Notes under the pieces: generated by a model
Told to the model about the DNA's origin: nothing
Seen by the model: only the letters and a program-made list of their open reading frames with translations
Databases searched by the model: none
In this document: one piece after another, positions 1 through 64,000 of the stretch
Layout: every line of letters begins with the position of its first letter
Numbering within the stretch: the first letter of the stretch is position 1
Translations under genes and position numbers: made by a program
From: a virus
IMG/VR virus record: IMGVR_UViG_3300045988_066710
Reading direction: 5' to 3' (one strand)
Length of the DNA: 64,000 nt

Positions 1-8
1 AGTTAACT

Positions 9-428
9 ATGTGTTGGATAGGTAGAAAAGATAATAAACAGGTAGCTAAAAGAGACTTTTATGTCTATAAAGTAGGCTTAGTACTTGATAACACCTTTAT
101 TAGTTTATATCAGAAATATATCTATAGAATTAAAAGAAATAATCCAATAATTCCTTTAAAGCCTATAGAAGATAATTGTGGAATGATTAAAATAGAAGAT
201 GGTTACCATTCTTATAAAGAAGTAGCTATAGAATTTTGTCAAAATCCTTATCTTAGAGATATATATTTAGGAGATGCTATCAAAGGTTTTGTAGATGACT
301 TAAGACTATACTCTCATCTATATTTATGTACTTTTATAGTTCCTAAAGGTTCTGAATACTATATAAATAATAGAGGTGAAATTGTTTCTTCTAACATTAT
401 TTACACAGGTAAGTGGGTAAAGTTATAA
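9..428 (+). CDS. hypothetical protein, MC-family paralog 1 of 3
   Basis: 139-aa ORF. It shares an N-terminal MCW/MCF, AKRD..VYKVG, G-x-HS and a C-terminal F-I-(I/V)-P-(K/R)-(G/D)-S ... E-(I/V)-VS..(I/L)IYTG block with ORFs 652-1107 and 11527-11955. Confidence 0.6.
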   Translation: MCWIGRKDNKQVAKRDFYVYKVGLVLDNTFISLYQKYIYRIKRNNPIIPLKPIEDNCGMIKIEDGYHSYKEVAIEFCQNPYLRDIYLGDAIKGFVDDLRLYSHLYLCTFIVPKGSEYYINNRGEIVSSNIIYTGKWVKL

Positions 429-448
429 AGATATAATAATTATTAAAC

Positions 449-550
449 GAGAAGTTACCTACATAATCCGGAGTATGTAGGACAGGTGATAAGGCGAAAC
501 ATGATTATTATCTAAGTAGCTGAAGTACGTTCAATTCGTATTACTTCTCC
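449..550 (+). ncRNA. tRNA-like structured RNA (non-canonical cloverleaf, no recognisable anticodon arm)
   Basis: The closing stem is 7 bp (gagaagt 449-455 with acttctc 543-549). The T-arm-like hairpin is gtacg-TTCAATT-cgtat (525-541). Two further hairpins span 458-481 (8 bp) and 484-513 (9 bp with 2 G-U). The segment is locally richer in G/C than its flanks, and a strong terminator follows. Confidence 0.45.
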
Positions 551-585
551 AAAATCTCTGAGAGGCTTTATGCCATATGTTTTAT

Positions 586-624
586 AGGAGTGTATTAACT
601 ATCTAGTTAGTATACTCCTTTTTA
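586..624 (+). terminator. rho-independent terminator after the RNA locus
   Basis: The sequence aggagtgtattaacta / tagttagtatactcct forms a stem of about 15 bp (two G-U pairs), followed by TTTTTAT. Confidence 0.7.
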
Positions 625-651
625 TATTTAAGTATTTTAAATATTAAGCTT

Positions 652-1107
652 ATGTGTTTTATTAGGACAAAAGAAAGTAAATTATTAATAGCAAAAAGAG
701 ATATTACAGTTTATAAAGTAGGAATATATGCAGATGTACAAATGTTTACACCATACTTTATGACTGATTATTGTTATAGAAGAAAAGCACTTGCTAATCA
801 AACTGTAACATTTAATAAAAACTCTATTAACATAGGTTTACATAGTGTATTATCTTTAGAAGGTTGTTATGCATCATTAATTGGCTGTATACGTTTTTTC
901 TCTAATGGAAGTCGCATTCCTTTTATTATTGTAAATGTTTTATGTAATCATGTTTATATAGGAAAATTTATTATTCCAAGAGATAGTTTATATATGGTTA
1001 ATTCTCATAATGAAGTAGTATCTAATAGGCTTATTTATACAGGTGAATTTAAACACATTAATAAGAATGAAGATTTTAATATTAAAGAATTATGGAAAGA
1101 AAAATAG
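652..1107 (+). CDS. hypothetical protein, MC-family paralog 2 of 3
   Basis: 151-aa ORF beginning MCFIRTKESKLLIAKRDITVYKVG, with GLHS and FIIPRDSLYMVNSHNEVVSNRLIYTG blocks matching ORF 9-428. Confidence 0.6.
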   Translation: MCFIRTKESKLLIAKRDITVYKVGIYADVQMFTPYFMTDYCYRRKALANQTVTFNKNSINIGLHSVLSLEGCYASLIGCIRFFSNGSRIPFIIVNVLCNHVYIGKFIIPRDSLYMVNSHNEVVSNRLIYTGEFKHINKNEDFNIKELWKEK

Positions 1108-1706
1108 GTGAAATATTTACTTATAATGGTAAAATGTATCAGGTATCAAAATCTGATATATGTGAGAATTGTGCATTTAGAGAGAACGATTGTAGTATTC
1201 TTAGATCACGTATAGGTCTATGCATCTCTAGTATAAGAACTGATAAAACTAATGTAATATTTAAAGAAATAAATAATATGGAAATAAAAAATAATCAATT
1301 AACTATTAATATTCCTGAAGGAATGGAGATAGATACAGAGAATAGTAGTTTAGCTGAAGGAATAATTAAGTTTAAATCTAAGTGTATCACTTATAGTAAG
1401 ATAATTAATTCCTTTAATTCCATAACTAATACTAATGTTTATATACATAGTAGTGATATAAAGGCACTTAAAGCTATAGCACAATTAATGAATATTGCTA
1501 AATATTACAATGGAGATTGGAAGCCAGACTGGAGTAATCCAAGTGAATTTAAATATTTTATTGTATATAACAATAATACCTATATAGTAGATTATAATTG
1601 GGCATCTATTTATAATAAAATCTATTTTAAAAATAAAAAAGATGCTCAATCAGTGATAGATAATCCTAATTTTAGAGCTATTTTAAATGTCATTTATAAG
1701 AATTAA
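1092..1706 (+). CDS. hypothetical protein with Cys-rich N-terminus
   Basis: 204-aa ORF in a tight operon (it overlaps the upstream stop). The N-terminus carries C-x2-C ... C ... C (CENCAFRENDCSILRSRIGLC), a possible small metal-binding module. Confidence 0.55.
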   Translation: MERKIGEIFTYNGKMYQVSKSDICENCAFRENDCSILRSRIGLCISSIRTDKTNVIFKEINNMEIKNNQLTINIPEGMEIDTENSSLAEGIIKFKSKCITYSKIINSFNSITNTNVYIHSSDIKALKAIAQLMNIAKYYNGDWKPDWSNPSEFKYFIVYNNNTYIVDYNWASIYNKIYFKNKKDAQSVIDNPNFRAILNVIYKN

Positions 1707-1708
1707 TT

Positions 1709-2041
1709 ATGAAACATTTTTTATATCATATAATAGGAGAGGCTATATTAGTCTCTCTTCTTATATTTAGTACTACTTGTTTGTATCATCAATCACAAAT
1801 AATTAGTAAACAAAGAGAATTTATTAATGAATTACAATTTGAATATTATAAGTTAGAAGAATATAAAGAAGCTATTAGAGTAGCAGATATTATATTTGAT
1901 AACAATAATATATGGGATAAAGATAAATCTGAAATAATGAATGATTATATTAATATAAGATGTAATATTGATAGTATATTTTATGAAGGATTTCATAATA
2001 GTGCGTTGTTAGATAGTATATCTTATATGTATAATGAATAA
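1709..2041 (+). CDS. hypothetical membrane-anchored protein
   Basis: 110-aa ORF with an N-terminal hydrophobic helix (IIGEAILVSLLIFSTTCL). It starts 3 nt after the upstream stop. Confidence 0.55.
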   Translation: MKHFLYHIIGEAILVSLLIFSTTCLYHQSQIISKQREFINELQFEYYKLEEYKEAIRVADIIFDNNNIWDKDKSEIMNDYINIRCNIDSIFYEGFHNSALLDSISYMYNE

Positions 2042-2052
2042 ATTATATCTTT

Positions 2053-2448
2053 ATGGAAACATTAAAAGAATTAAGAGTTAAATATAAACAATTAAAGAAG
2101 GAAGGGGATGATATCTATAATAAAATTAAGATATTAGAAAAGAAAGAAATACTTTCTAATTTTGTTGTTGGAAATTGCTATTTTGATATTAATTTTAATA
2201 CTTTAATAAAAATTGTTGGAATAAGTAATAGCTATATATATTATATATGTACAGATGAAGATTATATCGGTAGAGATTCTTCTTATATATATGATATTAC
2301 AGGCTGGGTAAAAATTACATCAGAACAATTTAAAAAGGGATATCTTCTTGCATTAAAAAATATACAAGACCCAAATTGGGAGATTGTAAAAAAATATAAC
2401 TGGAGTGACTTTATTATAGAAATTAATAAAAGTATTAATAAAGAATGA
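2053..2448 (+). CDS. hypothetical protein, coiled-coil + VG(N/D)C(Y/F) family, paralog 1
   Basis: 131-aa ORF. An N-terminal heptad-like K/E/L-rich helix is followed by VVGNCYF and W-x-x-IT-x-x-QF blocks shared with ORF 3461-3937. Confidence 0.55.
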   Translation: METLKELRVKYKQLKKEGDDIYNKIKILEKKEILSNFVVGNCYFDINFNTLIKIVGISNSYIYYICTDEDYIGRDSSYIYDITGWVKITSEQFKKGYLLALKNIQDPNWEIVKKYNWSDFIIEINKSINKE

Positions 2449-3458
2449 ATAACATGGAAACAAAAATAAACATAGCAACTATTTTAAAAAATAAACCAAA
2501 AGGTACTAAATTGTATTCTACTGTTCATGGAAAATGTACTTTTGAAGCCATAACAGATGAAATTTTTAAGATAAACTTCTGTACTTCAAAATTTGGTTTA
2601 ATGCAAGCTGGAGAATGTACCTTAATTAAATTTGGTAATATGTATGATGGCGGAGAATGTATTATCTTCCCATCTAAGGAAATGCGTGATTGGTCTAAGT
2701 TCCAATGGGAAAAAGGTGATGTACTGATAAGTAATGATGGAGGTACAGAAGTTATCTTTGATAAATGGTATGATGATACCTATACCAATTTCTATGGTAA
2801 GCATTATCTTAATAATGAAGATAAAAATAATATTAAGTATAGTGAAAATCTCCTTTGTACAACTGAAAGATATTCCCTTGAAGATAAGAATACTGCTCAG
2901 ACCTACATTAACATCATAGAGAAGCATTTGGGTGGCAAGCTCAATTTTGAAACTTTGGTAGTAGAAAAACATCAGCCAGAGTTCAAGGATGGGGATATAG
3001 CTTTTGCCGACTATGGTAATAGACAAGATGTATTTATAGTATCAGATAAAACTAATTTATCAGAAGGTTATAGCTCATTTATTTCTTTAGATTTAAGTAG
3101 TCTAACTTTGAGTATGGGCTATAGAACTTGTTTCTTTAAGAAAGACCTTTGTAAACTTCGCCTTGCCACTGACTCAGAGAAAAAACAGCTATTCTCAGCT
3201 CTCGAAAAGGAAGATAAGGTTTGGGATGCTGAGAAGAAAATGATTGTGAACTTGAAGCCAAAGGTAGAGCTGAAACCATTCGATAATGTGTTGGTTAGAC
3301 ATCAAAAAACTGAGGAATGGCGTGCAAATATATTTAGCCATACAGATAAGACAGATGAATATCTTGACTATGTATGTGTTAATGGTAGATGGGAGTTCTG
3401 CATCCCTTACGAAGGCAACGAATCATTGTTAGGTACAACTAAAGATGTGGAGGATTAA
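2445..3458 (+). CDS. hypothetical protein
   Basis: 337-aa ORF with an ATGA-type overlap onto the upstream gene and balanced amino-acid composition. The antisense and overlapping ORFs in the track (2622-3026 on the minus strand, 2734-2919) are I/L/F-rich shadows. Confidence 0.65.
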   Translation: MNNMETKINIATILKNKPKGTKLYSTVHGKCTFEAITDEIFKINFCTSKFGLMQAGECTLIKFGNMYDGGECIIFPSKEMRDWSKFQWEKGDVLISNDGGTEVIFDKWYDDTYTNFYGKHYLNNEDKNNIKYSENLLCTTERYSLEDKNTAQTYINIIEKHLGGKLNFETLVVEKHQPEFKDGDIAFADYGNRQDVFIVSDKTNLSEGYSSFISLDLSSLTLSMGYRTCFFKKDLCKLRLATDSEKKQLFSALEKEDKVWDAEKKMIVNLKPKVELKPFDNVLVRHQKTEEWRANIFSHTDKTDEYLDYVCVNGRWEFCIPYEGNESLLGTTKDVED

Positions 3459-3460
3459 AC

Positions 3461-3937
3461 ATGACAGAAAAAATAATAAAAGGAGAATTTGATAAATTAA
3501 AAGATAGATTATCTAATTTAGCTGCTACTTATGAAGATAAAGCTTATGATGATGCTATCAATAGACTATATAATAGGTTAGATGATTTATCTAAAGAAAA
3601 AGTTAAAATTCTTAATACAATAAAAAAGTTAGAAGCACAGAAATGTGTTAAGAATATTAAAGTAGGTGATTGCTTTATAGAAGAGGATACTAGTGAAACT
3701 ACTGAAATCTATCAAGTTCTTGATATAGAAGAAGAGGAAGTAGTAACTTGCTTAGTAGTAGAACGTTATAATATTTATAAAAATAGTTTTAAAGTTACTG
3801 ATGCTAAGTATTGGAAACCAATTACACGTAATCAATTTAATGCTTTATATCAGGCTGTATTAATAGATTTAAATGATTCTAAATATCATTTGGAACATAA
3901 TACAAACTGGGATAAAGAAATAAAGAACCTTTTATAA
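3461..3937 (+). CDS. hypothetical protein, coiled-coil + VG(N/D)C(Y/F) family, paralog 2
   Basis: 158-aa ORF with a long N-terminal helix, then KVGDCFIEE and YWKPITRNQFNALY, matching ORF 2053-2448. Confidence 0.55.
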   Translation: MTEKIIKGEFDKLKDRLSNLAATYEDKAYDDAINRLYNRLDDLSKEKVKILNTIKKLEAQKCVKNIKVGDCFIEEDTSETTEIYQVLDIEEEEVVTCLVVERYNIYKNSFKVTDAKYWKPITRNQFNALYQAVLIDLNDSKYHLEHNTNWDKEIKNLL

Positions 3938-3949
3938 AATAAGTAATTT

Positions 3950-4162
3950 ATGGAAGATATTAATGCAGTAGTAACCTCATCTGGTGTATCACTTGAAGAA
4001 GTCTTAACTAAAGAAGTAGTTAAGGCGCTCAATGAAGAAGCTTCCATCTATATGAATTATGAAATCCCAGAAGTAAAGCTTGCTGGCAATCCTCCTAGTG
4101 GTAAAGAAAATCGCAGAACTAGAAGAAGGTCAGAACTTAGAAAAAAGAAAGGCAGATTATGA
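3950..4162 (+). CDS. hypothetical small protein with basic C-terminal tail
   Basis: 70-aa ORF whose C-terminus is KENRRTRRRSELRKKKGRL. The stop overlaps the next start (ATGA). Confidence 0.5.
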   Translation: MEDINAVVTSSGVSLEEVLTKEVVKALNEEASIYMNYEIPEVKLAGNPPSGKENRRTRRRSELRKKKGRL

Positions 4163-4518
4163 TAGACGATGATAAGATTATAAAAGCTGCTAGTGAGCTT
4201 TGTGATTATGGTTCAATTCATGATAGTGAATATAGAATAGAAGGATTTAAAAAATGTGCTAAATGGATGCAAGAAGAGTTCTTAAAGGATTTGTGGCATC
4301 CTGCTAGCGAAATGCCTGATAAAAATAGAACATGCTTGGTAAGAGTTGTTTATCATCCTAATCATGGGATGTTTCAAGATGAAGAAAGAATAGAACAATC
4401 ATCTTTTCACGATTTTGGATGGTATGATTACGATTTCAAATATATTGGAACTAATTATGATATTATTAGCTGGCTCTATATTAGTGATTTACTTCCAAAG
4501 GAAGGAGGTGAACAATGA
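4159..4518 (+). CDS. hypothetical protein, DUF551-like pattern
   Basis: 119-aa ORF. The segment W-H-P-A-S-E-M-P-D-x5-C-L-V-R-V resembles the W...(L/M)P...VLV core of phage DUF551 domains. This is recalled from memory and was not searched. Confidence 0.5.
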   Translation: MIDDDKIIKAASELCDYGSIHDSEYRIEGFKKCAKWMQEEFLKDLWHPASEMPDKNRTCLVRVVYHPNHGMFQDEERIEQSSFHDFGWYDYDFKYIGTNYDIISWLYISDLLPKEGGEQ

Positions 4519-4772
4519 ATGCATTAGCAATTATTGGTTTTATTATAGTTACTATTGTAATAGTACTTTGTATAATTGAAATAAAAGAAGAAGGTAATAT
4601 TGTTCTATCTAAAGTGCTTTTAATTATTGCAATTATCGGGTTGTTATTTATTATAGTATCATATATAAGCAATGCTCCTACTGCCTTAGATGTATATAAA
4701 GGTAAGACAGAATTAAGAATTACTTATGAAGGTAAAACTCCTGTAGATTCGGTTGTAATTTATAAGAAATGA
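4515..4772 (+). CDS. small membrane protein (2 predicted TM helices)
   Basis: 85-aa ORF with two long hydrophobic runs (ALAIIGFIIVTIVIVLCII and VLLIIAIIGLLFIIVSYI). Confidence 0.6.
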   Translation: MNALAIIGFIIVTIVIVLCIIEIKEEGNIVLSKVLLIIAIIGLLFIIVSYISNAPTALDVYKGKTELRITYEGKTPVDSVVIYKK

Positions 4773-4780
4773 AATGAGTA

Positions 4781-4942
4781 ATGGAAATATTTACATTTGA
4801 CATTATGCTTAATGGAAGATTTATTTGTACTTTAAAATATAAATATAATTCAATCTTCCCTATTGATTTAGAAGAATTAGAAAAATTTATCTTAAATAAG
4901 AGACCTACTCTTAAAGGTAAAGATTTTAGAATTAAATTTTAA
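4781..4942 (+). CDS. hypothetical small protein (53 aa, below ORF-track cutoff)
   Basis: Hand translation gives MEIFTFDIMLNGRFICTLKYKYNSIFPIDLEELEKFILNKRPTLKGKDFRIKF. It fills an otherwise empty inter-ORF gap on the operon strand. Confidence 0.4.
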   Translation: MEIFTFDIMLNGRFICTLKYKYNSIFPIDLEELEKFILNKRPTLKGKDFRIKF

Positions 4943-4947
4943 CAATT

Positions 4948-5112
4948 ATGAAAGTATTTAAATTATGTATTATTCTTGTTGCTTACTTATTAATAGGAGT
5001 ATTAGAAATATATAGTTACTATTTATTTAAAAATGATGCTATAGGAATCTTTACATTCTTTACTCTTCTTGGTTTTATATTAACATTTGGAATAGAAGTA
5101 TTAAATGAGTAG
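4948..5112 (+). CDS. small membrane protein (54 aa, below ORF-track cutoff)
   Basis: Hand translation gives MKVFKLCIILVAYLLIGVLEIYSYYLFKNDAIGIFTFFTLLGFILTFGIEVLNE, with two hydrophobic segments. Confidence 0.45.
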   Translation: MKVFKLCIILVAYLLIGVLEIYSYYLFKNDAIGIFTFFTLLGFILTFGIEVLNE

Positions 5113-5365
5113 AAAATTAATGAGTTTATTTTCAATACTAAATATGCAGTCTGCACTGGATTATCAAATGGGTGATGATTTTCCTTTTGGTTCTCCATGT
5201 ATTAGATTCAATGTACCAAAAGGAAATGTTCCTTCTGATAAACAAAAGTGTCAGCCAAAAGCACAACATGAGTTTATTATTAAAGGTATGAAGATTACAG
5301 CAGCTTCTAAGAAAGATGCTATTAAAAAGTATAATCATAGAAAGAATCAAGCAAATACCTTTTAA
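5105..5365 (+). CDS. hypothetical protein
   Basis: 86-aa ORF that overlaps the next ORF by 50 nt in another frame. Confidence 0.45.
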   Translation: MSRKLMSLFSILNMQSALDYQMGDDFPFGSPCIRFNVPKGNVPSDKQKCQPKAQHEFIIKGMKITAASKKDAIKKYNHRKNQANTF

Positions 5366-5573
5366 AAGTAAAGATGGTAGCTTATATGTCTGTGGTAATT
5401 GTAAACATAGATGTGTATGGTATTCTGATATAGGATTATGTTGTGAATATAATGAAGACCCTGTAATAAAAACAGACAAAAGAGATAAAAGAGCCTTTAT
5501 TTGTTCTCATTTCTCCTTTATAGGAGATGAACAAAGAGAGGCTCTTTTAAGGAGTTTAAATTTATTAAAATAA
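5316..5573 (+). CDS. hypothetical Cys-rich protein
   Basis: 85-aa ORF containing VCGNCKHRCVWYSDIGLCCEY ... FICSHF (C-x2-C-x3-C ... CC ... C). The start is uncertain; the only ATG lies inside the upstream ORF. Confidence 0.45.
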   Translation: MLLKSIIIERIKQIPFKSKDGSLYVCGNCKHRCVWYSDIGLCCEYNEDPVIKTDKRDKRAFICSHFSFIGDEQREALLRSLNLLK

Positions 5574-5580
5574 TCATTGT

Positions 5581-5955
5581 ATGAAAAAATATATCACTGG
5601 TGATTTATTACATTATAAAATATGTAATGCTAAATATTTAATAGAAGTAACTAATACTTCAAAGCATGGATATTGTTTTAAAGGAGTTAAAGATGATTTT
5701 AATGGAGTTATCTGTGATGAATTTATTGAAGATATACCTCTTACTCCAGAAATTCTTGAAAAAAATGGATGGAAGAAAGATAAAGATGGTTATTTTAATG
5801 ATTCTTACCATATAAGACTTTGTGAAAGTAGTACTAATTATGCTGCTTATAAAGTAGTAAATAAGTCTATTGTATGGTTAAGAGCTGTAGAAAATGTTCC
5901 TGATTTACAACATCTTTTATTTGGTCTTGATATTTCTTTAAAAATAGAAGTATAA
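5581..5955 (+). CDS. hypothetical protein
   Basis: 124-aa ORF with balanced composition in the operon context. Confidence 0.55.
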   Translation: MKKYITGDLLHYKICNAKYLIEVTNTSKHGYCFKGVKDDFNGVICDEFIEDIPLTPEILEKNGWKKDKDGYFNDSYHIRLCESSTNYAAYKVVNKSIVWLRAVENVPDLQHLLFGLDISLKIEV

Positions 5956-6320
5956 TGGAAATGGAAAGTATAGAATTTTATAAATGGGAAAAACAAAAAG
6001 CACTTATTATTAAATACAATACAGTAGACCCATATAATGAGATTTATTTTGCACATTATATTCCCTTTCAACAAATAACAAAAAGTGGATTCAGTTCTTC
6101 TGATTTTGATATTTTTGAAGAAACTAAGTATGATTTTATAATAAATTGTCCAAGAATTTGTAAGGAATATAAGATTGTTGTTTCAAAAGTTCAAATAAAG
6201 AAAATTACTATTAAAGAACCTAAAGAGTTATTTGATATTCTTTCTTATATTGAAAACTTTAATGAAGAAGCAAAAACTAGGATTAATAAAATTATACATA
6301 CGTATTTAAATATTTCATAA
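5955..6320 (+). CDS. hypothetical protein
   Basis: 121-aa ORF whose start abuts the upstream stop (TAATG). Confidence 0.55.
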   Translation: MEMESIEFYKWEKQKALIIKYNTVDPYNEIYFAHYIPFQQITKSGFSSSDFDIFEETKYDFIINCPRICKEYKIVVSKVQIKKITIKEPKELFDILSYIENFNEEAKTRINKIIHTYLNIS

Positions 6321-6321
6321 T

Positions 6322-6465
6322 ATGAATATAAGGGAAGTTACAAAAATATTATTTAAAATTAGAAGTAATCTTATTGACCCTAAACAAAAACATGCTATTT
6401 GGGTAGCAATTAAAGCTATTAAGTATTGTAGTATAATAACTAAATCAATTAAAAATAATGAATAA
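6322..6465 (+). CDS. hypothetical small protein (47 aa)
   Basis: Hand translation gives MNIREVTKILFKIRSNLIDPKQKHAIWVAIKAIKYCSIITKSIKNNE. It starts 2 nt after the upstream stop. Confidence 0.35.
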   Translation: MNIREVTKILFKIRSNLIDPKQKHAIWVAIKAIKYCSIITKSIKNNE

Positions 6466-6545
6466 AAATATAGAAAGAAACCAGTTACCATTAAAGCTAT
6501 TATAAAGCAGTTAAGCTAACCGCCTTCTGGCATAAAAGATAGAAT

Positions 6546-6701
6546 ATGACAGTAGAAGAATTAATTAACGAATTATCAAAGGTAGAGGATAAGACTATGG
6601 AAGTTTACTTTCCTTATTCTCATGGAACACAAGAAAACGGAGAGCCTCTAAGTATAGCTGAAGTATCTGTGTACAATGATTGTGTTATAATTTATGATTA
6701 A
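6546..6701 (+). CDS. hypothetical small protein (51 aa)
   Basis: Hand translation gives MTVEELINELSKVEDKTMEVYFPYSHGTQENGEPLSIAEVSVYNDCVIIYD, which has a non-shadow-like composition. Confidence 0.4.
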   Translation: MTVEELINELSKVEDKTMEVYFPYSHGTQENGEPLSIAEVSVYNDCVIIYD

Positions 6702-6732
6702 CCATCCTGCAAAGGATATAAACAAATAGATT

Positions 6733-7125
6733 ATGATTAAAGAAGTTCCAAATCCTACATTAGAATGTATAGGATGTATATTTAAAGATGCACTTCAATG
6801 TCTTAGCATGCCTTGTTTTGCAGATAAAAACAATCCAATTAAATACATTGAAGTAAACGAAGACATAAATGAGAATAATATGAATAAAAAAGTAAGTGAA
6901 TTTGTGCGTAAGTATGTTGAGGAACACTTAGATAAGAGTGACCCAAAACAAGAGTTTGAAGTGTTTGTAGTATGGCAGTGCTACATTCTTGGTAATACAA
7001 AGTGGCTTCTTTCAACAACACTACCTGATGGTATGTACTATGAGGTAACATACAACAAAGCTAAAGACGAGTTTTATCTTGATGCTTACAAGAAATTTGA
7101 GAATCGTTGCATTCAAAACAAGTAA
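6733..7125 (+). CDS. conserved-looking phage hypothetical protein
   Basis: 130-aa ORF with a Cys-rich N-terminus (C-x2-C ... C ... C). The C-terminal block FEVFVVWQCYILGNTKWLLSTTLPDGMYYEVTYNKAKDEFYLDAY looks like a widespread phage domain of unknown function. No family name is asserted. Confidence 0.6.
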   Translation: MIKEVPNPTLECIGCIFKDALQCLSMPCFADKNNPIKYIEVNEDINENNMNKKVSEFVRKYVEEHLDKSDPKQEFEVFVVWQCYILGNTKWLLSTTLPDGMYYEVTYNKAKDEFYLDAYKKFENRCIQNK

Positions 7126-7340
7126 CTAATCAATTTTTACGAGATATAAATATAAATAATATGGAAGATAAAGATATTATGTCAGAGTTAAAATTGGAAT
7201 ATAGAAACAATATTGTATATTTTAATGGGTTAAAGATTAATGCTTATACAGCAGAAGGAATGCGATTGATAAGCAACCTTCTTAAAAAGGGATTATACAA
7301 AATTGGAAAAGAATTGGAGAATATTTCTAACTCTAAGTAA
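7107..7340 (+). CDS. hypothetical protein (true start may be ATG 7161)
   Basis: 77-aa ORF. The first 19 nt overlap the upstream gene, and the internal Met (MEDKDIMSELK) is an alternative start. Confidence 0.45.
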   Translation: MHSKQVTNQFLRDININNMEDKDIMSELKLEYRNNIVYFNGLKINAYTAEGMRLISNLLKKGLYKIGKELENISNSK

Positions 7341-7386
7341 CTAACCACCCTCTTCTGTAAAAGGGAGATAGTAAAAAGAAGAGAAT

Positions 7387-7572
7387 ATGTTTTGGATATT
7401 TATGTCAGGATTAATGTGCTCTATATGCTCATTTGCTATAGGTACGTTATACGTAATGAAAGATGTTAGAGACAGAAAGTTGGTGTTACCAATTTATGTT
7501 ATTCTAGGTTTTTGTGGCTTGTGTATAATGCTTCTATACACAATGGCTATTCAAGGAAGGGTTAATGTTTAA
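7387..7572 (+). CDS. small membrane protein (2 TM)
   Basis: 61-aa hydrophobic ORF. It is preceded by the leader gtaaaaagaagagaatATG, which is repeated verbatim upstream of ORF 7861. Confidence 0.5.
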   Translation: MFWIFMSGLMCSICSFAIGTLYVMKDVRDRKLVLPIYVILGFCGLCIMLLYTMAIQGRVNV

Positions 7573-7590
7573 TAAACAAAAGAAAAGAAT

Positions 7591-7839
7591 ATGAGATTAA
7601 GTGAATTTAAAGCAGGTACTATCTTAGTTGATGGTGATGACAAGGTGTTTATCCATGATGGCTTCATCAATGCTGATGGATATGGTGTAATTATCGGTGA
7701 GGATTCTGATGGAATGATTCAGAAATCCAATGGTATTGGCAATTGGATGAAAGAAGGTATTTATCGTGAAGCTACAAGAGAAGAAATACAAAATTTCTTT
7801 GCCAAGATTCGTAAGACACAGAAGATTATCAATTACTAA
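7591..7839 (+). CDS. hypothetical protein
   Basis: 82-aa ORF with noticeably higher G/C codon content than the window average. Confidence 0.55.
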   Translation: MRLSEFKAGTILVDGDDKVFIHDGFINADGYGVIIGEDSDGMIQKSNGIGNWMKEGIYREATREEIQNFFAKIRKTQKIINY

Positions 7840-7860
7840 GGAGGGTAAAAAGAAGAGAAT

Positions 7861-8169
7861 ATGGCAGATATAGAATTTGGAAAGTGTGATATTTGTGGCA
7901 AAGAGGCTGCTTTATCACGTACATATTTTAAATACAGAATAGGTAGTTGTGAGTGTTGTGGAAGCAAATTGCGTGATGGCTCAAATGGACATTTTGAGGT
8001 TGTGCATCATTGCAATAAATGTGTTCCTCATTTACCTACTGTTATTCATCCTTTATTAAAGGCTTTAGATGGTAAAGTTTATAGAGCAAATATTACTAAC
8101 GTTTTACCATTTGAAATTGAAGGTAATTTCATTATCGAAGAACCAGTAATTGTGGAGGATAAGCAATGA
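7861..8169 (+). CDS. zinc-ribbon-like Cys/His-rich protein
   Basis: 102-aa ORF with CDIC ... CECCG ... HHCNKC (C-x2-C, C-x-CC, HHC-x2-C). Confidence 0.55.
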   Translation: MADIEFGKCDICGKEAALSRTYFKYRIGSCECCGSKLRDGSNGHFEVVHHCNKCVPHLPTVIHPLLKALDGKVYRANITNVLPFEIEGNFIIEEPVIVEDKQ

Positions 8170-8531
8170 ATAAAGTAAATGTCAAAGAGTCTCTTTTAGA
8201 GGTTGTTAATGGCAACAACTTAGAGATACTTAAAATAGATTTATGCAATGATGAAGAATCTTTTGCTAGGTCTTATAACAGAGAAAGAGACGAGTATTGT
8301 AAAACTTATACTACTCTAAAGGACTTAGATTTTGAGGTAGAATTTATCTTTATGTATGATGTAGTTCGTGGTATGGTTTATTGTCAAGATAAAGATACTA
8401 AAGAACCAGTATGGATTGTATCTAGTGGTGATGAAGGAGGTTCTTGGTGGGAAGTCAATAGAGTTCCAGACTTTTATAAAAATCAATTTAAAAAGTTAGA
8501 GGATGATACAAAAGCAGACATGGAAGGATGA
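8166..8531 (+). CDS. hypothetical protein
   Basis: 121-aa ORF with an ATGA overlap onto the upstream gene. Confidence 0.55.
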   Translation: MNKVNVKESLLEVVNGNNLEILKIDLCNDEESFARSYNRERDEYCKTYTTLKDLDFEVEFIFMYDVVRGMVYCQDKDTKEPVWIVSSGDEGGSWWEVNRVPDFYKNQFKKLEDDTKADMEG

Positions 8532-8850
8532 AATCAGAATTTTAATAACTGATGAAGAAAATCTCAGTTCGGTTCAAATATTTATTCCATTATATGTTAG
8601 TAATCTTTTCGGCAAAGCTGATGCTCTAATATATGCACTCTTTGTAGATAATAATCATAGAAGAAAGGGTGTCGCACAACACTTATTGCAACTAGCAGAA
8701 CAACAAGCTAAGTTGAATGGAGTGAAGGTAATCGGATTAGAATTTGTTAAAGAAGAATCTGATGAATTTGTTCTAGATTGGTATCTCCGTAGTGGTTATA
8801 AACTATTTGATAAGAAAAGTAATTTATTAATTAAAAAGTTGGAGGATTGA
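8503..8850 (+). CDS. GNAT-family N-acetyltransferase (small)
   Basis: 115-aa ORF. The segment FVDNNHRRKGVAQHLLQLAEQQAKLNGVKVIGLEF fits GNAT motif A (R/Q-x-x-G-x-A/G followed by a helix). Confidence 0.6.
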   Translation: MIQKQTWKDEIRILITDEENLSSVQIFIPLYVSNLFGKADALIYALFVDNNHRRKGVAQHLLQLAEQQAKLNGVKVIGLEFVKEESDEFVLDWYLRSGYKLFDKKSNLLIKKLED

Positions 8851-9227
8851 TTATGGACAGAAATCAAGCTAAAGAATTTTATCCTATTCTGCAAGCATTT
8901 GCAGAAGGAAAGGCAATTGAATGTAGAACTAAACCAAGTGCATTAAGCAAAAGCTGGCAAGGTATGAATGATTGGACGGAAATAAAAGAAATAGGGTACT
9001 GGGATAATATAGAATACCGAATTAAGCCAGAACCAAAGTACCGTCCATTTAAGGATGCAAAAGAGTGCTGGCAAGAAATGCAAAAGCATCAGCCATTTGG
9101 ATGGGTGAAATATGCAGATAAATATATTTCTATATCAGCAATAGACTCAAACAATGATTATGAAATCGATTTTGATGATTATACTTTTGCTGATAGTACT
9201 CCATTTGGTGTGAAAATAGAGGAATAG
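8847..9227 (+). CDS. hypothetical protein, YRIKPE-KYRPF family paralog 1
   Basis: 126-aa ORF. The blocks ILQAFAEGKAIE, YRIKPEPKYRPFKDAKECWQEMQKHQPFGWVK and FADSTPFGVK are shared with ORF 9462-9848. Confidence 0.6.
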   Translation: MIMDRNQAKEFYPILQAFAEGKAIECRTKPSALSKSWQGMNDWTEIKEIGYWDNIEYRIKPEPKYRPFKDAKECWQEMQKHQPFGWVKYADKYISISAIDSNNDYEIDFDDYTFADSTPFGVKIEE

Positions 9228-9251
9228 TTATGGAAATTAATGAAAAAATAA

Positions 9252-9431
9252 ATGAAAATTAAAAATAAAATGATAAAATATCTTATTATTATATTAGGAT
9301 TAGTAGGAGGTGTTCTTATTGCTTCTAGTATAATCCTATTTGCATTTAGATTAGATTCCTTGTTTGGTTTATTTATAATAGGGGTATTTATTCTTTTAGC
9401 TGATTATATTATATTTGACATTATATCTTGA
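9252..9431 (+). CDS. small membrane protein (59 aa, below cutoff)
   Basis: Hand translation gives MKIKNKMIKYLIIILGLVGGVLIASSIILFAFRLDSLFGLFIIGVFILLADYIIFDIIS, with two TM-like runs. Confidence 0.45.
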   Translation: MKIKNKMIKYLIIILGLVGGVLIASSIILFAFRLDSLFGLFIIGVFILLADYIIFDIIS

Positions 9432-9461
9432 AGAATCAAACTAATTTAAATAGAAAGTAAC

Positions 9462-9848
9462 ATGAATAAAGATAAGGTAAAAAAGCTAGCTGAAATATTA
9501 CAGGCTTATTTAGCTGGAAGAGAAATTGAATTTTATTCTTCTATCTTTAATGAATGGAAGCCTGCTTTTATAACTGATATTAGTAGCTTGATAAAAAATA
9601 TTGATAATTATAGAATTAAACCAGAAGTAAAGTATAGACCTTTTAAAAATTTAAAAGAATGTCTAGAAGAAATGCAATGTCATATTCCTTATGGTTGGAT
9701 AAAAACAAATAATAATGTTCATCGTTTAATAACCCTTTTAGATGAAGATAGAACACTAATAGGTCATCAAGAGACAAGTTGGACTTATGAAAAACTATTT
9801 GAGAGTTTTACCTTTATGGATGGTAAACCTTTTGGTGTAAGATATTAA
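9462..9848 (+). CDS. hypothetical protein, YRIKPE-KYRPF family paralog 2
   Basis: 128-aa ORF containing ILQAYLAGREIE, YRIKPEVKYRPFKNLKECLEEMQCHIPYGWIK and FMDGKPFGVRY. Confidence 0.6.
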   Translation: MNKDKVKKLAEILQAYLAGREIEFYSSIFNEWKPAFITDISSLIKNIDNYRIKPEVKYRPFKNLKECLEEMQCHIPYGWIKTNNNVHRLITLLDEDRTLIGHQETSWTYEKLFESFTFMDGKPFGVRY

Positions 9849-10312
9849 CTTATTTAAATTAGAGTATATGGAATATATTATAGTTCTTTTATGTATTTTT
9901 ATAATTATATTAATGATTATTAATTTACCCTAAATTATATGGCAATAATAGCTAGTATATTTTGTTTTATTTATATATGTATGATAATATATGTATTAAA
10001 TGAAATATTTAAAATGAAATAGAAAATACTAATAATTATAACATAACAAATAAAGAAATTATTCGAGTAAAAATTTTTGGTCTACTATTTTTGAATACTC
10101 GCTAATCACTAAAAATAGAGTAATAATAGTATTTTCTATAGTCCATAAATGCAAAAATTAGTAAGACTATAAACTCTAATTTACGTGATTTTGAAACTAA
10201 GATTTTAAGAGAAAAAGCTAGTGAGTTCTTACTATTTCTTATTATTAAAGAAAAGTGACTTTTACATAACAGTTTTCAATAGTAAAACTGTTAATTTTAA
10301 TATTTATAATAT

Positions 10313-10525
10313 ATGAAGAATAAGAAATTACATGACATTATGAAGCATAGTAATGATGTCACTAAAAAATTAGTAGAGGTTAATAACTTAGATAATCCTA
10401 AAGAGATTGCTAAAATTAATCAGATTACTGATTTATTTATATCAGTTAAAAATAATACAAAATTACTGCAATTATTAGTAGTTGCAGTAGATATGGTAGT
10501 AGATTACATTAATAAAAATAAATAA
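10313..10525 (+). CDS. hypothetical protein
   Basis: 70-aa ORF, the first gene after a roughly 300-nt non-coding region. Confidence 0.5.
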   Translation: MKNKKLHDIMKHSNDVTKKLVEVNNLDNPKEIAKINQITDLFISVKNNTKLLQLLVVAVDMVVDYINKNK

Positions 10526-10532
10526 GAAAACT

Positions 10533-10829
10533 ATGGAAATTAAAGCTAGTGTGAAGATTATTGAAGGAGGATTTGAAGAATCAGTAAATTTCTCTGTTAA
10601 AGGTAATTTTAATATTAATTTTAAAATAACTCGTACTCCTGTAAGAGTAAGAGTGCTAAATATCTCTAATGAATCATATGATTATATGACTTCCAAAGAG
10701 TGCCCTGAATGGAGTAAAAAGGCAGAATGGCTTTCTATGTCTAAAAAGAAGAGATTTGAATCTCATCTTAATAGAATAGCACACGATTGCTTGGGAAAGG
10801 TTATGGATTATGAAGTTTTTAATGATTAA
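10533..10829 (+). CDS. hypothetical protein
   Basis: 98-aa ORF followed by a strong terminator. Confidence 0.55.
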   Translation: MEIKASVKIIEGGFEESVNFSVKGNFNINFKITRTPVRVRVLNISNESYDYMTSKECPEWSKKAEWLSMSKKKRFESHLNRIAHDCLGKVMDYEVFND

Positions 10830-10873
10830 ATATGTGAAATAGACGGTTTGTTTATAAAGTTTTTTTACTCTTA

Positions 10874-10912
10874 GATAGTAGTCTGTTGTGAAACACACTA
10901 CTATCATTTTTT
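10874..10912 (+). terminator. rho-independent terminator
   Basis: gatagtagt (10874-10882) pairs perfectly with actactatc (10897-10905), followed by ATTTTTT. Confidence 0.7.
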
Positions 10913-10925
10913 AATAACTAAAAAT

Positions 10926-11105
10926 ATGATAAAGATTATAATAATAATATGTATTATTATTCTTTTATTATTCCTATATAATAAATATAGTCCTAAAGTA
11001 GATGTTATATTGTCTAATGGAAATTATGTATTTATTATGTGGTATAATGATAGAGATAATAATGGAAATTATGTAAGAACTTATAAAAGATTACTTACAT
11101 TATAA
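10926..11105 (+). CDS. small membrane-anchored protein (59 aa, below cutoff)
   Basis: Hand translation gives MIKIIIIICIIILLLFLYNKYSPKVDVILSNGNYVFIMWYNDRDNNGNYVRTYKRLLTL. Confidence 0.4.
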   Translation: MIKIIIIICIIILLLFLYNKYSPKVDVILSNGNYVFIMWYNDRDNNGNYVRTYKRLLTL

Positions 11106-11116
11106 AAGACTTAATT

Positions 11117-11527
11117 ATGAAGAATATAAGAATTAGTTGTGGTTTTGCATTATATATGCTTATTATAGTAGCAATGTTATGTTTTACTACTATTAAATGT
11201 TGTGCACAAACTATAACTCATGTAACTTTGACATGTTACCAACCAGTTAAAAGCCAATGTGATAAGAATCCATTGATTACTGCTGATGGTAGCAAGATAA
11301 ATCTACATCATTTAAAAAATAATAAGATTAAATGGTGTGCAATCTCTAGAGACTTACTATGGTTATTTCCTAAGAATAAACCTAAGAAAGTATATATTGA
11401 AGGATATGGAATATATCTAGTTAAAGATGTTATGAATAAAAGACATAAACATAGAATAGATATACTTATACATCCCAAAAGTTCAAAGAGAATTAGTATT
11501 AATAATGTTAAAGTAAAAATATTATAA
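11117..11527 (+). CDS. exported 3D-domain-like protein (putative cell-wall binding/lytic transglycosylase-like DPBB fold)
   Basis: 136-aa ORF with an N-terminal signal or anchor (FALYMLIIVAMLCFTTIKCCA). The segment TCYQP...CDKNPLITADGSKIN ... CAISRD ... YIEGYGIYLVKDVMN ... RIDIL gives the three-Asp pattern of 3D domains. Confidence 0.5.
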   Translation: MKNIRISCGFALYMLIIVAMLCFTTIKCCAQTITHVTLTCYQPVKSQCDKNPLITADGSKINLHHLKNNKIKWCAISRDLLWLFPKNKPKKVYIEGYGIYLVKDVMNKRHKHRIDILIHPKSSKRISINNVKVKIL

Positions 11528-11955
11528 TGTGTTTTAATAAAAGAATATCCTTAAGTAACTATCAGGAAAGTGAGTATGAAAAAATAACAGAAATTCTTGA
11601 ACAGGATACAATAGTATATAAAATTGTAGTTAAACATACTGGATTATTTCCTTTTCTTACTAAGAATTCCTATTTTGCACCTTTTTATGATTATAAATAT
11701 AAGAAGAAAAAGATATGTACTAGTCCTTTACAGATAGAATTTAGAAAGGAGGATGAATATATTGATATTATAGTTAAGAATGGTTTTCATAGTTTTAAGA
11801 CTCTAAAAGATCTTAAGAAATCTGTATTTTGGTCTTCAGAGTATGCTGTTGCCAAATTCATTATTCCTAAAGGTAGTACTGTAATTATTAATAATACTCA
11901 AGTAGTATCAGATAAAATTATGTTTTATAAAGAAGTAAATCCATATAATGACTAG
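11527..11955 (+). CDS. hypothetical protein, MC-family paralog 3 of 3
   Basis: 142-aa ORF with MCF..., IVYKIVV, GFHSF and AKFIIPKGSTVIINNTQVVSDKIMFYKE, matching ORFs 9-428 and 652-1107. Confidence 0.6.
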   Translation: MCFNKRISLSNYQESEYEKITEILEQDTIVYKIVVKHTGLFPFLTKNSYFAPFYDYKYKKKKICTSPLQIEFRKEDEYIDIIVKNGFHSFKTLKDLKKSVFWSSEYAVAKFIIPKGSTVIINNTQVVSDKIMFYKEVNPYND

Positions 11956-13165
11956 AGAAGAAGCTGCTAATAATGCTTTAAATAAAGTATTATTAGTAAA
12001 ATCTACTATCTTATATTTGGGTACAGGTTATGGTAAGTCAAAACTCGCTATTGACTGTATTAATAAGATAGCAGATTTTAATTTTAAACAAAATGAAGAA
12101 GAAACTACTGTTAGTATTATTGTTCCCAGACAACCATTAATAAATAATTGGAAAGAAGAAATAAAGAAATGGGGATGTAATACTGATAAAATAGAGATTC
12201 TTTGTTATAATAGTATTCATAAACTTAATAAATATTGTAATTGTATAGTATTTGATGAAGCTCATCATTTAAGTGAACTTAAAAGGGAAATTCTTGATGA
12301 TATTTTTAAGGTTAATCCTAATGTTAAATTACTATTTTTAAGTGCTACAATTCCTCGTGATATTATGGATTATATGAAATCTTTGGGTACTTATAATATA
12401 GTTAAAGGTAACATTGCTGATGGTATTAAAGATGAAGTATTACCTACACCTATAATTTATACTATTCCTTTATATTTAGATAATATTAAAAGTGTAGCAG
12501 AGATAATAAAGAATCCTAGATGTAGTAATCCTGTTACTTGTAATTATGATGAAAGATGGAATTTTATTAAAAGATTTACTACAAGAAAGATAATTATCAA
12601 ATGTACCCAAAAGCAATATTATAATGAGTTAAGTGATAAAATAGACTGGTATAAAAGAAAATTTATGTTTAATAAAACTGTAGTCTTTAAGAATAAATGG
12701 CTTAGAGCAGCTTCAGAAAGATTAAAATGGCTTTCAGAACAGAAGGTAGATATATGTCAGTCTATTATCTCTATCTTACAGGACCAGAGAGTACTCTTAT
12801 TCTGCAATAATATTGAGCAGTCTTTAAAGTTTAAGAATTATGCTCCTATTAATAGTAAGAATAAGAACTCTTTACAGAATCTTGATGATTTCAATAATAG
12901 TAAGATTAATCATATATCTAGTGTTAATATGCTTTCAGAAGGTATGAATTTAACTAATTGTAGAGTAGGATTATTCTGTAATTTAAATGCCTCAGAAATT
13001 CTTTCACAACAGAAATTTGGAAGGTTATTAAGACATCCTAAACCAATAGTTATTATACCTTATTTTAAAGATACTAGAGATGAGGAATTAAAAGATAAAA
13101 TGCTCAAGGATTATGATAGTTCTATGATAAAAGAAATTACTGATATTAAAGATATTAAGCTATGA
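11948..13165 (+). CDS. superfamily 2 (DEAH/SNF2-like) DNA helicase
   Basis: 405-aa ORF with motif I LGTGYGKSK, motif II VFDEAHHL, motif III LSATIP, motif V SEGMNL and motif VI QQKFGRLLRH. Confidence 0.8.
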   Translation: MTREEAANNALNKVLLVKSTILYLGTGYGKSKLAIDCINKIADFNFKQNEEETTVSIIVPRQPLINNWKEEIKKWGCNTDKIEILCYNSIHKLNKYCNCIVFDEAHHLSELKREILDDIFKVNPNVKLLFLSATIPRDIMDYMKSLGTYNIVKGNIADGIKDEVLPTPIIYTIPLYLDNIKSVAEIIKNPRCSNPVTCNYDERWNFIKRFTTRKIIIKCTQKQYYNELSDKIDWYKRKFMFNKTVVFKNKWLRAASERLKWLSEQKVDICQSIISILQDQRVLLFCNNIEQSLKFKNYAPINSKNKNSLQNLDDFNNSKINHISSVNMLSEGMNLTNCRVGLFCNLNASEILSQQKFGRLLRHPKPIVIIPYFKDTRDEELKDKMLKDYDSSMIKEITDIKDIKL

Positions 13166-13767
13166 AATTTGTTATAGATGATACAGTATGTGAGAAATAT
13201 AATCTTACTGCTCAGCAAGTATTTATATTACTTGCTTTACAATGCCAAAATGATAAACTGTATGAAGATTTAATTGAGAAGGGGTTAATTACTAAATGTA
13301 ATTGTTCTCTTTTTGAATTAAATAAGAAATATAGTGTTATTAATAAAGGTATTAACCTCTGTAATTCTGTATTACTTGATAGTAGTAAAGATACTAAGAA
13401 AACAATTAATATTGTTAATCTTAGATGTCAGAATTTAGCAATAAAACTAAGGGATATATACCCTAAAGGTAAAATGCCTGGAACTAGTTATTATTATAAA
13501 GGTAATATAGAAGATATTAGAAAAAAGTTACAGAGTTTCTTCTTAAGATATCCAAATTATACAGATGAGCAAATAATTACAGCTACTCAGAAGTATATTA
13601 ATTCTATGAATGGTGATTATACTTATCTTAAATTATTAAAGTATTTTATTTGGAAATCTGAGGTAAAAGATGGAGAACAGGTAGTAACTTCAATTCTTTC
13701 TGATTATATAGAGAATGAAGGTCAGGAAGATAATATTAATAATGATTGGACATCAGAGTTAAAATGA
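13162..13767 (+). CDS. hypothetical protein (possibly replication-associated, wHTH-like N-terminus)
   Basis: 201-aa ORF between two helicase genes. No diagnostic motif was recognised. Confidence 0.5.
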   Translation: MKFVIDDTVCEKYNLTAQQVFILLALQCQNDKLYEDLIEKGLITKCNCSLFELNKKYSVINKGINLCNSVLLDSSKDTKKTINIVNLRCQNLAIKLRDIYPKGKMPGTSYYYKGNIEDIRKKLQSFFLRYPNYTDEQIITATQKYINSMNGDYTYLKLLKYFIWKSEVKDGEQVVTSILSDYIENEGQEDNINNDWTSELK

Positions 13768-13861
13768 AAGAAGAATTTACAACATATGAGTATTTTAAGG
13801 AAGATACTCCTATTAATATTAAGAAATAAATTATTGTTTAATTAATTAAATATAAAGTAAA

Positions 13862-14215
13862 ATGAATAACAACATTGAAACATTTAAGCTACAGCATGTA
13901 GCTCTTGAGTTTAAGGTAAATGAAGTAAAGCAGACTGTAACTGCTATTGAGAAGTTTATTGTACCTAAGTTTAAGCTTAGATTTACAACAGTAGGTGTAT
14001 CTAAGCTTAATACAGAGAAGGGTGATACCTTTGATGTAGAAACTGGTAAGAAACTTGCTAGAGCTAAAGCTGAAAAGGAAGCTTTCTCTAGATTCAAGGC
14101 AGAGTTGAAGAAGTTCCTTAAGTGGAATATGGCTCTTAATGATAAACTTAATGCTACCATTGAGAAGATGAACAATTATATTGACCATCAGAAGGAGTAT
14201 ATTAAGACATTCTAA
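13862..14215 (+). CDS. hypothetical protein
   Basis: 117-aa ORF rich in K/E helices. The antisense ORFs 13846-14175 and 13889-14188 are judged to be shadows. Confidence 0.55.
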   Translation: MNNNIETFKLQHVALEFKVNEVKQTVTAIEKFIVPKFKLRFTTVGVSKLNTEKGDTFDVETGKKLARAKAEKEAFSRFKAELKKFLKWNMALNDKLNATIEKMNNYIDHQKEYIKTF

Positions 14216-15396
14216 TGAGTTTAAGAGAGAGAGTATATGATAATCTAGTTAAAAGAAGAAACAGAATACTTGAAGGTAAAATTAATTGTATTCCTTCTTC
14301 TTTTACTAGATTTAAAGATGACTTTATTGGTATAGAACAAAGTACATATTATTGTATATCGTCCTTTACTAAAGGTGGAAAGTCTCAATTTACTTCATAT
14401 ACTTTTATCTATAAACCACTACTTTATTGCTATTACCATAAAGAAGTAGGAGCAAATCTTAAAGTCTTATATTTTCCTTTAGAAGAAACACCTGAAAGAA
14501 TTCTTCAAAGGTTTGAATGTTGGCTTCTATACGAGTATAGTAATCATACAATAAGAGTATCTCCTAGAGATTTAAGAAGTACTACTACTGCTATTTCACA
14601 GGAAGTATTAGATTTATTACAATCTGATGAAGTTCAGGATATTATTAAGTATTTTGAAGAACATGTTATATTTCCTGAAGAAAAGCCTAATCCTACTGGT
14701 ATTCTTAATTATTGTAAAAGTTATGCTAGACAACATGGTACTGAATATACTAAAAAGGGTAAATATAAAGATGAATGGGGACAAATAAAAGAAACAGAAG
14801 TATTTGACCATTATGAACAGGATGACCCTAATGAATATAGGTTAATTGTTATTGATACTATGAATCTTATAGATACTGAAAGAGGTATGACTCTTAAACA
14901 ATCTATGGATAAATTGTCAGAATATTTAGCTAAATATTTAAGAAATAGATATAAGTTTTCTCCTGTAGTAATTCAGCAACAAGCTTTTGAATCTGAAGGT
15001 AATGATGCTTTTAAATTAAATAGATTAAGACCTAGTGCTCAGGGTTTAGGTGATAGTAAGTATATATCAAGAGACTGCAATGTACTATTAGGATTATTTT
15101 CTCCATTTAGATTTAGTTTAGATACATATTTAGATTATAATATAAAGAAATTTAAGGATAATATTAGATTTCTTGAAGTATGTATAAATCGAGATGGTGA
15201 AATGGGAGGTATTGCTCCTTTATTCTTTGATGGTGCAGTATGTGCTTTTGATGAATTACCATTACCTAATAATAAAGTAGAATTAGAAAAGGTATATAAG
15301 TATTTAGATAAGATAAGAAATAAACAAACAGTTAATACTACTATAAGTATGTTTGTTTGTGGTATAATAAAAAGAGTTAAAGATTTGCTAGAGTAA
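14215..15396 (+). CDS. DnaB-like / RecA-fold replicative helicase
   Basis: 393-aa ORF with a Walker A-like SSFTKGGKSQF, Walker B LIVIDTMNLID, VVIQQQ, and RDCNVLLGLF typical of DnaB/gp4-type hexameric helicases. Confidence 0.7.
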   Translation: MSLRERVYDNLVKRRNRILEGKINCIPSSFTRFKDDFIGIEQSTYYCISSFTKGGKSQFTSYTFIYKPLLYCYYHKEVGANLKVLYFPLEETPERILQRFECWLLYEYSNHTIRVSPRDLRSTTTAISQEVLDLLQSDEVQDIIKYFEEHVIFPEEKPNPTGILNYCKSYARQHGTEYTKKGKYKDEWGQIKETEVFDHYEQDDPNEYRLIVIDTMNLIDTERGMTLKQSMDKLSEYLAKYLRNRYKFSPVVIQQQAFESEGNDAFKLNRLRPSAQGLGDSKYISRDCNVLLGLFSPFRFSLDTYLDYNIKKFKDNIRFLEVCINRDGEMGGIAPLFFDGAVCAFDELPLPNNKVELEKVYKYLDKIRNKQTVNTTISMFVCGIIKRVKDLLE

Positions 15397-15415
15397 AATA
15401 AATATATTACTTTTG
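15384..15415 (+). promoter_or_regulatory. Bacteroidota-type promoter (-33 TTTG / -7 TAnnTTTG)
   Basis: TTTG at 15384-15387 and TACTTTTG at 15408-15415 are separated by a 20-nt spacer, 28 nt upstream of ATG 15443. Confidence 0.5.
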
Positions 15416-15442
15416 CAATTCATTTAAAGAGTAGAAATTAAA

Positions 15443-16177
15443 ATGGCAAAGATTTTAGTACTTGCAAAAAGTGGATTTGGAAAAACTACTAGTTATTGTG
15501 GTAGAAAGAAGTTAGGTATTAAAGGTTTAAATCCTAAAGAAACTTTTGTAATACAATGTATTGGTAGAGCTGTTCCTAATCCAGAATTTAAGTTATGTCC
15601 ATCTACTAATGTGATGGATATGGTTAAAGGAAATAGAATGCAGATTGATAGTCTTAATGGACTTGAAAGATTTAAGAAAGTAGCAGAAGTTATTGATACT
15701 TTTAAGAATCCTAATTGCCCTTATAAGAATATTGTAATTGATGATTTTAATTATCTTGCACAAGATTTTTATATGGCAAATGCAATGAAGGGAGGATGGG
15801 ATACACCAAAACAAATAGGCTATGGAATGGGTCTTATCTTTGATTCATTTAAAGGATGCCCTGAAAATAAGAATATTATCTGTTGTGCCCATTATGAAGA
15901 GTATAAAGATAAAAATGGTGATTCTATTTCCTATAAGTTTAAGACTACAGGTAAGATGGTGGATGATTATATCACACCTGAAGGGAAGTTTGACATTATT
16001 CTCTTTGGTAAAGTAGGTTATGATGCAGAAAATAAGAAACCTATCAAGCATTTTGTTAAAGAGTTTGATGGAGAATATCCTGCTAAGGATAGCTTAGGAG
16101 TACTTGATGACTTACCTGATGAAATTCCTAATGATTTATCTATTGTAATGGATAAAATTAAAGAGGTGTATGGATAG
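15443..16177 (+). CDS. RecA-like / AAA_24 (Sak4-like) ATPase
   Basis: 244-aa ORF with Walker A at the extreme N-terminus (ILVLAKSGFGKTTS) and Walker B NIVIDDFNYL, typical of phage Sak4-type recombination ATPases. Confidence 0.7.
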   Translation: MAKILVLAKSGFGKTTSYCGRKKLGIKGLNPKETFVIQCIGRAVPNPEFKLCPSTNVMDMVKGNRMQIDSLNGLERFKKVAEVIDTFKNPNCPYKNIVIDDFNYLAQDFYMANAMKGGWDTPKQIGYGMGLIFDSFKGCPENKNIICCAHYEEYKDKNGDSISYKFKTTGKMVDDYITPEGKFDIILFGKVGYDAENKKPIKHFVKEFDGEYPAKDSLGVLDDLPDEIPNDLSIVMDKIKEVYG

Positions 16178-16469
16178 AAATAAAATAGTTAGTATTGCTA
16201 CTTCTATATTAATATCTGGACATATTGCTTTACAAGATATTATCTTATTATTAGATAGTTATTGTATTGAAAAAGGTAAAGAAAGAAAATATATAGATAT
16301 ATTTGTTAAAACTATAATTTCCTTTCCTTATGAAATGTATAGTGAATATGTAAAGATAGCTCTTGAATATTATATGTGTAAGTATGCAATACATACATTA
16401 ACTAAACAAGAAAGCCTTAATTCTATATTTAATAGAAACACAAAAGAAAACATATTATTAATATATTAA
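16170..16469 (+). CDS. hypothetical protein
   Basis: 99-aa ORF that overlaps the upstream stop. Confidence 0.5.
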   Translation: MDRNKIVSIATSILISGHIALQDIILLLDSYCIEKGKERKYIDIFVKTIISFPYEMYSEYVKIALEYYMCKYAIHTLTKQESLNSIFNRNTKENILLIY

Positions 16470-16483
16470 AAATAAAAGTAAAA

Positions 16484-16942
16484 ATGAAAGATTTAACAAA
16501 GTTGACATCACGTCAGATTTCTCAGATTAAGAACATTTATAAGGCTAATTCTAGTATTTATAGTAGAATTGAGACTTTGGAAAAGCACCTTAATAAAATT
16601 CAGGCAGAGCTTGATGAACAGTTAGCTATTATTGAGGCTAATGAAGCAGGTGTTAAGATGCTTACTGGTGGTTTTATTTCAAAGCAACTTATTAAGGATG
16701 AGCAGATTCCTCAGTTTAATGAGGATGGTACACCTAAGATGGATAAGGAAGGTAAGTATCAGCAGAAGAAGAGAGTCCTTACCTTTGTTGTTCCTGTACA
16801 GGAGCCAACAGAAGAAGTAGAACCAGATGGAACTACTACAAATATTGATACTACAGGTACTGATGAAAATGCTTTGAAATCTGAGGAAGAAGTATTCCCA
16901 GATAATCTTGGAAATGCAGATAATAATGATAATATTGATTAA
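16484..16942 (+). CDS. hypothetical protein with acidic, low-complexity C-terminus
   Basis: 152-aa ORF with an N-terminal coiled coil and a C-terminal third rich in E/D/T/N (ends NADNNDNID). Confidence 0.55.
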   Translation: MKDLTKLTSRQISQIKNIYKANSSIYSRIETLEKHLNKIQAELDEQLAIIEANEAGVKMLTGGFISKQLIKDEQIPQFNEDGTPKMDKEGKYQQKKRVLTFVVPVQEPTEEVEPDGTTTNIDTTGTDENALKSEEEVFPDNLGNADNNDNID

Positions 16943-16970
16943 TTATTAACAATTAAATAAAATAAAAGAA

Positions 16971-17903
16971 ATGAATACAACAATTAGTTTGATGGCATTT
17001 GGTAAAATTCAGGAGTCTACAGAAGCTACTGAATATAAGAAGTATATTGGTATTGCAGGCTGTAAAATAGTAGCCTTTAATCCTTCTAAGGAAGAACTTA
17101 GTAATCTCTATGGTAGAGATATTACTAAGGACCCTGAGTATTATGGGGTTATGAAGGATAATGATGGGAAGGAAATTCAGATGGCTTATCCTACATTTAT
17201 CTTGAAGTCTGACCCAGAAACTAATAATGGTATTGAGGAGTTCTTCCAGGCTAGATTCTCTATTCAGAATAATATCTTTACTAATAAGGAAAATACTAAG
17301 TGTCAAGTAATTGATTCTTATGGTAGAACTGCTTGGGCTACACAGGATGATGTTAAGAATAAAGCTATTCCTACATATACTGATAAAGAGACAGGTGAAG
17401 TTAAACCTTTTAGTATTAGTAATAATTATAGACCAGCTTTTAGGGGTGAAGAAGCTCTTACTATGTTCTTGCAGAACTATTTGAATATTCCTTCTTGTCA
17501 GAAGTATGTTAATGGTTCTTGGGTTATGATTGATAATCCACAGGATGCAGAATGTAGACTTGACCATATTACAGATTATTTCAAGGGTAATATGTCTGAA
17601 CTTAAAGATTGTATTACTTTGCAGCCTAATAATAAAGTTAAGGTTGCTATTGGTGTAAGAACTACTGATGACGGTAAGCAATATTCTAGTGTTTATACTC
17701 ACTTTACTATGAAGAATAGTAGTAATTCTACATCTAAGCTTGAAGCAGATATCCAGAATAGAAAGAATAATGGTGGTCTTGCTACTACAGAATTTGACTT
17801 TAAATCTCTTCATGAGTATACTGTATCAGAGACTAATTTTAGTGCTGAAAATAAGGAACTTCCTTTTGCAGCACCAACAAATAACCCTTGGGCAAACGCT
17901 TAA
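16971..17903 (+). CDS. hypothetical protein; possible ssDNA-binding/recombination partner of the ATPase (unverified)
   Basis: 310-aa ORF with balanced composition, located between the Sak4-like ATPase and the primase. The fully overlapping 286-aa antisense ORF (16953-17813) is an I/L/N/F-rich shadow. Confidence 0.6.
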   Translation: MNTTISLMAFGKIQESTEATEYKKYIGIAGCKIVAFNPSKEELSNLYGRDITKDPEYYGVMKDNDGKEIQMAYPTFILKSDPETNNGIEEFFQARFSIQNNIFTNKENTKCQVIDSYGRTAWATQDDVKNKAIPTYTDKETGEVKPFSISNNYRPAFRGEEALTMFLQNYLNIPSCQKYVNGSWVMIDNPQDAECRLDHITDYFKGNMSELKDCITLQPNNKVKVAIGVRTTDDGKQYSSVYTHFTMKNSSNSTSKLEADIQNRKNNGGLATTEFDFKSLHEYTVSETNFSAENKELPFAAPTNNPWANA

Positions 17904-17915
17904 TATACTAATAAT

Positions 17916-18938
17916 ATGATTAGCAATGGATATACTTCAATAACTTTAAAAGATATATTAAACAAAGTAGATGAGGGTCAAATACTTAATTTCTACTTTG
18001 GTATTACACAAGTTCCTTTTAGAATGAATAGCCCTTTAAGGAATGATTCTAAACCTTCATTTGGATTATATTCAAGTGATGGTATACATATACATTATAA
18101 AGACTTTGCAACAGGAGAACAAGGGTCTTTATTTGATTTACTTATGCAAATCTACAATATTAGTTTTATAGAACTAGTAGATAAGATAAGTAAAGATATG
18201 AATATTAATACTAAGCAGATTAATATCTCTAAATCTCAAATTAAACATAACTCAGCTACAATAAGTAGTAGTCAAATCAGACTAGAGGTTAAAACTAGAG
18301 AATGGAGAAATTATGATGTTGAGTATTGGGAATCTTATGGATGTAATATAAATCTATTAAAGTATGTTGAAGTATATCCTATTAGTCATAAAATTATATA
18401 TAAAGATAATAAAAGATATACCTTTGCTTGTGATAAACTAGCATATTGTTATATTGAAAGAAAAGAAGGGAATATCACCAAGAAAATTTATCAACCCTAT
18501 AATAAAAATGGTTACAAATGGACATCTTCCAATGACAAGAGTGTTATTGGTTTGTGGTCTAAAATTCCAGAGACAGGAGATACATTGCTTATATGTTCAT
18601 CATTGAAAGATAGTATCTGTCTATGGTCTAATGTTAATATACCCTGTATATATGTTCAATCAGAAAATACAGAGTTAAGTGATTCTGCAATTAATTGTTT
18701 ACAAAAAAGATATAATCATATTTATATAGCATTTGATGGAGATTCAGCAGGTGAAATAGATGCCTATAATCTTAGATTAAAAACAGGTTTTGAGATAATT
18801 CATTGTCCTTTAATTGATAAGGCAAAAGATTATTCAGATATATATCATTATTTTGGTAAAAAAAGACTTATTGAAGAATTTAATAATGCTTTTAATAAGA
18901 CTAAAGCACCAGATATGGATGATGATTTACCTTTTTGA
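17916..18938 (+). CDS. DnaG-like (TOPRIM) DNA primase with acidic C-terminal tip
   Basis: 340-aa ORF. N-terminal SPLRNDSKPSFGLY resembles the CPFHxEKTPSF primase zinc-finger segment but lacks the Cys residues. The TOPRIM-like region is LLICSSLKDSICLW ... IYIAFDGDSAGE (DxD). It ends in PDMDDDLPF. Confidence 0.7.
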   Translation: MISNGYTSITLKDILNKVDEGQILNFYFGITQVPFRMNSPLRNDSKPSFGLYSSDGIHIHYKDFATGEQGSLFDLLMQIYNISFIELVDKISKDMNINTKQINISKSQIKHNSATISSSQIRLEVKTREWRNYDVEYWESYGCNINLLKYVEVYPISHKIIYKDNKRYTFACDKLAYCYIERKEGNITKKIYQPYNKNGYKWTSSNDKSVIGLWSKIPETGDTLLICSSLKDSICLWSNVNIPCIYVQSENTELSDSAINCLQKRYNHIYIAFDGDSAGEIDAYNLRLKTGFEIIHCPLIDKAKDYSDIYHYFGKKRLIEEFNNAFNKTKAPDMDDDLPF

Positions 18939-18984
18939 AATAACACAAATAATTAAAGTTTAATATATTAAAATTTAAAGAAAA

Positions 18985-19698
18985 ATGGAAAAAAGAAAGA
19001 TTACAGTGATTCCTACAAAGACTCACAAGACACAAGTTATTGAAAGTGCAGCAACAACATTGGCAGAACTCAAAGCAGACCTTACTAAGGCAGGTATTAA
19101 TTATACTGATTGTACATTCTTTGAGGGTCTTACTAAGATTGAATTGAAGAATGATGCTGCTATTCTTCCACATGATGTTCCTTATAAGGGAACTACTACT
19201 AATAACTTAGTATTTATGATTACTAATGCTTCAAAGAAGATTAGAAGTGGAGCAAAGCTTGATAGAAAGGCTATCATTGAGGAGATTAAGAGTAAGAATC
19301 TTACAGAAGTAGTTAAGAAGACTTATGGTAAGAATTATACTAACTGTAAGACAGAAGATTTGCAGAAGATTCTTAACAAAGAAGCAGCTTCTACAACAGC
19401 AGATGCTTCAGCTCCTACAGCTAAAGCAGCTCCTGCAAAGAAGGAAGCTCCTAGTAAGCCTGTAATGAAGGCTGATGACCCTAGTAACTATGTTACTAAA
19501 GCAGAACTTAAGAAAGTTATTGAAAGTCTTTTGGAAGAAATGGAGAATGCAGGTATGGATTATTCTGATGATATTGATATTGATAATATTGCTATTATTG
19601 GTAATGTCACTTCAGATACTTCAAATGCTTCAAAGGAAGAGGAATCAGATTCTCCATATTCATCAAATGAACTTGATGATATGTTTAAAGATATGTAA
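18985..19698 (+). CDS. hypothetical protein: possible N-terminal ubiquitin-like (beta-grasp) domain + HeH/SAP-like helix pair + A/P/K linker + acidic tail
   Basis: 237-aa ORF. Residues about 5-89 (KITVIPTKTHKTQVIESAATTLAELKADLTKAGINYTDCTFFEGLTKIELKNDAAILPHDV...NNLVFMITNASKKIRSG) thread by eye onto the ubiquitin strand/helix pattern. NLTEVVKKTYGKNYTNCKTEDLQKIL is HeH-like. The linker is ASAPTAKAAPAKKEAPSKP and the C-terminus is acidic. Confidence 0.55.
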   Translation: MEKRKITVIPTKTHKTQVIESAATTLAELKADLTKAGINYTDCTFFEGLTKIELKNDAAILPHDVPYKGTTTNNLVFMITNASKKIRSGAKLDRKAIIEEIKSKNLTEVVKKTYGKNYTNCKTEDLQKILNKEAASTTADASAPTAKAAPAKKEAPSKPVMKADDPSNYVTKAELKKVIESLLEEMENAGMDYSDDIDIDNIAIIGNVTSDTSNASKEEESDSPYSSNELDDMFKDM

Positions 19699-19715
19699 TT
19701 TATAAAAAATCTAAT

Positions 19716-19756
19716 AGGGAGTAAGTATAGTAATATATTTGCTCCCTTCTTTTTTA
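19716..19756 (+). terminator. rho-independent terminator (14-bp stem, GTAA loop)
   Basis: agggagtaagtata-GTAA-tatatttgctccct (19716-19747) pairs throughout (two G-U pairs), followed by TCTTTTTTAT. The loop-proximal 3' arm also contains TATATTTG, a possible -7 promoter box. Confidence 0.7.
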
Positions 19757-19762
19757 TTACTT

Positions 19763-20878
19763 ATGGATATAAAAGAACAAATAAGAAATAAGTATTATAC
19801 TCCTACAGAAGAAGCTCTTAAAGTATATGAAATATTTAAAAGTTTCTTTGGTGAAACTAAAGTAGACTTTCAAGTAGATAAAGATTTTAAAGATGCTGTA
19901 GAAACTTTAATAGCAGAAGATGAAAACTTGGAAGATACTTTAAACCTTCCTTTACTTCCATTATGTGAATTTTCATATATTATATTAGTTCATTTTCCAA
20001 ATGTAACTATTACTAATGAAAAAGATAATAATGTAGATATTCATGATTTATATGTTAAAGTACCACTTGATTATACAGGAAAACAAGCTAAAAGATTTGA
20101 AATGATTGTTACTACTTTCACTAAAGTTTTATATGAAAGTCATTATACACATTCCCATTTACCTTCAGGTTCTTTAAGTCATGGTAAAGCTTATTTTAAT
20201 AGACCTTGTTTAGGAGAAGGTCCTATTGGAGACACTTGTAATATTCTTGGAGATGAAAATAATGAAAATATATGGAAATTATTCTGTGTGGAATTAGCTA
20301 GATATGTTACAGTAGAATCTATAGCAGGAGTTCCTTATTACAGAATGGAAAATATTGGTAGAAATAATAGTAATAAAGAAATAATTCTTTCAGATACTTG
20401 TTATACAGTCTCTTCAGAAATTTCATTTATTATAAAAGAAGCCATACGTAATCTTATAAATAGAAAAGTATTTACTTTTAAATATGTAAATAATACTTAT
20501 AGCTTTGCTGCTAATGATGCTTCTTTAATTAGATTAATAAGCAATGAGTTTATAACAATTTATAATAAAAGATTTAATAATAAAGAACTTTCTACAAATT
20601 TAAATGAATTAATAAGAGCTAAAATTCTTATAAAAGCAGTTTTTTATAAAGGATGTTTTACTGAAGAAGATAGTAATAGACACAGTTCTTGTAGTCCTAG
20701 TACTGATGTCTTATTTACATTTAAGAATATACCTGTTAAAATGAAGATTATAGATACTGATACTACTATTGAACCTGTATATATTCTTAATGTAAAATAT
20801 ATTAATGTGGCAATACGAAATATATTAGAATTTATAAATTACAATTATGGACAAGAATATATTAAAGAAACAAGATAA
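19763..20878 (+). CDS. hypothetical protein, possible divergent E2/UBC-like protein (speculative)
   Basis: ATG 19763 was chosen because the track's upstream TTG start lies inside the terminator. This gives 371 aa. A beta-rich segment (SYIILVHFPNVTITNE, IHDLYVKVPLDY, RFEMIVTTF) is followed by HSHLPSG-x11-RPCLGEGP, reminiscent of the E2 HPN...G.xCL active-site loop. Confidence 0.6.
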   Translation: MDIKEQIRNKYYTPTEEALKVYEIFKSFFGETKVDFQVDKDFKDAVETLIAEDENLEDTLNLPLLPLCEFSYIILVHFPNVTITNEKDNNVDIHDLYVKVPLDYTGKQAKRFEMIVTTFTKVLYESHYTHSHLPSGSLSHGKAYFNRPCLGEGPIGDTCNILGDENNENIWKLFCVELARYVTVESIAGVPYYRMENIGRNNSNKEIILSDTCYTVSSEISFIIKEAIRNLINRKVFTFKYVNNTYSFAANDASLIRLISNEFITIYNKRFNNKELSTNLNELIRAKILIKAVFYKGCFTEEDSNRHSSCSPSTDVLFTFKNIPVKMKIIDTDTTIEPVYILNVKYINVAIRNILEFINYNYGQEYIKETR

Positions 20879-21983
20879 TACATATAAGTTAATTATTACT
20901 CCAGAACTAGAAGAAAAGATTAGATTCTTGTGTGCTAGATTTCCTAATAATGAATATAGTGGAGTATTATTCTATGATTATACTGGTAGATTTGAAGATA
21001 ATTCTTTAGTATTAACTGCTAAAGATTTCTGTCTTATGGATTATGGTTCTGCTACTTATACTGAGTTTGATAAGAGTGCAGAAATCTGTAATTATATGAT
21101 AGAACATGATTTATTAGAATGTCAGCAAGGTTTAATGCATTCACATGACCAGATGTCAACGTTTTTCAGTGGAACTGACCTTGGAACTCTTCAAGAAGAA
21201 GGTTCTGATATGAATAATTTCTTATCTTTAATTGTAAATAATGCTGGTCAATATACTGCGGCAATTACAAGAAAAGTTAAACATATTCCTCATGTAACAG
21301 AAGTACTTGAATATGAGTTCTTTGGTGAAGAAACTATTAATATAGGTAATGATGAATATGATGCTATAGAATCTTATGAAATAGAATATTTCTTCTTGAA
21401 TATTGAAAAGCCTACTGTAAATATTGGTTATACAGACCTATTTAATAGAATTGAAGAAATTAGTAAGGATAAGACTAAAATTACAAATATTAGTAGAGAA
21501 CCTCGTGCTAATCTTATTGTTGACTCTACTTTAAAGGCAACACCTTTATATAAGGAAACAAATATACCTTTCTCTAAGGCTAATACTGCTGTTCAAGCAG
21601 GAGTAGATACAGATGAATCTATTGATTATAATAAGTATAAATTTAATGAAACAGACTTAAATAATATTGTTAAACAATTACTTATAGGTAGTCCTATATT
21701 TACTCCAAAAGACCTCAATGAATGGGTTCAAAAAATGCCTACAGTATTTTCTAAGAGATTTGGAGAAGGACAAAAAGGTTTAGCGAATTATAGAGCTTTT
21801 ATTGGTTATTTTGTAGAATTTCTTGTAACAGAAGCCTTTGATGATAATTTAGCAGAAGAAGGTTATCTTGAAGATTCACAAATGGCTATATGTGCTTATG
21901 GTGTATTACAGAAATTACATACATTTAAAACTAATTCCTTTATTGAAGTTATAGAGGATGAAATAGAACGTTTTATTATTTAA
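20847..21983 (+). CDS. JAMM/MPN (JAB) metalloprotease-domain protein with ~230-aa C-terminal extension
   Basis: 378-aa ORF with a complete JAMM signature: E36 (NNEYSGVLF) ... H98-S-H100-x7-S108-x2-D111 (HSHDQMSTFFSGTD, nt 21138-21179). Confidence 0.8.
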   Translation: MDKNILKKQDNTYKLIITPELEEKIRFLCARFPNNEYSGVLFYDYTGRFEDNSLVLTAKDFCLMDYGSATYTEFDKSAEICNYMIEHDLLECQQGLMHSHDQMSTFFSGTDLGTLQEEGSDMNNFLSLIVNNAGQYTAAITRKVKHIPHVTEVLEYEFFGEETINIGNDEYDAIESYEIEYFFLNIEKPTVNIGYTDLFNRIEEISKDKTKITNISREPRANLIVDSTLKATPLYKETNIPFSKANTAVQAGVDTDESIDYNKYKFNETDLNNIVKQLLIGSPIFTPKDLNEWVQKMPTVFSKRFGEGQKGLANYRAFIGYFVEFLVTEAFDDNLAEEGYLEDSQMAICAYGVLQKLHTFKTNSFIEVIEDEIERFII

Positions 21984-21987
21984 AATT

Positions 21988-22938
21988 ATGAATGAAGAAT
22001 CAACTATAACTCCACCTTTGGAGGTTAATATGGAACAAATAGTAAATACTACAGCTAATGTTCCAGAAGTTGCTATTGCTCCTTTAGAGATAACAGAAAG
22101 AGAAACAACATCAATATTAGAACCTGAAGAAGTAGTAGAAGAAGAATCAGAATCTATATTATCAGAAGAAGATGAAGCTTTTTTGAATGAAGTTATTGAA
22201 AACCAACATCAGGAAATTCCTCTTATAAGTGAAGATTATCATGATGAAACTGCTAGATTTTCAGGAGCAGAATGGTTTAATAAAATTAAAGAGAAAATTA
22301 TTATTGTAGGAGGTGCAGGAGGTATTTCTTCAAATGCTATATTTCAATTAGCTAGAATACACCCTAAGAGTATTTATATCTTTGATAATGATAAAGTTGA
22401 GGAAGTTAATCTTGCTGGACAAATGTTTGGTATCAAGGATATAGATAAATATAAAGTGGATGCCATAGCAGAAACTGTTAACCATTATAGTAAATATACT
22501 GATGTGTTTGCTATGCGAGAATTATATACTAGTAATAGTTTTACTTCTGATATTATGATTTGTGGCTTTGATAATATGGAAGCTAGAAAGGTATTCTTTA
22601 ATAACTGGAAAAAACATGTAGAATTGCAGAAAGATAAATCTAAATGTCTATATATTGATGCCCGATTGTCATTTGATACTTTACAAATACTCACTATTGT
22701 AGGTACAGATACATATAATCAGGATAGATATGAAAAAGAATTCTTATTTTCTGATGAAGAAGCAGATGAAACTGTATGTAGTTTAAAACAAACTACTTTT
22801 ATGGCATGCATGATAGCTTCTTTTATTGTAAATAATGTAGTTAATTTCTGTGCTAATGAAATTGTTCCTATGATAAAGCAATTACCTTTCTTTATAGAAT
22901 ATGATTGTAATATGATGTACTTAAAAGAAGAAGATTAA
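21988..22938 (+). CDS. ThiF/MoeB/E1-like adenylyltransferase-domain protein with acidic N-terminal extension
   Basis: 316-aa ORF containing IIIVGGAGGISSNAIFQLA (Rossmann, nt about 22306-22326), IFDNDKVEEVNLAGQ (E1 D-x-D ... NLxRQ block, with Arg replaced by Gly), ICGFDNMEARK, and CSLKQTTFMACMIASFIVNN. The first ~95 aa are acidic and low-complexity. Confidence 0.75.
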   Translation: MNEESTITPPLEVNMEQIVNTTANVPEVAIAPLEITERETTSILEPEEVVEEESESILSEEDEAFLNEVIENQHQEIPLISEDYHDETARFSGAEWFNKIKEKIIIVGGAGGISSNAIFQLARIHPKSIYIFDNDKVEEVNLAGQMFGIKDIDKYKVDAIAETVNHYSKYTDVFAMRELYTSNSFTSDIMICGFDNMEARKVFFNNWKKHVELQKDKSKCLYIDARLSFDTLQILTIVGTDTYNQDRYEKEFLFSDEEADETVCSLKQTTFMACMIASFIVNNVVNFCANEIVPMIKQLPFFIEYDCNMMYLKEED

Positions 22939-23606
22939 TGATAAGTGAAAATATTAAAAATAATATAAATAGCTTTCTTGGTGTTACGTCAGCCTCTCTC
23001 TGTTCAACAGGTATACCTTTATTAGGAACAGAGAATAATCAATTCTCTCTATATATGACAAATCATATATTTAATGGTAAGATTACAGAGATTCCTATTT
23101 ATAATTCTTTATCTTCGAGAGGAATAATTCCACTATTTACTTTTTCTTCTACTAGTATAAATGAAAGAAAAACTTTTGGTCCTCTCTTAAAAGAGTTAAG
23201 TTTTACTAGAGGAGCAGGAGCATTAAATAGAGTTAGAGATAAAGATGGTAATCTTTATTATGGAATGAGAGGTTTAATACTTAATAGTAATTTAGAGCCA
23301 TTAGTATTATGTACTATTAGACCTCCTAGAACATCATCAGCTACCACAGAACTTATACTTAGAGTAAGTCCTAAAGTTTTTAATAGTGATAATGTTGTAT
23401 GTAAAGGTATTCAAAAGTATCTTATTGAATATTGTAGTACTGTCTCTAGATATTTTTCTATAGTAAGTGGTTTTACTACTATGACAGTTATCATTAACAA
23501 TGATATTGATAAGTTTATAAGACATGCCAAGGCTCCTACCAATATTAATGTTAATGAGGAAATACAACAGCTTCTTGTAGATAATATAGATAAATTATGT
23601 CTTTAG
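22938..23606 (+). CDS. hypothetical protein (fourth gene of the JAB/E1 cluster)
   Basis: 222-aa ORF. Its start overlaps the E1-like stop (TAATG) and its stop overlaps the UDG-like start. No motif was recognised. Confidence 0.6.
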   Translation: MISENIKNNINSFLGVTSASLCSTGIPLLGTENNQFSLYMTNHIFNGKITEIPIYNSLSSRGIIPLFTFSSTSINERKTFGPLLKELSFTRGAGALNRVRDKDGNLYYGMRGLILNSNLEPLVLCTIRPPRTSSATTELILRVSPKVFNSDNVVCKGIQKYLIEYCSTVSRYFSIVSGFTTMTVIINNDIDKFIRHAKAPTNINVNEEIQQLLVDNIDKLCL

Positions 23607-24202
23607 AGGAATATTTTGGAGATTGGTTAAAAGTAATAGATAAGAAAGTATTATATGAGACAATTAATACACTTAATTCTAGCAATACTGTTAATTTGTG
23701 TCCTAATTATAATGACATCTTTAATTGCTTTAAAGCTTGTAAATTATCTAAATTAAAGGTAGTTATATTAGGTTTAAGTCCTTATCCACAATTAGGTAAG
23801 GCTACTGGAATTGCTTTTGGTAACAATATAAAAACACTTGATAAAGATCTATCACCATCCTTACAAGTTATAAAAGAATCAGTTATCAATTATGAAATTC
23901 CACAAAATAGTAGTATCTTTGACCCCAGTTTTGAAGATTGGGAGAAGCAAGGAGTATTAATGTTGAATTGTGCATTGACATGTAAAGCAGGTCTCCCTAG
24001 TTCTCATTTAGGACTATGGAGACCTTTTATATCTAAACTAATATATAATATGTCTAGATATATGACTGCTTGTGTATATGTATTATTTGGTGAAGAAGCT
24101 AAAACTTTTGAACCTTATATCTCTCAATATAATTATGTAATTAAAGAAAAACATCCTTCATATTATGCTAGGAATCATAAGAAACTTAGATATAATTTGT
24201 AG
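23597..24202 (+). CDS. family-1-like uracil-DNA glycosylase homolog with non-canonical active-site motif
   Basis: 201-aa ORF. [22 protein letters not shown] aligns to Ung [33 protein letters not shown] to GVLLLNTVLTV, and EKHPSYYA to APHPSPLSA. The catalytic Asp of GQDPY is Ser here. Confidence 0.75.
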   Translation: [201 protein letters not shown]

Positions 24203-24246
24203 GATGAAATAAATAATCATTTAAACAATAAAATAAAATTTAAAAG

Positions 24247-24564
24247 ATGAAAAAGTATTATTTTAAAGGTACTAATCAAGAAGTTAAATTAGGTGATAAG
24301 ATTACACAGATTATTACCTGTAGTAATGGTAAGCAATTTAAGTGTAATAGTACTGTAGATGAAGCTACTATTGAAGATTTACTTAATAGAAATTCTATTG
24401 AAGCTAAGGAAGTTATTCCTGTACAGAAGAGTATATATAGAAAACATGGTAAAAGAGGTCCTATGCCAAAAGAACCTAATATTAAGGTAATTAATCTTAA
24501 TAATAAAGAAGAATTTAAAGAGTTTATTAATGTTTTAACTGGTATTATTAGTGGCAAATGTTAA
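24247..24564 (+). CDS. hypothetical protein
   Basis: 105-aa ORF ending ...LTGIISGKC. The antisense ORF 24276-24557 is judged a shadow. Confidence 0.5.
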   Translation: MKKYYFKGTNQEVKLGDKITQIITCSNGKQFKCNSTVDEATIEDLLNRNSIEAKEVIPVQKSIYRKHGKRGPMPKEPNIKVINLNNKEEFKEFINVLTGIISGKC

Positions 24565-25054
24565 TAAGAAGATTAGGAATGCTACTGTAAATAAACAAGG
24601 TAATATTACCTTTAAAAGTATATTGGAGAAAACCTGTTTCAATACATTAATTGAGGCAGGTTTTAATCCTCTATATGAACCTAAGAAACATGTAGTATTT
24701 CCTTCATTTAAACCTATTACTCCTTTTTATGATAAGGAAACAGATTCTCAACATGAAAAGAGAGTAAAAGAGTTAGGTAAACCTTCACCTAAATTACTTA
24801 GATTATGTGATGGACTTATACAGCCTATTACATATTTACCTGACATATATCTTAAATATAAAGATATAGATGTATGGATAGAATGTAAGGGATTCTCAAA
24901 TGAAGTTTTTCCATATAAAAGAAAACTATTTAGGAAATACCTTGATAATATTCTTACTGCTACAGGACAAAAGAGTATTTATTTTGAAGTTTATAGTAAA
25001 AAACAGCTTTTACAAGCTATAGAAATATTTAAAGAATATGCTGAAAAGTCTTAA
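24551..25054 (+). CDS. T7 endonuclease I-like Holliday-junction resolvase (PD-(D/E)XK)
   Basis: 167-aa ORF. ITYLPDIYLKYKDIDVWIECKGFSNEVFPYKRKLFRKYL parallels the T7 endo I YTPDF...FVETKG...KK core as I recall it. Confidence 0.7.
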   Translation: MANVNKKIRNATVNKQGNITFKSILEKTCFNTLIEAGFNPLYEPKKHVVFPSFKPITPFYDKETDSQHEKRVKELGKPSPKLLRLCDGLIQPITYLPDIYLKYKDIDVWIECKGFSNEVFPYKRKLFRKYLDNILTATGQKSIYFEVYSKKQLLQAIEIFKEYAEKS

Positions 25055-26084
25055 AGATATATCTTGGTTAGTGACAGAAGAAACCTATAGAGCTGATAAA
25101 GCTCTTAGTTATTCTACTATATCTAAATTTAAGAGAGAAGGATTTGAACATTTAGATACATTATTTGATAAGGTTGAAAGTCCTTCTTTATTGTTAGGTT
25201 CTTTAGTAGATTGTTTAACTACTGACCCTCCTGAAGAATATGAAAGAAGGTATTTAGTAGCAGAATTCCCTCCTATTACTGATAAAGTAGAAACTATTGT
25301 AAAATCTTTATTTAATAGTTATTCAAGTACTTATGATTCATTATATAAGATACCAGATAATCTTATTATAGATTCTACAAATATTAATGGATTTCAGTTA
25401 AATTGGAAACCAGAAACTAGAGCAAAAGTAATTAAGGAAAAAGCATCTGATTACTATAATTTATTGTACTTAGCTAAAGATAAAATCTTAATAAGTACAG
25501 AACTTAATGATATAGCACATCAGATGGCTAATGCTCTTATTGAAAGTTCTCAAACTGCATTATATTTTAAAAAGAATAATCCTTTTGATGATTGTGAAAA
25601 TCTTTATCAATTAAAGTTTAAAGCAGAAATAGATGGTGTTCCTTATAGATGCATGATAGACGCTTGTAGAATAAATTATAAAGATAAGACTATTCAACCT
25701 ATAGATGTAAAGACATCATATAAACCTACATATAATTTCTATAAGTCATTTATAGAGTGGAATTATGCATATCAATGTAGATTATATGCAAGAATTCTTA
25801 AACTTAATATTGAAAAAGATGAATACTTTAAAGACTTCACAATTTTACCTTATAAAGATATAGTAATTTCTAAGTCTAATATGATTCCACTTGTATGGGA
25901 TTGTGATTTTACTTTTGTAGAAGGTACATTATATCTTGGTAAAAATAATCAAATTAAACTTGAAGCACCTTGGGAAGTAGGTAAAGAACTTTGGTATTAT
26001 ATCTCTACAGGAGCCACAGTTCCTATGGGAATAAATATTGAAAGTTCAAATGATTTGAGAACTTGGATAGATAAAATGGAATAA
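25038..26084 (+). CDS. PD-(D/E)XK (RecB/Cas4-like) nuclease, probable recombination exonuclease
   Basis: 348-aa ORF with CMIDACRINYKDKTIQPIDVKTSYKP (D ... D-x-K) and YAYQCRLYARIL (QxxxY). Confidence 0.65.
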   Translation: MLKSLKDISWLVTEETYRADKALSYSTISKFKREGFEHLDTLFDKVESPSLLLGSLVDCLTTDPPEEYERRYLVAEFPPITDKVETIVKSLFNSYSSTYDSLYKIPDNLIIDSTNINGFQLNWKPETRAKVIKEKASDYYNLLYLAKDKILISTELNDIAHQMANALIESSQTALYFKKNNPFDDCENLYQLKFKAEIDGVPYRCMIDACRINYKDKTIQPIDVKTSYKPTYNFYKSFIEWNYAYQCRLYARILKLNIEKDEYFKDFTILPYKDIVISKSNMIPLVWDCDFTFVEGTLYLGKNNQIKLEAPWEVGKELWYYISTGATVPMGINIESSNDLRTWIDKME

Positions 26085-26103
26085 TGTTTAATTAAAATAA
26101 TAT

Positions 26104-28221
26104 ATGACATATGTAATAAAAAGAGATGGTAGTAAAGTTAAATGGGATTCAAATAAAATAGTAAATGCTATTAGGAAGGCTTTTGAGTCCTGTAAGGAAG
26201 AAGACAAATTTAATGAGAATGAGTTTAAAGAATTTGCTAATAACTTTACTGCTGATACTATTGATATTGAAAGTATTCAAGATACAGTAGAATATTATCT
26301 TATGGGTAATTATCCTAATATTGCTAAAGCTTATATTATACGTAGAAAAGAAAGAGCTAAAATAAGGGACTTTAAGTATAATAAAACTTACTATAATACA
26401 GTATTAGGTCTTCTTAATGGAGAAACTAATGATGTTAGTAAAGAAAATGCTAATAAAGACCCTAAACAATTCTTTACTATGAGAGATTTAGTAGCAGGAG
26501 AAACCTGTAAGAAAATATATAAGGATTTCATTATGGATCCTAAATTGCTTGAATTACATAATAAAGGTATTATTCATGTACATGATACTGATTATAGAGC
26601 TATGAAAGGAATGACAAATTGTTGTCTTATAAATCTTAAAGATATGCTTATTAATGGTACTTGTGTACAGGGTAAAAGAATTCATGATATTCATTCTTTA
26701 ATTGTAGCTTCTAATGTTACTACTCAGATAATTGCAGCAGTAGGAAGCAGTCAATATGGAGGTATTACTATTGATATTTCTCATTTATCTCCTTTTATTG
26801 AAAGAAGTAAAATTAAGTATAGAGATATTTTTAAAGAACTTGATAGTCCTATACAGGAGAAATATGTAAATACTTTCATTAAAAAAGAAATAGTAGATTC
26901 TATTCAACTTATTCAATATCAACTTAATACTTTAACTACTACTAATGGTCAAAGTCCTTTTATTACAATAGCTTGTAATACTAATGGTCAGAATGATGAA
27001 TATCCTGAATATACTGCAATGCTTATTGAAGAATTCTTGAAACAGAGAATTAAAGGTATGGAAGGACCAAATGGTAATAATATTAATCCTTCTTTTCCTA
27101 AGATTGTATATATACTTACTGAAAATAATATTAAAGAAGGAACTAAATATTATTACCTTACTAAACTTGCAGCAAAGTGTACAGCTAAAAGAATGGTTCC
27201 AGATTGTATGTCTGAGAAGATTTGTAAGCAATATAAAGAAGGTAGAGTAATCCCTCCTATGGGTTGTAGGTCTATACTTACTCCTTGGAAGAATAAAGAA
27301 GGAAATTATCAGGAATTTGGTAGATTTAATATAGGAGTATTTAGTATTAATCTTCCTTATTTAGCACTAGATTCTACTACAATAGAAGAATTTAAAGAGA
27401 AACTTGTTGATATGATAGATTTTCTATCAGAGCAACAATATAAAGTATACAAAACTATATGTAACCAACCAGTAGATATAGCACCAATTCTATGGATGGA
27501 TGGAGCTTTCTTTAGAGCTAAATCTGGACAGAAGATAGGAGAAATCTTACCTAAAGGTTATTGTACTGCATCTATTGGTTATATTGGTTTAGCAGAATGT
27601 GCTTATAGATTTAATATTGACTATCCTACAGAAGAAGGACAGAAATTTGGATTAGATATTATGAAAGTATTCTATGATAGAGTACAATTTAATGCTAAGA
27701 AATATGAACTTTCTTTAAGTATTTATGGTACTCCTGCTGAAAATACTACTACTACTTTTGCTAAAGCTTTAAAAGTATTTCCTACTATTAAGAATGTTAA
27801 TGATAAAAATTATGTAACTAATAGTTATCATGTTCCTGTATGGTATAATATAGATGGTTATAACAAAATTAAATTTGAAGCTCCTTTTCAAAAATATAGT
27901 TCAGGAGGTTGTATTTCTTATATAGAAATGCCAGATATTAATCACAATACAGAAAGTGTACTTAATATAATGCAGTATATTTATGACCATATGATGTATT
28001 GTGAATTAAATACTACTTCTTGTGATGTATGTTATAAATGTGGTTATCATGGTCAAATAGAATTATTAGGAGATAATAATTTTAGATGTCCTAATTGTGG
28101 TAATACTAATAGTTTATCTTTATATGTTCAACGTAGATTATGTGGTTATCTAGGCACATTAACTAATGGTACTTCTATTGGTAGAGAAGGAGATATTATG
28201 GATAGAGTAAAACACTTTTAA
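26104..28221 (+). CDS. nrdD: anaerobic (class III) ribonucleoside-triphosphate reductase
   Basis: 705-aa ORF with an N-terminal ATP-cone (VIKRDGSKVKWDSNKIVNAIRKAFE), a C-terminal Zn ribbon (CDVCYKCG ... CPNCG) and the glycyl-radical motif RRLCGYLG. Confidence 0.9.
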   Translation: MTYVIKRDGSKVKWDSNKIVNAIRKAFESCKEEDKFNENEFKEFANNFTADTIDIESIQDTVEYYLMGNYPNIAKAYIIRRKERAKIRDFKYNKTYYNTVLGLLNGETNDVSKENANKDPKQFFTMRDLVAGETCKKIYKDFIMDPKLLELHNKGIIHVHDTDYRAMKGMTNCCLINLKDMLINGTCVQGKRIHDIHSLIVASNVTTQIIAAVGSSQYGGITIDISHLSPFIERSKIKYRDIFKELDSPIQEKYVNTFIKKEIVDSIQLIQYQLNTLTTTNGQSPFITIACNTNGQNDEYPEYTAMLIEEFLKQRIKGMEGPNGNNINPSFPKIVYILTENNIKEGTKYYYLTKLAAKCTAKRMVPDCMSEKICKQYKEGRVIPPMGCRSILTPWKNKEGNYQEFGRFNIGVFSINLPYLALDSTTIEEFKEKLVDMIDFLSEQQYKVYKTICNQPVDIAPILWMDGAFFRAKSGQKIGEILPKGYCTASIGYIGLAECAYRFNIDYPTEEGQKFGLDIMKVFYDRVQFNAKKYELSLSIYGTPAENTTTTFAKALKVFPTIKNVNDKNYVTNSYHVPVWYNIDGYNKIKFEAPFQKYSSGGCISYIEMPDINHNTESVLNIMQYIYDHMMYCELNTTSCDVCYKCGYHGQIELLGDNNFRCPNCGNTNSLSLYVQRRLCGYLGTLTNGTSIGREGDIMDRVKHF

Positions 28222-28222
28222 T

Positions 28223-28795
28223 ATGAATATAATTGATTTAAAACAATATGATGTAATTAATGGTTTAGGAATAAGAACTTCTATATGGTTTGCAGGTTGT
28301 AGTAATCATTGTGAAGGTTGCTGGTCTCCTAATACTTGGAATCCAAATCAAGGTAAGACATTAAAAGATTGTTTATCTAGAATTGAAGAGTATCTTAAAG
28401 ATGAAAAGACTGATGGTGTATCTATATTAGGAGGAGACCCACTCTATTCTATCTTCTCTGGTATAGGAGCCTCAGAATTAATCCAACTGCTTAAATTATG
28501 TAAATCATATAATAAGAATATATGGCTTTGGACAGGATATACTCTAGATAAAATTGTAGAGAAATGTCCTGAAGTATTAGGTTATATTGATGTACTTATT
28601 GATGGTAAATATATTAAGGAGAAAAGAGATTTAAATCTTTATTTTAGAGGTTCTAGAAATCAAAGAATCATATTCTTTGATAAGCCTAAAGAAGAATATA
28701 AATTTAAGTATTATGTAGCTACTTATGTTAATGATATTAGTATTGGGGGTCCACATTATTTAATGACAGAATATAATAAAGAAAGTTTATTATGA
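28223..28795 (+). CDS. nrdG: anaerobic RNR activating enzyme (radical SAM)
   Basis: 190-aa ORF containing NGLGIRTSIWFAGCSNHCEGCWSPNTW (CxxxCxxC) and ILGGDP. Confidence 0.85.
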   Translation: MNIIDLKQYDVINGLGIRTSIWFAGCSNHCEGCWSPNTWNPNQGKTLKDCLSRIEEYLKDEKTDGVSILGGDPLYSIFSGIGASELIQLLKLCKSYNKNIWLWTGYTLDKIVEKCPEVLGYIDVLIDGKYIKEKRDLNLYFRGSRNQRIIFFDKPKEEYKFKYYVATYVNDISIGGPHYLMTEYNKESLL

Positions 28796-29166
28796 TACAA
28801 TCTAAAAGAATAGGTGTATTAGAATTTAGGGAGGCTAGTTATGTAGATAACAAGCCTCCTTTTGTATCTTATGATATAGTTAAATGGTATCCTAATCTTT
28901 ATTATGGTAAGGAAAATGAATATATAAAACTAAATCATGAATTTTATTGTTATCCTAAGAATACTGGTTGTAGAATACATAAGGATTTATTTAAAAGTAA
29001 AGAATTATGTATAGTATTAGCTACTTTTAGATATGATTATCAAGAAGAATGCTATAATTTTGAATTTATAGGAGACAAACCCCTACAATTAGATACTTGG
29101 GATAATTTTAAAGAGTTAGTTAAATATGGATTTGAGCAATTAAATCCTCAATGGTATGAAAAATGA
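28792..29166 (+). CDS. hypothetical protein between the two activase-like genes
   Basis: 124-aa ORF with ATGA overlaps on both sides. Confidence 0.55.
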   Translation: MIQSKRIGVLEFREASYVDNKPPFVSYDIVKWYPNLYYGKENEYIKLNHEFYCYPKNTGCRIHKDLFKSKELCIVLATFRYDYQEECYNFEFIGDKPLQLDTWDNFKELVKYGFEQLNPQWYEK

Positions 29167-29660
29167 AATATCAATATGCAAAAGTAACATTTCAAGAAAT
29201 TCCTGATGAAATCACTTTATGTATTGCTATATCTGGATGTAAAGTTCATTGTAAAGACTGTAACCAGAAAAATCTTTGGAAAGATGAAGGTAAAGATTTA
29301 AATATACAGGAATTAGATAATCTTATTAATGCTAATAAAGGTATTACTTGTGTATGCTTTATGGGAGAAGGGGAAGAATTACCTATGTTATGGTACTATA
29401 TTAAGATGACTAAAGAAGATAGTAATCTTAAAACTGCCTTATATATAGGTAGAGACTTTAATATGACTATGAAACTATATGGGGATTTCTTTAGTTGTTT
29501 AGATTATCTTAAAGTAGGTTCCTATATATCTAATCTAGGAGGTTTAGATTCAAAGACTACTAATCAAAGATTATATAGTCTTAAAGGAATAAAAACAGAA
29601 GGAGAGTTTACAGATTATGAAACTGTCTTTACTGATATAACTTATAAATTACAAAAATAG
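29163..29660 (+). CDS. second NrdG-like radical SAM activase paralog
   Basis: 165-aa ORF containing LCIAISGCKVHCKDCNQKNLW (CxxxCxxC) and CFMGEGE, with an architecture like a shortened NrdG. Confidence 0.6.
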   Translation: MKYQYAKVTFQEIPDEITLCIAISGCKVHCKDCNQKNLWKDEGKDLNIQELDNLINANKGITCVCFMGEGEELPMLWYYIKMTKEDSNLKTALYIGRDFNMTMKLYGDFFSCLDYLKVGSYISNLGGLDSKTTNQRLYSLKGIKTEGEFTDYETVFTDITYKLQK

Positions 29661-29684
29661 TTTAATATTTTAAATTAAAAAAGA

Positions 29685-30164
29685 ATGAAATTAAAGATTA
29701 AAGTTAAGGAGATTACTAAAGGCTGTATGCCAGAAATCATTGAACAGGGTGATTGGATTGATTTAAAACTTGCAGAAGATGTAAGATTTACAGGTCCAGA
29801 AGTACAATCTAGAAAGATTAAATATCTTCCTTTAGGTATTGCTATGGAACTTCCTAAAGGATTTGAAGCTTATGTACTTCCTAGAAGTTCTACACCTAAT
29901 AAGTGGAATATTGAACTTGCTAATTCTCAAGGAATTATTGATGAGTCCTATAAGGGAAATGATGATGAATGGAGATATATTGCTAAAGCATTTAAAGCTG
30001 TGGAAATTCCAAAGGGTACTAGAATTTGTCAATTTAGGATTATGCCTAAGATGAATGCAAGTATTTTAACTAAGCTTAAATGGTTATTTAGTAATGGTGT
30101 AGAGCTTATTAAGGTAGATAATCTTAATAATGATAATAGAGGGGGTATTGGTAGTACAAACTAA
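29685..30164 (+). CDS. dut: trimeric dUTPase
   Basis: 159-aa ORF with all five motifs: GDWIDL, PRSS, GIIDESYKGNDDEW, RICQF and RGGIGSTN. Confidence 0.9.
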   Translation: MKLKIKVKEITKGCMPEIIEQGDWIDLKLAEDVRFTGPEVQSRKIKYLPLGIAMELPKGFEAYVLPRSSTPNKWNIELANSQGIIDESYKGNDDEWRYIAKAFKAVEIPKGTRICQFRIMPKMNASILTKLKWLFSNGVELIKVDNLNNDNRGGIGSTN

Positions 30165-30652
30165 TGATTTATATTGGTATTAGTATTATTGTTCTTTTAG
30201 CAGTTATGGGAGCATACATTATGTATGCTGCCTATGCTAAAGGTAAAGATGTAATGTCTTTTAAACAATCAATAGAATTATGTGATCTACCAATAATAAC
30301 ATTCTATATTGGAGAAAAGAAATTAAACTTTATATTAGATACAGGCTGTATACAATCTATGCTTGATGCTGATATTATAGATAAATATAAATTAAATGTT
30401 TCCTATATTGGAAAAAACTTTGAAGTATGGGGAGCTAACGGTAAATGTTCTACAGATAAAATGGGTGTTTTAGGTCTTTATTATAATAATAAGAAATTTG
30501 AAGAAACATTTGTTTGTAGTAGTACAATTAAACATACATTTAGTTGGCTTAAGCAGAATAAAGGTGTAATAGTACATGGTTTATTAGGTTCTAATTTCTT
30601 TAATACATATAAATATATATTAGATTTTAATAAATTAGAATTTAAAAGATGA
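30164..30652 (+). CDS. membrane-anchored retropepsin-like aspartic protease
   Basis: 162-aa ORF with an N-terminal TM helix (IYIGISIIVLLAVMGAYIMYAAYA), the catalytic LNFILDTGCIQSML (D-T-G) and the downstream VHGLLGSNFF (hhGxDFL-like) motif of clan AA retropepsins. Confidence 0.65.
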   Translation: MIYIGISIIVLLAVMGAYIMYAAYAKGKDVMSFKQSIELCDLPIITFYIGEKKLNFILDTGCIQSMLDADIIDKYKLNVSYIGKNFEVWGANGKCSTDKMGVLGLYYNNKKFEETFVCSSTIKHTFSWLKQNKGVIVHGLLGSNFFNTYKYILDFNKLEFKR

Positions 30653-32526
30653 TAATTAAGGATTTAATAGTTCAAGTATATGATATAGAAATATTTCCTA
30701 ACTGTTTTAGTTTGACTATTAAAAATACTGAAACAAAAGAATTTCAATTTTTTGAGTTATCTAATAGAAAGAATAATTTAGTTGATTTAGTGCCTCTTTT
30801 TCTTGATAAAAGATATATATTTTGTGGATATAATAATATCCACTATGATAATCCAATAGTTAATTTTATAATTGAATATAAAGAAACATTAAAAAAGAGT
30901 ACTAGGTTAGATATAGAATATAACTTATTTCAATTAAGTCAAACTATTATCAAAGGTGATTTAGAGAAATGGAAAAGATGGAAATATGCTAATAACTTTG
31001 AAACGTTAGATTTGCTTACAATGTTATTTTCACAGAAACTTAGAGTTGGTTTGAAAGAAATGCAAGTTACTATGAAATATTCTAATGTACAAGAATATGA
31101 TGGTGATTTTGAGGCTCCTATACCAGAAGAGGATATTCCAAAGATGATACAATATAATATTAATGATGTTAATTCAACTGAGGAATTACTTTATAGATGT
31201 GAAAATGATATTAAATTGAGACTTAATATTGAGGAAGAATATGGAATTAAAGCTTTAAATAAAGATGGTGTTAATCTAGGTATGGAGATTCTTAAAACTA
31301 AATATCTAGAGAAAACACATAAAACTTGGAATGATATAAAAGATTTAAGAAGTCCTTGTGATAAGATAGCATTAAATGAAATTATTCTTCCTTTTATTAA
31401 GTTTGATAATCCTATACTAAAAGATTTACTTAATGAAATGAAACAACAAGTTGTTTCTCCTGATAGAAAAGGTTATAATAAACATTTTCTTATGGATAAT
31501 CTTGAGTATTCTGTTGGAGTAGGAGGTATTCATTCTGTTAATAAACCTAGTATATTTATTGCCAAAGAAGATGAAGTAATTTCAGATGTGGATGTTGCCT
31601 CATTGTATCCAAGTCTTATTATTGAATATGGCTTTTATCCTCCTCATCTTGGTAAAGAATTTCTTGAAGTATATAAAGGAATTAAAGATGAAAGAATTGA
31701 AGCTAAACATAATGGTAATAAGCTTAAGAACTTAACATTAAAGTTAAGTATTAATGGATTAAGTGGTAATCTTCAATCAGAGTTTTCTTGGTGTTATTCT
31801 CCTAAGACAGTAATGAGAATTAGAATTAATGGACAGCTTTTATTATTAATGTTAGCTGAAAAGTTAATATCAATAGGTTGCCAGATTATTCAAGCAAATA
31901 CTGATGGTTTATTTGTTCTTAGAAAAAAGAAAGATGAACAGAAATTTAAGGATGTATGTAAATGGTGGGAAAATCTTACTAGACTAGAACTTGAAGAAGA
32001 TAGATTTGAAAGATTTTATCAATTTGCTATTAATGATTATTTAGGTGTTATTGAAGGATATAAAGATAGTAAAAATCCTAAATTATTAAAGAAAAAAGGT
32101 TTATTTATTGATAGTGTAACTTTAGGTAAAGGTATGCAACCAATGATTATTCCTAAAGCAATTAATGCTAATTTAGCTGATAATATACCTGTAGAAGAAA
32201 CTATTAGAAATTGTAAGGATATTAATGAATTTATTACATATCAAAAAGTAGATAAAAAGTTTGCTGTACAATATATGAATAAGTTTATTACTCATATTAA
32301 TAGATATTATGTATCTACTAATGGTGGTTATCTTTATAAATGTGAAGTAGAAGGTAATAAAATAGTAAAATTTGCTAATATGCTTACAGCATCTGGAGTT
32401 ACATTATGTAATGATATTACAGCTATAAAAGAATTCCCTAAAAATATTAACTATAAATATTATATTAAAGAAGCAAATAAAATCTTAGCTAAATTGAAAA
32501 TTCAAGAACAAGGATTATTTTGGTAA
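30649..32526 (+). CDS. family B DNA polymerase with 3'-5' exonuclease domain
   Basis: 625-aa ORF with Exo I VYDIEIF, Exo II GYNNIHYDNPIV, Exo III QYNINDV, Pol A DVASLYPSLI, Pol B KLSINGLSGN and Pol C QANTDGLFV. Confidence 0.85.
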   Translation: MIIKDLIVQVYDIEIFPNCFSLTIKNTETKEFQFFELSNRKNNLVDLVPLFLDKRYIFCGYNNIHYDNPIVNFIIEYKETLKKSTRLDIEYNLFQLSQTIIKGDLEKWKRWKYANNFETLDLLTMLFSQKLRVGLKEMQVTMKYSNVQEYDGDFEAPIPEEDIPKMIQYNINDVNSTEELLYRCENDIKLRLNIEEEYGIKALNKDGVNLGMEILKTKYLEKTHKTWNDIKDLRSPCDKIALNEIILPFIKFDNPILKDLLNEMKQQVVSPDRKGYNKHFLMDNLEYSVGVGGIHSVNKPSIFIAKEDEVISDVDVASLYPSLIIEYGFYPPHLGKEFLEVYKGIKDERIEAKHNGNKLKNLTLKLSINGLSGNLQSEFSWCYSPKTVMRIRINGQLLLLMLAEKLISIGCQIIQANTDGLFVLRKKKDEQKFKDVCKWWENLTRLELEEDRFERFYQFAINDYLGVIEGYKDSKNPKLLKKKGLFIDSVTLGKGMQPMIIPKAINANLADNIPVEETIRNCKDINEFITYQKVDKKFAVQYMNKFITHINRYYVSTNGGYLYKCEVEGNKIVKFANMLTASGVTLCNDITAIKEFPKNINYKYYIKEANKILAKLKIQEQGLFW

Positions 32527-32560
32527 TATTCTTCCTCCTTACAGAACCAAAGAGTATTTT
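32525..32560 (+). terminator. weak candidate terminator after the polymerase gene
   Basis: aatattctt (32525-32533) pairs with aagagtatt (32550-32558; one G-U) and runs into TTTT. The loop is large (16 nt). Confidence 0.3.
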
Positions 32561-32581
32561 AACAATTAAATAAATAGTAAT

Positions 32582-33007
32582 ATGATTATTAAAAAAGGAG
32601 ATAAATTCGAATGCATTAAAGATGTTATAATGGATAATAATCCAAAAGATATAGCTTATACTTCAGGTAAAATTTATATTAGTGAATTAGATGGATGTAT
32701 AACAGATGATCAAAATAAAGCTAACCATTATTGGTCTAATGAAGAAAGTGAACAATATTTTATAAAATTACCAAAAAATAAAAAAGAAATGGTTAATCAT
32801 CCTTCTCATTATAAAAATAATAAGTATGAATGTATTGATGTAATGCTTGATATATTTGGTAAAGATAAAACAGCAGCTTTCTGTGAGTTGAATGCTTTTA
32901 AATATCTATGGAGAGCCAATAATAAAGGTACTGATATTCAAGATAAGAAAAAAGCTGAATGGTATATTAATAAATATATTGAATTAAAAGAAAATAAGAA
33001 TGATTAA
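32582..33007 (+). CDS. DUF3310-family phage protein
   Basis: 141-aa ORF. VNHPSHYKNNKYECIDVM ... FCELNAFKYLWRA ... DIQDKKKAEWYI matches the DUF3310 signature as I recall it. Confidence 0.65.
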   Translation: MIIKKGDKFECIKDVIMDNNPKDIAYTSGKIYISELDGCITDDQNKANHYWSNEESEQYFIKLPKNKKEMVNHPSHYKNNKYECIDVMLDIFGKDKTAAFCELNAFKYLWRANNKGTDIQDKKKAEWYINKYIELKENKND

Positions 33008-33413
33008 CTATTTAAATATTTATTTAGTAAAGAAGGAGAGTTCAAAAGATTCTCCTTTATTATTTATGTCTTTTAGTAGAAATCATCCTATTTATAGAGC
33101 AGTAGTAGAAGCTATTGCTCCTATATGGACAGGTTATGAAGATGGCTATACAGAATTGACTTATGATAATTTAACTGAATGTATTAATTCTTTAGATAAA
33201 GAAACTAATCATATTGTAAATAAAATAGTAGAATATGAGAAAGCTGTACTGAAGAATCCTAAAAGTGATATTATTGAACAGTTAATTGAATATAAGGAGA
33301 TTTATAAAGAAATGGAAGAAAATAATCATAATCTTGCATTTATAAGACGGTTTACTAATGATATTATTAATGGATATTCAGATTTTAGTAAGGTATTATG
33401 TAATATAACTTAA
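33000..33413 (+). CDS. hypothetical protein
   Basis: 137-aa ORF that overlaps the upstream stop. Confidence 0.55.
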   Translation: MINYLNIYLVKKESSKDSPLLFMSFSRNHPIYRAVVEAIAPIWTGYEDGYTELTYDNLTECINSLDKETNHIVNKIVEYEKAVLKNPKSDIIEQLIEYKEIYKEMEENNHNLAFIRRFTNDIINGYSDFSKVLCNIT

Positions 33414-33414
33414 T

Positions 33415-33579
33415 ATGACACAAAAAGATAAATTAAGAGAGTCTTTTTTAGCTTTAGTATCCATTAAAAGTACTGCTAATAATATTATAGATTATTGTAG
33501 TGAATATAGTAGTGAAGCTGCTAATTATGCTCAAGAAATTAAACATAAATGTGAAGAAGTTCTTAAATTATTAAAATAA
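33415..33579 (+). CDS. hypothetical small protein (54 aa, below cutoff)
   Basis: Hand translation gives MTQKDKLRESFLALVSIKSTANNIIDYCSEYSSEAANYAQEIKHKCEEVLKLLK. It is tightly packed, starting 2 nt after the upstream stop. Confidence 0.45.
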   Translation: MTQKDKLRESFLALVSIKSTANNIIDYCSEYSSEAANYAQEIKHKCEEVLKLLK

Positions 33580-33755
33580 TGGGAAATAATAGGAAAAGAC
33601 TTATTTATAATATGGCTAAGAAGATATGTGATGCTTATATGACATATACTTGTAGTTGTGCATTTGTTGAAAATAATTTAGTAGATAAAAAAGTATCTCA
33701 GAAGTTTAAAGAACTTAAAGATGCTATTGTAGAACAATCAAATAGTATAAAATGA
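33579..33755 (+). CDS. hypothetical small protein (58 aa, below cutoff)
   Basis: Hand translation gives MGNNRKRLIYNMAKKICDAYMTYTCSCAFVENNLVDKKVSQKFKELKDAIVEQSNSIK. It has a TAATG overlap upstream and an ATGA overlap downstream. Confidence 0.45.
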   Translation: MGNNRKRLIYNMAKKICDAYMTYTCSCAFVENNLVDKKVSQKFKELKDAIVEQSNSIK

Positions 33756-34222
33756 AAAGAATAATTCTTACAAGAGGTATTCCTGCCAGTGGTAAGAGTA
33801 CTTGGGCTAAACAAGAGGTTCTTAAAGACCCAGAACATTCTATTAGAATTAATAGAGATGATTTAAGAAATATGAGTGGTCAATACTGGGTTCCTGCAAG
33901 AGAAGATTATATTAAAGCTTGTACAGGTACTATGTTGATGAATGCTATAAACTTTAAGTTTGATACTATCATTATAGATGAAATGAATCTTAATCCTAAA
34001 GAAACTGGATATTTAAAAGAAGTAGTTTCAATGATGAATGATACTTTCAAAGATAATAATGATAAGTATATAATTGAAATTAAAGATTTTACAAATATAC
34101 CTTTAGATGTATGTCTTGAAAGAGATAGTAAAAGAGAAAATCCTATAGGAGAAAATGTAATTAGGGGTATTTTTAATAAATATAAAGAATTATATAATTT
34201 AAAAGAAACCAGTGATGAGTAA
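33752..34222 (+). CDS. T4 Pnk-like polynucleotide 5'-kinase domain protein (kinase domain only)
   Basis: 156-aa ORF. MKRIILTRGIPASGKSTWAK...IRINRDDLR ... RDSKRENPIGENVIRGIF parallels the T4 Pnk N-terminal kinase domain (P-loop, NRDDxR, RxSKR). No phosphatase domain is present. Confidence 0.7.
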   Translation: MKRIILTRGIPASGKSTWAKQEVLKDPEHSIRINRDDLRNMSGQYWVPAREDYIKACTGTMLMNAINFKFDTIIIDEMNLNPKETGYLKEVVSMMNDTFKDNNDKYIIEIKDFTNIPLDVCLERDSKRENPIGENVIRGIFNKYKELYNLKETSDE

Positions 34223-34529
34223 TACACCAACATTAATGCAGAGTGAAGAAAGAAGTCTTAATGAATTAAACTCTGAACCAAAGAAAATTAAAGTAGATGT
34301 TACTGTAAGTATTATTATGAGTAAAACTACTACTATTGAAATTAGTGAAGGGGATGAAAATGATGATAATAAATTGCTTACAGCATTTGATTCTCAGAAG
34401 TATTCTCCTGAACAGATTAGAGCTATTCTTGAAGAATATAAACATAGAAAGAGTATTAATAATTTCCAAACTAAACTTAATGATTTAAGTGGTTGGGTAG
34501 TTGATGATAAATGTATTAATTTAGAATAA
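34212..34529 (+). CDS. hypothetical protein
   Basis: 105-aa ORF in the operon context. Confidence 0.5.
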   Translation: MMSNTPTLMQSEERSLNELNSEPKKIKVDVTVSIIMSKTTTIEISEGDENDDNKLLTAFDSQKYSPEQIRAILEEYKHRKSINNFQTKLNDLSGWVVDDKCINLE

Positions 34530-34530
34530 T

Positions 34531-35400
34531 ATGAGGTTAATTAATCAAAGTTATGAAATCTGTAATCAGATAGATTTTAGTATGTCTGGTATCTATAAAC
34601 ATATAGAGAAATGTACTAGAGTAGCTTATAAGAGTGAAGATAAAATTACAGAAGATAGTGCAGCATCTTTCATAGATAAGCTTCTTAAGATGAAGCATCT
34701 TGCTCCTATGGAATTTGGTACTATTCACTTTAAAATTCCTACTACTTTACTTAAGACATTTGCTGAAGATTTAATCTTTTGTAATTTATATAATATAGAA
34801 TGGATTAAATGTAAAACAGTAGATAATTATGCCTACTTTACTACTAATTATAGACATTGGCTAGAGTTAGAAAAGAAAGTATCATATATTAGAGAGTACT
34901 TTAATTCAGAAGATAATGAATATTATCCTAAAAGATATACAGTAAAACTTATTACTAATAGAGCTGTAAGTCATGAAGTAGTAAGACATAGAACAATGTC
35001 TTTTATTCAGGAATCTCAGCGTTTTTGTGCCTATAATAAAGATAAGTTTAATAATGAAGTTACATTTATTAAACCTTGTTGGTTAGCTATAAAAGAAGGT
35101 ACTTATACTGAAAAGAATTATCATGATAATTTCTATACTAGTAAAAATGTTGAGTATGATTTTATGATACATCTTCTTACAGCAGAGGCTACCTATTTTA
35201 AGCTTCTTAAAGAAGGTTGGAAACCACAACAGGCTAGAGTAGTATTACCTAATAGTACTAAAACAGAATTATATATGTGTGGATTTAAAGAAGCTTGGGA
35301 ACATTTCTTTGAACTTAGAGATAACAAGATAGTTGACCCACAGATGTATGATTTAGCACATCCAATGCATCAAGATTTTATTAATAATAAATATTTATAA
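34531..35400 (+). CDS. thyX: flavin-dependent thymidylate synthase
   Basis: 289-aa ORF with the ThyX motif RHRTMSFIQESQRF (RHRxxSxxxxSxR). Confidence 0.85.
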   Translation: MRLINQSYEICNQIDFSMSGIYKHIEKCTRVAYKSEDKITEDSAASFIDKLLKMKHLAPMEFGTIHFKIPTTLLKTFAEDLIFCNLYNIEWIKCKTVDNYAYFTTNYRHWLELEKKVSYIREYFNSEDNEYYPKRYTVKLITNRAVSHEVVRHRTMSFIQESQRFCAYNKDKFNNEVTFIKPCWLAIKEGTYTEKNYHDNFYTSKNVEYDFMIHLLTAEATYFKLLKEGWKPQQARVVLPNSTKTELYMCGFKEAWEHFFELRDNKIVDPQMYDLAHPMHQDFINNKYL

Positions 35401-35402
35401 TT

Positions 35403-36035
35403 ATGTTTGAAAAAGGAATTATGATTGAAAAAGAAATTAAAAAAGGTGATATTCTTAGTGAAAGTTCTCATTATAGAGTAAAGAATATTCTTGGTAGTAG
35501 TGTTATTCTTGAACACTTTGAAAGTAAAAATGAAGTAGCTATTGATAAGGATTATCTTCATAATTTCTGTAATACTGCTGATGGGTATACTACAGAAATA
35601 AAAGTTACTAAAGAAGACAAGAAAGATGGTACTCCTGGAATTAGAAGTATATGGGAGAATATTCATAGTAGTAAGGTATTTACTGTATGTTTTAAGAAGC
35701 AAGATATAGCTAAAAGTGCTAAACAATTTAAAACAGAAGTAGATATTCTAGCTGAACAAATATGCCAAGAAATTGATAAGGTTAAAAATTCAAAGAAAGG
35801 TGTAGCAGATTGGGCTAAGAAAACTCTTTATACTCTTATGAATAATCCTATTCCTAAGATTGTTGAAGGAGAAGATAGAGTTCTTAGAGGATATAAAATT
35901 CAATTTGAATCTAGAGATGGTAAGTATCAGTGTATTGATATGGATATTGAAGATTCAGAAAACAATGTAAGATTAGTCAATATTAATACTATTAAATGGC
36001 TTATTATTGATAATACTAAATACATTGTTCAATAG
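35403..36035 (+). CDS. hypothetical protein (last gene of the replication/nucleotide block)
   Basis: 210-aa ORF followed by a strong terminator. The antisense ORF 35370-35726 is judged a shadow. Confidence 0.6.
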   Translation: MFEKGIMIEKEIKKGDILSESSHYRVKNILGSSVILEHFESKNEVAIDKDYLHNFCNTADGYTTEIKVTKEDKKDGTPGIRSIWENIHSSKVFTVCFKKQDIAKSAKQFKTEVDILAEQICQEIDKVKNSKKGVADWAKKTLYTLMNNPIPKIVEGEDRVLRGYKIQFESRDGKYQCIDMDIEDSENNVRLVNINTIKWLIIDNTKYIVQ

Positions 36036-36058
36036 TTTTAATTGTTAATAATGTTAAG

Positions 36059-36099
36059 AAGGTACTATAAGCGATTTGTTTATAGTACCTTTAATTTTT
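36059..36099 (+). terminator. rho-independent terminator
   Basis: aaggtactata (36059-36069) pairs perfectly with tatagtacctt (36081-36091), followed by TAATTTTT. Confidence 0.75.
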
Positions 36100-36109
36100 A
36101 CTAAAAAGT

Positions 36110-36140
36110 TTTGCAACTAACTATAAAAGTTGTATCTTTG
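36110..36140 (+). promoter_or_regulatory. Bacteroidota-type promoter of the RNAP operon
   Basis: TTTG at 36110-36113 and TATCTTTG at 36133-36140 are separated by a 19-nt spacer. The extended box TGTATCTTTGCAAA recurs (reverse strand) at 60326-60339. Confidence 0.6.
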
Positions 36141-36171
36141 CAAACAAATAATTTAATTAAATATAAAGAAT

Positions 36172-39100
36172 ATGGCAATACATTGTATGTTACTCACTGG
36201 AGATAATATTAGAATAGTACAGAATTTCTTAAGTGAGTTTAAAGACAAGTATGATTGTATGCAGACTTTTGATATGGTAAGGTCTATGATTAGTGCTTGG
36301 CAAAGTGCTAATTTTAAAGATGGTGAAGAACCTACAATGCCTACAAAAGATGAGATAGAGAAATTTATACAATCACAATTAAGTAAAGATAAACAAAGTT
36401 CTGTGGCTCCTGTAAGAGGAACTTATGAAGTATCTACTGCTGGAGATAAAAGATTTTCAGCTTTAAATGCTACTTTTGCTGAAGGGACTATCATTGATGG
36501 TGTAGATGTTAGTGGTAAAACCATTGAATATGTTTATCAAAACGTTATCAAAAAGAGTAGTAAAGGTAAAGCTCCTTCTCAAAAATCTAGATTAAATTTA
36601 AATCCTACAAATGTTTCTGAAATTAAAAGAGAAACTTTTAAACAAGAAGTTATTAATAAATATGGTAAACCTTTAAATTATTCTGTTGAAGAAGGTATTA
36701 TTACTTTAAATTTAGAAAAAGGAACTTTAGAATTAATACCTTTTGCAGGTTCAGTTAAAGATGATAAAGGAGCTTCAATGGGTAATAAAGATATTAATTA
36801 CTTTGTTGGAGGTTTAAAAATAGTAGAAGATTTAGCTGAAGGTTATGAGAATTATTCTTATTATGAAGGCTATTTACCTCTATGGCAAGAATGGGCTAAA
36901 CAAAATCCTGCTTTAATTAGCGAACTTAAAGCTAAGTCAGCAGGTAAAACTCTTACAGATAAATTTGCTAGAACAAAAGTAAGTCAAGCTAGAGCATTAA
37001 CTGATATTCTTAATAATTTTAATGAATCAGAATTTACTAGAAAGATAGATTCTATAGATAATCAAATTACAGATGATATGGATGAATCAGATATAGTAAA
37101 TCTGTTAGTTAAAAATGGTATTATAGAGAAAGGTTACTGGGGTATTCTTGGTAGAGAAATCATTATGGCTAATATAAATGGAATTAAAATTCCTTTTTAT
37201 AGAAGTAGTAATGGTACTAGTGGTAAGAAAGCGGGTAAATGGTATCAGTTCTTTGGCTTTGGTAATATGAATTCTTCTAGTAAAGATAATGATTGGTTTA
37301 TAAAGGGTAGTAGTAAGAATAATAATGAAATAGAAAATGGATATGGTTCTATAGATATTCAAAGGCTTACTGCTTTATTTAATAAATATCTTAACTGGAC
37401 AGGAAAGCATGATAAAAATGATATGCATAGCGTATATGATTTTACTAAAAAAGGTACAGAAGGTGGAAATCATGACTTTCTTGGTCCACAAAGAACAGAA
37501 GATATAAATACAATATTATATGGTACTAAAGATAAAGATTTAACTGGTATAAATGCCAGAAAAGCTTTAGAAGAGAGAGTTAATATGATTAAAGCTAATT
37601 CTAAAGCTTTATCTCCTGTACAGGAGAATGGAAAAATAACTCCAGTAATTACTACAGAAGCAACTCCTTATACTAAAGGATTACCTCAAAAGAATCCAAA
37701 TACTGCATATTTATTTACTGAAAATGCTCAAGCATATGTAACTTCCCTACAATTAGATGATTCTTGGATAGAAAGAGGTTATAATAAAGGTAATAGTGTA
37801 AAGACAGGAGTATCTGATGTAAGAGGTACAAATCAAGCAGGTATTAGAGCTTCTAGTTATAATACTTATGGAGCTACTAATATTAGTAGAAATGCTTTTG
37901 GTATTATAGTAAAAAAGTATCAGCAAAAACTTAGTCAATCTTCTTTTTTATCAAAAGAAGGACAATTTGAAGATATTGATTCTGATTTTGAATTATTTAA
38001 GCAATTAAACTTACATATGTTTAATAATCTAAATAATTTTAATGCAGAAAATATAGTATTACCAAATCAAATAGCATTAGGAAAGTCTGCTTTACCTCTT
38101 AGATTTACAGAATGGTTAAAAGAAGAATTAAGTAAAAGATTTAATGCTAATTTTATAATAGAAAAAAATACTAGAGCTGATTATGATGGTTATGGTATTA
38201 GAGTTATAAATACAAATATTAAAGTAGAAGAAGCTCCTATACAGGAAGATAATAAATCATATGCTGAGGATTTAGCTAGATGTGCTAGACAGATGTCTCC
38301 TATAGAAAGAAAACATAGAGTAGAAAGAATTACTAGAATGTTTTCATCTATAGTAAATAGTAAATTAAAGGATAAGTTAGCTGCTTATAATGATAAAATT
38401 CAAGCAGAAACTAATCCTAAAGTAAAGAATGATTTATTATTTGGTAGAAAGAAAATTACTAGATTCAGTGTTATTAAGTCTGAAGGTGTACAGAGTATTA
38501 TGCTGGAAGTAAGAAAAGCCTTTCAAGTATATGCTGAGGCTCCTTTAGAGGCAAAGATAGCTATAGAAAAGAAATCTATTAAAGATGCTTTAATTAATAG
38601 ACAAAAAAAGAAGGGTTATTCTATTGATGAAGAAGCTATTGATAGAAAAGCTACTATTATGGCTAAAGCAGTTGTTGAAAGAAAAGATGCAGCTTTTAAG
38701 AATGTACTTAATAACTTTCAAGTATTAGCAGAAGAAGCATTAGGAAACTTAGCATTAACTGAGGGTATTTCTGTTAACTTAAATAGTAACTTTGTACTTA
38801 ATACTCAAGAGAATAGTGATACTTTCAATGAGGATGGTAAACAAACTAATCAAGGAGATGTATTTGAGAAAGAAGAATCTTTGAAAGATGGATGGATGAC
38901 TGATGTTAGACAGGTAGCTACTTTTGATAGTCTTACTGCTAGAGTTAGACAAGCCATAGGTAATATGGTAAGATATGATTCTACAGGCAATGTTGATAGA
39001 GATGATTTAGGAGATAATATCTATCTTAATGCAGGTTATGTACATTCAGAATTAATACAGGCTCTTAGAAATATGATTAGTGCTGAAGATATGATTCCTA

Positions 39101-42075
39101 TGCTTGAACAACTTAGTAAAAAGAAGGTTTGGGTAAAGCAGATTATTAATGAATTAAATAATGATAATCAACTGTTTACTGAGTTTTATAGAGCATATAG
39201 AAAGGATTATGTCAATTACTTTATTCAGAAAGTAAGTACTAATAGTGATACCTCTACAAGTACTAAAGTAATGTCTATTAATGGTGCAGAAGGTACTTCA
39301 CATTATTTTGATGAATGGAGAGATAACTATGAATATGGTAATGTTCTTACTACAAATAGTATATATGATAAGAATGGAGACATTCAATTAAAGAATGCTA
39401 AAGTAGGTCTTGATTTAGTTAATGAATTACTTGATATATTTGAAGACAGAGAAACTATTGCTGAAAATCTTACTGATGAAAATATAGCAAGAATTAAGAA
39501 AGCTATGAATATGTTAGGTGCTAGTGTAGATTCAGAAACACTTGAAAATGCATTAAAGTTTAACTTAGATAATAAAGCTTTCAAGCCAGCAGTTAATGTC
39601 TTATTAAGTAATTTAAGAACTATTTATTATGACTTAAATAAAGGTAATGAGAAAGTTAAAGATGGTGAATATATAGACTTACTTAATATTCATGGTACTG
39701 CCTTTAATAATATTGCAGAGGTAATCAATAAAGTAGATGAAGATACTATTGAATCTAGTGTAAGACAAGGTGATAAAACTATGTATGCTCATATTAATCC
39801 TTCTTATGTAACAACTCTTATTAAGAAGTTACAGAGAGAAGATACTTATAAACAGGTACTTGATGATTATAGAGTATGTAATTGGTTTAATAAGAATGGT
39901 AAATGGAGAAATAGTATATTAGAAGAAATTGAAAATAATGCAGAAGTAAGAAGTAATTTAAAGCATGTAGTACTCCTTCAATATAATAGAAAGGAATATA
40001 ATGCTTGGACAGATTTAGATGCTACATTAGCCTTATATAATATGTATATGACTGGTGCAGCAGATAGAAGTGGAAGTGAAACTTATGGTTATTATCAAGT
40101 ACCTATGTTATCTGATGCACAATCTGCTGAGTTTATTAAATTCAAGAGATATAAGAAGGGATATGAAGAGAAGTTACTTGATAAGTTTAAAGACTTAGTA
40201 TATCAGGAGATTGATAGAATTAATCTTGTTAAAGAAAGAGCTACTACAGATAATCATATAGACCCTATTGCTAACTTTGATATGAATGGTAAAAAGATGG
40301 GAGGTGCAGAATTTAAGTTCTTCCCTGAATTAAATCAGAAAGGTCAAAGTGGCAAAACATTCCTTCAAGCTATAGATGAAGCTAAACAGATATCTATGGA
40401 TGAAGTTGATAACTTAATTAAAAATACTATTAAGTCTATAATGGATAGTAGATTTAAAGAGGCTATTCAACACTATAAGGATATTGGTCTTTATGATAGA
40501 ATTGGTACAGAGAAGAATGCTAGATTTAAGCATGTAAATGTTTATTCTGAGGAAGGAATGAATGATAGAATGAGAGAATGGTTCTGGAATAGTACTTATT
40601 TTACTTCTCAATTTATTGAACTTACAACTACTGATTTAGCTTATTATAAAAATCTTGAGGATTTCCAAAAGAGAAATAAGCAAGACCATGCACCAGCAGA
40701 AAGACTTAATACTCTTGCTACTTGGAATGGTAAACCAGTATTAGTAAACAATGATGGAAGTAGAAGAACTACTAGAAGAGTTATTTATCTTAAAGATAAT
40801 ATTCTTCCTGCTAATAGTATGGATAGTATTAATGAGATACTTGAAGCCAGAGTTAAAGATAAGAATGATGCCTTTACTGCTTATGATAAAGCTGCTATTA
40901 TGTCTATATTTAATAAAGTCAATGTAGCAGATGCACAAGCTTATAATACATTACCATCATTTAGGTCTACTCAAATTATGGCAGGTATGTGGTCTGATGC
41001 AGAAGAAACAGCCTACAATAATATTATGAATAATAAGTGGACTGCAAGTGATTTCTTAGTACTTTGGAATACAAGAAAACCATATCTTTATACTCAGAAG
41101 AATCAACCTGATGGTATGGGTGGAATTATGAAAGTTCCTACTCAACATAAGAATTCTGAGTTCCTTCTCCTTACAGGAGCAATGTTTGGTCAAATACTTC
41201 ATTCAAGTAAATTGCAAGCTCTTAATGACTTTATGGTAAAGAATAATATAGATTCTGCTATGTTTGAAAGTGCTGTAAAGGATGGCTTACAAGGTACAAT
41301 TAATCTTAATGATGCTACAAATTATGCTTCTACTATGACTGTCCTGGAAAATGTAACCAGGCTTAATGGTAAAGAAAATCCAAATGTAGTACATGAATTT
41401 GATTATAATGATTATGGTATTCAGACATCTACTCCTGAACATGGTATTGATAAAGTACAACTTGTAGGTACTCAGATTAGAAGATTAATTAGTTCTGATA
41501 TGAATCCTAATAGAGACCCTAACTTTAAATTAAAATATAAAGATAGGGAATTTACACAAGAAGAATGGATGAATTATTTTAATGCTATCAATACTGCTAA
41601 TATTCAAGAAGCTTTTAAGGAAGTATCTGATAAGTTTAATGATATTCATGAAGTTGAGAAAGAACTTATAAGAGAAGTAAGAAGTAATCCTAGATATGGA
41701 ACAGACTTAATTAGAGCATTAACTCTTGATGAGAATGGTAACTTTAATATTCCTCTTATAGACCCTTCACAGACTTTAAGGATACAAGCATTACTTAACA
41801 GTATATTAAAGAATAGGGTTACTAAGCAGAAGATTAATGGTGGAGCATTAATTCAAGCTTCTCCTTTTGGTCTTGATGAAAGTAAACAACCTCAAATTGT
41901 TTATAATGAAGATGGCTCTATTAAATATTTTGAAGCTTATCTTCCTTGTCCAACAGAAGAATTATATAATGCTTTATTAGACCCTAATACTCATGAACTT
42001 GATATTAATAAAAAGAATAGTAAAGGTAATTATATAGTACCAGAAAAGTATAGAGAAGTAATAGGTTATAGAGTT
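36172..42075 (+). CDS. giant virion-type RNA polymerase protein, exon 1
   Basis: 1968 codons. The ORF ends in a TGA that is the first triplet of a group I intron. The size, position and downstream DxDxD motif match the virion-packaged two-barrel RNAP proteins of crAss-like phages. Confidence 0.8.
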
Positions 42076-42323
42076 TGACTAAAAGTTGAGACTCGCTTTA
42101 GTAGAAATACTAATGAATAATAAATTGGGTGAATTGCTGGGAAATCCTATATGGATAATCAGCAGCCAAGCTAAACTTAGGTTAAAAGAGTTTAGAAGGT
42201 TCAGAGACTAGAAAGGTGAGCCTAACAATAATCCTTTCCACGAGTGCCCAACATCCTATATGGATGAAGATATAGTCCGTGCTTCATAGTAATATGAAGA
42301 ATTACAGTATAAACAACTGTAAG
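42076..42323 (+). ncRNA. group I self-splicing intron (ORF-less, phage IA-like architecture)
   Basis: The core elements are P aattgctgggaaa 42132-42144, Q aatcagcagcc 42157-42167, R gttcagagacta 42199-42210 and S aagatatagtcc 42267-42278. P1 has a U42075-G42090 wobble. P2 has a GAAA loop and P9 a GUAA loop. The terminal G is 42323, and the splice is in-frame. Confidence 0.85.
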
Positions 42324-45191
42324 ATAACAAAACAACCAACTGAGGATAAGTATTCTATGCAACATATTAGAATAAAGGGATTCTTACCTAGACAAGTAGG
42401 TAGTGTAATTATATTACCTAAAGAGATTACTTCTTTAGCAGGAAGTGACTATGATGTTGATAAGGTTTATGTAATGTTTCATAGTTTATTTACTAAGAAT
42501 AACTATAACATTAAGAAAGCTTGGGATGATTTTTATCAATTAGAATCAAGTAAAGATATTCTTGAAGAAATTGATAAGAATTATGGTGAGGCTTTACAGC
42601 AATATATTGCTGAACAAACTGAAGGAGAACCTTTAGATTCTGAGGATTTAAATGATTTAGCAGAAGAATTTAAAGGCTGGTTAAAAGATAATAATGTCAA
42701 GAGATATAATTTATCTGAAACTGCTCAAACAAGATTCTCTGAATGGTTTAATAAAAACAAATCCAAGTACTTAATAAATAGTTCTTTTAGTACATATGAT
42801 TATGACTTTGATAAAATAAAAGGAAATGACAAGTTAAGTATTTATAATAATGCAAAGGCTAATAGTAAGAAACAAAGAGATTCTTTGATGATTGACCTTA
42901 TGTGGAGTGTATTATCACATAAAGATACTGCTAAGAGTATTCTAGAACCTGGTGGTTTTGATAAACCAAAAAAGGCTGCTAGAATTAATACTATCTTATA
43001 TAATATTGATAAAGAAACTCTTACTAAATTAGGAGGTTTAAAAGGACTTGAGAAACTTAGTCTTGATGAACTTGATAATTTAGCAGATAAATATAAGGAA
43101 AAACTTAATCCATTAGTACCTACTACTTGGGTTACTCTTCATCAAAGAAATATGTCTGGTGCATCACTTATCCCTATGGCTGCTACTAATAATGCTTCTC
43201 ATGCATTAATGCAGCAGACTAAACTTGGTATTAAAGGTGAATATCAGTTGACATTTAATGGTCATAAATATAACTCTTTACATGATATTAAGAATGCAGA
43301 TAATGAGTTTATTACCAGAAATATTGCTAGTTTCTTAGCAGCCTTTGTAGATAATGCAAAAGACCCTATTGCAGGTGATATGAACTTCAATGAAATTACT
43401 GCTTCTAGTGCATTTGCATTATTAAGAATGGGTGTAGGAATTAATACTATGTCACTTATAATTAATCAACCTATTGTAAGAGATATAGTAAAAGAAGTAC
43501 AAAATAATAGAGTATCATTAGCAGAAGCTATTATTAATACTATTAATAAATATAAGAACTATAATAATGGTACTAATGTTAATAGTTACTATACTAAAAT
43601 AGAAGATTATAATTTTAAAGATGAAGACTTAGCAAGTAATATTATAGCAAGAAAAGATGCAGATACAGCTAATACTAGTGAAGGTCATGAATTCTATGCT
43701 AATCAATTAAAAGTAGGCTTTATGTTTGCAAGACTTAATAAATTAGCAGGTGATTTGAATGAATTTACTAATGCTACTAGAGCTGATACTCAAAATGGTG
43801 GAGCAGGACCTTATATCTCTTCAGATATAATTAATATTGAGAAAGTTGAAAAATTATTGATGGCTCCTATAAAAGATGCTAATTACTCTCTTACAGGAAC
43901 ATTAGGATTACTTTCATTTAATTTAAATGAAGAAGGTATTATTAATAGTCCATTACCTATATTACAGGCATTCTTTACCTATGGTGTAGAATCTACTGAG
44001 AAGTTATTCAATAAGTATTTTCCATACTATAATAATACTTATACTAGTATTATAAGTACTATAAAAGATATGACTAGATATGGTAATTTAAATGAAAAGC
44101 AGAGAAATAGTATATATAATGATTTTATCAGTTATATGCTAGCAGAAACTAGTGAATATAATTATAAAGATGAGGAAGGTAATCCTATATCTGAAAGAAA
44201 ATATTATATCACTAAATTCCCTGCTGAGTTTGATGCTTTCAAAAAAGCTCATCCAGAGTTATCTCAGTTACCTATTATAAACAGAGTAAAATATAATAAG
44301 TTTACTAAATATAATCCAGCACCATCTCTTACCTTTAGTAATGTAGGTAGAATTACTGATATACAGAAGCAAGACTATATTAGAAGTTGGGAAACACTTA
44401 TGAATATTAATGATGAATGTAGGGATATGGCTATTAAGTTATTTCTTTACTGCAATTATAAAGGTTTAGGTTTTAGTCCTAATGGATTTAGTCATTTAGC
44501 TCCTGTAGCAGTAAAAGAGAATACTGGTAATTATATAGAAACTCTTGAAGATATGTACTTTGAGAAAGCTGATGTAACTACTTTTATAGGTCAATATTTT
44601 AGAAATCATTTAGATGATAGAACATTAGTACCAGATATTACTGGGGCATCTTATGTAAGTGAAGTTAATCTTGAAACAGAAAATTTTGATGTTAAAGTTG
44701 ATTTCAATTCATCTATGGATGATAAAAAAATTGCTAAACCATTTGATGATAAAAGTGCTCCTGAATATTTACCTTATGTTCATATTAATTATAAGGGGGC
44801 TGATTTATACTTTGAAAGAGTAAATGAAGCTAAAGATTTAATAGCTTCTTATCAAAGAATACAACCTTTAGGAGTAAAGAATCAATATGTAGAGTATGAT
44901 AGTAATGCTAGTGAAGATATGGAATCAGTAGTACCTAAACCACAAGCATATAAAGCTAATCTTAATGATTATGTTGATAATACAGATATTACAGATAATC
45001 AAGATATGGCTAATTTTGTTATGGAACAACAGCAATCTGCACAAGCAAGTTTACTTGCTGTAATTAAACAGAAAGCTGCTGAAAATGGTTATACTGAATC
45101 ACAACCTATTGATAAACTAGAGCAACTTCCTCCTATAACAGAGGATGAACAAGGAAATAAATTCTGTGATAATGTAATAGCAAGATTATAA
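42324..45191 (+). CDS. giant virion-type RNA polymerase protein, exon 2 (contains DYDVD metal-binding motif)
   Basis: Reading resumes as ITKQPTEDKYSMQHIRIKGF..., with LAGSDYDVDKVYV at nt 42447-42461 (the DxDxD of the catalytic double-psi beta-barrel). The track's GTG start at 42279 lies within intron P9 and is not coding. Confidence 0.8.
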   Translation: MTKQPTEDKYSMQHIRIKGFLPRQVGSVIILPKEITSLAGSDYDVDKVYVMFHSLFTKNNYNIKKAWDDFYQLESSKDILEEIDKNYGEALQQYIAEQTEGEPLDSEDLNDLAEEFKGWLKDNNVKRYNLSETAQTRFSEWFNKNKSKYLINSSFSTYDYDFDKIKGNDKLSIYNNAKANSKKQRDSLMIDLMWSVLSHKDTAKSILEPGGFDKPKKAARINTILYNIDKETLTKLGGLKGLEKLSLDELDNLADKYKEKLNPLVPTTWVTLHQRNMSGASLIPMAATNNASHALMQQTKLGIKGEYQLTFNGHKYNSLHDIKNADNEFITRNIASFLAAFVDNAKDPIAGDMNFNEITASSAFALLRMGVGINTMSLIINQPIVRDIVKEVQNNRVSLAEAIINTINKYKNYNNGTNVNSYYTKIEDYNFKDEDLASNIIARKDADTANTSEGHEFYANQLKVGFMFARLNKLAGDLNEFTNATRADTQNGGAGPYISSDIINIEKVEKLLMAPIKDANYSLTGTLGLLSFNLNEEGIINSPLPILQAFFTYGVESTEKLFNKYFPYYNNTYTSIISTIKDMTRYGNLNEKQRNSIYNDFISYMLAETSEYNYKDEEGNPISERKYYITKFPAEFDAFKKAHPELSQLPIINRVKYNKFTKYNPAPSLTFSNVGRITDIQKQDYIRSWETLMNINDECRDMAIKLFLYCNYKGLGFSPNGFSHLAPVAVKENTGNYIETLEDMYFEKADVTTFIGQYFRNHLDDRTLVPDITGASYVSEVNLETENFDVKVDFNSSMDDKKIAKPFDDKSAPEYLPYVHINYKGADLYFERVNEAKDLIASYQRIQPLGVKNQYVEYDSNASEDMESVVPKPQAYKANLNDYVDNTDITDNQDMANFVMEQQQSAQASLLAVIKQKAAENGYTESQPIDKLEQLPPITEDEQGNKFCDNVIARL

Positions 45192-45192
45192 T

Positions 45193-48100
45193 ATGAGTAA
45201 ATGTACATTTATACCAACAAATAAAGAGGGGAATATCCCCTCTTTATTTACACAATTAAAAAGTTATTTTGGAAATACTAAACAAGCATTATATTACTGG
45301 CAGAGAGTTAAATCTCCAGAGTTTAGTAAAACATTTCCAAATGTTAGATATGATAATGAAGGTAATCCATTAATGGAAGACCTAATGTATAAAGTTGGCT
45401 TGGATGGTCTTAAAGATGAGCTTAGCCAGCTAAAAAATTTGAATCAGCATAATAGTCCTGTAGCTAGAAATTATACTAATGTAATGAATCTAGAGGAACA
45501 AGCTGTGTCATTTAATAGAAATAGTCCTTATAGAAGTAAGTTCTTTGCAACAGTAACTAATGTAGAGGATAAAGTAAAGTTATCTATAAGACCTATAAGA
45601 GAAAATAAAGAAGATATAACTCATAAGATTGAATTCAATAGTAAGTTAAATAGGAGATTAGAAGGACTATTATCTGACTGGGGTATAGGAGTCGGTGCAT
45701 TAAGTGAACTTGAAGAAAAACAAGGAATTAATGGTATAACAGATTTTGATTGTGCAATAACTACTGCTAATGGTTTAAAAACTTTAATTAGAGTAGCTAA
45801 AGGTCAAAGAGGTCAAGATGTATTACCAGAAGAGTTTGCACACTTTGCAATAGAAGCAGTAGACACTCCATTAAAAGCTAGAATGACTAATGTACTTAGT
45901 GATGAGAATATACTTGAGAGAATCTTTGGTGATACATATCAAGATTATATGAATAAGTACAATAATAATCTTGACTTAATGGCTGTAGAAGCATTAGGTA
46001 AGATTATGGCTGATGTACTTAATGATAAGGAAGTATTTAATCCTAATAAAAGATTATTTGATAGGTATCTTAATCAAGTAAAAGATAAATTCAAAGATAA
46101 GAATACTGATGATATTGATAAAATAATTAATGAAGTTAAAGTTCAAGTATATGATTTAGCTAATGATATAGTAAATAACAGATATACTATGAATATTAGT
46201 ACTAAAGAACATAATACTAAGTTATATAATCTTACAAGTAATGTTAATAAATCAGCTAAAATACTTGAAAAAATTCTTGAACAAGAGCTAAAGAGATTGA
46301 AAGTATATGGTGATAAGAAAGATTTTGGTGCTGCTCAGCAAGTATTTATAAATAAATTACAAGCAGATTTACAGAATCATCAAGAGATACAAGGTATTCT
46401 TGAATATATGGATAATAGTCTTAGTGTTCTTGGTAATCTTGAAAAGAGAATGGCTAAAATTGGTAGTGGTGAATTATCAAAAGAAGAAGAATTTAAAGCT
46501 CTTAGAAATGTAAGAAACTATCTTAATTCATATGGTGTCATTATGAATGACATTAGAAAACAGATGAATGAAGCTTCTAGAGAAGGAGATGATAGCATTA
46601 AAGAAAATATTAAGGATATTCTTAATCAGAATGATATTATAATAAAGGACTTATCATCAGATTTCTATGAGATAGCTAAAGATAAGTTTACTGAATTTAT
46701 AAGACCATTTGTTGGTGACGGTTTAGCTATAACTATTGGTAGAGATAGATATAAGAAAACTTATACAGCAGAAGAATTAGTAACTTCTATGGATAGAGAT
46801 ATTACCTTAGCTGATAGATGGTTAGATTCAATGGCAGATTCTTCTGACCCTATGTTACAGATTTATGACCAAGTTGTAAAGAAACAAAAAGGGGAAGCTA
46901 GACTTGATACTATTGAAATGGCTAAAGAAATTCAAGCTAAAGTCAAAGAACTTGAAGATAGAGGAGTAACTGATACTTCCTTTATGTATGAAAGAGATGA
47001 AAATGGTAATCTTACAGGTTATTTTGTACAAAAGATTTGGTGGAGTAAATATAAGAATGCTAAGAATACATTCTTTAAAAAGTTAAAAGAGAAATATGGA
47101 GATAATCCTGAAGGCTTTGAAAAGATTGCAAGAGATAATGAAATCAATGAATGGTATAAGGAAAATACCTATAAAGATAAATTTGGTAATAGAAGACCTC
47201 TTATAGAAAAGTATGCTAATCCTGCTTGGAATAAACTTACAGAAGCACAGAAAGAATATCATAGTTATATGATGGAATTAAAGTCTAAACTTGATGGTGT
47301 ATTACCTAATTCTTCTAGTGTATCTGTAGGTAAAGCTCCCCAGATAAGAAGAGATTTCTTACAGAGATTTACTGGTTCTTCATTATCTAGTCAAGGTAAA
47401 TACTTCTGGGAGAATATGAAAGATTCTCTTGTAAGAAGAGAAGATGATGTTGAGTATCTTGATAAATCTGTAGTAATGGATTTTGAAGGTAATCAGGTAA
47501 TGATGTTACCAGTATATTATACTAAGGATTTGCAGGATATGAATGACTTATCTCTTGATACTACATCATCTATGATAGCTTATATGGCTATGGTAAATGA
47601 CTTTAATAGAATGAATGAAGTTATTGATACTCTTGAAGTAGGAAGACTTGTATTAGCAGAAAGAAGAGTTAATCAGACAGAAGGTAATAAGACTAAGACT
47701 GAACATTTTAATGTATTAGGAAGACAGATACATAATGTACTTACTAAGAAAGGAGATTCTACATACTTTATACAGAAATTAAATACATTTATGGAAATGC
47801 AAGTCTATGGTATTACTCATAAAGATGAAGGTTCTTTAGGTAAAGTAGATGTAGCTAAAGGTGCAGATTTCTTGAATAGAATGACATCATTAGGTACTAC
47901 AGCTTTAAGTGTTCTTACTGGTACTGCTAACTTATTACAGAACTTAACTATTGATAGAATTGAAGCTACTAGTGGTAAATTCTTTAATCATTCAGAGTTA
48001 ACTAAAGCAGAAGCTATATATGCTAAGGAATTACCTGCATTCTTAGGAGAATTTGGTAATAGAATAAAGACTAATAAACTAGCTTTATTCAGTGAATTAT

Positions 48101-49128
48101 TTAATGTTCCTCAGAATTATAAGTCAAGTGTAAGAGATGTACAATGGAATAGAAAGACTTGGGCTTCAAGATTATTTAATAGTAATGCTCTTTGGTTTAC
48201 TACCAGTGCAGGAGACCATTTTGTACAACATAGAGCTGCTATTGCTTTAGCATTAAGATATAAATTAAAGGATAAAAATGGTAATTCTATTGATTTATGG
48301 GATGCTTTAGAAGTAGTTCCTATTAATAAAGATAAACCTAAATTAGGTGCTAAGTTACAGATAAAACCAGGTATTACCAAGATGGATGGTAGTGCTTTTA
48401 CTAGAGCCGATATTATTAAATTCAGTAATCAAAATAGAGCAGTTCAGAATATGAATTATGGTATCTACAATGATGAAGATAAAAATGCTTTACAACAAAG
48501 AGCAGCAGGAAGACTTATAATGTTCTATAGAAACTGGATGAGACCTTTATATCTTAATAGATTTGGTAGAGGTAAATATAATTATGATTTACAGGACTAT
48601 ACTGAAGGTTATTATATGACTATGGGTAGATTTATATATCAATCTATGAAAGACCTTAAACAATCAGAGTTTGATATTATCAGGCAATGGAAACATTTAT
48701 CTGATATTGAAAAGGGTAATATAAAGAAAGGTCTTACTGAATTAGGTTTCTATTGGTCATTATATGCTATTATTGCTGCATTAGGTGTAGCAGGAGGCGA
48801 TGATGGTAAACATAAACCTTGGTTTGCAAGAATGTCAAGTTATGCTTTACTTAGATTAAGAACTGATATGGGAGTATTATTACCTAGTCCTTCAATGATT
48901 GATGAGGGATTGAAGTTCTTTAAATCTCCATTTGCATCAATATCTTATATAACTAAATTAAGAAAGATATTAAATTTAGTTGACCCATCTGTATATACAA
49001 CTACTGTTAATAGTGGTATATATAAAGGATATACAGAAGCAGAAAAGATTGGTTTAGATTTATTACCATTCAGAAAACAGATTGTTAATTCATTAAATCC
49101 AGATGAACCAGCAAGATATTATAAATAA
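45193..49128 (+). CDS. very large virion-associated protein co-transcribed with the RNAP (function unknown; C-terminal hydrophobic segment)
   Basis: 1311-aa ORF starting 2 nt after the RNAP stop. It has extended coiled-coil-like regions and a TM-like run, GFYWSLYAIIAALGVAGG. Confidence 0.7.
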   Translation: MSKCTFIPTNKEGNIPSLFTQLKSYFGNTKQALYYWQRVKSPEFSKTFPNVRYDNEGNPLMEDLMYKVGLDGLKDELSQLKNLNQHNSPVARNYTNVMNLEEQAVSFNRNSPYRSKFFATVTNVEDKVKLSIRPIRENKEDITHKIEFNSKLNRRLEGLLSDWGIGVGALSELEEKQGINGITDFDCAITTANGLKTLIRVAKGQRGQDVLPEEFAHFAIEAVDTPLKARMTNVLSDENILERIFGDTYQDYMNKYNNNLDLMAVEALGKIMADVLNDKEVFNPNKRLFDRYLNQVKDKFKDKNTDDIDKIINEVKVQVYDLANDIVNNRYTMNISTKEHNTKLYNLTSNVNKSAKILEKILEQELKRLKVYGDKKDFGAAQQVFINKLQADLQNHQEIQGILEYMDNSLSVLGNLEKRMAKIGSGELSKEEEFKALRNVRNYLNSYGVIMNDIRKQMNEASREGDDSIKENIKDILNQNDIIIKDLSSDFYEIAKDKFTEFIRPFVGDGLAITIGRDRYKKTYTAEELVTSMDRDITLADRWLDSMADSSDPMLQIYDQVVKKQKGEARLDTIEMAKEIQAKVKELEDRGVTDTSFMYERDENGNLTGYFVQKIWWSKYKNAKNTFFKKLKEKYGDNPEGFEKIARDNEINEWYKENTYKDKFGNRRPLIEKYANPAWNKLTEAQKEYHSYMMELKSKLDGVLPNSSSVSVGKAPQIRRDFLQRFTGSSLSSQGKYFWENMKDSLVRREDDVEYLDKSVVMDFEGNQVMMLPVYYTKDLQDMNDLSLDTTSSMIAYMAMVNDFNRMNEVIDTLEVGRLVLAERRVNQTEGNKTKTEHFNVLGRQIHNVLTKKGDSTYFIQKLNTFMEMQVYGITHKDEGSLGKVDVAKGADFLNRMTSLGTTALSVLTGTANLLQNLTIDRIEATSGKFFNHSELTKAEAIYAKELPAFLGEFGNRIKTNKLALFSELFNVPQNYKSSVRDVQWNRKTWASRLFNSNALWFTTSAGDHFVQHRAAIALALRYKLKDKNGNSIDLWDALEVVPINKDKPKLGAKLQIKPGITKMDGSAFTRADIIKFSNQNRAVQNMNYGIYNDEDKNALQQRAAGRLIMFYRNWMRPLYLNRFGRGKYNYDLQDYTEGYYMTMGRFIYQSMKDLKQSEFDIIRQWKHLSDIEKGNIKKGLTELGFYWSLYAIIAALGVAGGDDGKHKPWFARMSSYALLRLRTDMGVLLPSPSMIDEGLKFFKSPFASISYITKLRKILNLVDPSVYTTTVNSGIYKGYTEAEKIGLDLLPFRKQIVNSLNPDEPARYYK

Positions 49129-49133
49129 AAAAT

Positions 49134-49164
49134 AAGGGAGGAGGTTTACACCTTCTCCCTTTTT
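49134..49164. terminator. bidirectional terminator between convergent operons
   Basis: aagggaggagg (49134-49144) pairs with ccttctccctt (49151-49161; one G-U). It is flanked by an A-run upstream and a T-run downstream, so it presents a hairpin plus U-tract on both strands. Confidence 0.75.
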
Positions 49165-49168
49165 TATT

Positions 49169-52100
49169 TTAGCTTAAACAATTAAGTTCTGATTCTCTTT
49201 GCTTTGGTAACATATTGTTCCAATCTGTTTCATTCATATTCATAAGTTTAAGTAAGTCTCTAGTATCATTACTTAATTCATTCCACTTCTTTAATGCTTC
49301 AGGATTATCTACTACAATATTACCATCTACATTTCTACCAGTTTGTTCTTCTACATCTGTTCTAGGCTTTATTTCTTCTTTACCCAATGTACCATCAGGA
49401 GCTTCCTTATTATAAGTATTGAGTAAACTCATTGCTTTTAATAAATCTTCCTCAGCACTCTGTGGTCCTGTAGGAGTAGCATTAGACTTAGTATTATCTA
49501 CAACATTAATAGGAGTAGCTGAAATTACAGTTTTAGTATTAGAATTATTTAATATATCTAATACTTGTTTAGTTACTTCTTCTTTACTATTACTAAAATC
49601 AGTATTAATTAAAGTATTCTTTATATATTCTTTATTTGAATCTGTAAGAGTACCTTTTACATTAATAATAATACCATTAGTACCTCTATTATTACCAAAC
49701 TTCTCTGCATTTCTATAAGATATAATAGTTACTACACTACCATCTTTCATCTTAACTTCACTAAATACAGGAACTGTTTTATCTTTACTCCAAACTCTAG
49801 GGTCTTCACTAACACCTCTCCAACCATCAGTAATATTAATAGTGCCAGTACCAAATTCACCACCTATAAATACATTATTAGTATCATAATTAATTTTAAC
49901 TTCTGGTTTAATTTCTGGTTTAATTTCTTCTTGAGGTTTAGCATTAACTATACCTGCTTGAATAAATGCAGCTTTATTAGCCTGTATAGTACTAGCCCAA
50001 GTACTTTTACTTTCTTCTAATTGTTTATCAGTAAGTAATTCTCTTCTACCATTCATATAAGTAACTTCACCATTAGGAAATACCATATAAGGGGAATAGA
50101 AAGTAGTAATTTTCTTGGTAGAATTATTAGTAGATTTAACTTCTTCTATATAAGCTTTAATTTCACTACCATTAATAGTAGTTACTACAGGTAAAGTACT
50201 TATATCTACTTTAACTTTCTTAGTAGGACTTAATTCTAATGTTTTAACATTACTTACAGGAATAGTATTGTTATCTACTTTAGGAGTACTTACAGTAGTA
50301 CCTTGCATAAATTCACTAGGTTGATAGGTAATATTGACTGTTGGTTCTGCATTAAATGCAGTAATACCTTTATCATTATAATTGATAATTAAAGGTATTA
50401 AAGCCATATCAACTATAGGTGTACCATATCTACTAGTAAATAAGTCATTATAAGCACTTAATTGTCTAGTATATTGCTCTTGAGTACTTCTTATTTGTCT
50501 ATTATGCCATACAGTAGTATAATGAGTATCAAGCTTACCTTCATCAGTATAGAATCTATACTTAGATGTCTTGAAATCATAGAATCTAAATTCTCCTGTA
50601 TATTTATTATAAGTCAACAAGTCTAACTCTCCAGCAATTCTCTTATCACCAATCTTATTAAATACAACTATACCATTAGCAATAGGAATTTCACCATTAT
50701 TATCAAAGTATTCCTTCAATGATTTAGCTCTTGATTTAAATCTTTCAAATACTTCATTAGACATATTATCTGGCTTCTGTATAGCATCAATTTCTCCTTC
50801 AAAAGATTGTCTCATTAAATCATCAAATTCCTGACCATATTGTAAAGCTAAAGTATTAGGAGTTTGATTCTCATCTCTCTTCCAAGATTCACCTATTACA
50901 TTATGTACACCTTCATACTCATGATATTGACCATCATCTTCAAGTATTTGATATATATGTCCTTCTCTACCTTCAATAGTATTATCAGGTCTTCCATTAT
51001 CTAATCTCTTAACTTTAGCTTGGTCTTCCTTTAATCTATTTAAAGTATAATTCATTTTATCTATAACAGTAGGTCTATTATTCATATTATCCTCATACAT
51101 CTGCTTCTGCTTTTCAGTAGCATAAGATTTATGAGTTACATCCATATAATGACCATTAACTTTAGTAATACCATTATAGATATAAGGACCATTTACTGCA
51201 TTACCATTAAGCTCATAAGCAGCAGCTAAATCAAATATTAAATTAGTTCTTTTAGGTACTACAACACTTTCACTACTGTCATAGATTTTACCATCTCTTA
51301 CAAAGTAAGTATTCTTACCTAATGTTACTTTAGTACCTTCCTTATTTCCTGTAGGAGAGAATGTACCTTTAGGATTAATAGCATCTTTCTGATTACCTTC
51401 TTCATCATAATAATTGGTAGTAAACCAACTATTAGTCATTTGAGTATCTACTAAGTGAGTATAAAGTATATCATCATTAACTAATTTTTCATTGTAATCT
51501 CCCTTATTAATCTCATTCTTATCAATATTAAAAGGAGTATTTAATGAATATAAATATTTAAGTATTTCATTATAAACATGAGTAGGGTCTGTCTGAGTAG
51601 CAGCACTACCTCCAATAGAACCATCTACATTTAATGTAAAACTACCAGTGTTATTTTCTAAGTTAATATTCTTTGTACCTTGAGGACCACCTTTAAGAGA
51701 TAGGAATATAGTACCTTTATAGCTGAATATATTCATATGAAAGCTATTAGGTAAATATAATTGCTGACATAAATCTATGAATAATTCAGTACACTTATCA
51801 GGATTAGTAGTTTTACTTAATTCATCAATAATTCTATGTATTTCTCTTGCTCTAGAATTATTAGTATCCTTTAATTTATTTAAATCAAATTCTTCTTCAT
51901 TGAAATGTTTTACTCTAATAGGTTTAGGAGAATAAGTACTTCTACTATTCTTTAATAATAAATATACCTTACCATCAGCTTGACTTCTATTATAAGGTTT
52001 CTCAGTAGTCAAATCCTTATTGGTTATTAACTCTCTGTTACTAACTATACCTAACTGTATAGGAGTACCATTCATAAGGTCTTTAATAGGTCTTGTCTGG

Positions 52101-55100
52101 TCTTCAGTATATTTAAACTGACCTAACATAATCTTAGAAACATTAAGTTTTATTTCTTCTCCTTTTATTACTCTTTCTCTAACATTTTTAAGACCTACAT
52201 AATTACCTTTTATAGCTGTAGCTGTAGATGGTAGTATACCTACCACTTGGTCATTATGATACATTACTACTTCATCATAATTACCTATCTTCTCATGCTT
52301 TAAAGTGAGTTCATCACCTACTTTTAAGTTACCCTTATTAACATAATCAAATGCACCTTTACTAACTAAATACTGATAAATATCCTTATAATTAGGATTA
52401 GCTATATCAAAATTAGTAAATGTATTAGCTGCATATTCAGAAATAGCAGGTTTATAATAATACTTTTCTGCTGACTTTTCTACATTTTCTACATCAGTTT
52501 TTAACTCAGTCAAGTTATTAGTATTCTCTTGTCTTTCAGTTAATACTGGTCTATCAGGTTGAATACTATTAAGCACTTTATTTACTTCTTCATAAAGAGT
52601 ATCTCTAGTCTTAGCATCTACTTCTTTAGCATATAAGTTATATAAATCTTCAATAGCTTTTCTAACTTCTTCATATGTAGCTTTATTACTATTATAATTA
52701 TCTATAATCTTATTAGCTTTATCCCAGAAATTCTTTGCATTAGGTCTATTAATATTTTCTGTTGCAGTTCTTAATGGTGATAATATATCCTGTTTCTCCT
52801 GTACAGGAGCAGTAGAATTATCATCAGCTCCAGTCTTTTCACCATTAGTATCAATAGTAAACTTTGAATGCTCTACTTTCTTATCATCTGGAATAGACTG
52901 TTTATCAGACATATCTTTAATAGCAGCAACCATAGCATTATTCAACTGCTGAGTATAATAATCATTGGTCAATAAATCTTCATTATCTGTTATCTGATAA
53001 TCAGGATTAGTTAACTCTTCATAAGAAGTACTATTATTATATTTCTCTTGTGCATAAGTCTTTAATTGTGCTTTATCTTCATCATCAATATCAAGTTTAT
53101 CAATAGCATTATTAACACTATTCATAAAGCTTTTAGACTTAGCATAAGTACTACCTAATTCAGTATTATTATTAGTTAATATACTTGCATCTTCAATATT
53201 CTCTTCTTTAAATATATTATCAATATCTTTATAAGTAGTAGCATTGCTGACCTTATCAAGTATTCTTCTTACATCTAAGTCTTTCTGTTTTCTTTGATTC
53301 TGATTATCTATATTAGCATGAGCTTCATCTATTTTACCAGGATTAAGCATATATTCAATAAGCTTTTCCTTATATGATTTTCTAGCTTTACCTATCTTAA
53401 TTAAATCATTTAAATCTTTACTAAATCTATTATATTCATCAGCATCAATACCTAAAGAATTCTTTGCTATATCTTTAAGGGATTTTACATTAAGACTCTT
53501 ATCTGATATAAGTAAATCTGGATTTTCACTATTATTGAATAACTCTAATACTTTTATAGTATTTTCTATATCATTAAGCTTTCTCTTATTACTATTATAT
53601 TCCTTAGCATCTTTCTCAGATGTAAGTTTAGTATTATTATCATTAAGCACAGTTCTTACATCAGTAAGCTGCTTAATAATCTTTGATATAGTATTCTTAT
53701 TGTTATCTCTGATAGAAGAACCTCTTTCTTTCCAGTCATTAAGACTACTCTTTAAATAGATAAGCTCATTTAACTGTTCATCACTTAATGTATTATTTGA
53801 AGCTTCAATTAAGTCATTCTTAGTCTGTTTATATTCATTAATCTTATCTAAGAATTCAGTCTTAGCTTTATTCATCTGATTAGTTATTTCTTCATCAGAC
53901 AATTTATTACCATTCTCATCAGTATAAGGACTTATATAATAATCTTTTGCAGTATTTATTTTATGCTGAATATCTACTTCTTCCTGCTTTAATCTAACAA
54001 GTTCACTAGCATCATTAGTATTTGCTTGTGCCTGTTGATTAGCATTTAACTGTTCTGTAAGTTGATTTACCTGTTCATCCTTAGATACTTGTCTACCTGT
54101 ATTTTTAATAATAGATTCTATGTTTTCATTGGAAGTATCACCTAGACCTTGATTAATCATTTCAACTAAATCATCAAGTTTACCTACACTATCAAACATA
54201 GTTATATCTGATATTAATTGTGAATTCTCTGCATTCTTAAATTCAAATTCATCATTATTTTGTGTAGCATTATTCATTGCTTTCTGGAAACCTTGATGTC
54301 TTACATAACCATCATAATAAGCTTTAAATTCAGGTGAATTTACTCTTTCATTAAGTTTATCTGCTATAGCTTGTTCTCTAGCAATTCTTTGAGTAACATC
54401 TCTATATTCTCCTAAAATACCACCTTCAATAGTAATAGGACTTTGGAATTTACCTTCTTTAGTAAATGACCTAAATCTAGGCATACCCATAGCACCCGTC
54501 ATAGCACCTACTAAGAATTGTTCCCAAGTAGATTGGTCTCCCATAGTTTCAGTAAAAGCTTGCATAGAAGCTTTTAACCAAGAATTAGCCTCCTGTCTAT
54601 TATTAGGGTCAGTAAGTGCTTTATAATAATTATCTACATCAGTCTTATAATAATCAGCAGATATATTACTTGCTAACTGCTGATTAACTTCTTCCATACC
54701 TTCTGATATAGGATTTTTTAATGCAGCAGTATATATTTCACTCTTAGTAGTTTTAGGTGCATATTTACCTAAAGTACCTGTTATTCCTCTACCACCAATA
54801 TTCTCTTCTATCTGTTGTGCTCTTCTTGCAGTTTTAAATCCTCTACCATACATCTTACCAAACTGTATTAAGTTTGATATAGTAAGTATAGGAATATTTA
54901 AAGCTAAATCCACATTACCCATATGAACTCTATCCTCAGATAATTTAGTCATAGCTTTATTATAATTATCATTTTCCTGTGCTACAAGATTATTATACAT
55001 TTCAGTACCATAATAATTATCTTGTATTGACTTTAATCTTTCATTATGTTGATTAAGTAAATCAGATGATACTGCTTTATAATATTCTCTACTATTATTT

Positions 55101-55891
55101 AATGCTTCTATTCTACCTTCATTAACAGCACTGGTAAAGGAACCTAAAATTGAAGCAGTAGCTTGTGAAGTCTGAGCAATATTCTTTATAGTACTTATAG
55201 TAGCACCTAAATTCTTTGCTCCAGTCATAGCTAATCTACCTAAACCTCTTATAGCTCCTGCTTCTAAACTACCACTATAGAATGCACCTACAGTAAATCC
55301 TAAGTTCTTAATAAAACTATCACCCCAAAAGTTAGCTGTAAATAATTTATCCCATATACTAGCATCTTGCTCCTGTGAAGTATAATAGTTAGGTAATTCT
55401 CTTTCAGACCAATCATTTATAGATTGCATAGCTTTTGAGAAATCATTATCCCATAATTTACTTACATCTCCATCTCCTATAGCTTTAGCACCACCATATA
55501 ATAAACCCATAGTACCATCAAGAAAAGTAGTACCTGTGAGTACTGCACCTTTAGCAATACCAGCACCTAATTGAGAATACCAAGGTTGATTTTCTGCTCT
55601 TACATCTGTTGCATCTTGAAATTGCTCAGGGGAATAAATATCCTCATCAAACATTGATTCCCCTAATTTAGTATTAGTATTATAAAGAGAAGACTGCACT
55701 ACATGAGGTGCAGCCTCTTCTGGATTCATCATATGTCTTAAAGGTCTCTTTATATCTAATTCCTGTAAATATTGAGCTACTTCAGGGTCATATCCACTTT
55801 GAATAGCATTATTCTGTTGCTGTAATTGTTTCCAATTCTGCAATCCACTCTTTCTTATATCTACTGGTTTCTGTTTCTTTATTTGTACCAT
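49169..55891 (-). CDS. giant virion protein (2240 aa) with internal RecB-like PD-(D/E)XK nuclease motif set
   Basis: The ORF is uninterrupted. It has an N-terminal Gly-rich hydrophobic stretch and long coiled-coil-like Q/N/K/E regions. GELDLLTYNKYTGEFRFYDFKTSK and QYTRQLSAYNDLF lie at nt about 50430-50640. There is an EIKPEIKPE repeat. Confidence 0.75.
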   Translation of the reverse strand: MVQIKKQKPVDIRKSGLQNWKQLQQQNNAIQSGYDPEVAQYLQELDIKRPLRHMMNPEEAAPHVVQSSLYNTNTKLGESMFDEDIYSPEQFQDATDVRAENQPWYSQLGAGIAKGAVLTGTTFLDGTMGLLYGGAKAIGDGDVSKLWDNDFSKAMQSINDWSERELPNYYTSQEQDASIWDKLFTANFWGDSFIKNLGFTVGAFYSGSLEAGAIRGLGRLAMTGAKNLGATISTIKNIAQTSQATASILGSFTSAVNEGRIEALNNSREYYKAVSSDLLNQHNERLKSIQDNYYGTEMYNNLVAQENDNYNKAMTKLSEDRVHMGNVDLALNIPILTISNLIQFGKMYGRGFKTARRAQQIEENIGGRGITGTLGKYAPKTTKSEIYTAALKNPISEGMEEVNQQLASNISADYYKTDVDNYYKALTDPNNRQEANSWLKASMQAFTETMGDQSTWEQFLVGAMTGAMGMPRFRSFTKEGKFQSPITIEGGILGEYRDVTQRIAREQAIADKLNERVNSPEFKAYYDGYVRHQGFQKAMNNATQNNDEFEFKNAENSQLISDITMFDSVGKLDDLVEMINQGLGDTSNENIESIIKNTGRQVSKDEQVNQLTEQLNANQQAQANTNDASELVRLKQEEVDIQHKINTAKDYYISPYTDENGNKLSDEEITNQMNKAKTEFLDKINEYKQTKNDLIEASNNTLSDEQLNELIYLKSSLNDWKERGSSIRDNNKNTISKIIKQLTDVRTVLNDNNTKLTSEKDAKEYNSNKRKLNDIENTIKVLELFNNSENPDLLISDKSLNVKSLKDIAKNSLGIDADEYNRFSKDLNDLIKIGKARKSYKEKLIEYMLNPGKIDEAHANIDNQNQRKQKDLDVRRILDKVSNATTYKDIDNIFKEENIEDASILTNNNTELGSTYAKSKSFMNSVNNAIDKLDIDDEDKAQLKTYAQEKYNNSTSYEELTNPDYQITDNEDLLTNDYYTQQLNNAMVAAIKDMSDKQSIPDDKKVEHSKFTIDTNGEKTGADDNSTAPVQEKQDILSPLRTATENINRPNAKNFWDKANKIIDNYNSNKATYEEVRKAIEDLYNLYAKEVDAKTRDTLYEEVNKVLNSIQPDRPVLTERQENTNNLTELKTDVENVEKSAEKYYYKPAISEYAANTFTNFDIANPNYKDIYQYLVSKGAFDYVNKGNLKVGDELTLKHEKIGNYDEVVMYHNDQVVGILPSTATAIKGNYVGLKNVRERVIKGEEIKLNVSKIMLGQFKYTEDQTRPIKDLMNGTPIQLGIVSNRELITNKDLTTEKPYNRSQADGKVYLLLKNSRSTYSPKPIRVKHFNEEEFDLNKLKDTNNSRAREIHRIIDELSKTTNPDKCTELFIDLCQQLYLPNSFHMNIFSYKGTIFLSLKGGPQGTKNINLENNTGSFTLNVDGSIGGSAATQTDPTHVYNEILKYLYSLNTPFNIDKNEINKGDYNEKLVNDDILYTHLVDTQMTNSWFTTNYYDEEGNQKDAINPKGTFSPTGNKEGTKVTLGKNTYFVRDGKIYDSSESVVVPKRTNLIFDLAAAYELNGNAVNGPYIYNGITKVNGHYMDVTHKSYATEKQKQMYEDNMNNRPTVIDKMNYTLNRLKEDQAKVKRLDNGRPDNTIEGREGHIYQILEDDGQYHEYEGVHNVIGESWKRDENQTPNTLALQYGQEFDDLMRQSFEGEIDAIQKPDNMSNEVFERFKSRAKSLKEYFDNNGEIPIANGIVVFNKIGDKRIAGELDLLTYNKYTGEFRFYDFKTSKYRFYTDEGKLDTHYTTVWHNRQIRSTQEQYTRQLSAYNDLFTSRYGTPIVDMALIPLIINYNDKGITAFNAEPTVNITYQPSEFMQGTTVSTPKVDNNTIPVSNVKTLELSPTKKVKVDISTLPVVTTINGSEIKAYIEEVKSTNNSTKKITTFYSPYMVFPNGEVTYMNGRRELLTDKQLEESKSTWASTIQANKAAFIQAGIVNAKPQEEIKPEIKPEVKINYDTNNVFIGGEFGTGTINITDGWRGVSEDPRVWSKDKTVPVFSEVKMKDGSVVTIISYRNAEKFGNNRGTNGIIINVKGTLTDSNKEYIKNTLINTDFSNSKEEVTKQVLDILNNSNTKTVISATPINVVDNTKSNATPTGPQSAEEDLLKAMSLLNTYNKEAPDGTLGKEEIKPRTDVEEQTGRNVDGNIVVDNPEALKKWNELSNDTRDLLKLMNMNETDWNNMLPKQRESELNCLS

Positions 55892-55903
55892 AATTATATA
55901 AAT

Positions 55904-57703
55904 TTATTCATATGCCTGTGCAGCAAAATCCTGTGTTGATGTATTATTTAATACCCCTAATTGAGATTGGAATAAGTAAGCTTGTTGTATAGCATTATTA
56001 TAAGCTTGTCTTAATTGAGCTTTTTGTACATCAGTTAAAGGTTTACCATTTAACTTACCACTCTGAAGTGTTTTGCTTATATTCATTGCATCTTCAGCTC
56101 TCTTATCAATATTCTTTTCAACATTAGGATTAATTCCTATAGGCATTACAAATCTTATTACTTTTCCATCTTTATTCTTTGCTATATAAGTTCTTCCTTG
56201 TGCTCCAAATCTAGCATTGGTAACTGTCCATTTATTATCTTCATTTAAGAAATCTGCTAAATCAATATCTTTATCTTTCTTCCAAGTACCTGATTTTTTA
56301 TCAAACTTAGCAGCATAAATTCTATCTCTACCAATATTAGCAGCAGCTATCTGATTTTTATAAGCTGTTTGTTGTGTAGGACTTAAAGCATAATCATATT
56401 CCATAAATTGTTTAGCATCACCTCTAACACCAGTATTTATGTATTTACTCCATAAGTTACCTATATTTCCAGGCTGCCAATTATTACCTTTACCTAAGTA
56501 TTTTTGTGCTCCTAAAGAATTTAATAAGTCTGAGAATTCACTATTAAGATTGTTATAGTAGTATCCTTCTTTATCCTTCTGTATAGATACTACAGTAGGC
56601 TTACCACTTATATTGTCTCTTATTGTAAATTGCCCATAACCATATTTACCTTTACCTTCATGCTGATATCTTGCTAAATCAGTAGCTTTTATTCTAGTTT
56701 TACTTTCATAGGCTTCTCTACCTTTCTGGCTTAAATAAGTTCTACCATTCTTAGTATAGAAATATTGCTTATATTTCTCTTTCATTTTATCAGCTTCATT
56801 CTGCTCTTCAGGAGTATAAATAGGTACTTCATTTATAGCAGCTAATTGATTTTGCTGTTGTTGAGCTTGTGCTAAAGCTAATTGTTGCTGCAATTTATAA
56901 TTCTCTCTAGCTTCAAAGTTCTCCATAGCTTGAACAGTATCTTGACCTATAGCAGACCACATACCTTGTTTAATAAAGTTAGCTGCTTGTCTTCTTTGAT
57001 TTTCATTAGCCCAGTTACCTATTTGACTAGAATCATAAACCTGTTGATAAATAGCACCTAATACTTTATTAGTAGCAGTAGTTTCTCCATTAAGATACTT
57101 TTGTATATCATTTCTAGTTAAACCATGTTTCTGTATAAATGTATTAGTATAACTATCAATAGGTTCTCCCTTACCATAGCTACTTAAAGTTTTAGCTAAA
57201 TTCTGTGCAGCTTGTGCTGATTGTGCAGTTAATAATTTACCACTATAACTCTGTGGTGTATAACTAGGATTCTTCATATAATAACTAAGACCTAATTCAC
57301 TAGGGTCTTGAGCAATTAATGTAGGGTCTTGTAATCTAGCTTGCCATAATACTTGAGCTTGTTGTTGTCTCTTATTATAAGCTTCTTCAATAGGTATTAT
57401 GTTACTAGCATATTGTGCTCTCATATTCATTAAGTTTCTTCTACTAGCAGCATTAATACCATTATTAAGTACATCATTAGCAGCTTCCTTTAATTGATTT
57501 GAATATGATTTATACTTACTATAAACATCAGCATCTTGTGCATTATTAGCTAACTTTTCCCATTGGTCTGCTTTCATCTGTAATTGTGAGAAAGCTTCTT
57601 CTGCTTGATATTGTGCTTGAGCATTAGCTTGATATATAGGAAGTAACTCCTGTAAGGAGTATGGATTAAACGAAGATGAAATCATTAAACTATAATTAGA
57701 CAT
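55904..57703 (-). CDS. virion/tail-associated protein (599 aa), Q/A-rich
   Basis: Uninterrupted ORF in the late operon. It has Q/A-rich helical stretches and no catalytic motif was recognised. Confidence 0.65.
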   Translation of the reverse strand: MSNYSLMISSSFNPYSLQELLPIYQANAQAQYQAEEAFSQLQMKADQWEKLANNAQDADVYSKYKSYSNQLKEAANDVLNNGINAASRRNLMNMRAQYASNIIPIEEAYNKRQQQAQVLWQARLQDPTLIAQDPSELGLSYYMKNPSYTPQSYSGKLLTAQSAQAAQNLAKTLSSYGKGEPIDSYTNTFIQKHGLTRNDIQKYLNGETTATNKVLGAIYQQVYDSSQIGNWANENQRRQAANFIKQGMWSAIGQDTVQAMENFEARENYKLQQQLALAQAQQQQNQLAAINEVPIYTPEEQNEADKMKEKYKQYFYTKNGRTYLSQKGREAYESKTRIKATDLARYQHEGKGKYGYGQFTIRDNISGKPTVVSIQKDKEGYYYNNLNSEFSDLLNSLGAQKYLGKGNNWQPGNIGNLWSKYINTGVRGDAKQFMEYDYALSPTQQTAYKNQIAAANIGRDRIYAAKFDKKSGTWKKDKDIDLADFLNEDNKWTVTNARFGAQGRTYIAKNKDGKVIRFVMPIGINPNVEKNIDKRAEDAMNISKTLQSGKLNGKPLTDVQKAQLRQAYNNAIQQAYLFQSQLGVLNNTSTQDFAAQAYE

Positions 57704-60308
57704 TGTTACCTCTCTTTCTTGATTTATACTTAGACTCTCCCTTATTTGTCATAGCCCAAGGGAATGCAGCACTAGTATTTAATATATTAAAGTTCATATT
57801 CTCTCTACCAATATTACCAATATTATTAAACAGATTAGTAAGATTAGCACTTCTCTCTGCTGCAAGTTGTTGTCTAGCAGCTTGTCTAAGTCTTTCTGCC
57901 TGCATAGTACCTTGTAATAAAGTATTTCTAACTTGCATCTTAGCAGCTTGATTAGCAGCATCAGCTTTAAACATACCTTCAGTATTAAACATATTAGTAC
58001 CTCTATTAAATTCTGCTACTTTCTGTCTTTGTGCTAAGTTATACTCTTCAGCTTGTCTAGCTAATGCTCCTAATTGATTCTGAGCATTATAATCTGCTGC
58101 TAATATACCTGCCATAGCATTACCTCTATTGCCACTAGCTTGATTAATTATTGCTCTTCTAGCTGCACCACTTTCAGCATTTAATTTATTAATATAATAG
58201 TCTCTATCAAATGGATTATAAGTCATATAATCTCCAATAGGATTAAAGGATATTGGTGTATATTGACCAGCTTCTCTTGCAGCAGTTAATATTGCATCAG
58301 CACTACTTTCATCAGGTTTACTCAATAAAGAACTTGCTGCTCCTATAGCAGAACCTACAATGGGAGCATATCTCATCCAAGTAGGTAATAAGCCATTATC
58401 TTCTTTATTATTAGTTTTCTTTTTAGTATCTGTTGATATAAATTCTTTATTCTTTAAATCTATAACAGTATTACCATTAGCATCCACCCTATCACTAAAA
58501 GGTACTATATCATTTGCACTATATCCCATACCATAAGGTGATAACATATTAAATGGTTTCTGATTGCCAAGTGCATCTAAAGGTTGATATATAGTAAATG
58601 GAGTATCAGCTTGAGTACTAATATTATTAAACTTAGGAGTTCTATGTACCCAACCTAATTTACCATCATTTCTAAGTCTCTCATAATTGTTCTTCAAATA
58701 AGTAACATCTTTACCTGTTTTATTACTTAATGTCTGCCAATAATTATGATTATCAGGTAATGTTAAAGCATATTTAGTAAAGTTCTTATAGTTATCAGTA
58801 CCTTCTATGTCTTTAACACTATAACCCTTGCTACTTACTTTACCTTGATAATAAGGAATATTACCTTTTAAATAACTATTCTGATATTCAGGTGCTCCTT
58901 CCCACATATTATCAAACATCCAACCACCATCATCAAATTGTTGAGGTTCATTAGAAACCATTTCATTAGGATTAGATAGCATAGTATTATCTCCTTGTAC
59001 AGGAGTACCATTAAGTATTCCTAATTGTTCTTGTGGACTTAACTTATTAAATTGTCTCTTAGCCTTAGCTAATTCCTTTTTAGCTTTAACTTCTTCCTGT
59101 GATTGTTGTAAATCCTGCATAAATGAATTAAATGTTCTTTTACTAATAGGGTCATTAGGAGTTTCTTCTATTTCCTTACCTAATTTCTTACTAGCTTCTG
59201 CAAAGGTTATATCTTTACTTAATTTATATTTATCTGTTAATGTTTCAGGTACTTTAAGTCTATTACTGAATACATAATCATTCCATATAGTCTCTCCTTC
59301 TTCTACTAAATTAGGAGTACCATTTCTATCAGTACCCATAGGTACACCATTGAAAGGATTCTGCTCATGTGTACCACCATTATCTATATATTCTAGACTA
59401 CCATTATAAGTACCACCATAAGTATTTAAATCTCCACCAAAAGCATTCCATTTAGCTGCATTCCTAGCAAAATTAGCTCTCTTAATTAATGTTGGAGAAT
59501 AATCTTCCTTATTGGCTAATATATGTCTAGCATACTCTTGTACACCCATATTAGCTCTATTTGCACTTTCAGTAAATTTACCTCTATTTTCTTTCTTAAT
59601 CATAATTCCACCTTCTTTAAATAAAGGACCACCAAAGGCTTCTACATTATACATACTTTGAAGAAATTGATTTTCATTAGTAATATCAGCAGCTTGGTTA
59701 AAATTATTATATAATCTAGTATTAGCTGCTTCTGCCTGTGCTCTTAATTTATTAGTAAGATTCTTAGCTTTATGACTAAACCAACCATCTTTACCTATAT
59801 TACTTCTATTAATATTTCCTAACATAGAAGCACCAGATAATTGACTCATTAAGTCATCCGCACTACCACCAAAAGATGTATTAGCAGTAGAAGATATATT
59901 ACCTTTTACTTGATTAATATTCTCTTGGTTTAACTTAGAGCCAAACATTCTATTTGTTAAACCTCCTATTAATCCTGAACCAACAGAAACCATGCCTCCT
60001 ACTAAAGGATTAACAGTAGATATTGCACTACCAACTGTACTGCCAATACTACTAATAGTATTACCTGCTCCAGATTGTAATCCACCACCAATAAGATTTC
60101 CACCTACTTGTCCTACTATAGAACCTAAAGCCCCAATACCACCTTTAGCTATATCTGTTAAGTTTTGACCACTAAAGGTATTCTTTAAACTAAAACCATT
60201 ACCATTAGTTAAAGAATCTAGTAAAGTAGTATTCTTTTCTATATCACCTCCATTAGGATATAAATTAATAGATTGTTTTATTGTATATAACTTATCTTTC
60301 TTTCTCAT
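57696..60308 (-). CDS. virion/tail-associated protein (870 aa) with N-terminal glycine-zipper-like hydrophobic region
   Basis: First gene after the promoter at 60328-60358. Residues about 55-125 read GGIGALGSIVGQVGGNLIGGGLQSGAGNTISSIGSTVGSAISTVNPLVGGMVSVGSGLIGG. Confidence 0.65.
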   Translation of the reverse strand: MRKKDKLYTIKQSINLYPNGGDIEKNTTLLDSLTNGNGFSLKNTFSGQNLTDIAKGGIGALGSIVGQVGGNLIGGGLQSGAGNTISSIGSTVGSAISTVNPLVGGMVSVGSGLIGGLTNRMFGSKLNQENINQVKGNISSTANTSFGGSADDLMSQLSGASMLGNINRSNIGKDGWFSHKAKNLTNKLRAQAEAANTRLYNNFNQAADITNENQFLQSMYNVEAFGGPLFKEGGIMIKKENRGKFTESANRANMGVQEYARHILANKEDYSPTLIKRANFARNAAKWNAFGGDLNTYGGTYNGSLEYIDNGGTHEQNPFNGVPMGTDRNGTPNLVEEGETIWNDYVFSNRLKVPETLTDKYKLSKDITFAEASKKLGKEIEETPNDPISKRTFNSFMQDLQQSQEEVKAKKELAKAKRQFNKLSPQEQLGILNGTPVQGDNTMLSNPNEMVSNEPQQFDDGGWMFDNMWEGAPEYQNSYLKGNIPYYQGKVSSKGYSVKDIEGTDNYKNFTKYALTLPDNHNYWQTLSNKTGKDVTYLKNNYERLRNDGKLGWVHRTPKFNNISTQADTPFTIYQPLDALGNQKPFNMLSPYGMGYSANDIVPFSDRVDANGNTVIDLKNKEFISTDTKKKTNNKEDNGLLPTWMRYAPIVGSAIGAASSLLSKPDESSADAILTAAREAGQYTPISFNPIGDYMTYNPFDRDYYINKLNAESGAARRAIINQASGNRGNAMAGILAADYNAQNQLGALARQAEEYNLAQRQKVAEFNRGTNMFNTEGMFKADAANQAAKMQVRNTLLQGTMQAERLRQAARQQLAAERSANLTNLFNNIGNIGRENMNFNILNTSAAFPWAMTNKGESKYKSRKRGNNV

Positions 60309-60327
60309 AGTTAATTATTTTATTTTG

Positions 60328-60358
60328 CAAAGATACACAAATTATTTAATACTACAAA
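60328..60358 (-). promoter_or_regulatory. Bacteroidota-type promoter of the minus-strand 870/599/2240-aa operon
   Basis: On the minus strand, TTTG (60358-60355) and TATCTTTG (60335-60328) are separated by a 19-nt spacer. It has the same TGTATCTTTGCAAA box as the RNAP promoter. Confidence 0.55.
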
Positions 60359-60365
60359 TAAAATT

Positions 60366-60411
60366 AATAAAAAATAGCAGAATACTAAGTAAATACTTAA
60401 TATCCTGCTAT
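60366..60411 (-). terminator. rho-independent terminator after the 60415-64000 gene
   Basis: On the minus strand, atagcag ... ctgctat is the outer stem. An extended imperfect inner stem (gatattaagta / tacttagtattc) follows, then TTTTTTAT. Confidence 0.6.
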
Positions 60412-60414
60412 AAT

Positions 60415-63400
60415 TTAACTATAGTAAGCCACATTAATATCATAAATAGATAAAGGAGAATTATATTTTTTACTGAGCTTTATCTTAGCCCACATATTTC
60501 TAATTCTATCTCTATTAGTTATAATACCATCTTCATTCTTTTTACTGTTTCTAGGTATCTGCCATCTCCAAGTTCTAAATTTCTTTTTTACATTAATAGA
60601 AGAAGCCTCATTCTTACCTCTCTGATATTCATTACTTACTTCTAGAGTATCAAATGGATAATAATCTGATTTCCAATTATTAATCTTAGCAATATCACTT
60701 GTAGTAAGTTCTACTGTTTCAAATATCTTATCTAAATCAAACTCGCTATTAACTATAAATTCTATATCTGCAAAAGAGTACTTATTATATATAATACCAT
60801 AATTTCCTTTATAGGCTTCATAAATACCATCTTTATTTATCTGTAAACTCTTATCATTAAGGTTTACCCAATATAAAGTAGAACCATAATCATAGAATGA
60901 AGTAAATTCACCTAATAACTCATTATAAGCTAAAGCTGTATCTCTACTTACTATATATAAATCGTAAGTAGTACTATCATACTCAAGTTTAATAGAATCT
61001 ATAAAGTTACTGCTATTCTCATAATTCCATAATGAAGGAGACCATATATTAGAACTTAACTGAGTAAAATAGTTTTTAAACTTATTTTGAGATATAGGAG
61101 TAATACCTTTATCATTTATCTTATAAAGTTCACTATTATAAGTATCTATAAAATAAATACCTTGAGAAGTAGATTTAATAGCCCATTTATTTTGGCATCC
61201 TATTGAATCTGATAAGTATTGTTTATCTTGTAATTTAGCACTATTAGCTATTTCAATAGGTACACCATCAGAAGTATTAATCTGTACTCTAGAATTGTAA
61301 AGTAATCTTGATATACCATTATCTTGAAAACAATAAAGGTCATTATTAATCTTTCTTATTGCATTAAGTTTACCTTTATCTCCATCTAAATCAAATACAC
61401 TTGCAAGAGTAACATTAGTCCATGAATCTACATCTTCTCCTAATACTTTAGTTTTAGATATAGTTATTTGATTAGGAAAGTTTATAACACCCTCATCTTC
61501 TATCTGTCTATAATTAAAGAAATTATTTCTTTGTGTATAAGATTTATTTATAAGATTAAAGTTAGTATTAAGTACTCCAAGATTATATTTTAAACCTCTT
61601 TGTTTATCATATCTACCATCAAGATTTATTCTAGATTCTACAAAGAAAGAAGTAATATCTATATATTGATTCTTATCATCAGTACTATAAGGGAAAGTCT
61701 TTAAACAATCCCATCTTTGATAATAAGTATCTCCATGATTACCTCTTAATGATACAGTTTCTCCTGTAAGTTTAATAGCTTCTCCTGCGGGTATAAAAGA
61801 ATACTGAGATATAATACTTTCGTTACCATTACTTAATTCATAAGGAGAAGTATCAGGGTCCTGTACACATAAATCAGCTAAATAATAATAATCATTTATA
61901 CTAGGATTAGCATTATAGAAGAAATAATTAGTTTCTATATTTGTAGGATTCATATAATTAGCATATTCATTAATATACTTAGTCCATATAAAATCCTTTG
62001 TATAAGAATTATTTTCTGTATTCCAAAATAGTTTTCTAGTTACAGCATCTTCTCCTACCCTATCTATTTCAGATTTATGCTTAATACTCATTCTAGGAAG
62101 TTTAATAGTACTATTATTTTTAGAACCAAAAGATATAATAGCATGAGGTGTTTCTTTATATTTAATTCTTATAGGGTCTTTTGAAGTAACTGCTTTATCA
62201 TCTACTATAATAGTATCATATGTTATATAATCACTTATAAAATCTTCATTATAAGCATAATACTGTCTTCCATATATAGGATATTCATTATTAGAAGGAA
62301 ATAATTTATTAACATCAGAAGTATAAGATAATGTTTCTATATAACTATCTCCCATATTACTATTTAGTTTATAAATATCATCACTATTTGTAGTAATAAC
62401 CTTAATATCATCTATAGGTAATTCATAATAATTGAATTTATTTATTTCTTCTATATTATCTATATAGCTTAAACTATCTCTAAGATAAGAAGTAGCACAT
62501 TCTCTAGTGTTAGAAATTATTTTCTTAACAGGTTTAGACCATACTTTTCTAGAATTTCCATTACTATTCTTTTTTTCTATACCATTATCTGAATAACTAG
62601 TTTCTCTATGCCATAAATAAGTAGCAAATAACCAATCCTTATTAGCATCGTAATTACCTAAATTATCCCAACTGGAATCCATATCTCTCCATAATAAATC
62701 AGAAGTAAAATCTTTAATATTCTTTGTTGGAACATTTCCTTTTGAAGGGTCATTTAAATCATTTCCCTGAATCAGATAATTAGAAAATAAAGGCTTGGAC
62801 TTTAAAATACCTATTATTCTTAATTTAGTATTTTTATTTATGTTATTATATTGATTTTCAATATCTGGTGAATTAAATGTTACTAAAGATTCATCATAAG
62901 CAAAGCATTCTCCAAAATCATTTACAATAGTATCTACTCCATTGATTTCTATTTCTTGATGTATAGTAGCACTATTTTTCCAACTGTCGTCAGGAATTTC
63001 ATTTATATTTATACTTGAATTCCAATTTTTTAAATTTTCTTTTGCTTTGATAATAGTTGAAGTACTCCTGTCATATAATACAATATTATTTTCAGAAACT
63101 ACAATAGTTCTATAATGTCCTAATTGTATAGTACATTTAATATAAATTTGAGTGTGAGTACTTCCTCCTATAATAGGAGATTTAGAAAATTCTATATTCT
63201 GAATTTCCCCCCATGAAATAGAATTCCCATATAATGCCTTTAGATGCTTTCCTAAAGAAGTCATTCTCCAGGAAGACATAGTAAAAGGAGTATTATTATA
63301 TCTATCTCTATAATTAAATACAGTAGAAGATATAATACCTTGACATAAAACTGTTTTTAAATTATTAGTAGGATTAACTATTAAAAGTCTAGCTTTAACC

Positions 63401-64000
63401 CATATATTAGTATCAATAATTTCTACTAATTTTGCTATATCAATATCTAAATTTAATTCTCCTCTATTTACGCCAATTATTTCTGAAAAATTATAATCTA
63501 TTATACTAGGAGGAAAATAATTTCTTGTAGAGCCTAAATATATAGGAGAACTAAATCTTCCATTTCTATTCTGAAACTGAATAGCTACACCATACCATTC
63601 CATATATTTAAATCCTGCTACATCACTTTTACTTAATTGTCCTTCATAATTATAATAATCATTTTTTCCTTTATAAGATATACTAGTAGCTTTATATTTA
63701 AATTTTAAATTACTACCTAAAAGATTTCTTATATTAATAGCAGTTTCTTTAGATATATCATTGTTATTAATTGTGTAATTACCCATAAATAAAGTACCAT
63801 CTTTTTGTTCAAAAGTATTAGGACATATAGTATTACCTCCTAAATATAATAATTCTGTAGGGTCTATAATATCTCCTATAGAACCATTATCTATAAATGA
63901 TATGTCTGCTTCCCCTTCTGGGATAGAAGGTTCAGAAGGTGGTACAGTTATATCTCCTCCACCCTTAAATGATATATTCCATAAGGTATAATATCTCCAA
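60415..64000 (-). CDS. large tail/virion structural protein, 5'-truncated by the window edge
   Basis: The track starts this ORF at ATG 63786, but the same frame stays open without a stop from 63787 to 63999 (…GGDITVPPSEPSIPEGEADISFIDNGSIGDIIDPTELLYLGGNTICPNTFEQKDGTLF-MGNYT…). The true start therefore lies beyond 64000. The protein is beta-rich and N/Y/S/T-rich, like tail hub or fibre proteins. Confidence 0.7.
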   Translation of the reverse strand, partial: WRYYTLWNISFKGGGDITVPPSEPSIPEGEADISFIDNGSIGDIIDPTELLYLGGNTICPNTFEQKDGTLFMGNYTINNNDISKETAINIRNLLGSNLKFKYKATSISYKGKNDYYNYEGQLSKSDVAGFKYMEWYGVAIQFQNRNGRFSSPIYLGSTRNYFPPSIIDYNFSEIIGVNRGELNLDIDIAKLVEIIDTNIWVKARLLIVNPTNNLKTVLCQGIISSTVFNYRDRYNNTPFTMSSWRMTSLGKHLKALYGNSISWGEIQNIEFSKSPIIGGSTHTQIYIKCTIQLGHYRTIVVSENNIVLYDRSTSTIIKAKENLKNWNSSININEIPDDSWKNSATIHQEIEINGVDTIVNDFGECFAYDESLVTFNSPDIENQYNNINKNTKLRIIGILKSKPLFSNYLIQGNDLNDPSKGNVPTKNIKDFTSDLLWRDMDSSWDNLGNYDANKDWLFATYLWHRETSYSDNGIEKKNSNGNSRKVWSKPVKKIISNTRECATSYLRDSLSYIDNIEEINKFNYYELPIDDIKVITTNSDDIYKLNSNMGDSYIETLSYTSDVNKLFPSNNEYPIYGRQYYAYNEDFISDYITYDTIIVDDKAVTSKDPIRIKYKETPHAIISFGSKNNSTIKLPRMSIKHKSEIDRVGEDAVTRKLFWNTENNSYTKDFIWTKYINEYANYMNPTNIETNYFFYNANPSINDYYYLADLCVQDPDTSPYELSNGNESIISQYSFIPAGEAIKLTGETVSLRGNHGDTYYQRWDCLKTFPYSTDDKNQYIDITSFFVESRINLDGRYDKQRGLKYNLGVLNTNFNLINKSYTQRNNFFNYRQIEDEGVINFPNQITISKTKVLGEDVDSWTNVTLASVFDLDGDKGKLNAIRKINNDLYCFQDNGISRLLYNSRVQINTSDGVPIEIANSAKLQDKQYLSDSIGCQNKWAIKSTSQGIYFIDTYNSELYKINDKGITPISQNKFKNYFTQLSSNIWSPSLWNYENSSNFIDSIKLEYDSTTYDLYIVSRDTALAYNELLGEFTSFYDYGSTLYWVNLNDKSLQINKDGIYEAYKGNYGIIYNKYSFADIEFIVNSEFDLDKIFETVELTTSDIAKINNWKSDYYPFDTLEVSNEYQRGKNEASSINVKKKFRTWRWQIPRNSKKNEDGIITNRDRIRNMWAKIKLSKKYNSPLSIYDINVAYYS

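What the first reader, a model, noticed from the sequence alone, without database searches (positions are those of the whole stretch)
18985..23606. Phage-encoded Ubl-like / E2-like / JAMM / E1-like gene cluster with the same order as bacterial Bil-type ubiquitin-like conjugation operons
Seen directly in the sequence:
- ORF 20847-21983 carries a complete JAMM signature (Glu36, then HSH-x7-S-x2-D at nt 21138-21179).
- ORF 21988-22938 carries the ThiF/MoeB/E1 adenylation core: GGAGGISS Rossmann loop, FDNDKVEEVNLAGQ, GFDNMEARK and a Cys-containing C-terminal segment. The Arg of the canonical NLxRQ block is Gly, and a ~95-aa acidic N-terminal extension is added.

Inference:
- The gene immediately upstream (19763-20878) has a beta-meander-like segment followed by HSHLPSG-x11-RPCLGEGP. 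This resembles the HPN...Cys loop of E2/UBC enzymes.
- The gene before that (18985-19698) begins with about 85 residues whose strand/helix spacing threads onto ubiquitin and ends in KKIRSG. It then continues into an HeH/SAP-like motif, an A/P/K linker and an acidic tail. That is the form of a Ubl fusion precursor that a JAB peptidase could process.
- A strong terminator (19716-19756) lies between this Ubl-like gene and the other three, so it may be transcribed separately.
- A fifth ORF (22938-23606) is translationally coupled and has no recognisable motif.

Established context: Ubl-E2-JAB-E1 is the component set and, as I recall, the gene order of bacterial Bil antiphage operons. E1/E2 plus JAB also occur in CBASS (Cap2/Cap3) and in PRTRC cassettes.

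Finding such a set inside a phage replication module is unexpected. Possible roles are counter-defence (decoy, deconjugation or hijacking), modification of phage or host replication proteins, or a sulfur-carrier type nucleotide modification.
Basis: partly seen in the sequence, partly recalled or inferred. Interest (0 to 1): 0.9.

Follow-up and report, generated by a model that had tools for sequence, protein, structure and literature searches.

The report
Phage-encoded ubiquitin-like protein activation module
A large group of gut crAss-like phages carries, among its DNA-replication genes, its own ubiquitin-like protein plus the enzymes that trim and activate it, so these viruses probably tag proteins by a mechanism so far shown only in cells; the proposed E2 enzyme could not be confirmed.

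Summary
The five ORFs, the JAMM motif, the ThiF/E1 motifs, the terminator and the translational coupling are all present as described. Three of the four claimed parts hold.

- **Gene A, Ubl.** Residues 1-80 fold with pLDDT >92 into a beta-grasp. All top-50 PDB Foldseek hits are ubiquitin, SUMO, DIX or UBX domains. The domain ends in a flexible tail with an invariant Gly89 (Ser-Gly in 222 of 224 homologs).
- **Gene C, JAB.** It keeps E36, H98-x-H100, S108 and D111 in all 17 diverse relatives aligned.
- **Gene D, E1.** It is a minimal ThiF/UBA5-like adenylating enzyme (Pfam 1.3e-15).

In related phages gene A is split exactly after Ser-Gly by a homing endonuclease. In others it is a free-standing 89-aa protein ending SGI. 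This matches the processed pro-Ubls of bacterial Bil and Bub systems.

Ubl and E1 co-occur in the same 74 of 50,697 phage records. The A-B-C-D order survives rearrangement of the neighbours in Flavobacterium phage FpV4.

Gene B sits where Bil has its E2 and has an invariant Cys149. No sequence, profile or fold test links it to E2. It is a large, phage-restricted family of unknown fold.

The cluster is not a member of Bil, CBASS, Bub or PRTRC. I rate it a new phage-borne variant of Ubl/E1/JAB systems. Target and final chemistry are unknown.

The parts
18985..19251 (+). Gene A, residues 1-89: ubiquitin-like beta-grasp domain with a flexible tail ending K84-K-I-R-S88-G89. This is the predicted mature Ubl.
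   Evidence: AlphaFold2 gives pLDDT >92 for residues 1-80 with topology bb-a-bb..b. The top 50 Foldseek PDB hits are all ubiquitin, SUMO, DIX, UBX or TINCR, with prob 1.0 and target-normalised TM 0.55-0.72. Gly89 is invariant, and Ser-Gly occurs in 222 of 224 homologs. Stand-alone forms of 89-92 aa exist.
19252..19698 (+). Gene A, residues 90-237: the C-terminal part predicted to be released by cleavage after Gly89. It has a small three-helix region (res 94-136), a variable A/P/K linker, a helix, and an acidic tail with the conserved S-x-x-E-[IL]-D-x-M-F motif.
   Evidence: Alignment A3 and AF2 helices at pLDDT about 80. It is encoded as a separate ORF where a homing endonuclease splits the gene (L060). 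It is absent in L088/L089. No Pfam or PDB hit.
19716..19756 (+). Intrinsic-terminator-like hairpin plus U-run between gene A and gene B.
   Evidence: 14-bp stem, -20.3 kcal/mol, z -5.0, 0 of 200 shuffles as stable. A hairpin plus U-run is present at the same place in 12 of 14 diverse relatives, with different sequences.
19763..20878 (+). Gene B (371 aa): an enzyme-like protein of unknown fold at the position Bil operons give to E2. Invariant residues are N85, Y128-x-H130-S-H132, C149-x-G151, and E185-S186-x-x-G189-x-P191. Residues at 90% or more are E86, G153-P154, W171, E177 and K321.
   Evidence: 19- and 150-sequence alignments. 2320 clusters at 50% identity. No hit to any Pfam, NCBIfam, PADLOC or PDB family, nor to E2. 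AF2 pLDDT is 66.5 overall and below 50 for residues 127-152. Foldseek PDB gave nothing at E<0.1.
20847..21983 (+). Gene C (378 aa): N-terminal JAB/JAMM metallopeptidase domain (about res 1-150; E36 at 20952-20954; HSH-x7-S-x2-D at 21138-21179) plus a C-terminal domain of about 230 aa with unknown function.
   Evidence: PADLOC JAB 3e-5. Pfam Prok-JAB 0.008. Family profile against PDB: P. furiosus JAMM1 0.0036, then CSN5. All catalytic residues are invariant in 17 sequences.
21988..22938 (+). Gene D (316 aa): a variable acidic N-terminal extension (res 1-87) plus a single ThiF/MoeB/UBA5-type adenylation domain (res 88-316). Landmarks are the G-loop at 22312-22332, NLAGQ at 22408-22422, D195 at 22570-22572 and invariant C264 at 22777-22779.
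   Evidence: Pfam ThiF 1.3e-15. NCBIfam ThiF-type models up to 4e-17, all below their cut-offs. Profile against PDB: UBA5 7e-11, MccB 2e-10, then TcdA, UBA3, ThiF, Cap2, MoeB and BubCD. Conservation.
22938..23606 (+). Gene E (222 aa): a translationally coupled, fast-evolving protein of unknown function with no invariant Cys.
   Evidence: No hit in any library or in PDB. Mean column identity is 27%, and an ORF of similar size occupies the same position in all relatives.

Best explanation
The cluster is a self-contained, phage-encoded pathway for processing and activating a ubiquitin-like protein. It is built into the replication module of Steigviridae-type crAss-like phages.

**Proposed steps**
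1. Gene A is made as a pro-Ubl. It is probably produced in excess over the enzymes, because a conserved terminator follows it.
2. The JAMM peptidase (gene C) cuts the peptide bond after the invariant Gly89 (S-G|A). This frees an 89-residue beta-grasp protein and a separate C-terminal fragment that carries an acidic docking tail.
3. The ThiF/UBA5-like E1 (gene D) adenylates Gly89 with ATP.
4. The activated Ubl is then passed on. The most likely acceptor is the invariant Cys149 of gene B. B is a new enzyme family sitting at the E2 position, and C149 is the only invariant cysteine outside the E1.
5. From there the Ubl goes to lysines of phage or host proteins. The JAMM enzyme could also reverse the modification.

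**Status of each step**
- Shown here: the folds and families of A (N-domain), C and D; the invariant residues; the natural split and stand-alone forms; the co-occurrence and conserved order.
- Inferred: cleavage, adenylation, the role of B, protein conjugation, and the targets.
For: - **Beta-grasp fold of A.** Residues 1-80 are modelled at pLDDT >92. All 50 top PDB hits are Ubl folds.
- **C-terminal glycine.** The tail is flexible and Gly89 is invariant. Ser-Gly occurs in 222 of 224 homologs, and the next residue is Ala in 168. The experimentally mapped BilC cut in BilA is the same G|A junction, Gly97|Ala98 (PMC10557695).
- **Natural experiments at the junction.**
  - In L060, L035 and L071 an HNH homing-endonuclease gene splits A exactly after Ser-Gly. 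This gives a 91-aa Ubl (...SGKF) and a separately encoded C-fragment, and no intron was detected.
  - In L088/L089 the gene is an 89-aa Ubl (...SGI) followed directly by B-C-D-E.
  - 35 homologs carry caps of 3 residues or fewer.
- **Precedent for cleaved Ubl fusions.** BubAB is cut after a conserved Gly by its cognate JAB domain (PMC11601596).
- **JAMM catalytic residues.** All are invariant.
- **E1 core.** The adenylation residues are conserved and a Cys is invariant.
- **Co-occurrence.** The Ubl domain and the E1 are each found in 74 of 50,697 phage records, with identical organism breakdown.
- **Order.** A-B-C-D is kept in FpV4, although UDG has moved to the other side.
- **Gene order versus Bil.** Ubl-X-JAB-E1 equals Ubl-E2-DUB-E1 of Bil and CEHH operons.
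- **Gene B.** It has an invariant Cys and many invariant polar residues across 150 sequences that are less than 50% identical. No other protein of the cluster has an invariant Cys.
- **Terminator.** The hairpin after A is conserved in position.
Against: - No test links B to the UBC/E2 fold. Its many invariant residues (N, E, Y, H, S, H, C, E, E, S, K) look more like an elaborate active site or a metal site than a typical E2.
- The Arg of the E1 NxxRQ motif is Gly in every homolog. ATP handling may therefore differ, or the chemistry may not be classical.
- The E1 has no separate CYS domain and no UFD. Whether C264 is catalytic is unknown.
- No target, no E3 and no conjugate has been seen.
- Foldseek E-values for the small Ubl domain are modest (2.5e-3 to 1e-2).
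- Co-occurrence is partly inherited, because only two phage lineages carry the cluster and their whole replication module is collinear.
- The AF2 model of B rests on 26 sequences and is poor.
Confidence: 0.5

Rival explanations
1. Sulfur-carrier system. After JAMM trimming and adenylation, Gly89 is converted to a thiocarboxylate, as in ThiS, MoaD, CysO, QbsE, TtuB and Urm1. Gene B is then a sulfur-inserting enzyme that uses its H-x-H/Cys site to make a thio-modified nucleotide, DNA base or cofactor needed during replication.
For: - The E1 is a minimal ThiF-type domain, and its best NCBIfam matches are ThiS adenylyltransferases (4e-17 and 8.7e-14).
- JAMM trimming of a two-residue cap is known for the sulfur carrier QbsE (GG-CF). 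Cleavage of a MoaD-MoaE fusion (MoaX) is also known. Both points come from my own knowledge and were not checked here.
- B is not an E2 by any test. It has a metal-site-like H-x-H...C...E pattern.
- The cluster lies among nucleotide-metabolism and replication genes: UDG, NrdD/G and ThyX.
Against: - Sulfur carriers end in Gly-Gly. This family has Ser-Gly in 222 of 224 sequences, like the single Gly of BilA.
- No rhodanese, cysteine desulfurase or PP-loop thiolase was found in the cluster or among the 20 window ORFs scanned. That scan was not exhaustive.
- All ThiF models score far below their cut-offs.
- The gene order matches conjugation operons.
Confidence: 0.2
2. Counter-defence. The phage module interferes with host Ubl-based immunity (Bil, type II CBASS Cap2/Cap3, Bub). 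It could do this by deconjugating host Ubl or cGAS conjugates with the JAMM enzyme, or by titrating or mis-charging host enzymes with a decoy Ubl.
For: - The same component logic and order as the antiphage Bil operons.
- Iyer et al. list Bacteroides thetaiotaomicron among carriers of the Ubl/JAB/E1/E2 operon (PMC1779556), and the phages infect Bacteroides.
- Gene E evolves fast (27% column identity), as expected for a conflict interface.
Against: - The cluster is fixed, in the same place, in every Steigviridae-type genome examined (80 IMG/VR contigs and 44 isolate or reference records). It is also kept in Flavobacterium phages. It is embedded and translationally coupled in the replication operon. 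Anti-defence genes are usually variable accessory genes.
- A deconjugase alone would be enough for counter-defence.
- The phage proteins are not close to the Bil or Cap models. BilD scores 0.0038, and there are no BilA/B/C hits.
Confidence: 0.12
3. No Ubl activation at all. The beta-grasp domain is only a protein-protein interaction module of a replisome accessory protein. The JAMM and ThiF-like proteins act on something else, for example peptide or nucleotide adenylation of the MccB, PaaA or TcdA type.
For: - Many beta-grasp domains (DIX, UBX, TGS) are never conjugated, and DIX and UBX are among the top fold hits.
- MccB, PaaA and TcdA rank next to UBA5 among PDB matches of the E1.
- The canonical Arg is missing.
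- Acidic C-tails on A and on the primase suggest replisome docking.
Against: - This does not explain the invariant Gly at the end of a disordered tail.
- It does not explain the recurrent split exactly after Ser-Gly.
- It does not explain strict adjacency and co-occurrence with a catalytically intact JAMM peptidase and an E1.
Confidence: 0.1

Closest known systems
Bacterial Bil systems (type I and type II/CEHH BilABCD; Chambers et al., PMC10557695; Iyer et al. 2006 row 6d)
   Same: - The gene order is the same: Ubl, then the gene at the E2 position, then the JAB peptidase, then E1.
- The Ubl has a single C-terminal Gly that must be uncovered by the cognate JAMM peptidase. BilA is cut at Gly97|Ala98 and the phage junction is Gly89|Ala90.
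- There is no E3 gene.
   Different: - The cluster is in a phage replication operon, not in a bacterial defence island.
- The E1 is a single adenylation domain of about 230 aa, not IAD-AAD-CYS.
- The protein at the E2 position is 371 aa, has an unknown fold and shows no detectable E2 similarity.
- The Ubl is usually fused to a C-terminal part of about 150 aa.
- There is an extra fifth gene.
- PADLOC Bil models do not match, apart from a weak partial BilD hit.
Bacterial Bub (6E/DUF6527) systems (Ye et al., PMC11601596)
   Same: The Ubl is made as a fusion precursor (BubAB) and is released by the cognate JAB domain, which cuts right after a conserved Gly. The E1 is a ThiF-type adenylation domain, and BubCD is among the PDB matches of the phage E1.
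   Different: - In Bub the fusion partner is the E2 and the peptidase is fused to the E1. Here the four functions are on separate genes.
- The part fused to the phage Ubl is not E2-like. It is helical and has no invariant Cys.
- There is no DUF6527/BubE homolog.
Eukaryotic UFM1-UBA5-UFC1 pathway
   Same: The E1 is minimal and non-canonical; UBA5 is the best solved match of the phage E1 (7e-11). UFM1 also ends in a single Gly (Val-Gly) with a two-residue cap (Ser-Cys) removed before activation, and its E2 is non-canonical. The UFM1 details come from my own knowledge.
   Different: - Similarity to UBA5 covers only the Rossmann core (profile positions 99-172).
- UFM1 proteases are Cys proteases, not JAMM enzymes.
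- No homology of B to UFC1 was found.
Sulfur-carrier systems ThiS/ThiF, MoaD/MoeB, CysO/Mec+, QbsE/QbsD/QbsC
   Same: A small beta-grasp protein, a ThiF-type adenylating enzyme and, in CysO and QbsE, a JAMM peptidase acting on the carrier's C-terminus. QbsE carries a two-residue cap (my own knowledge).
   Different: - The C-terminus is Ser-Gly, not Gly-Gly.
- There is no rhodanese or desulfurase partner.
- All ThiF and MoeB equivalog models score far below their cut-offs.
- The cluster is in a phage replication context.
PRTRC cassettes and type II CBASS Cap2/Cap3
   Same: A ThiF-family protein plus a JAB-type peptidase on mobile DNA. Weak model hits: PRTRC_ThiF 1.5e-9 and Cap2-type E1-E2 models down to 6.7e-10.
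   Different: - The hits cover only the adenylation core and are below cut-off (37.6 against 144.75 bits).
- No other PRTRC protein, ParB or CD-NTase is present in the cluster.
- There is no E1-E2 fusion.
- CBASS has no separate Ubl.
Lambda-type tail assembly proteins gpI (Ubl) and gpK (JAB + NlpC/P60) (Iyer et al. 2006)
   Same: This is the only previously described pairing of a Ubl-like protein with a JAB peptidase in phages.
   Different: - It lies in the tail module.
- It has no E1.
- Its JAB architecture is different.

Membership tests
Bil (BilABCD, type I/II) | Ubl (BilA) with beta-grasp fold and a reactive C-terminal Gly exposed by the cognate peptidase | tested here: met
   The fold is supported. 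Gly89 is invariant, is followed by Ala, and capped stand-alone forms exist. Cleavage itself was not tested. No BilA model hit.
Bil (BilABCD, type I/II) | E2 (BilB) with UBC fold and catalytic Cys | tested here: inconclusive
   Invariant Cys149 is present. No E2, BilB or Cap2 hit in Pfam, PADLOC, NCBIfam or PDB, whether the query was one sequence, 19 members or a 150-sequence profile. hhalign against canonical E2s gave prob 0.06%. Foldseek found no E2, but the model is below pLDDT 50 at the motif loop.
Bil (BilABCD, type I/II) | JAB/JAMM peptidase (BilC) with E...HxH...S..D | tested here: met
   The motif is invariant. PADLOC JAB 3e-5. The best match is the generic JAB model, not a BilC model.
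Bil (BilABCD, type I/II) | Multidomain E1 (BilD) with IAD-AAD-CYS and a Zn site | tested here: not met
   There is a single adenylation domain of about 230 aa, and in FpV4 the whole protein is 225 aa. BilD model E = 0.0038 over 76 residues only. The architecture of BilD is taken from PMC10557695.
Bil (BilABCD, type I/II) | Gene order Ubl-E2-DUB-E1 | tested here: met
   The order is A-B-C(JAB)-D(E1) here and in all relatives. The Bil order is from PMC10557695.
Type II CBASS (Cap2/Cap3) | E1-E2 fusion protein plus a CD-NTase substrate | tested here: not met
   PADLOC E1-E2 models match only the adenylation core of D (res about 70-213). There is no fused E2 domain, and no CD-NTase was found among the cluster genes.
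PRTRC cassette | PRTRC ThiF family protein above cut-off, together with PRTRC proteins A-F and a ParB-like gene | tested here: not met
   TIGR03736 scores 37.6 bits against a cut-off of 144.75. No other PRTRC model hits A, B, C or E.
ThiS/ThiF-type sulfur carrier systems | Carrier ending in Gly-Gly; ThiF/MoeB equivalog; sulfur donor (rhodanese or desulfurase) | tested here: not met
   The end is Ser-Gly in 222 of 224 sequences. The best ThiF equivalog scores 62.5 bits against a cut-off of 159. No rhodanese or desulfurase domain is present in the cluster. Thiocarboxylate chemistry itself cannot be tested with these tools.
Bub (6E/DUF6527) | Ubl-E2 fusion, JAB-E1 fusion, and the DUF6527 serine protease | tested here: not met
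   The genes are separate. The C-terminal part of A is helical with no invariant Cys or Ser. No DUF6527 hit for E. Only the logic of a Ubl-fusion precursor cut after Gly is shared.
JAB/JAMM (MPN+) metallopeptidases | E, HxH, S and D zinc-site and catalytic residues on an MPN fold | tested here: met
   The fold itself was not modelled.
ThiF/MoeB/E1 adenylating superfamily | Rossmann GxGxxG loop, ribose-binding Asp, NxxRQ, Lys, and Mg-binding Asp of DxxDN | tested here: met
   Pfam ThiF scores 57.6 bits against a cut-off of 28.1. G109xGG, D133, K156, D195 and R200 are invariant. One defining residue is not met: the Arg of NxxRQ is always Gly.

The most novel reading that the evidence does not exclude
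Steigviridae-type crAss-like phages, which include cultivable crAss001 and DAC15, and Flavobacterium Fipvunavirus phages run their own ubiquitin-like protein conjugation cascade as a core part of genome replication. A pro-Ubl is cut by a viral JAMM enzyme and activated by a viral E1. It is then handed on through a previously unknown class of Cys enzyme (gene B: 2320 clusters at 50% identity, phage-restricted, no known fold) that replaces E2. The final acceptors are replisome or host proteins. This would be the first complete virus-encoded E1-dependent Ubl system in a phage, and it would define a new type of Ubl-transfer enzyme.
Probability: 0.35. Interest if true: 0.9.

Novelty: new variant of a known kind. 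Interest (0 to 1): 0.75.

Why it matters
Ubl/E1/E2/JAB systems in prokaryotes have so far been characterised as cellular antiphage defences (Bil, CBASS, probably Bub) or as sulfur-transfer pathways. In phages, only a Ubl-JAB pair in lambda-type tail assembly was known.

- **A viral system in a core operon.** Here a whole lineage of very abundant human-gut phages carries its own pro-Ubl, JAMM peptidase and E1. The genes are fixed inside the replication operon. This points to a viral use of Ubl chemistry for its own life cycle rather than to an accessory gene.
- **A new enzyme family.** Gene B has an invariant H-x-H/Cys/Glu-Ser site. It is either an unrecognisable E2 or a new kind of Ubl-dependent enzyme.
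- **Testability.** crAss001 (host B. intestinalis) and DAC15 (host B. thetaiotaomicron) are cultivable and carry the cluster as gp79-gp75 and its equivalents. The predictions can therefore be tested at the bench.
- **Annotation.** GenBank labels for these genes ('thiamine biosynthesis protein', 'metalloprotease domain', 'hypothetical protein') hide the system and could be corrected.

Tried and rejected
**Gene B as E2**
- Single-sequence and 19-member scans of Pfam, NCBIfam and PADLOC found no E2, Bil, Cap2 or PRTRC family.
- PDB profile searches with 19 and 150 sequences found nothing below E = 1.
- hhalign against an alignment of four canonical E2s gave prob 0.06%. That alignment was validated against PDB at 1e-76.
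- The AF2 model was poor (pLDDT 66.5). Foldseek against PDB found nothing. Foldseek against BFVD found only uncharacterised crAss-like homologs.

**Gene B as a second, degenerate JAB domain** (because of the shared HSH motif)
- hhalign gave prob 0.8%, and only the HSH triplet aligned. Rejected.

**The E2 hidden elsewhere**
- Gene E and the C-terminal domain of C have no invariant Cys and no hits.
- The C-terminal part of A is helical and has no invariant Cys.

**HeH/SAP assignment of A residues 94-136**
- No Pfam or PDB support. Left as a small three-helix region.

**A group I intron as the cause of the split A gene in L060**
- Rfam found nothing at gathering threshold or at E<=1, and the homing-endonuclease ORF fills the gap. 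I read it as a gene in pieces.

**Bacterial homologs of B, to get other genomic contexts**
- The genome-contig scan found only four MAG contigs that look like mis-binned phage.

**Literature**
- No paper combines crAssphage or crAss001 with ThiF.
- None combines Crassvirales or Bacteroides phage with ubiquitin-like systems.

**Not resolved**
- The Pfam accession PF27945.1, precomputed for one A homolog (P0164), is not in the local Pfam copy and could not be looked up.

Full report
**What the window is.** The window has about 28% G+C. Its + strand carries a crAss-like replication module:
- SNF2/DEAD helicase
- AAA_24 ATPase
- DnaG-type primase at 17916-18938
- the five ORFs of the finding
- UDG at 23597-24202
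- a PD-(D/E)XK nuclease
- NrdD and NrdG
- ThyX

At the DNA level the window matches known phages only over a 50-nt island, in DAC15. At the protein level its closest named relatives are Steigviridae: crAss001, DAC15, Kolpuevirus and Mahlunavirus. IMG/VR contigs 96-98% identical in the E1 protein exist.

**Check of the observation.** All five ORFs exist as stated, and every motif coordinate was verified by translation.

- **JAMM (gene C).**
  - The signature is E36 and H98-S-H100-x7-S108-x2-D111, at nt 21138-21179.
  - It is invariant in 17 homologs with a mean column identity of 46%, including Flavobacterium phage FpV4.
  - Model support is modest but consistent: PADLOC JAB 3e-5, Pfam Prok-JAB 0.008, and P. 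furiosus JAMM1 and CSN5 for the family profile.
- **E1 (gene D).**
  - It passes the Pfam ThiF cut-off (1.3e-15).
  - G109-x-G-G, D133, N141, Q145, K156, D195, R200 and C264 are invariant.
  - The best solved relatives are UBA5, MccB, PaaA, TcdA, UBA3, ThiF, Cap2, MoeB and BubCD.
  - The acidic N-terminal extension varies in length and is absent in FpV4.
- **Terminator.** It is real (-20.3 kcal/mol, z = -5). A hairpin plus U-run occupies the same A/B junction in 12 of 14 diverse relatives, with unrelated sequences.
- **Coupling.** B-C-D-E-UDG are translationally coupled.

**Gene A is a pro-ubiquitin-like protein.**
- **Fold.**
  - With a 59-sequence alignment, AlphaFold2 models residues 1-80 at pLDDT >92 with beta-grasp topology.
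  - The tail, residues 82-93, is flexible.
  - All 50 best PDB matches are ubiquitin, SUMO, DIX, UBX, TINCR or Urm1/ThiS-like domains, with prob 1.0 and target-normalised TM 0.55-0.72.
  - The E-values are modest, 2.5e-3 to 1e-2, as expected for an 80-residue domain.
- **Invariant glycine.** The domain ends K84-x-I-x-S88-G89. Gly89 is invariant. Ser-Gly occurs in 222 of 224 homologs, and Ala follows in 168.
- **Gene in pieces.**
  - In L060, and likewise in L035 and L071, an HNH homing-endonuclease gene sits exactly after the Ser-Gly codons.
  - This yields a 91-aa Ubl ending SGKF and a separately encoded C-terminal fragment.
  - Rfam finds no intron there.
- **Stand-alone form.** In L088/L089, crAss-like contigs of 93 and 107 kb, gene A is simply an 89-aa protein ending SGI. 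B, C, D (ThiF), E and UDG follow 68 nt later.
- **Short caps.** 35 homologs have caps of 3 residues or fewer: KF, IC, IY, KC, I, K, N and others.
- **Bacterial precedents.**
  - BilA is cut by BilC between Gly97 and Ala98 before E1 can act (PMC10557695).
  - BubAB is cut after a conserved Gly by the JAB domain of BubCD (PMC11601596).
- **C-terminal part.**
  - It comprises three short helices, a variable A/P/K linker, a helix and an acidic S-x-x-E-[IL]-D-x-M-F tail.
  - It has no detectable family, so the HeH/SAP label is unverified.
  - It is dispensable in some lineages.
  - One form, P0351, attaches a tail directly to the Ubl; I read that tail as motif-like.

**Linkage of the genes.**
- **Co-occurrence.** tblastn finds the E1 in 74 of 50,697 phage records and the Ubl domain in 74 records, with the same organism breakdown: 29 Bacteroides, 29 Flavobacterium, 12 uncultured and 4 others.
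- **Gene B.**
  - B is found by tblastn in the 44 closer records.
  - In FpV4 the ORF at the same position aligns at 20% identity.
  - It keeps N85, Y128, H130-S-H132, C149, G151, E185-S186, G189 and P191.
- **Collinearity.** The whole replication module is collinear in 80 IMG/VR contigs, so synteny within Steigviridae says little.
- **FpV4.** In FpV4 the neighbours are rearranged, with UDG moved upstream of A, yet A-B-C-D stay together.
- **Conservation.** The Ubl domain is the most conserved part: mean column identity is 62%, against 52% for B, 46% for C, 46% for D and 27% for E.

**Gene B is not a recognisable E2.**
- **Size and range of the family.**
  - It is large: 2320 clusters at 50% identity with E<=1e-3.
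  - It is apparently phage-restricted, since only four MAG contigs turned up in 185,579 species genomes.
- **Conserved residues.**
  - Across 150 mutually divergent members the invariant residues are N85, Y128, H130, S131, H132, C149, G151, E185, S186, G189 and P191.
  - E86, G153, P154, T158, W171, E177, K321 and N359 are conserved at 90% or more.
- **Negative tests.**
  - No library or PDB profile search gives a hit.
  - hhalign against validated canonical E2s gives prob 0.06%, and against the JAB family 0.8%.
- **Model.**
  - The AF2 model has pLDDT 66.5, and the motif loop at residues 127-152 is below 50.
  - Foldseek finds nothing in PDB and only crAss-like unknowns in BFVD.
- **What still favours an E2-like role.**
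  - It occupies the position that Bil and CEHH operons give to E2.
  - C149 is the only invariant Cys in the cluster outside the E1.
  - The predicted order of elements is a beta-meander, a long low-confidence loop carrying the Cys, then helices. This recalls the extended loop before the catalytic Cys of BilB. It is a resemblance, not a test.
- **What argues otherwise.** The number of invariant polar residues fits an elaborate catalytic or metal site at least as well.

**Most likely mechanism (confidence about 0.5).**
1. A is produced, probably in excess because of the conserved terminator.
2. The JAMM enzyme C cuts after Gly89.
3. The E1 D adenylates Gly89.
4. The Ubl is transferred, probably through Cys149 of B, to protein lysines.
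5. C may also reverse the modification.

Only the identities, the invariant residues and the natural split forms are shown here. All chemistry is inferred. I would put about 0.75 on the narrower claim that A, C and D form a functional Ubl, peptidase and E1 trio.

**Rival explanations.**
- **Sulfur-carrier pathway feeding an unknown thio-modification (about 0.2).**
  - For: the ThiF-like minimal E1, and B not being an E2.
  - Against: the Ser-Gly rather than Gly-Gly terminus, and the absence of sulfur-donor domains.
- **Counter-defence against host Bil, CBASS or Bub (about 0.12).** Against: the cluster is fixed and coupled inside the replication operon in two phage lineages.
- **A non-activated beta-grasp adaptor (about 0.1).** It does not explain the Ser-Gly junction data.

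**Comparison with known systems.**
- The cluster works like Bil (order, G|A processing, no E3) and like Bub (Ubl-fusion precursor).
- Its E1 is most like UBA5 and ThiF.
- It fails membership tests for four families:
  - Bil: the E1 architecture differs, E2 is undetected, and no Bil models hit.
  - Type II CBASS: there is no E1-E2 fusion.
  - PRTRC: 37.6 against 144.75 bits, and no other PRTRC proteins.
  - Bub: there are no fusions and no DUF6527.
- In phages, Iyer et al. (2006) described only the Ubl (gpI) and JAB (gpK) pair of tail assembly.
- Full-text searches found no paper linking crAss-like or Bacteroides phages to ThiF, JAB or Ubl systems.
- GenBank calls these genes 'thiamine biosynthesis protein', 'metalloprotease domain containing protein' and 'hypothetical protein'.

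**Verdict.** The feature is real and more than chance. I classify it as a new, phage-borne variant of prokaryotic Ubl/E1/JAB systems with a novel enzyme at the E2 position. Interest is 0.75. It would surprise specialists, and it is directly testable in the cultivable phages crAss001 and DAC15.

Noticed in passing
window 18900-18938 (end of primase 17916-18938); L003:6663-7751; window 19660-19698: The primase ends in an SSB-tail-like ...DMDDDLPF. The FpV4 ORF after ThiF ends in ...VEDLPF. Gene A ends in ...NELDDMFKDM. Several proteins of this module therefore carry acidic/aromatic C-terminal tails, which suggests a shared docking partner in the replisome.
   Followed up: partly
L060:2538-3011 (also L035, L071): An HNH homing-endonuclease ORF is inserted exactly after the Ser-Gly codons of gene A. 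The gene is split into a 91-aa Ubl and a separate C-terminal ORF, and Rfam detects no group I intron.
   Followed up: yes
L035:8691-8934: A group I intron (Rfam RF00028, 84.8 bits) lies in the region of the UDG gene of a related phage. The UDG match is displaced in several other loci as well (L018, L022, L033, L063, L080-L082).
   Followed up: no
L090:8252-9307 and L091:4631-5686: A 351-aa ORF with a faint LAGLIDADG hit sits inside the cluster between B and the ThiF gene, flanked by 112-aa and 312-aa ORFs. It may split the JAB gene.
   Followed up: no
L006 and L014, about 3722-5148: About 1.4 kb of extra DNA lies between gene B and the part of gene C that still matches. This happens in contigs otherwise 96-98% identical to the window.
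   Followed up: no
window 23597-24202; L003:1881-2630: UDG is adjacent to the cluster on either side. It is coupled after E here and in crAss001, and it lies just before A in FpV4. This could be chance synteny, or it could hint that UDG is functionally connected to the system.
   Followed up: no
P0358 (165 aa, 2-kb metagenome contig): A homolog of the Ubl domain has an insertion and is followed, after ...IASGAMSRKEA, by a BRCT domain (PF00533/PF12738). It may be a chimeric contig or a different fusion partner.
   Followed up: no
window 22549-22598: This is the only megablast match of the 4.6-kb cluster to any deposited phage: 50 nt at 96% identity to DAC15 and DAC17. It covers the DIMICGFDNMEARKVFF motif of the E1, in genes that are otherwise about 45% identical at the protein level.
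   Followed up: partly
P0164 (homolog of gene A): This homolog carries a precomputed Pfam accession, PF27945.1, which is absent from the local Pfam copy. A recent Pfam family may already cover part of gene A.
   Followed up: no
window 30649-32526 and 36172-49128: A 625-aa ORF in the replication module has no Pfam hit. Three very large + strand ORFs (1968, 965 and 1311 aa) come just before the strand switch near 49.1 kb. They were not examined.
   Followed up: no
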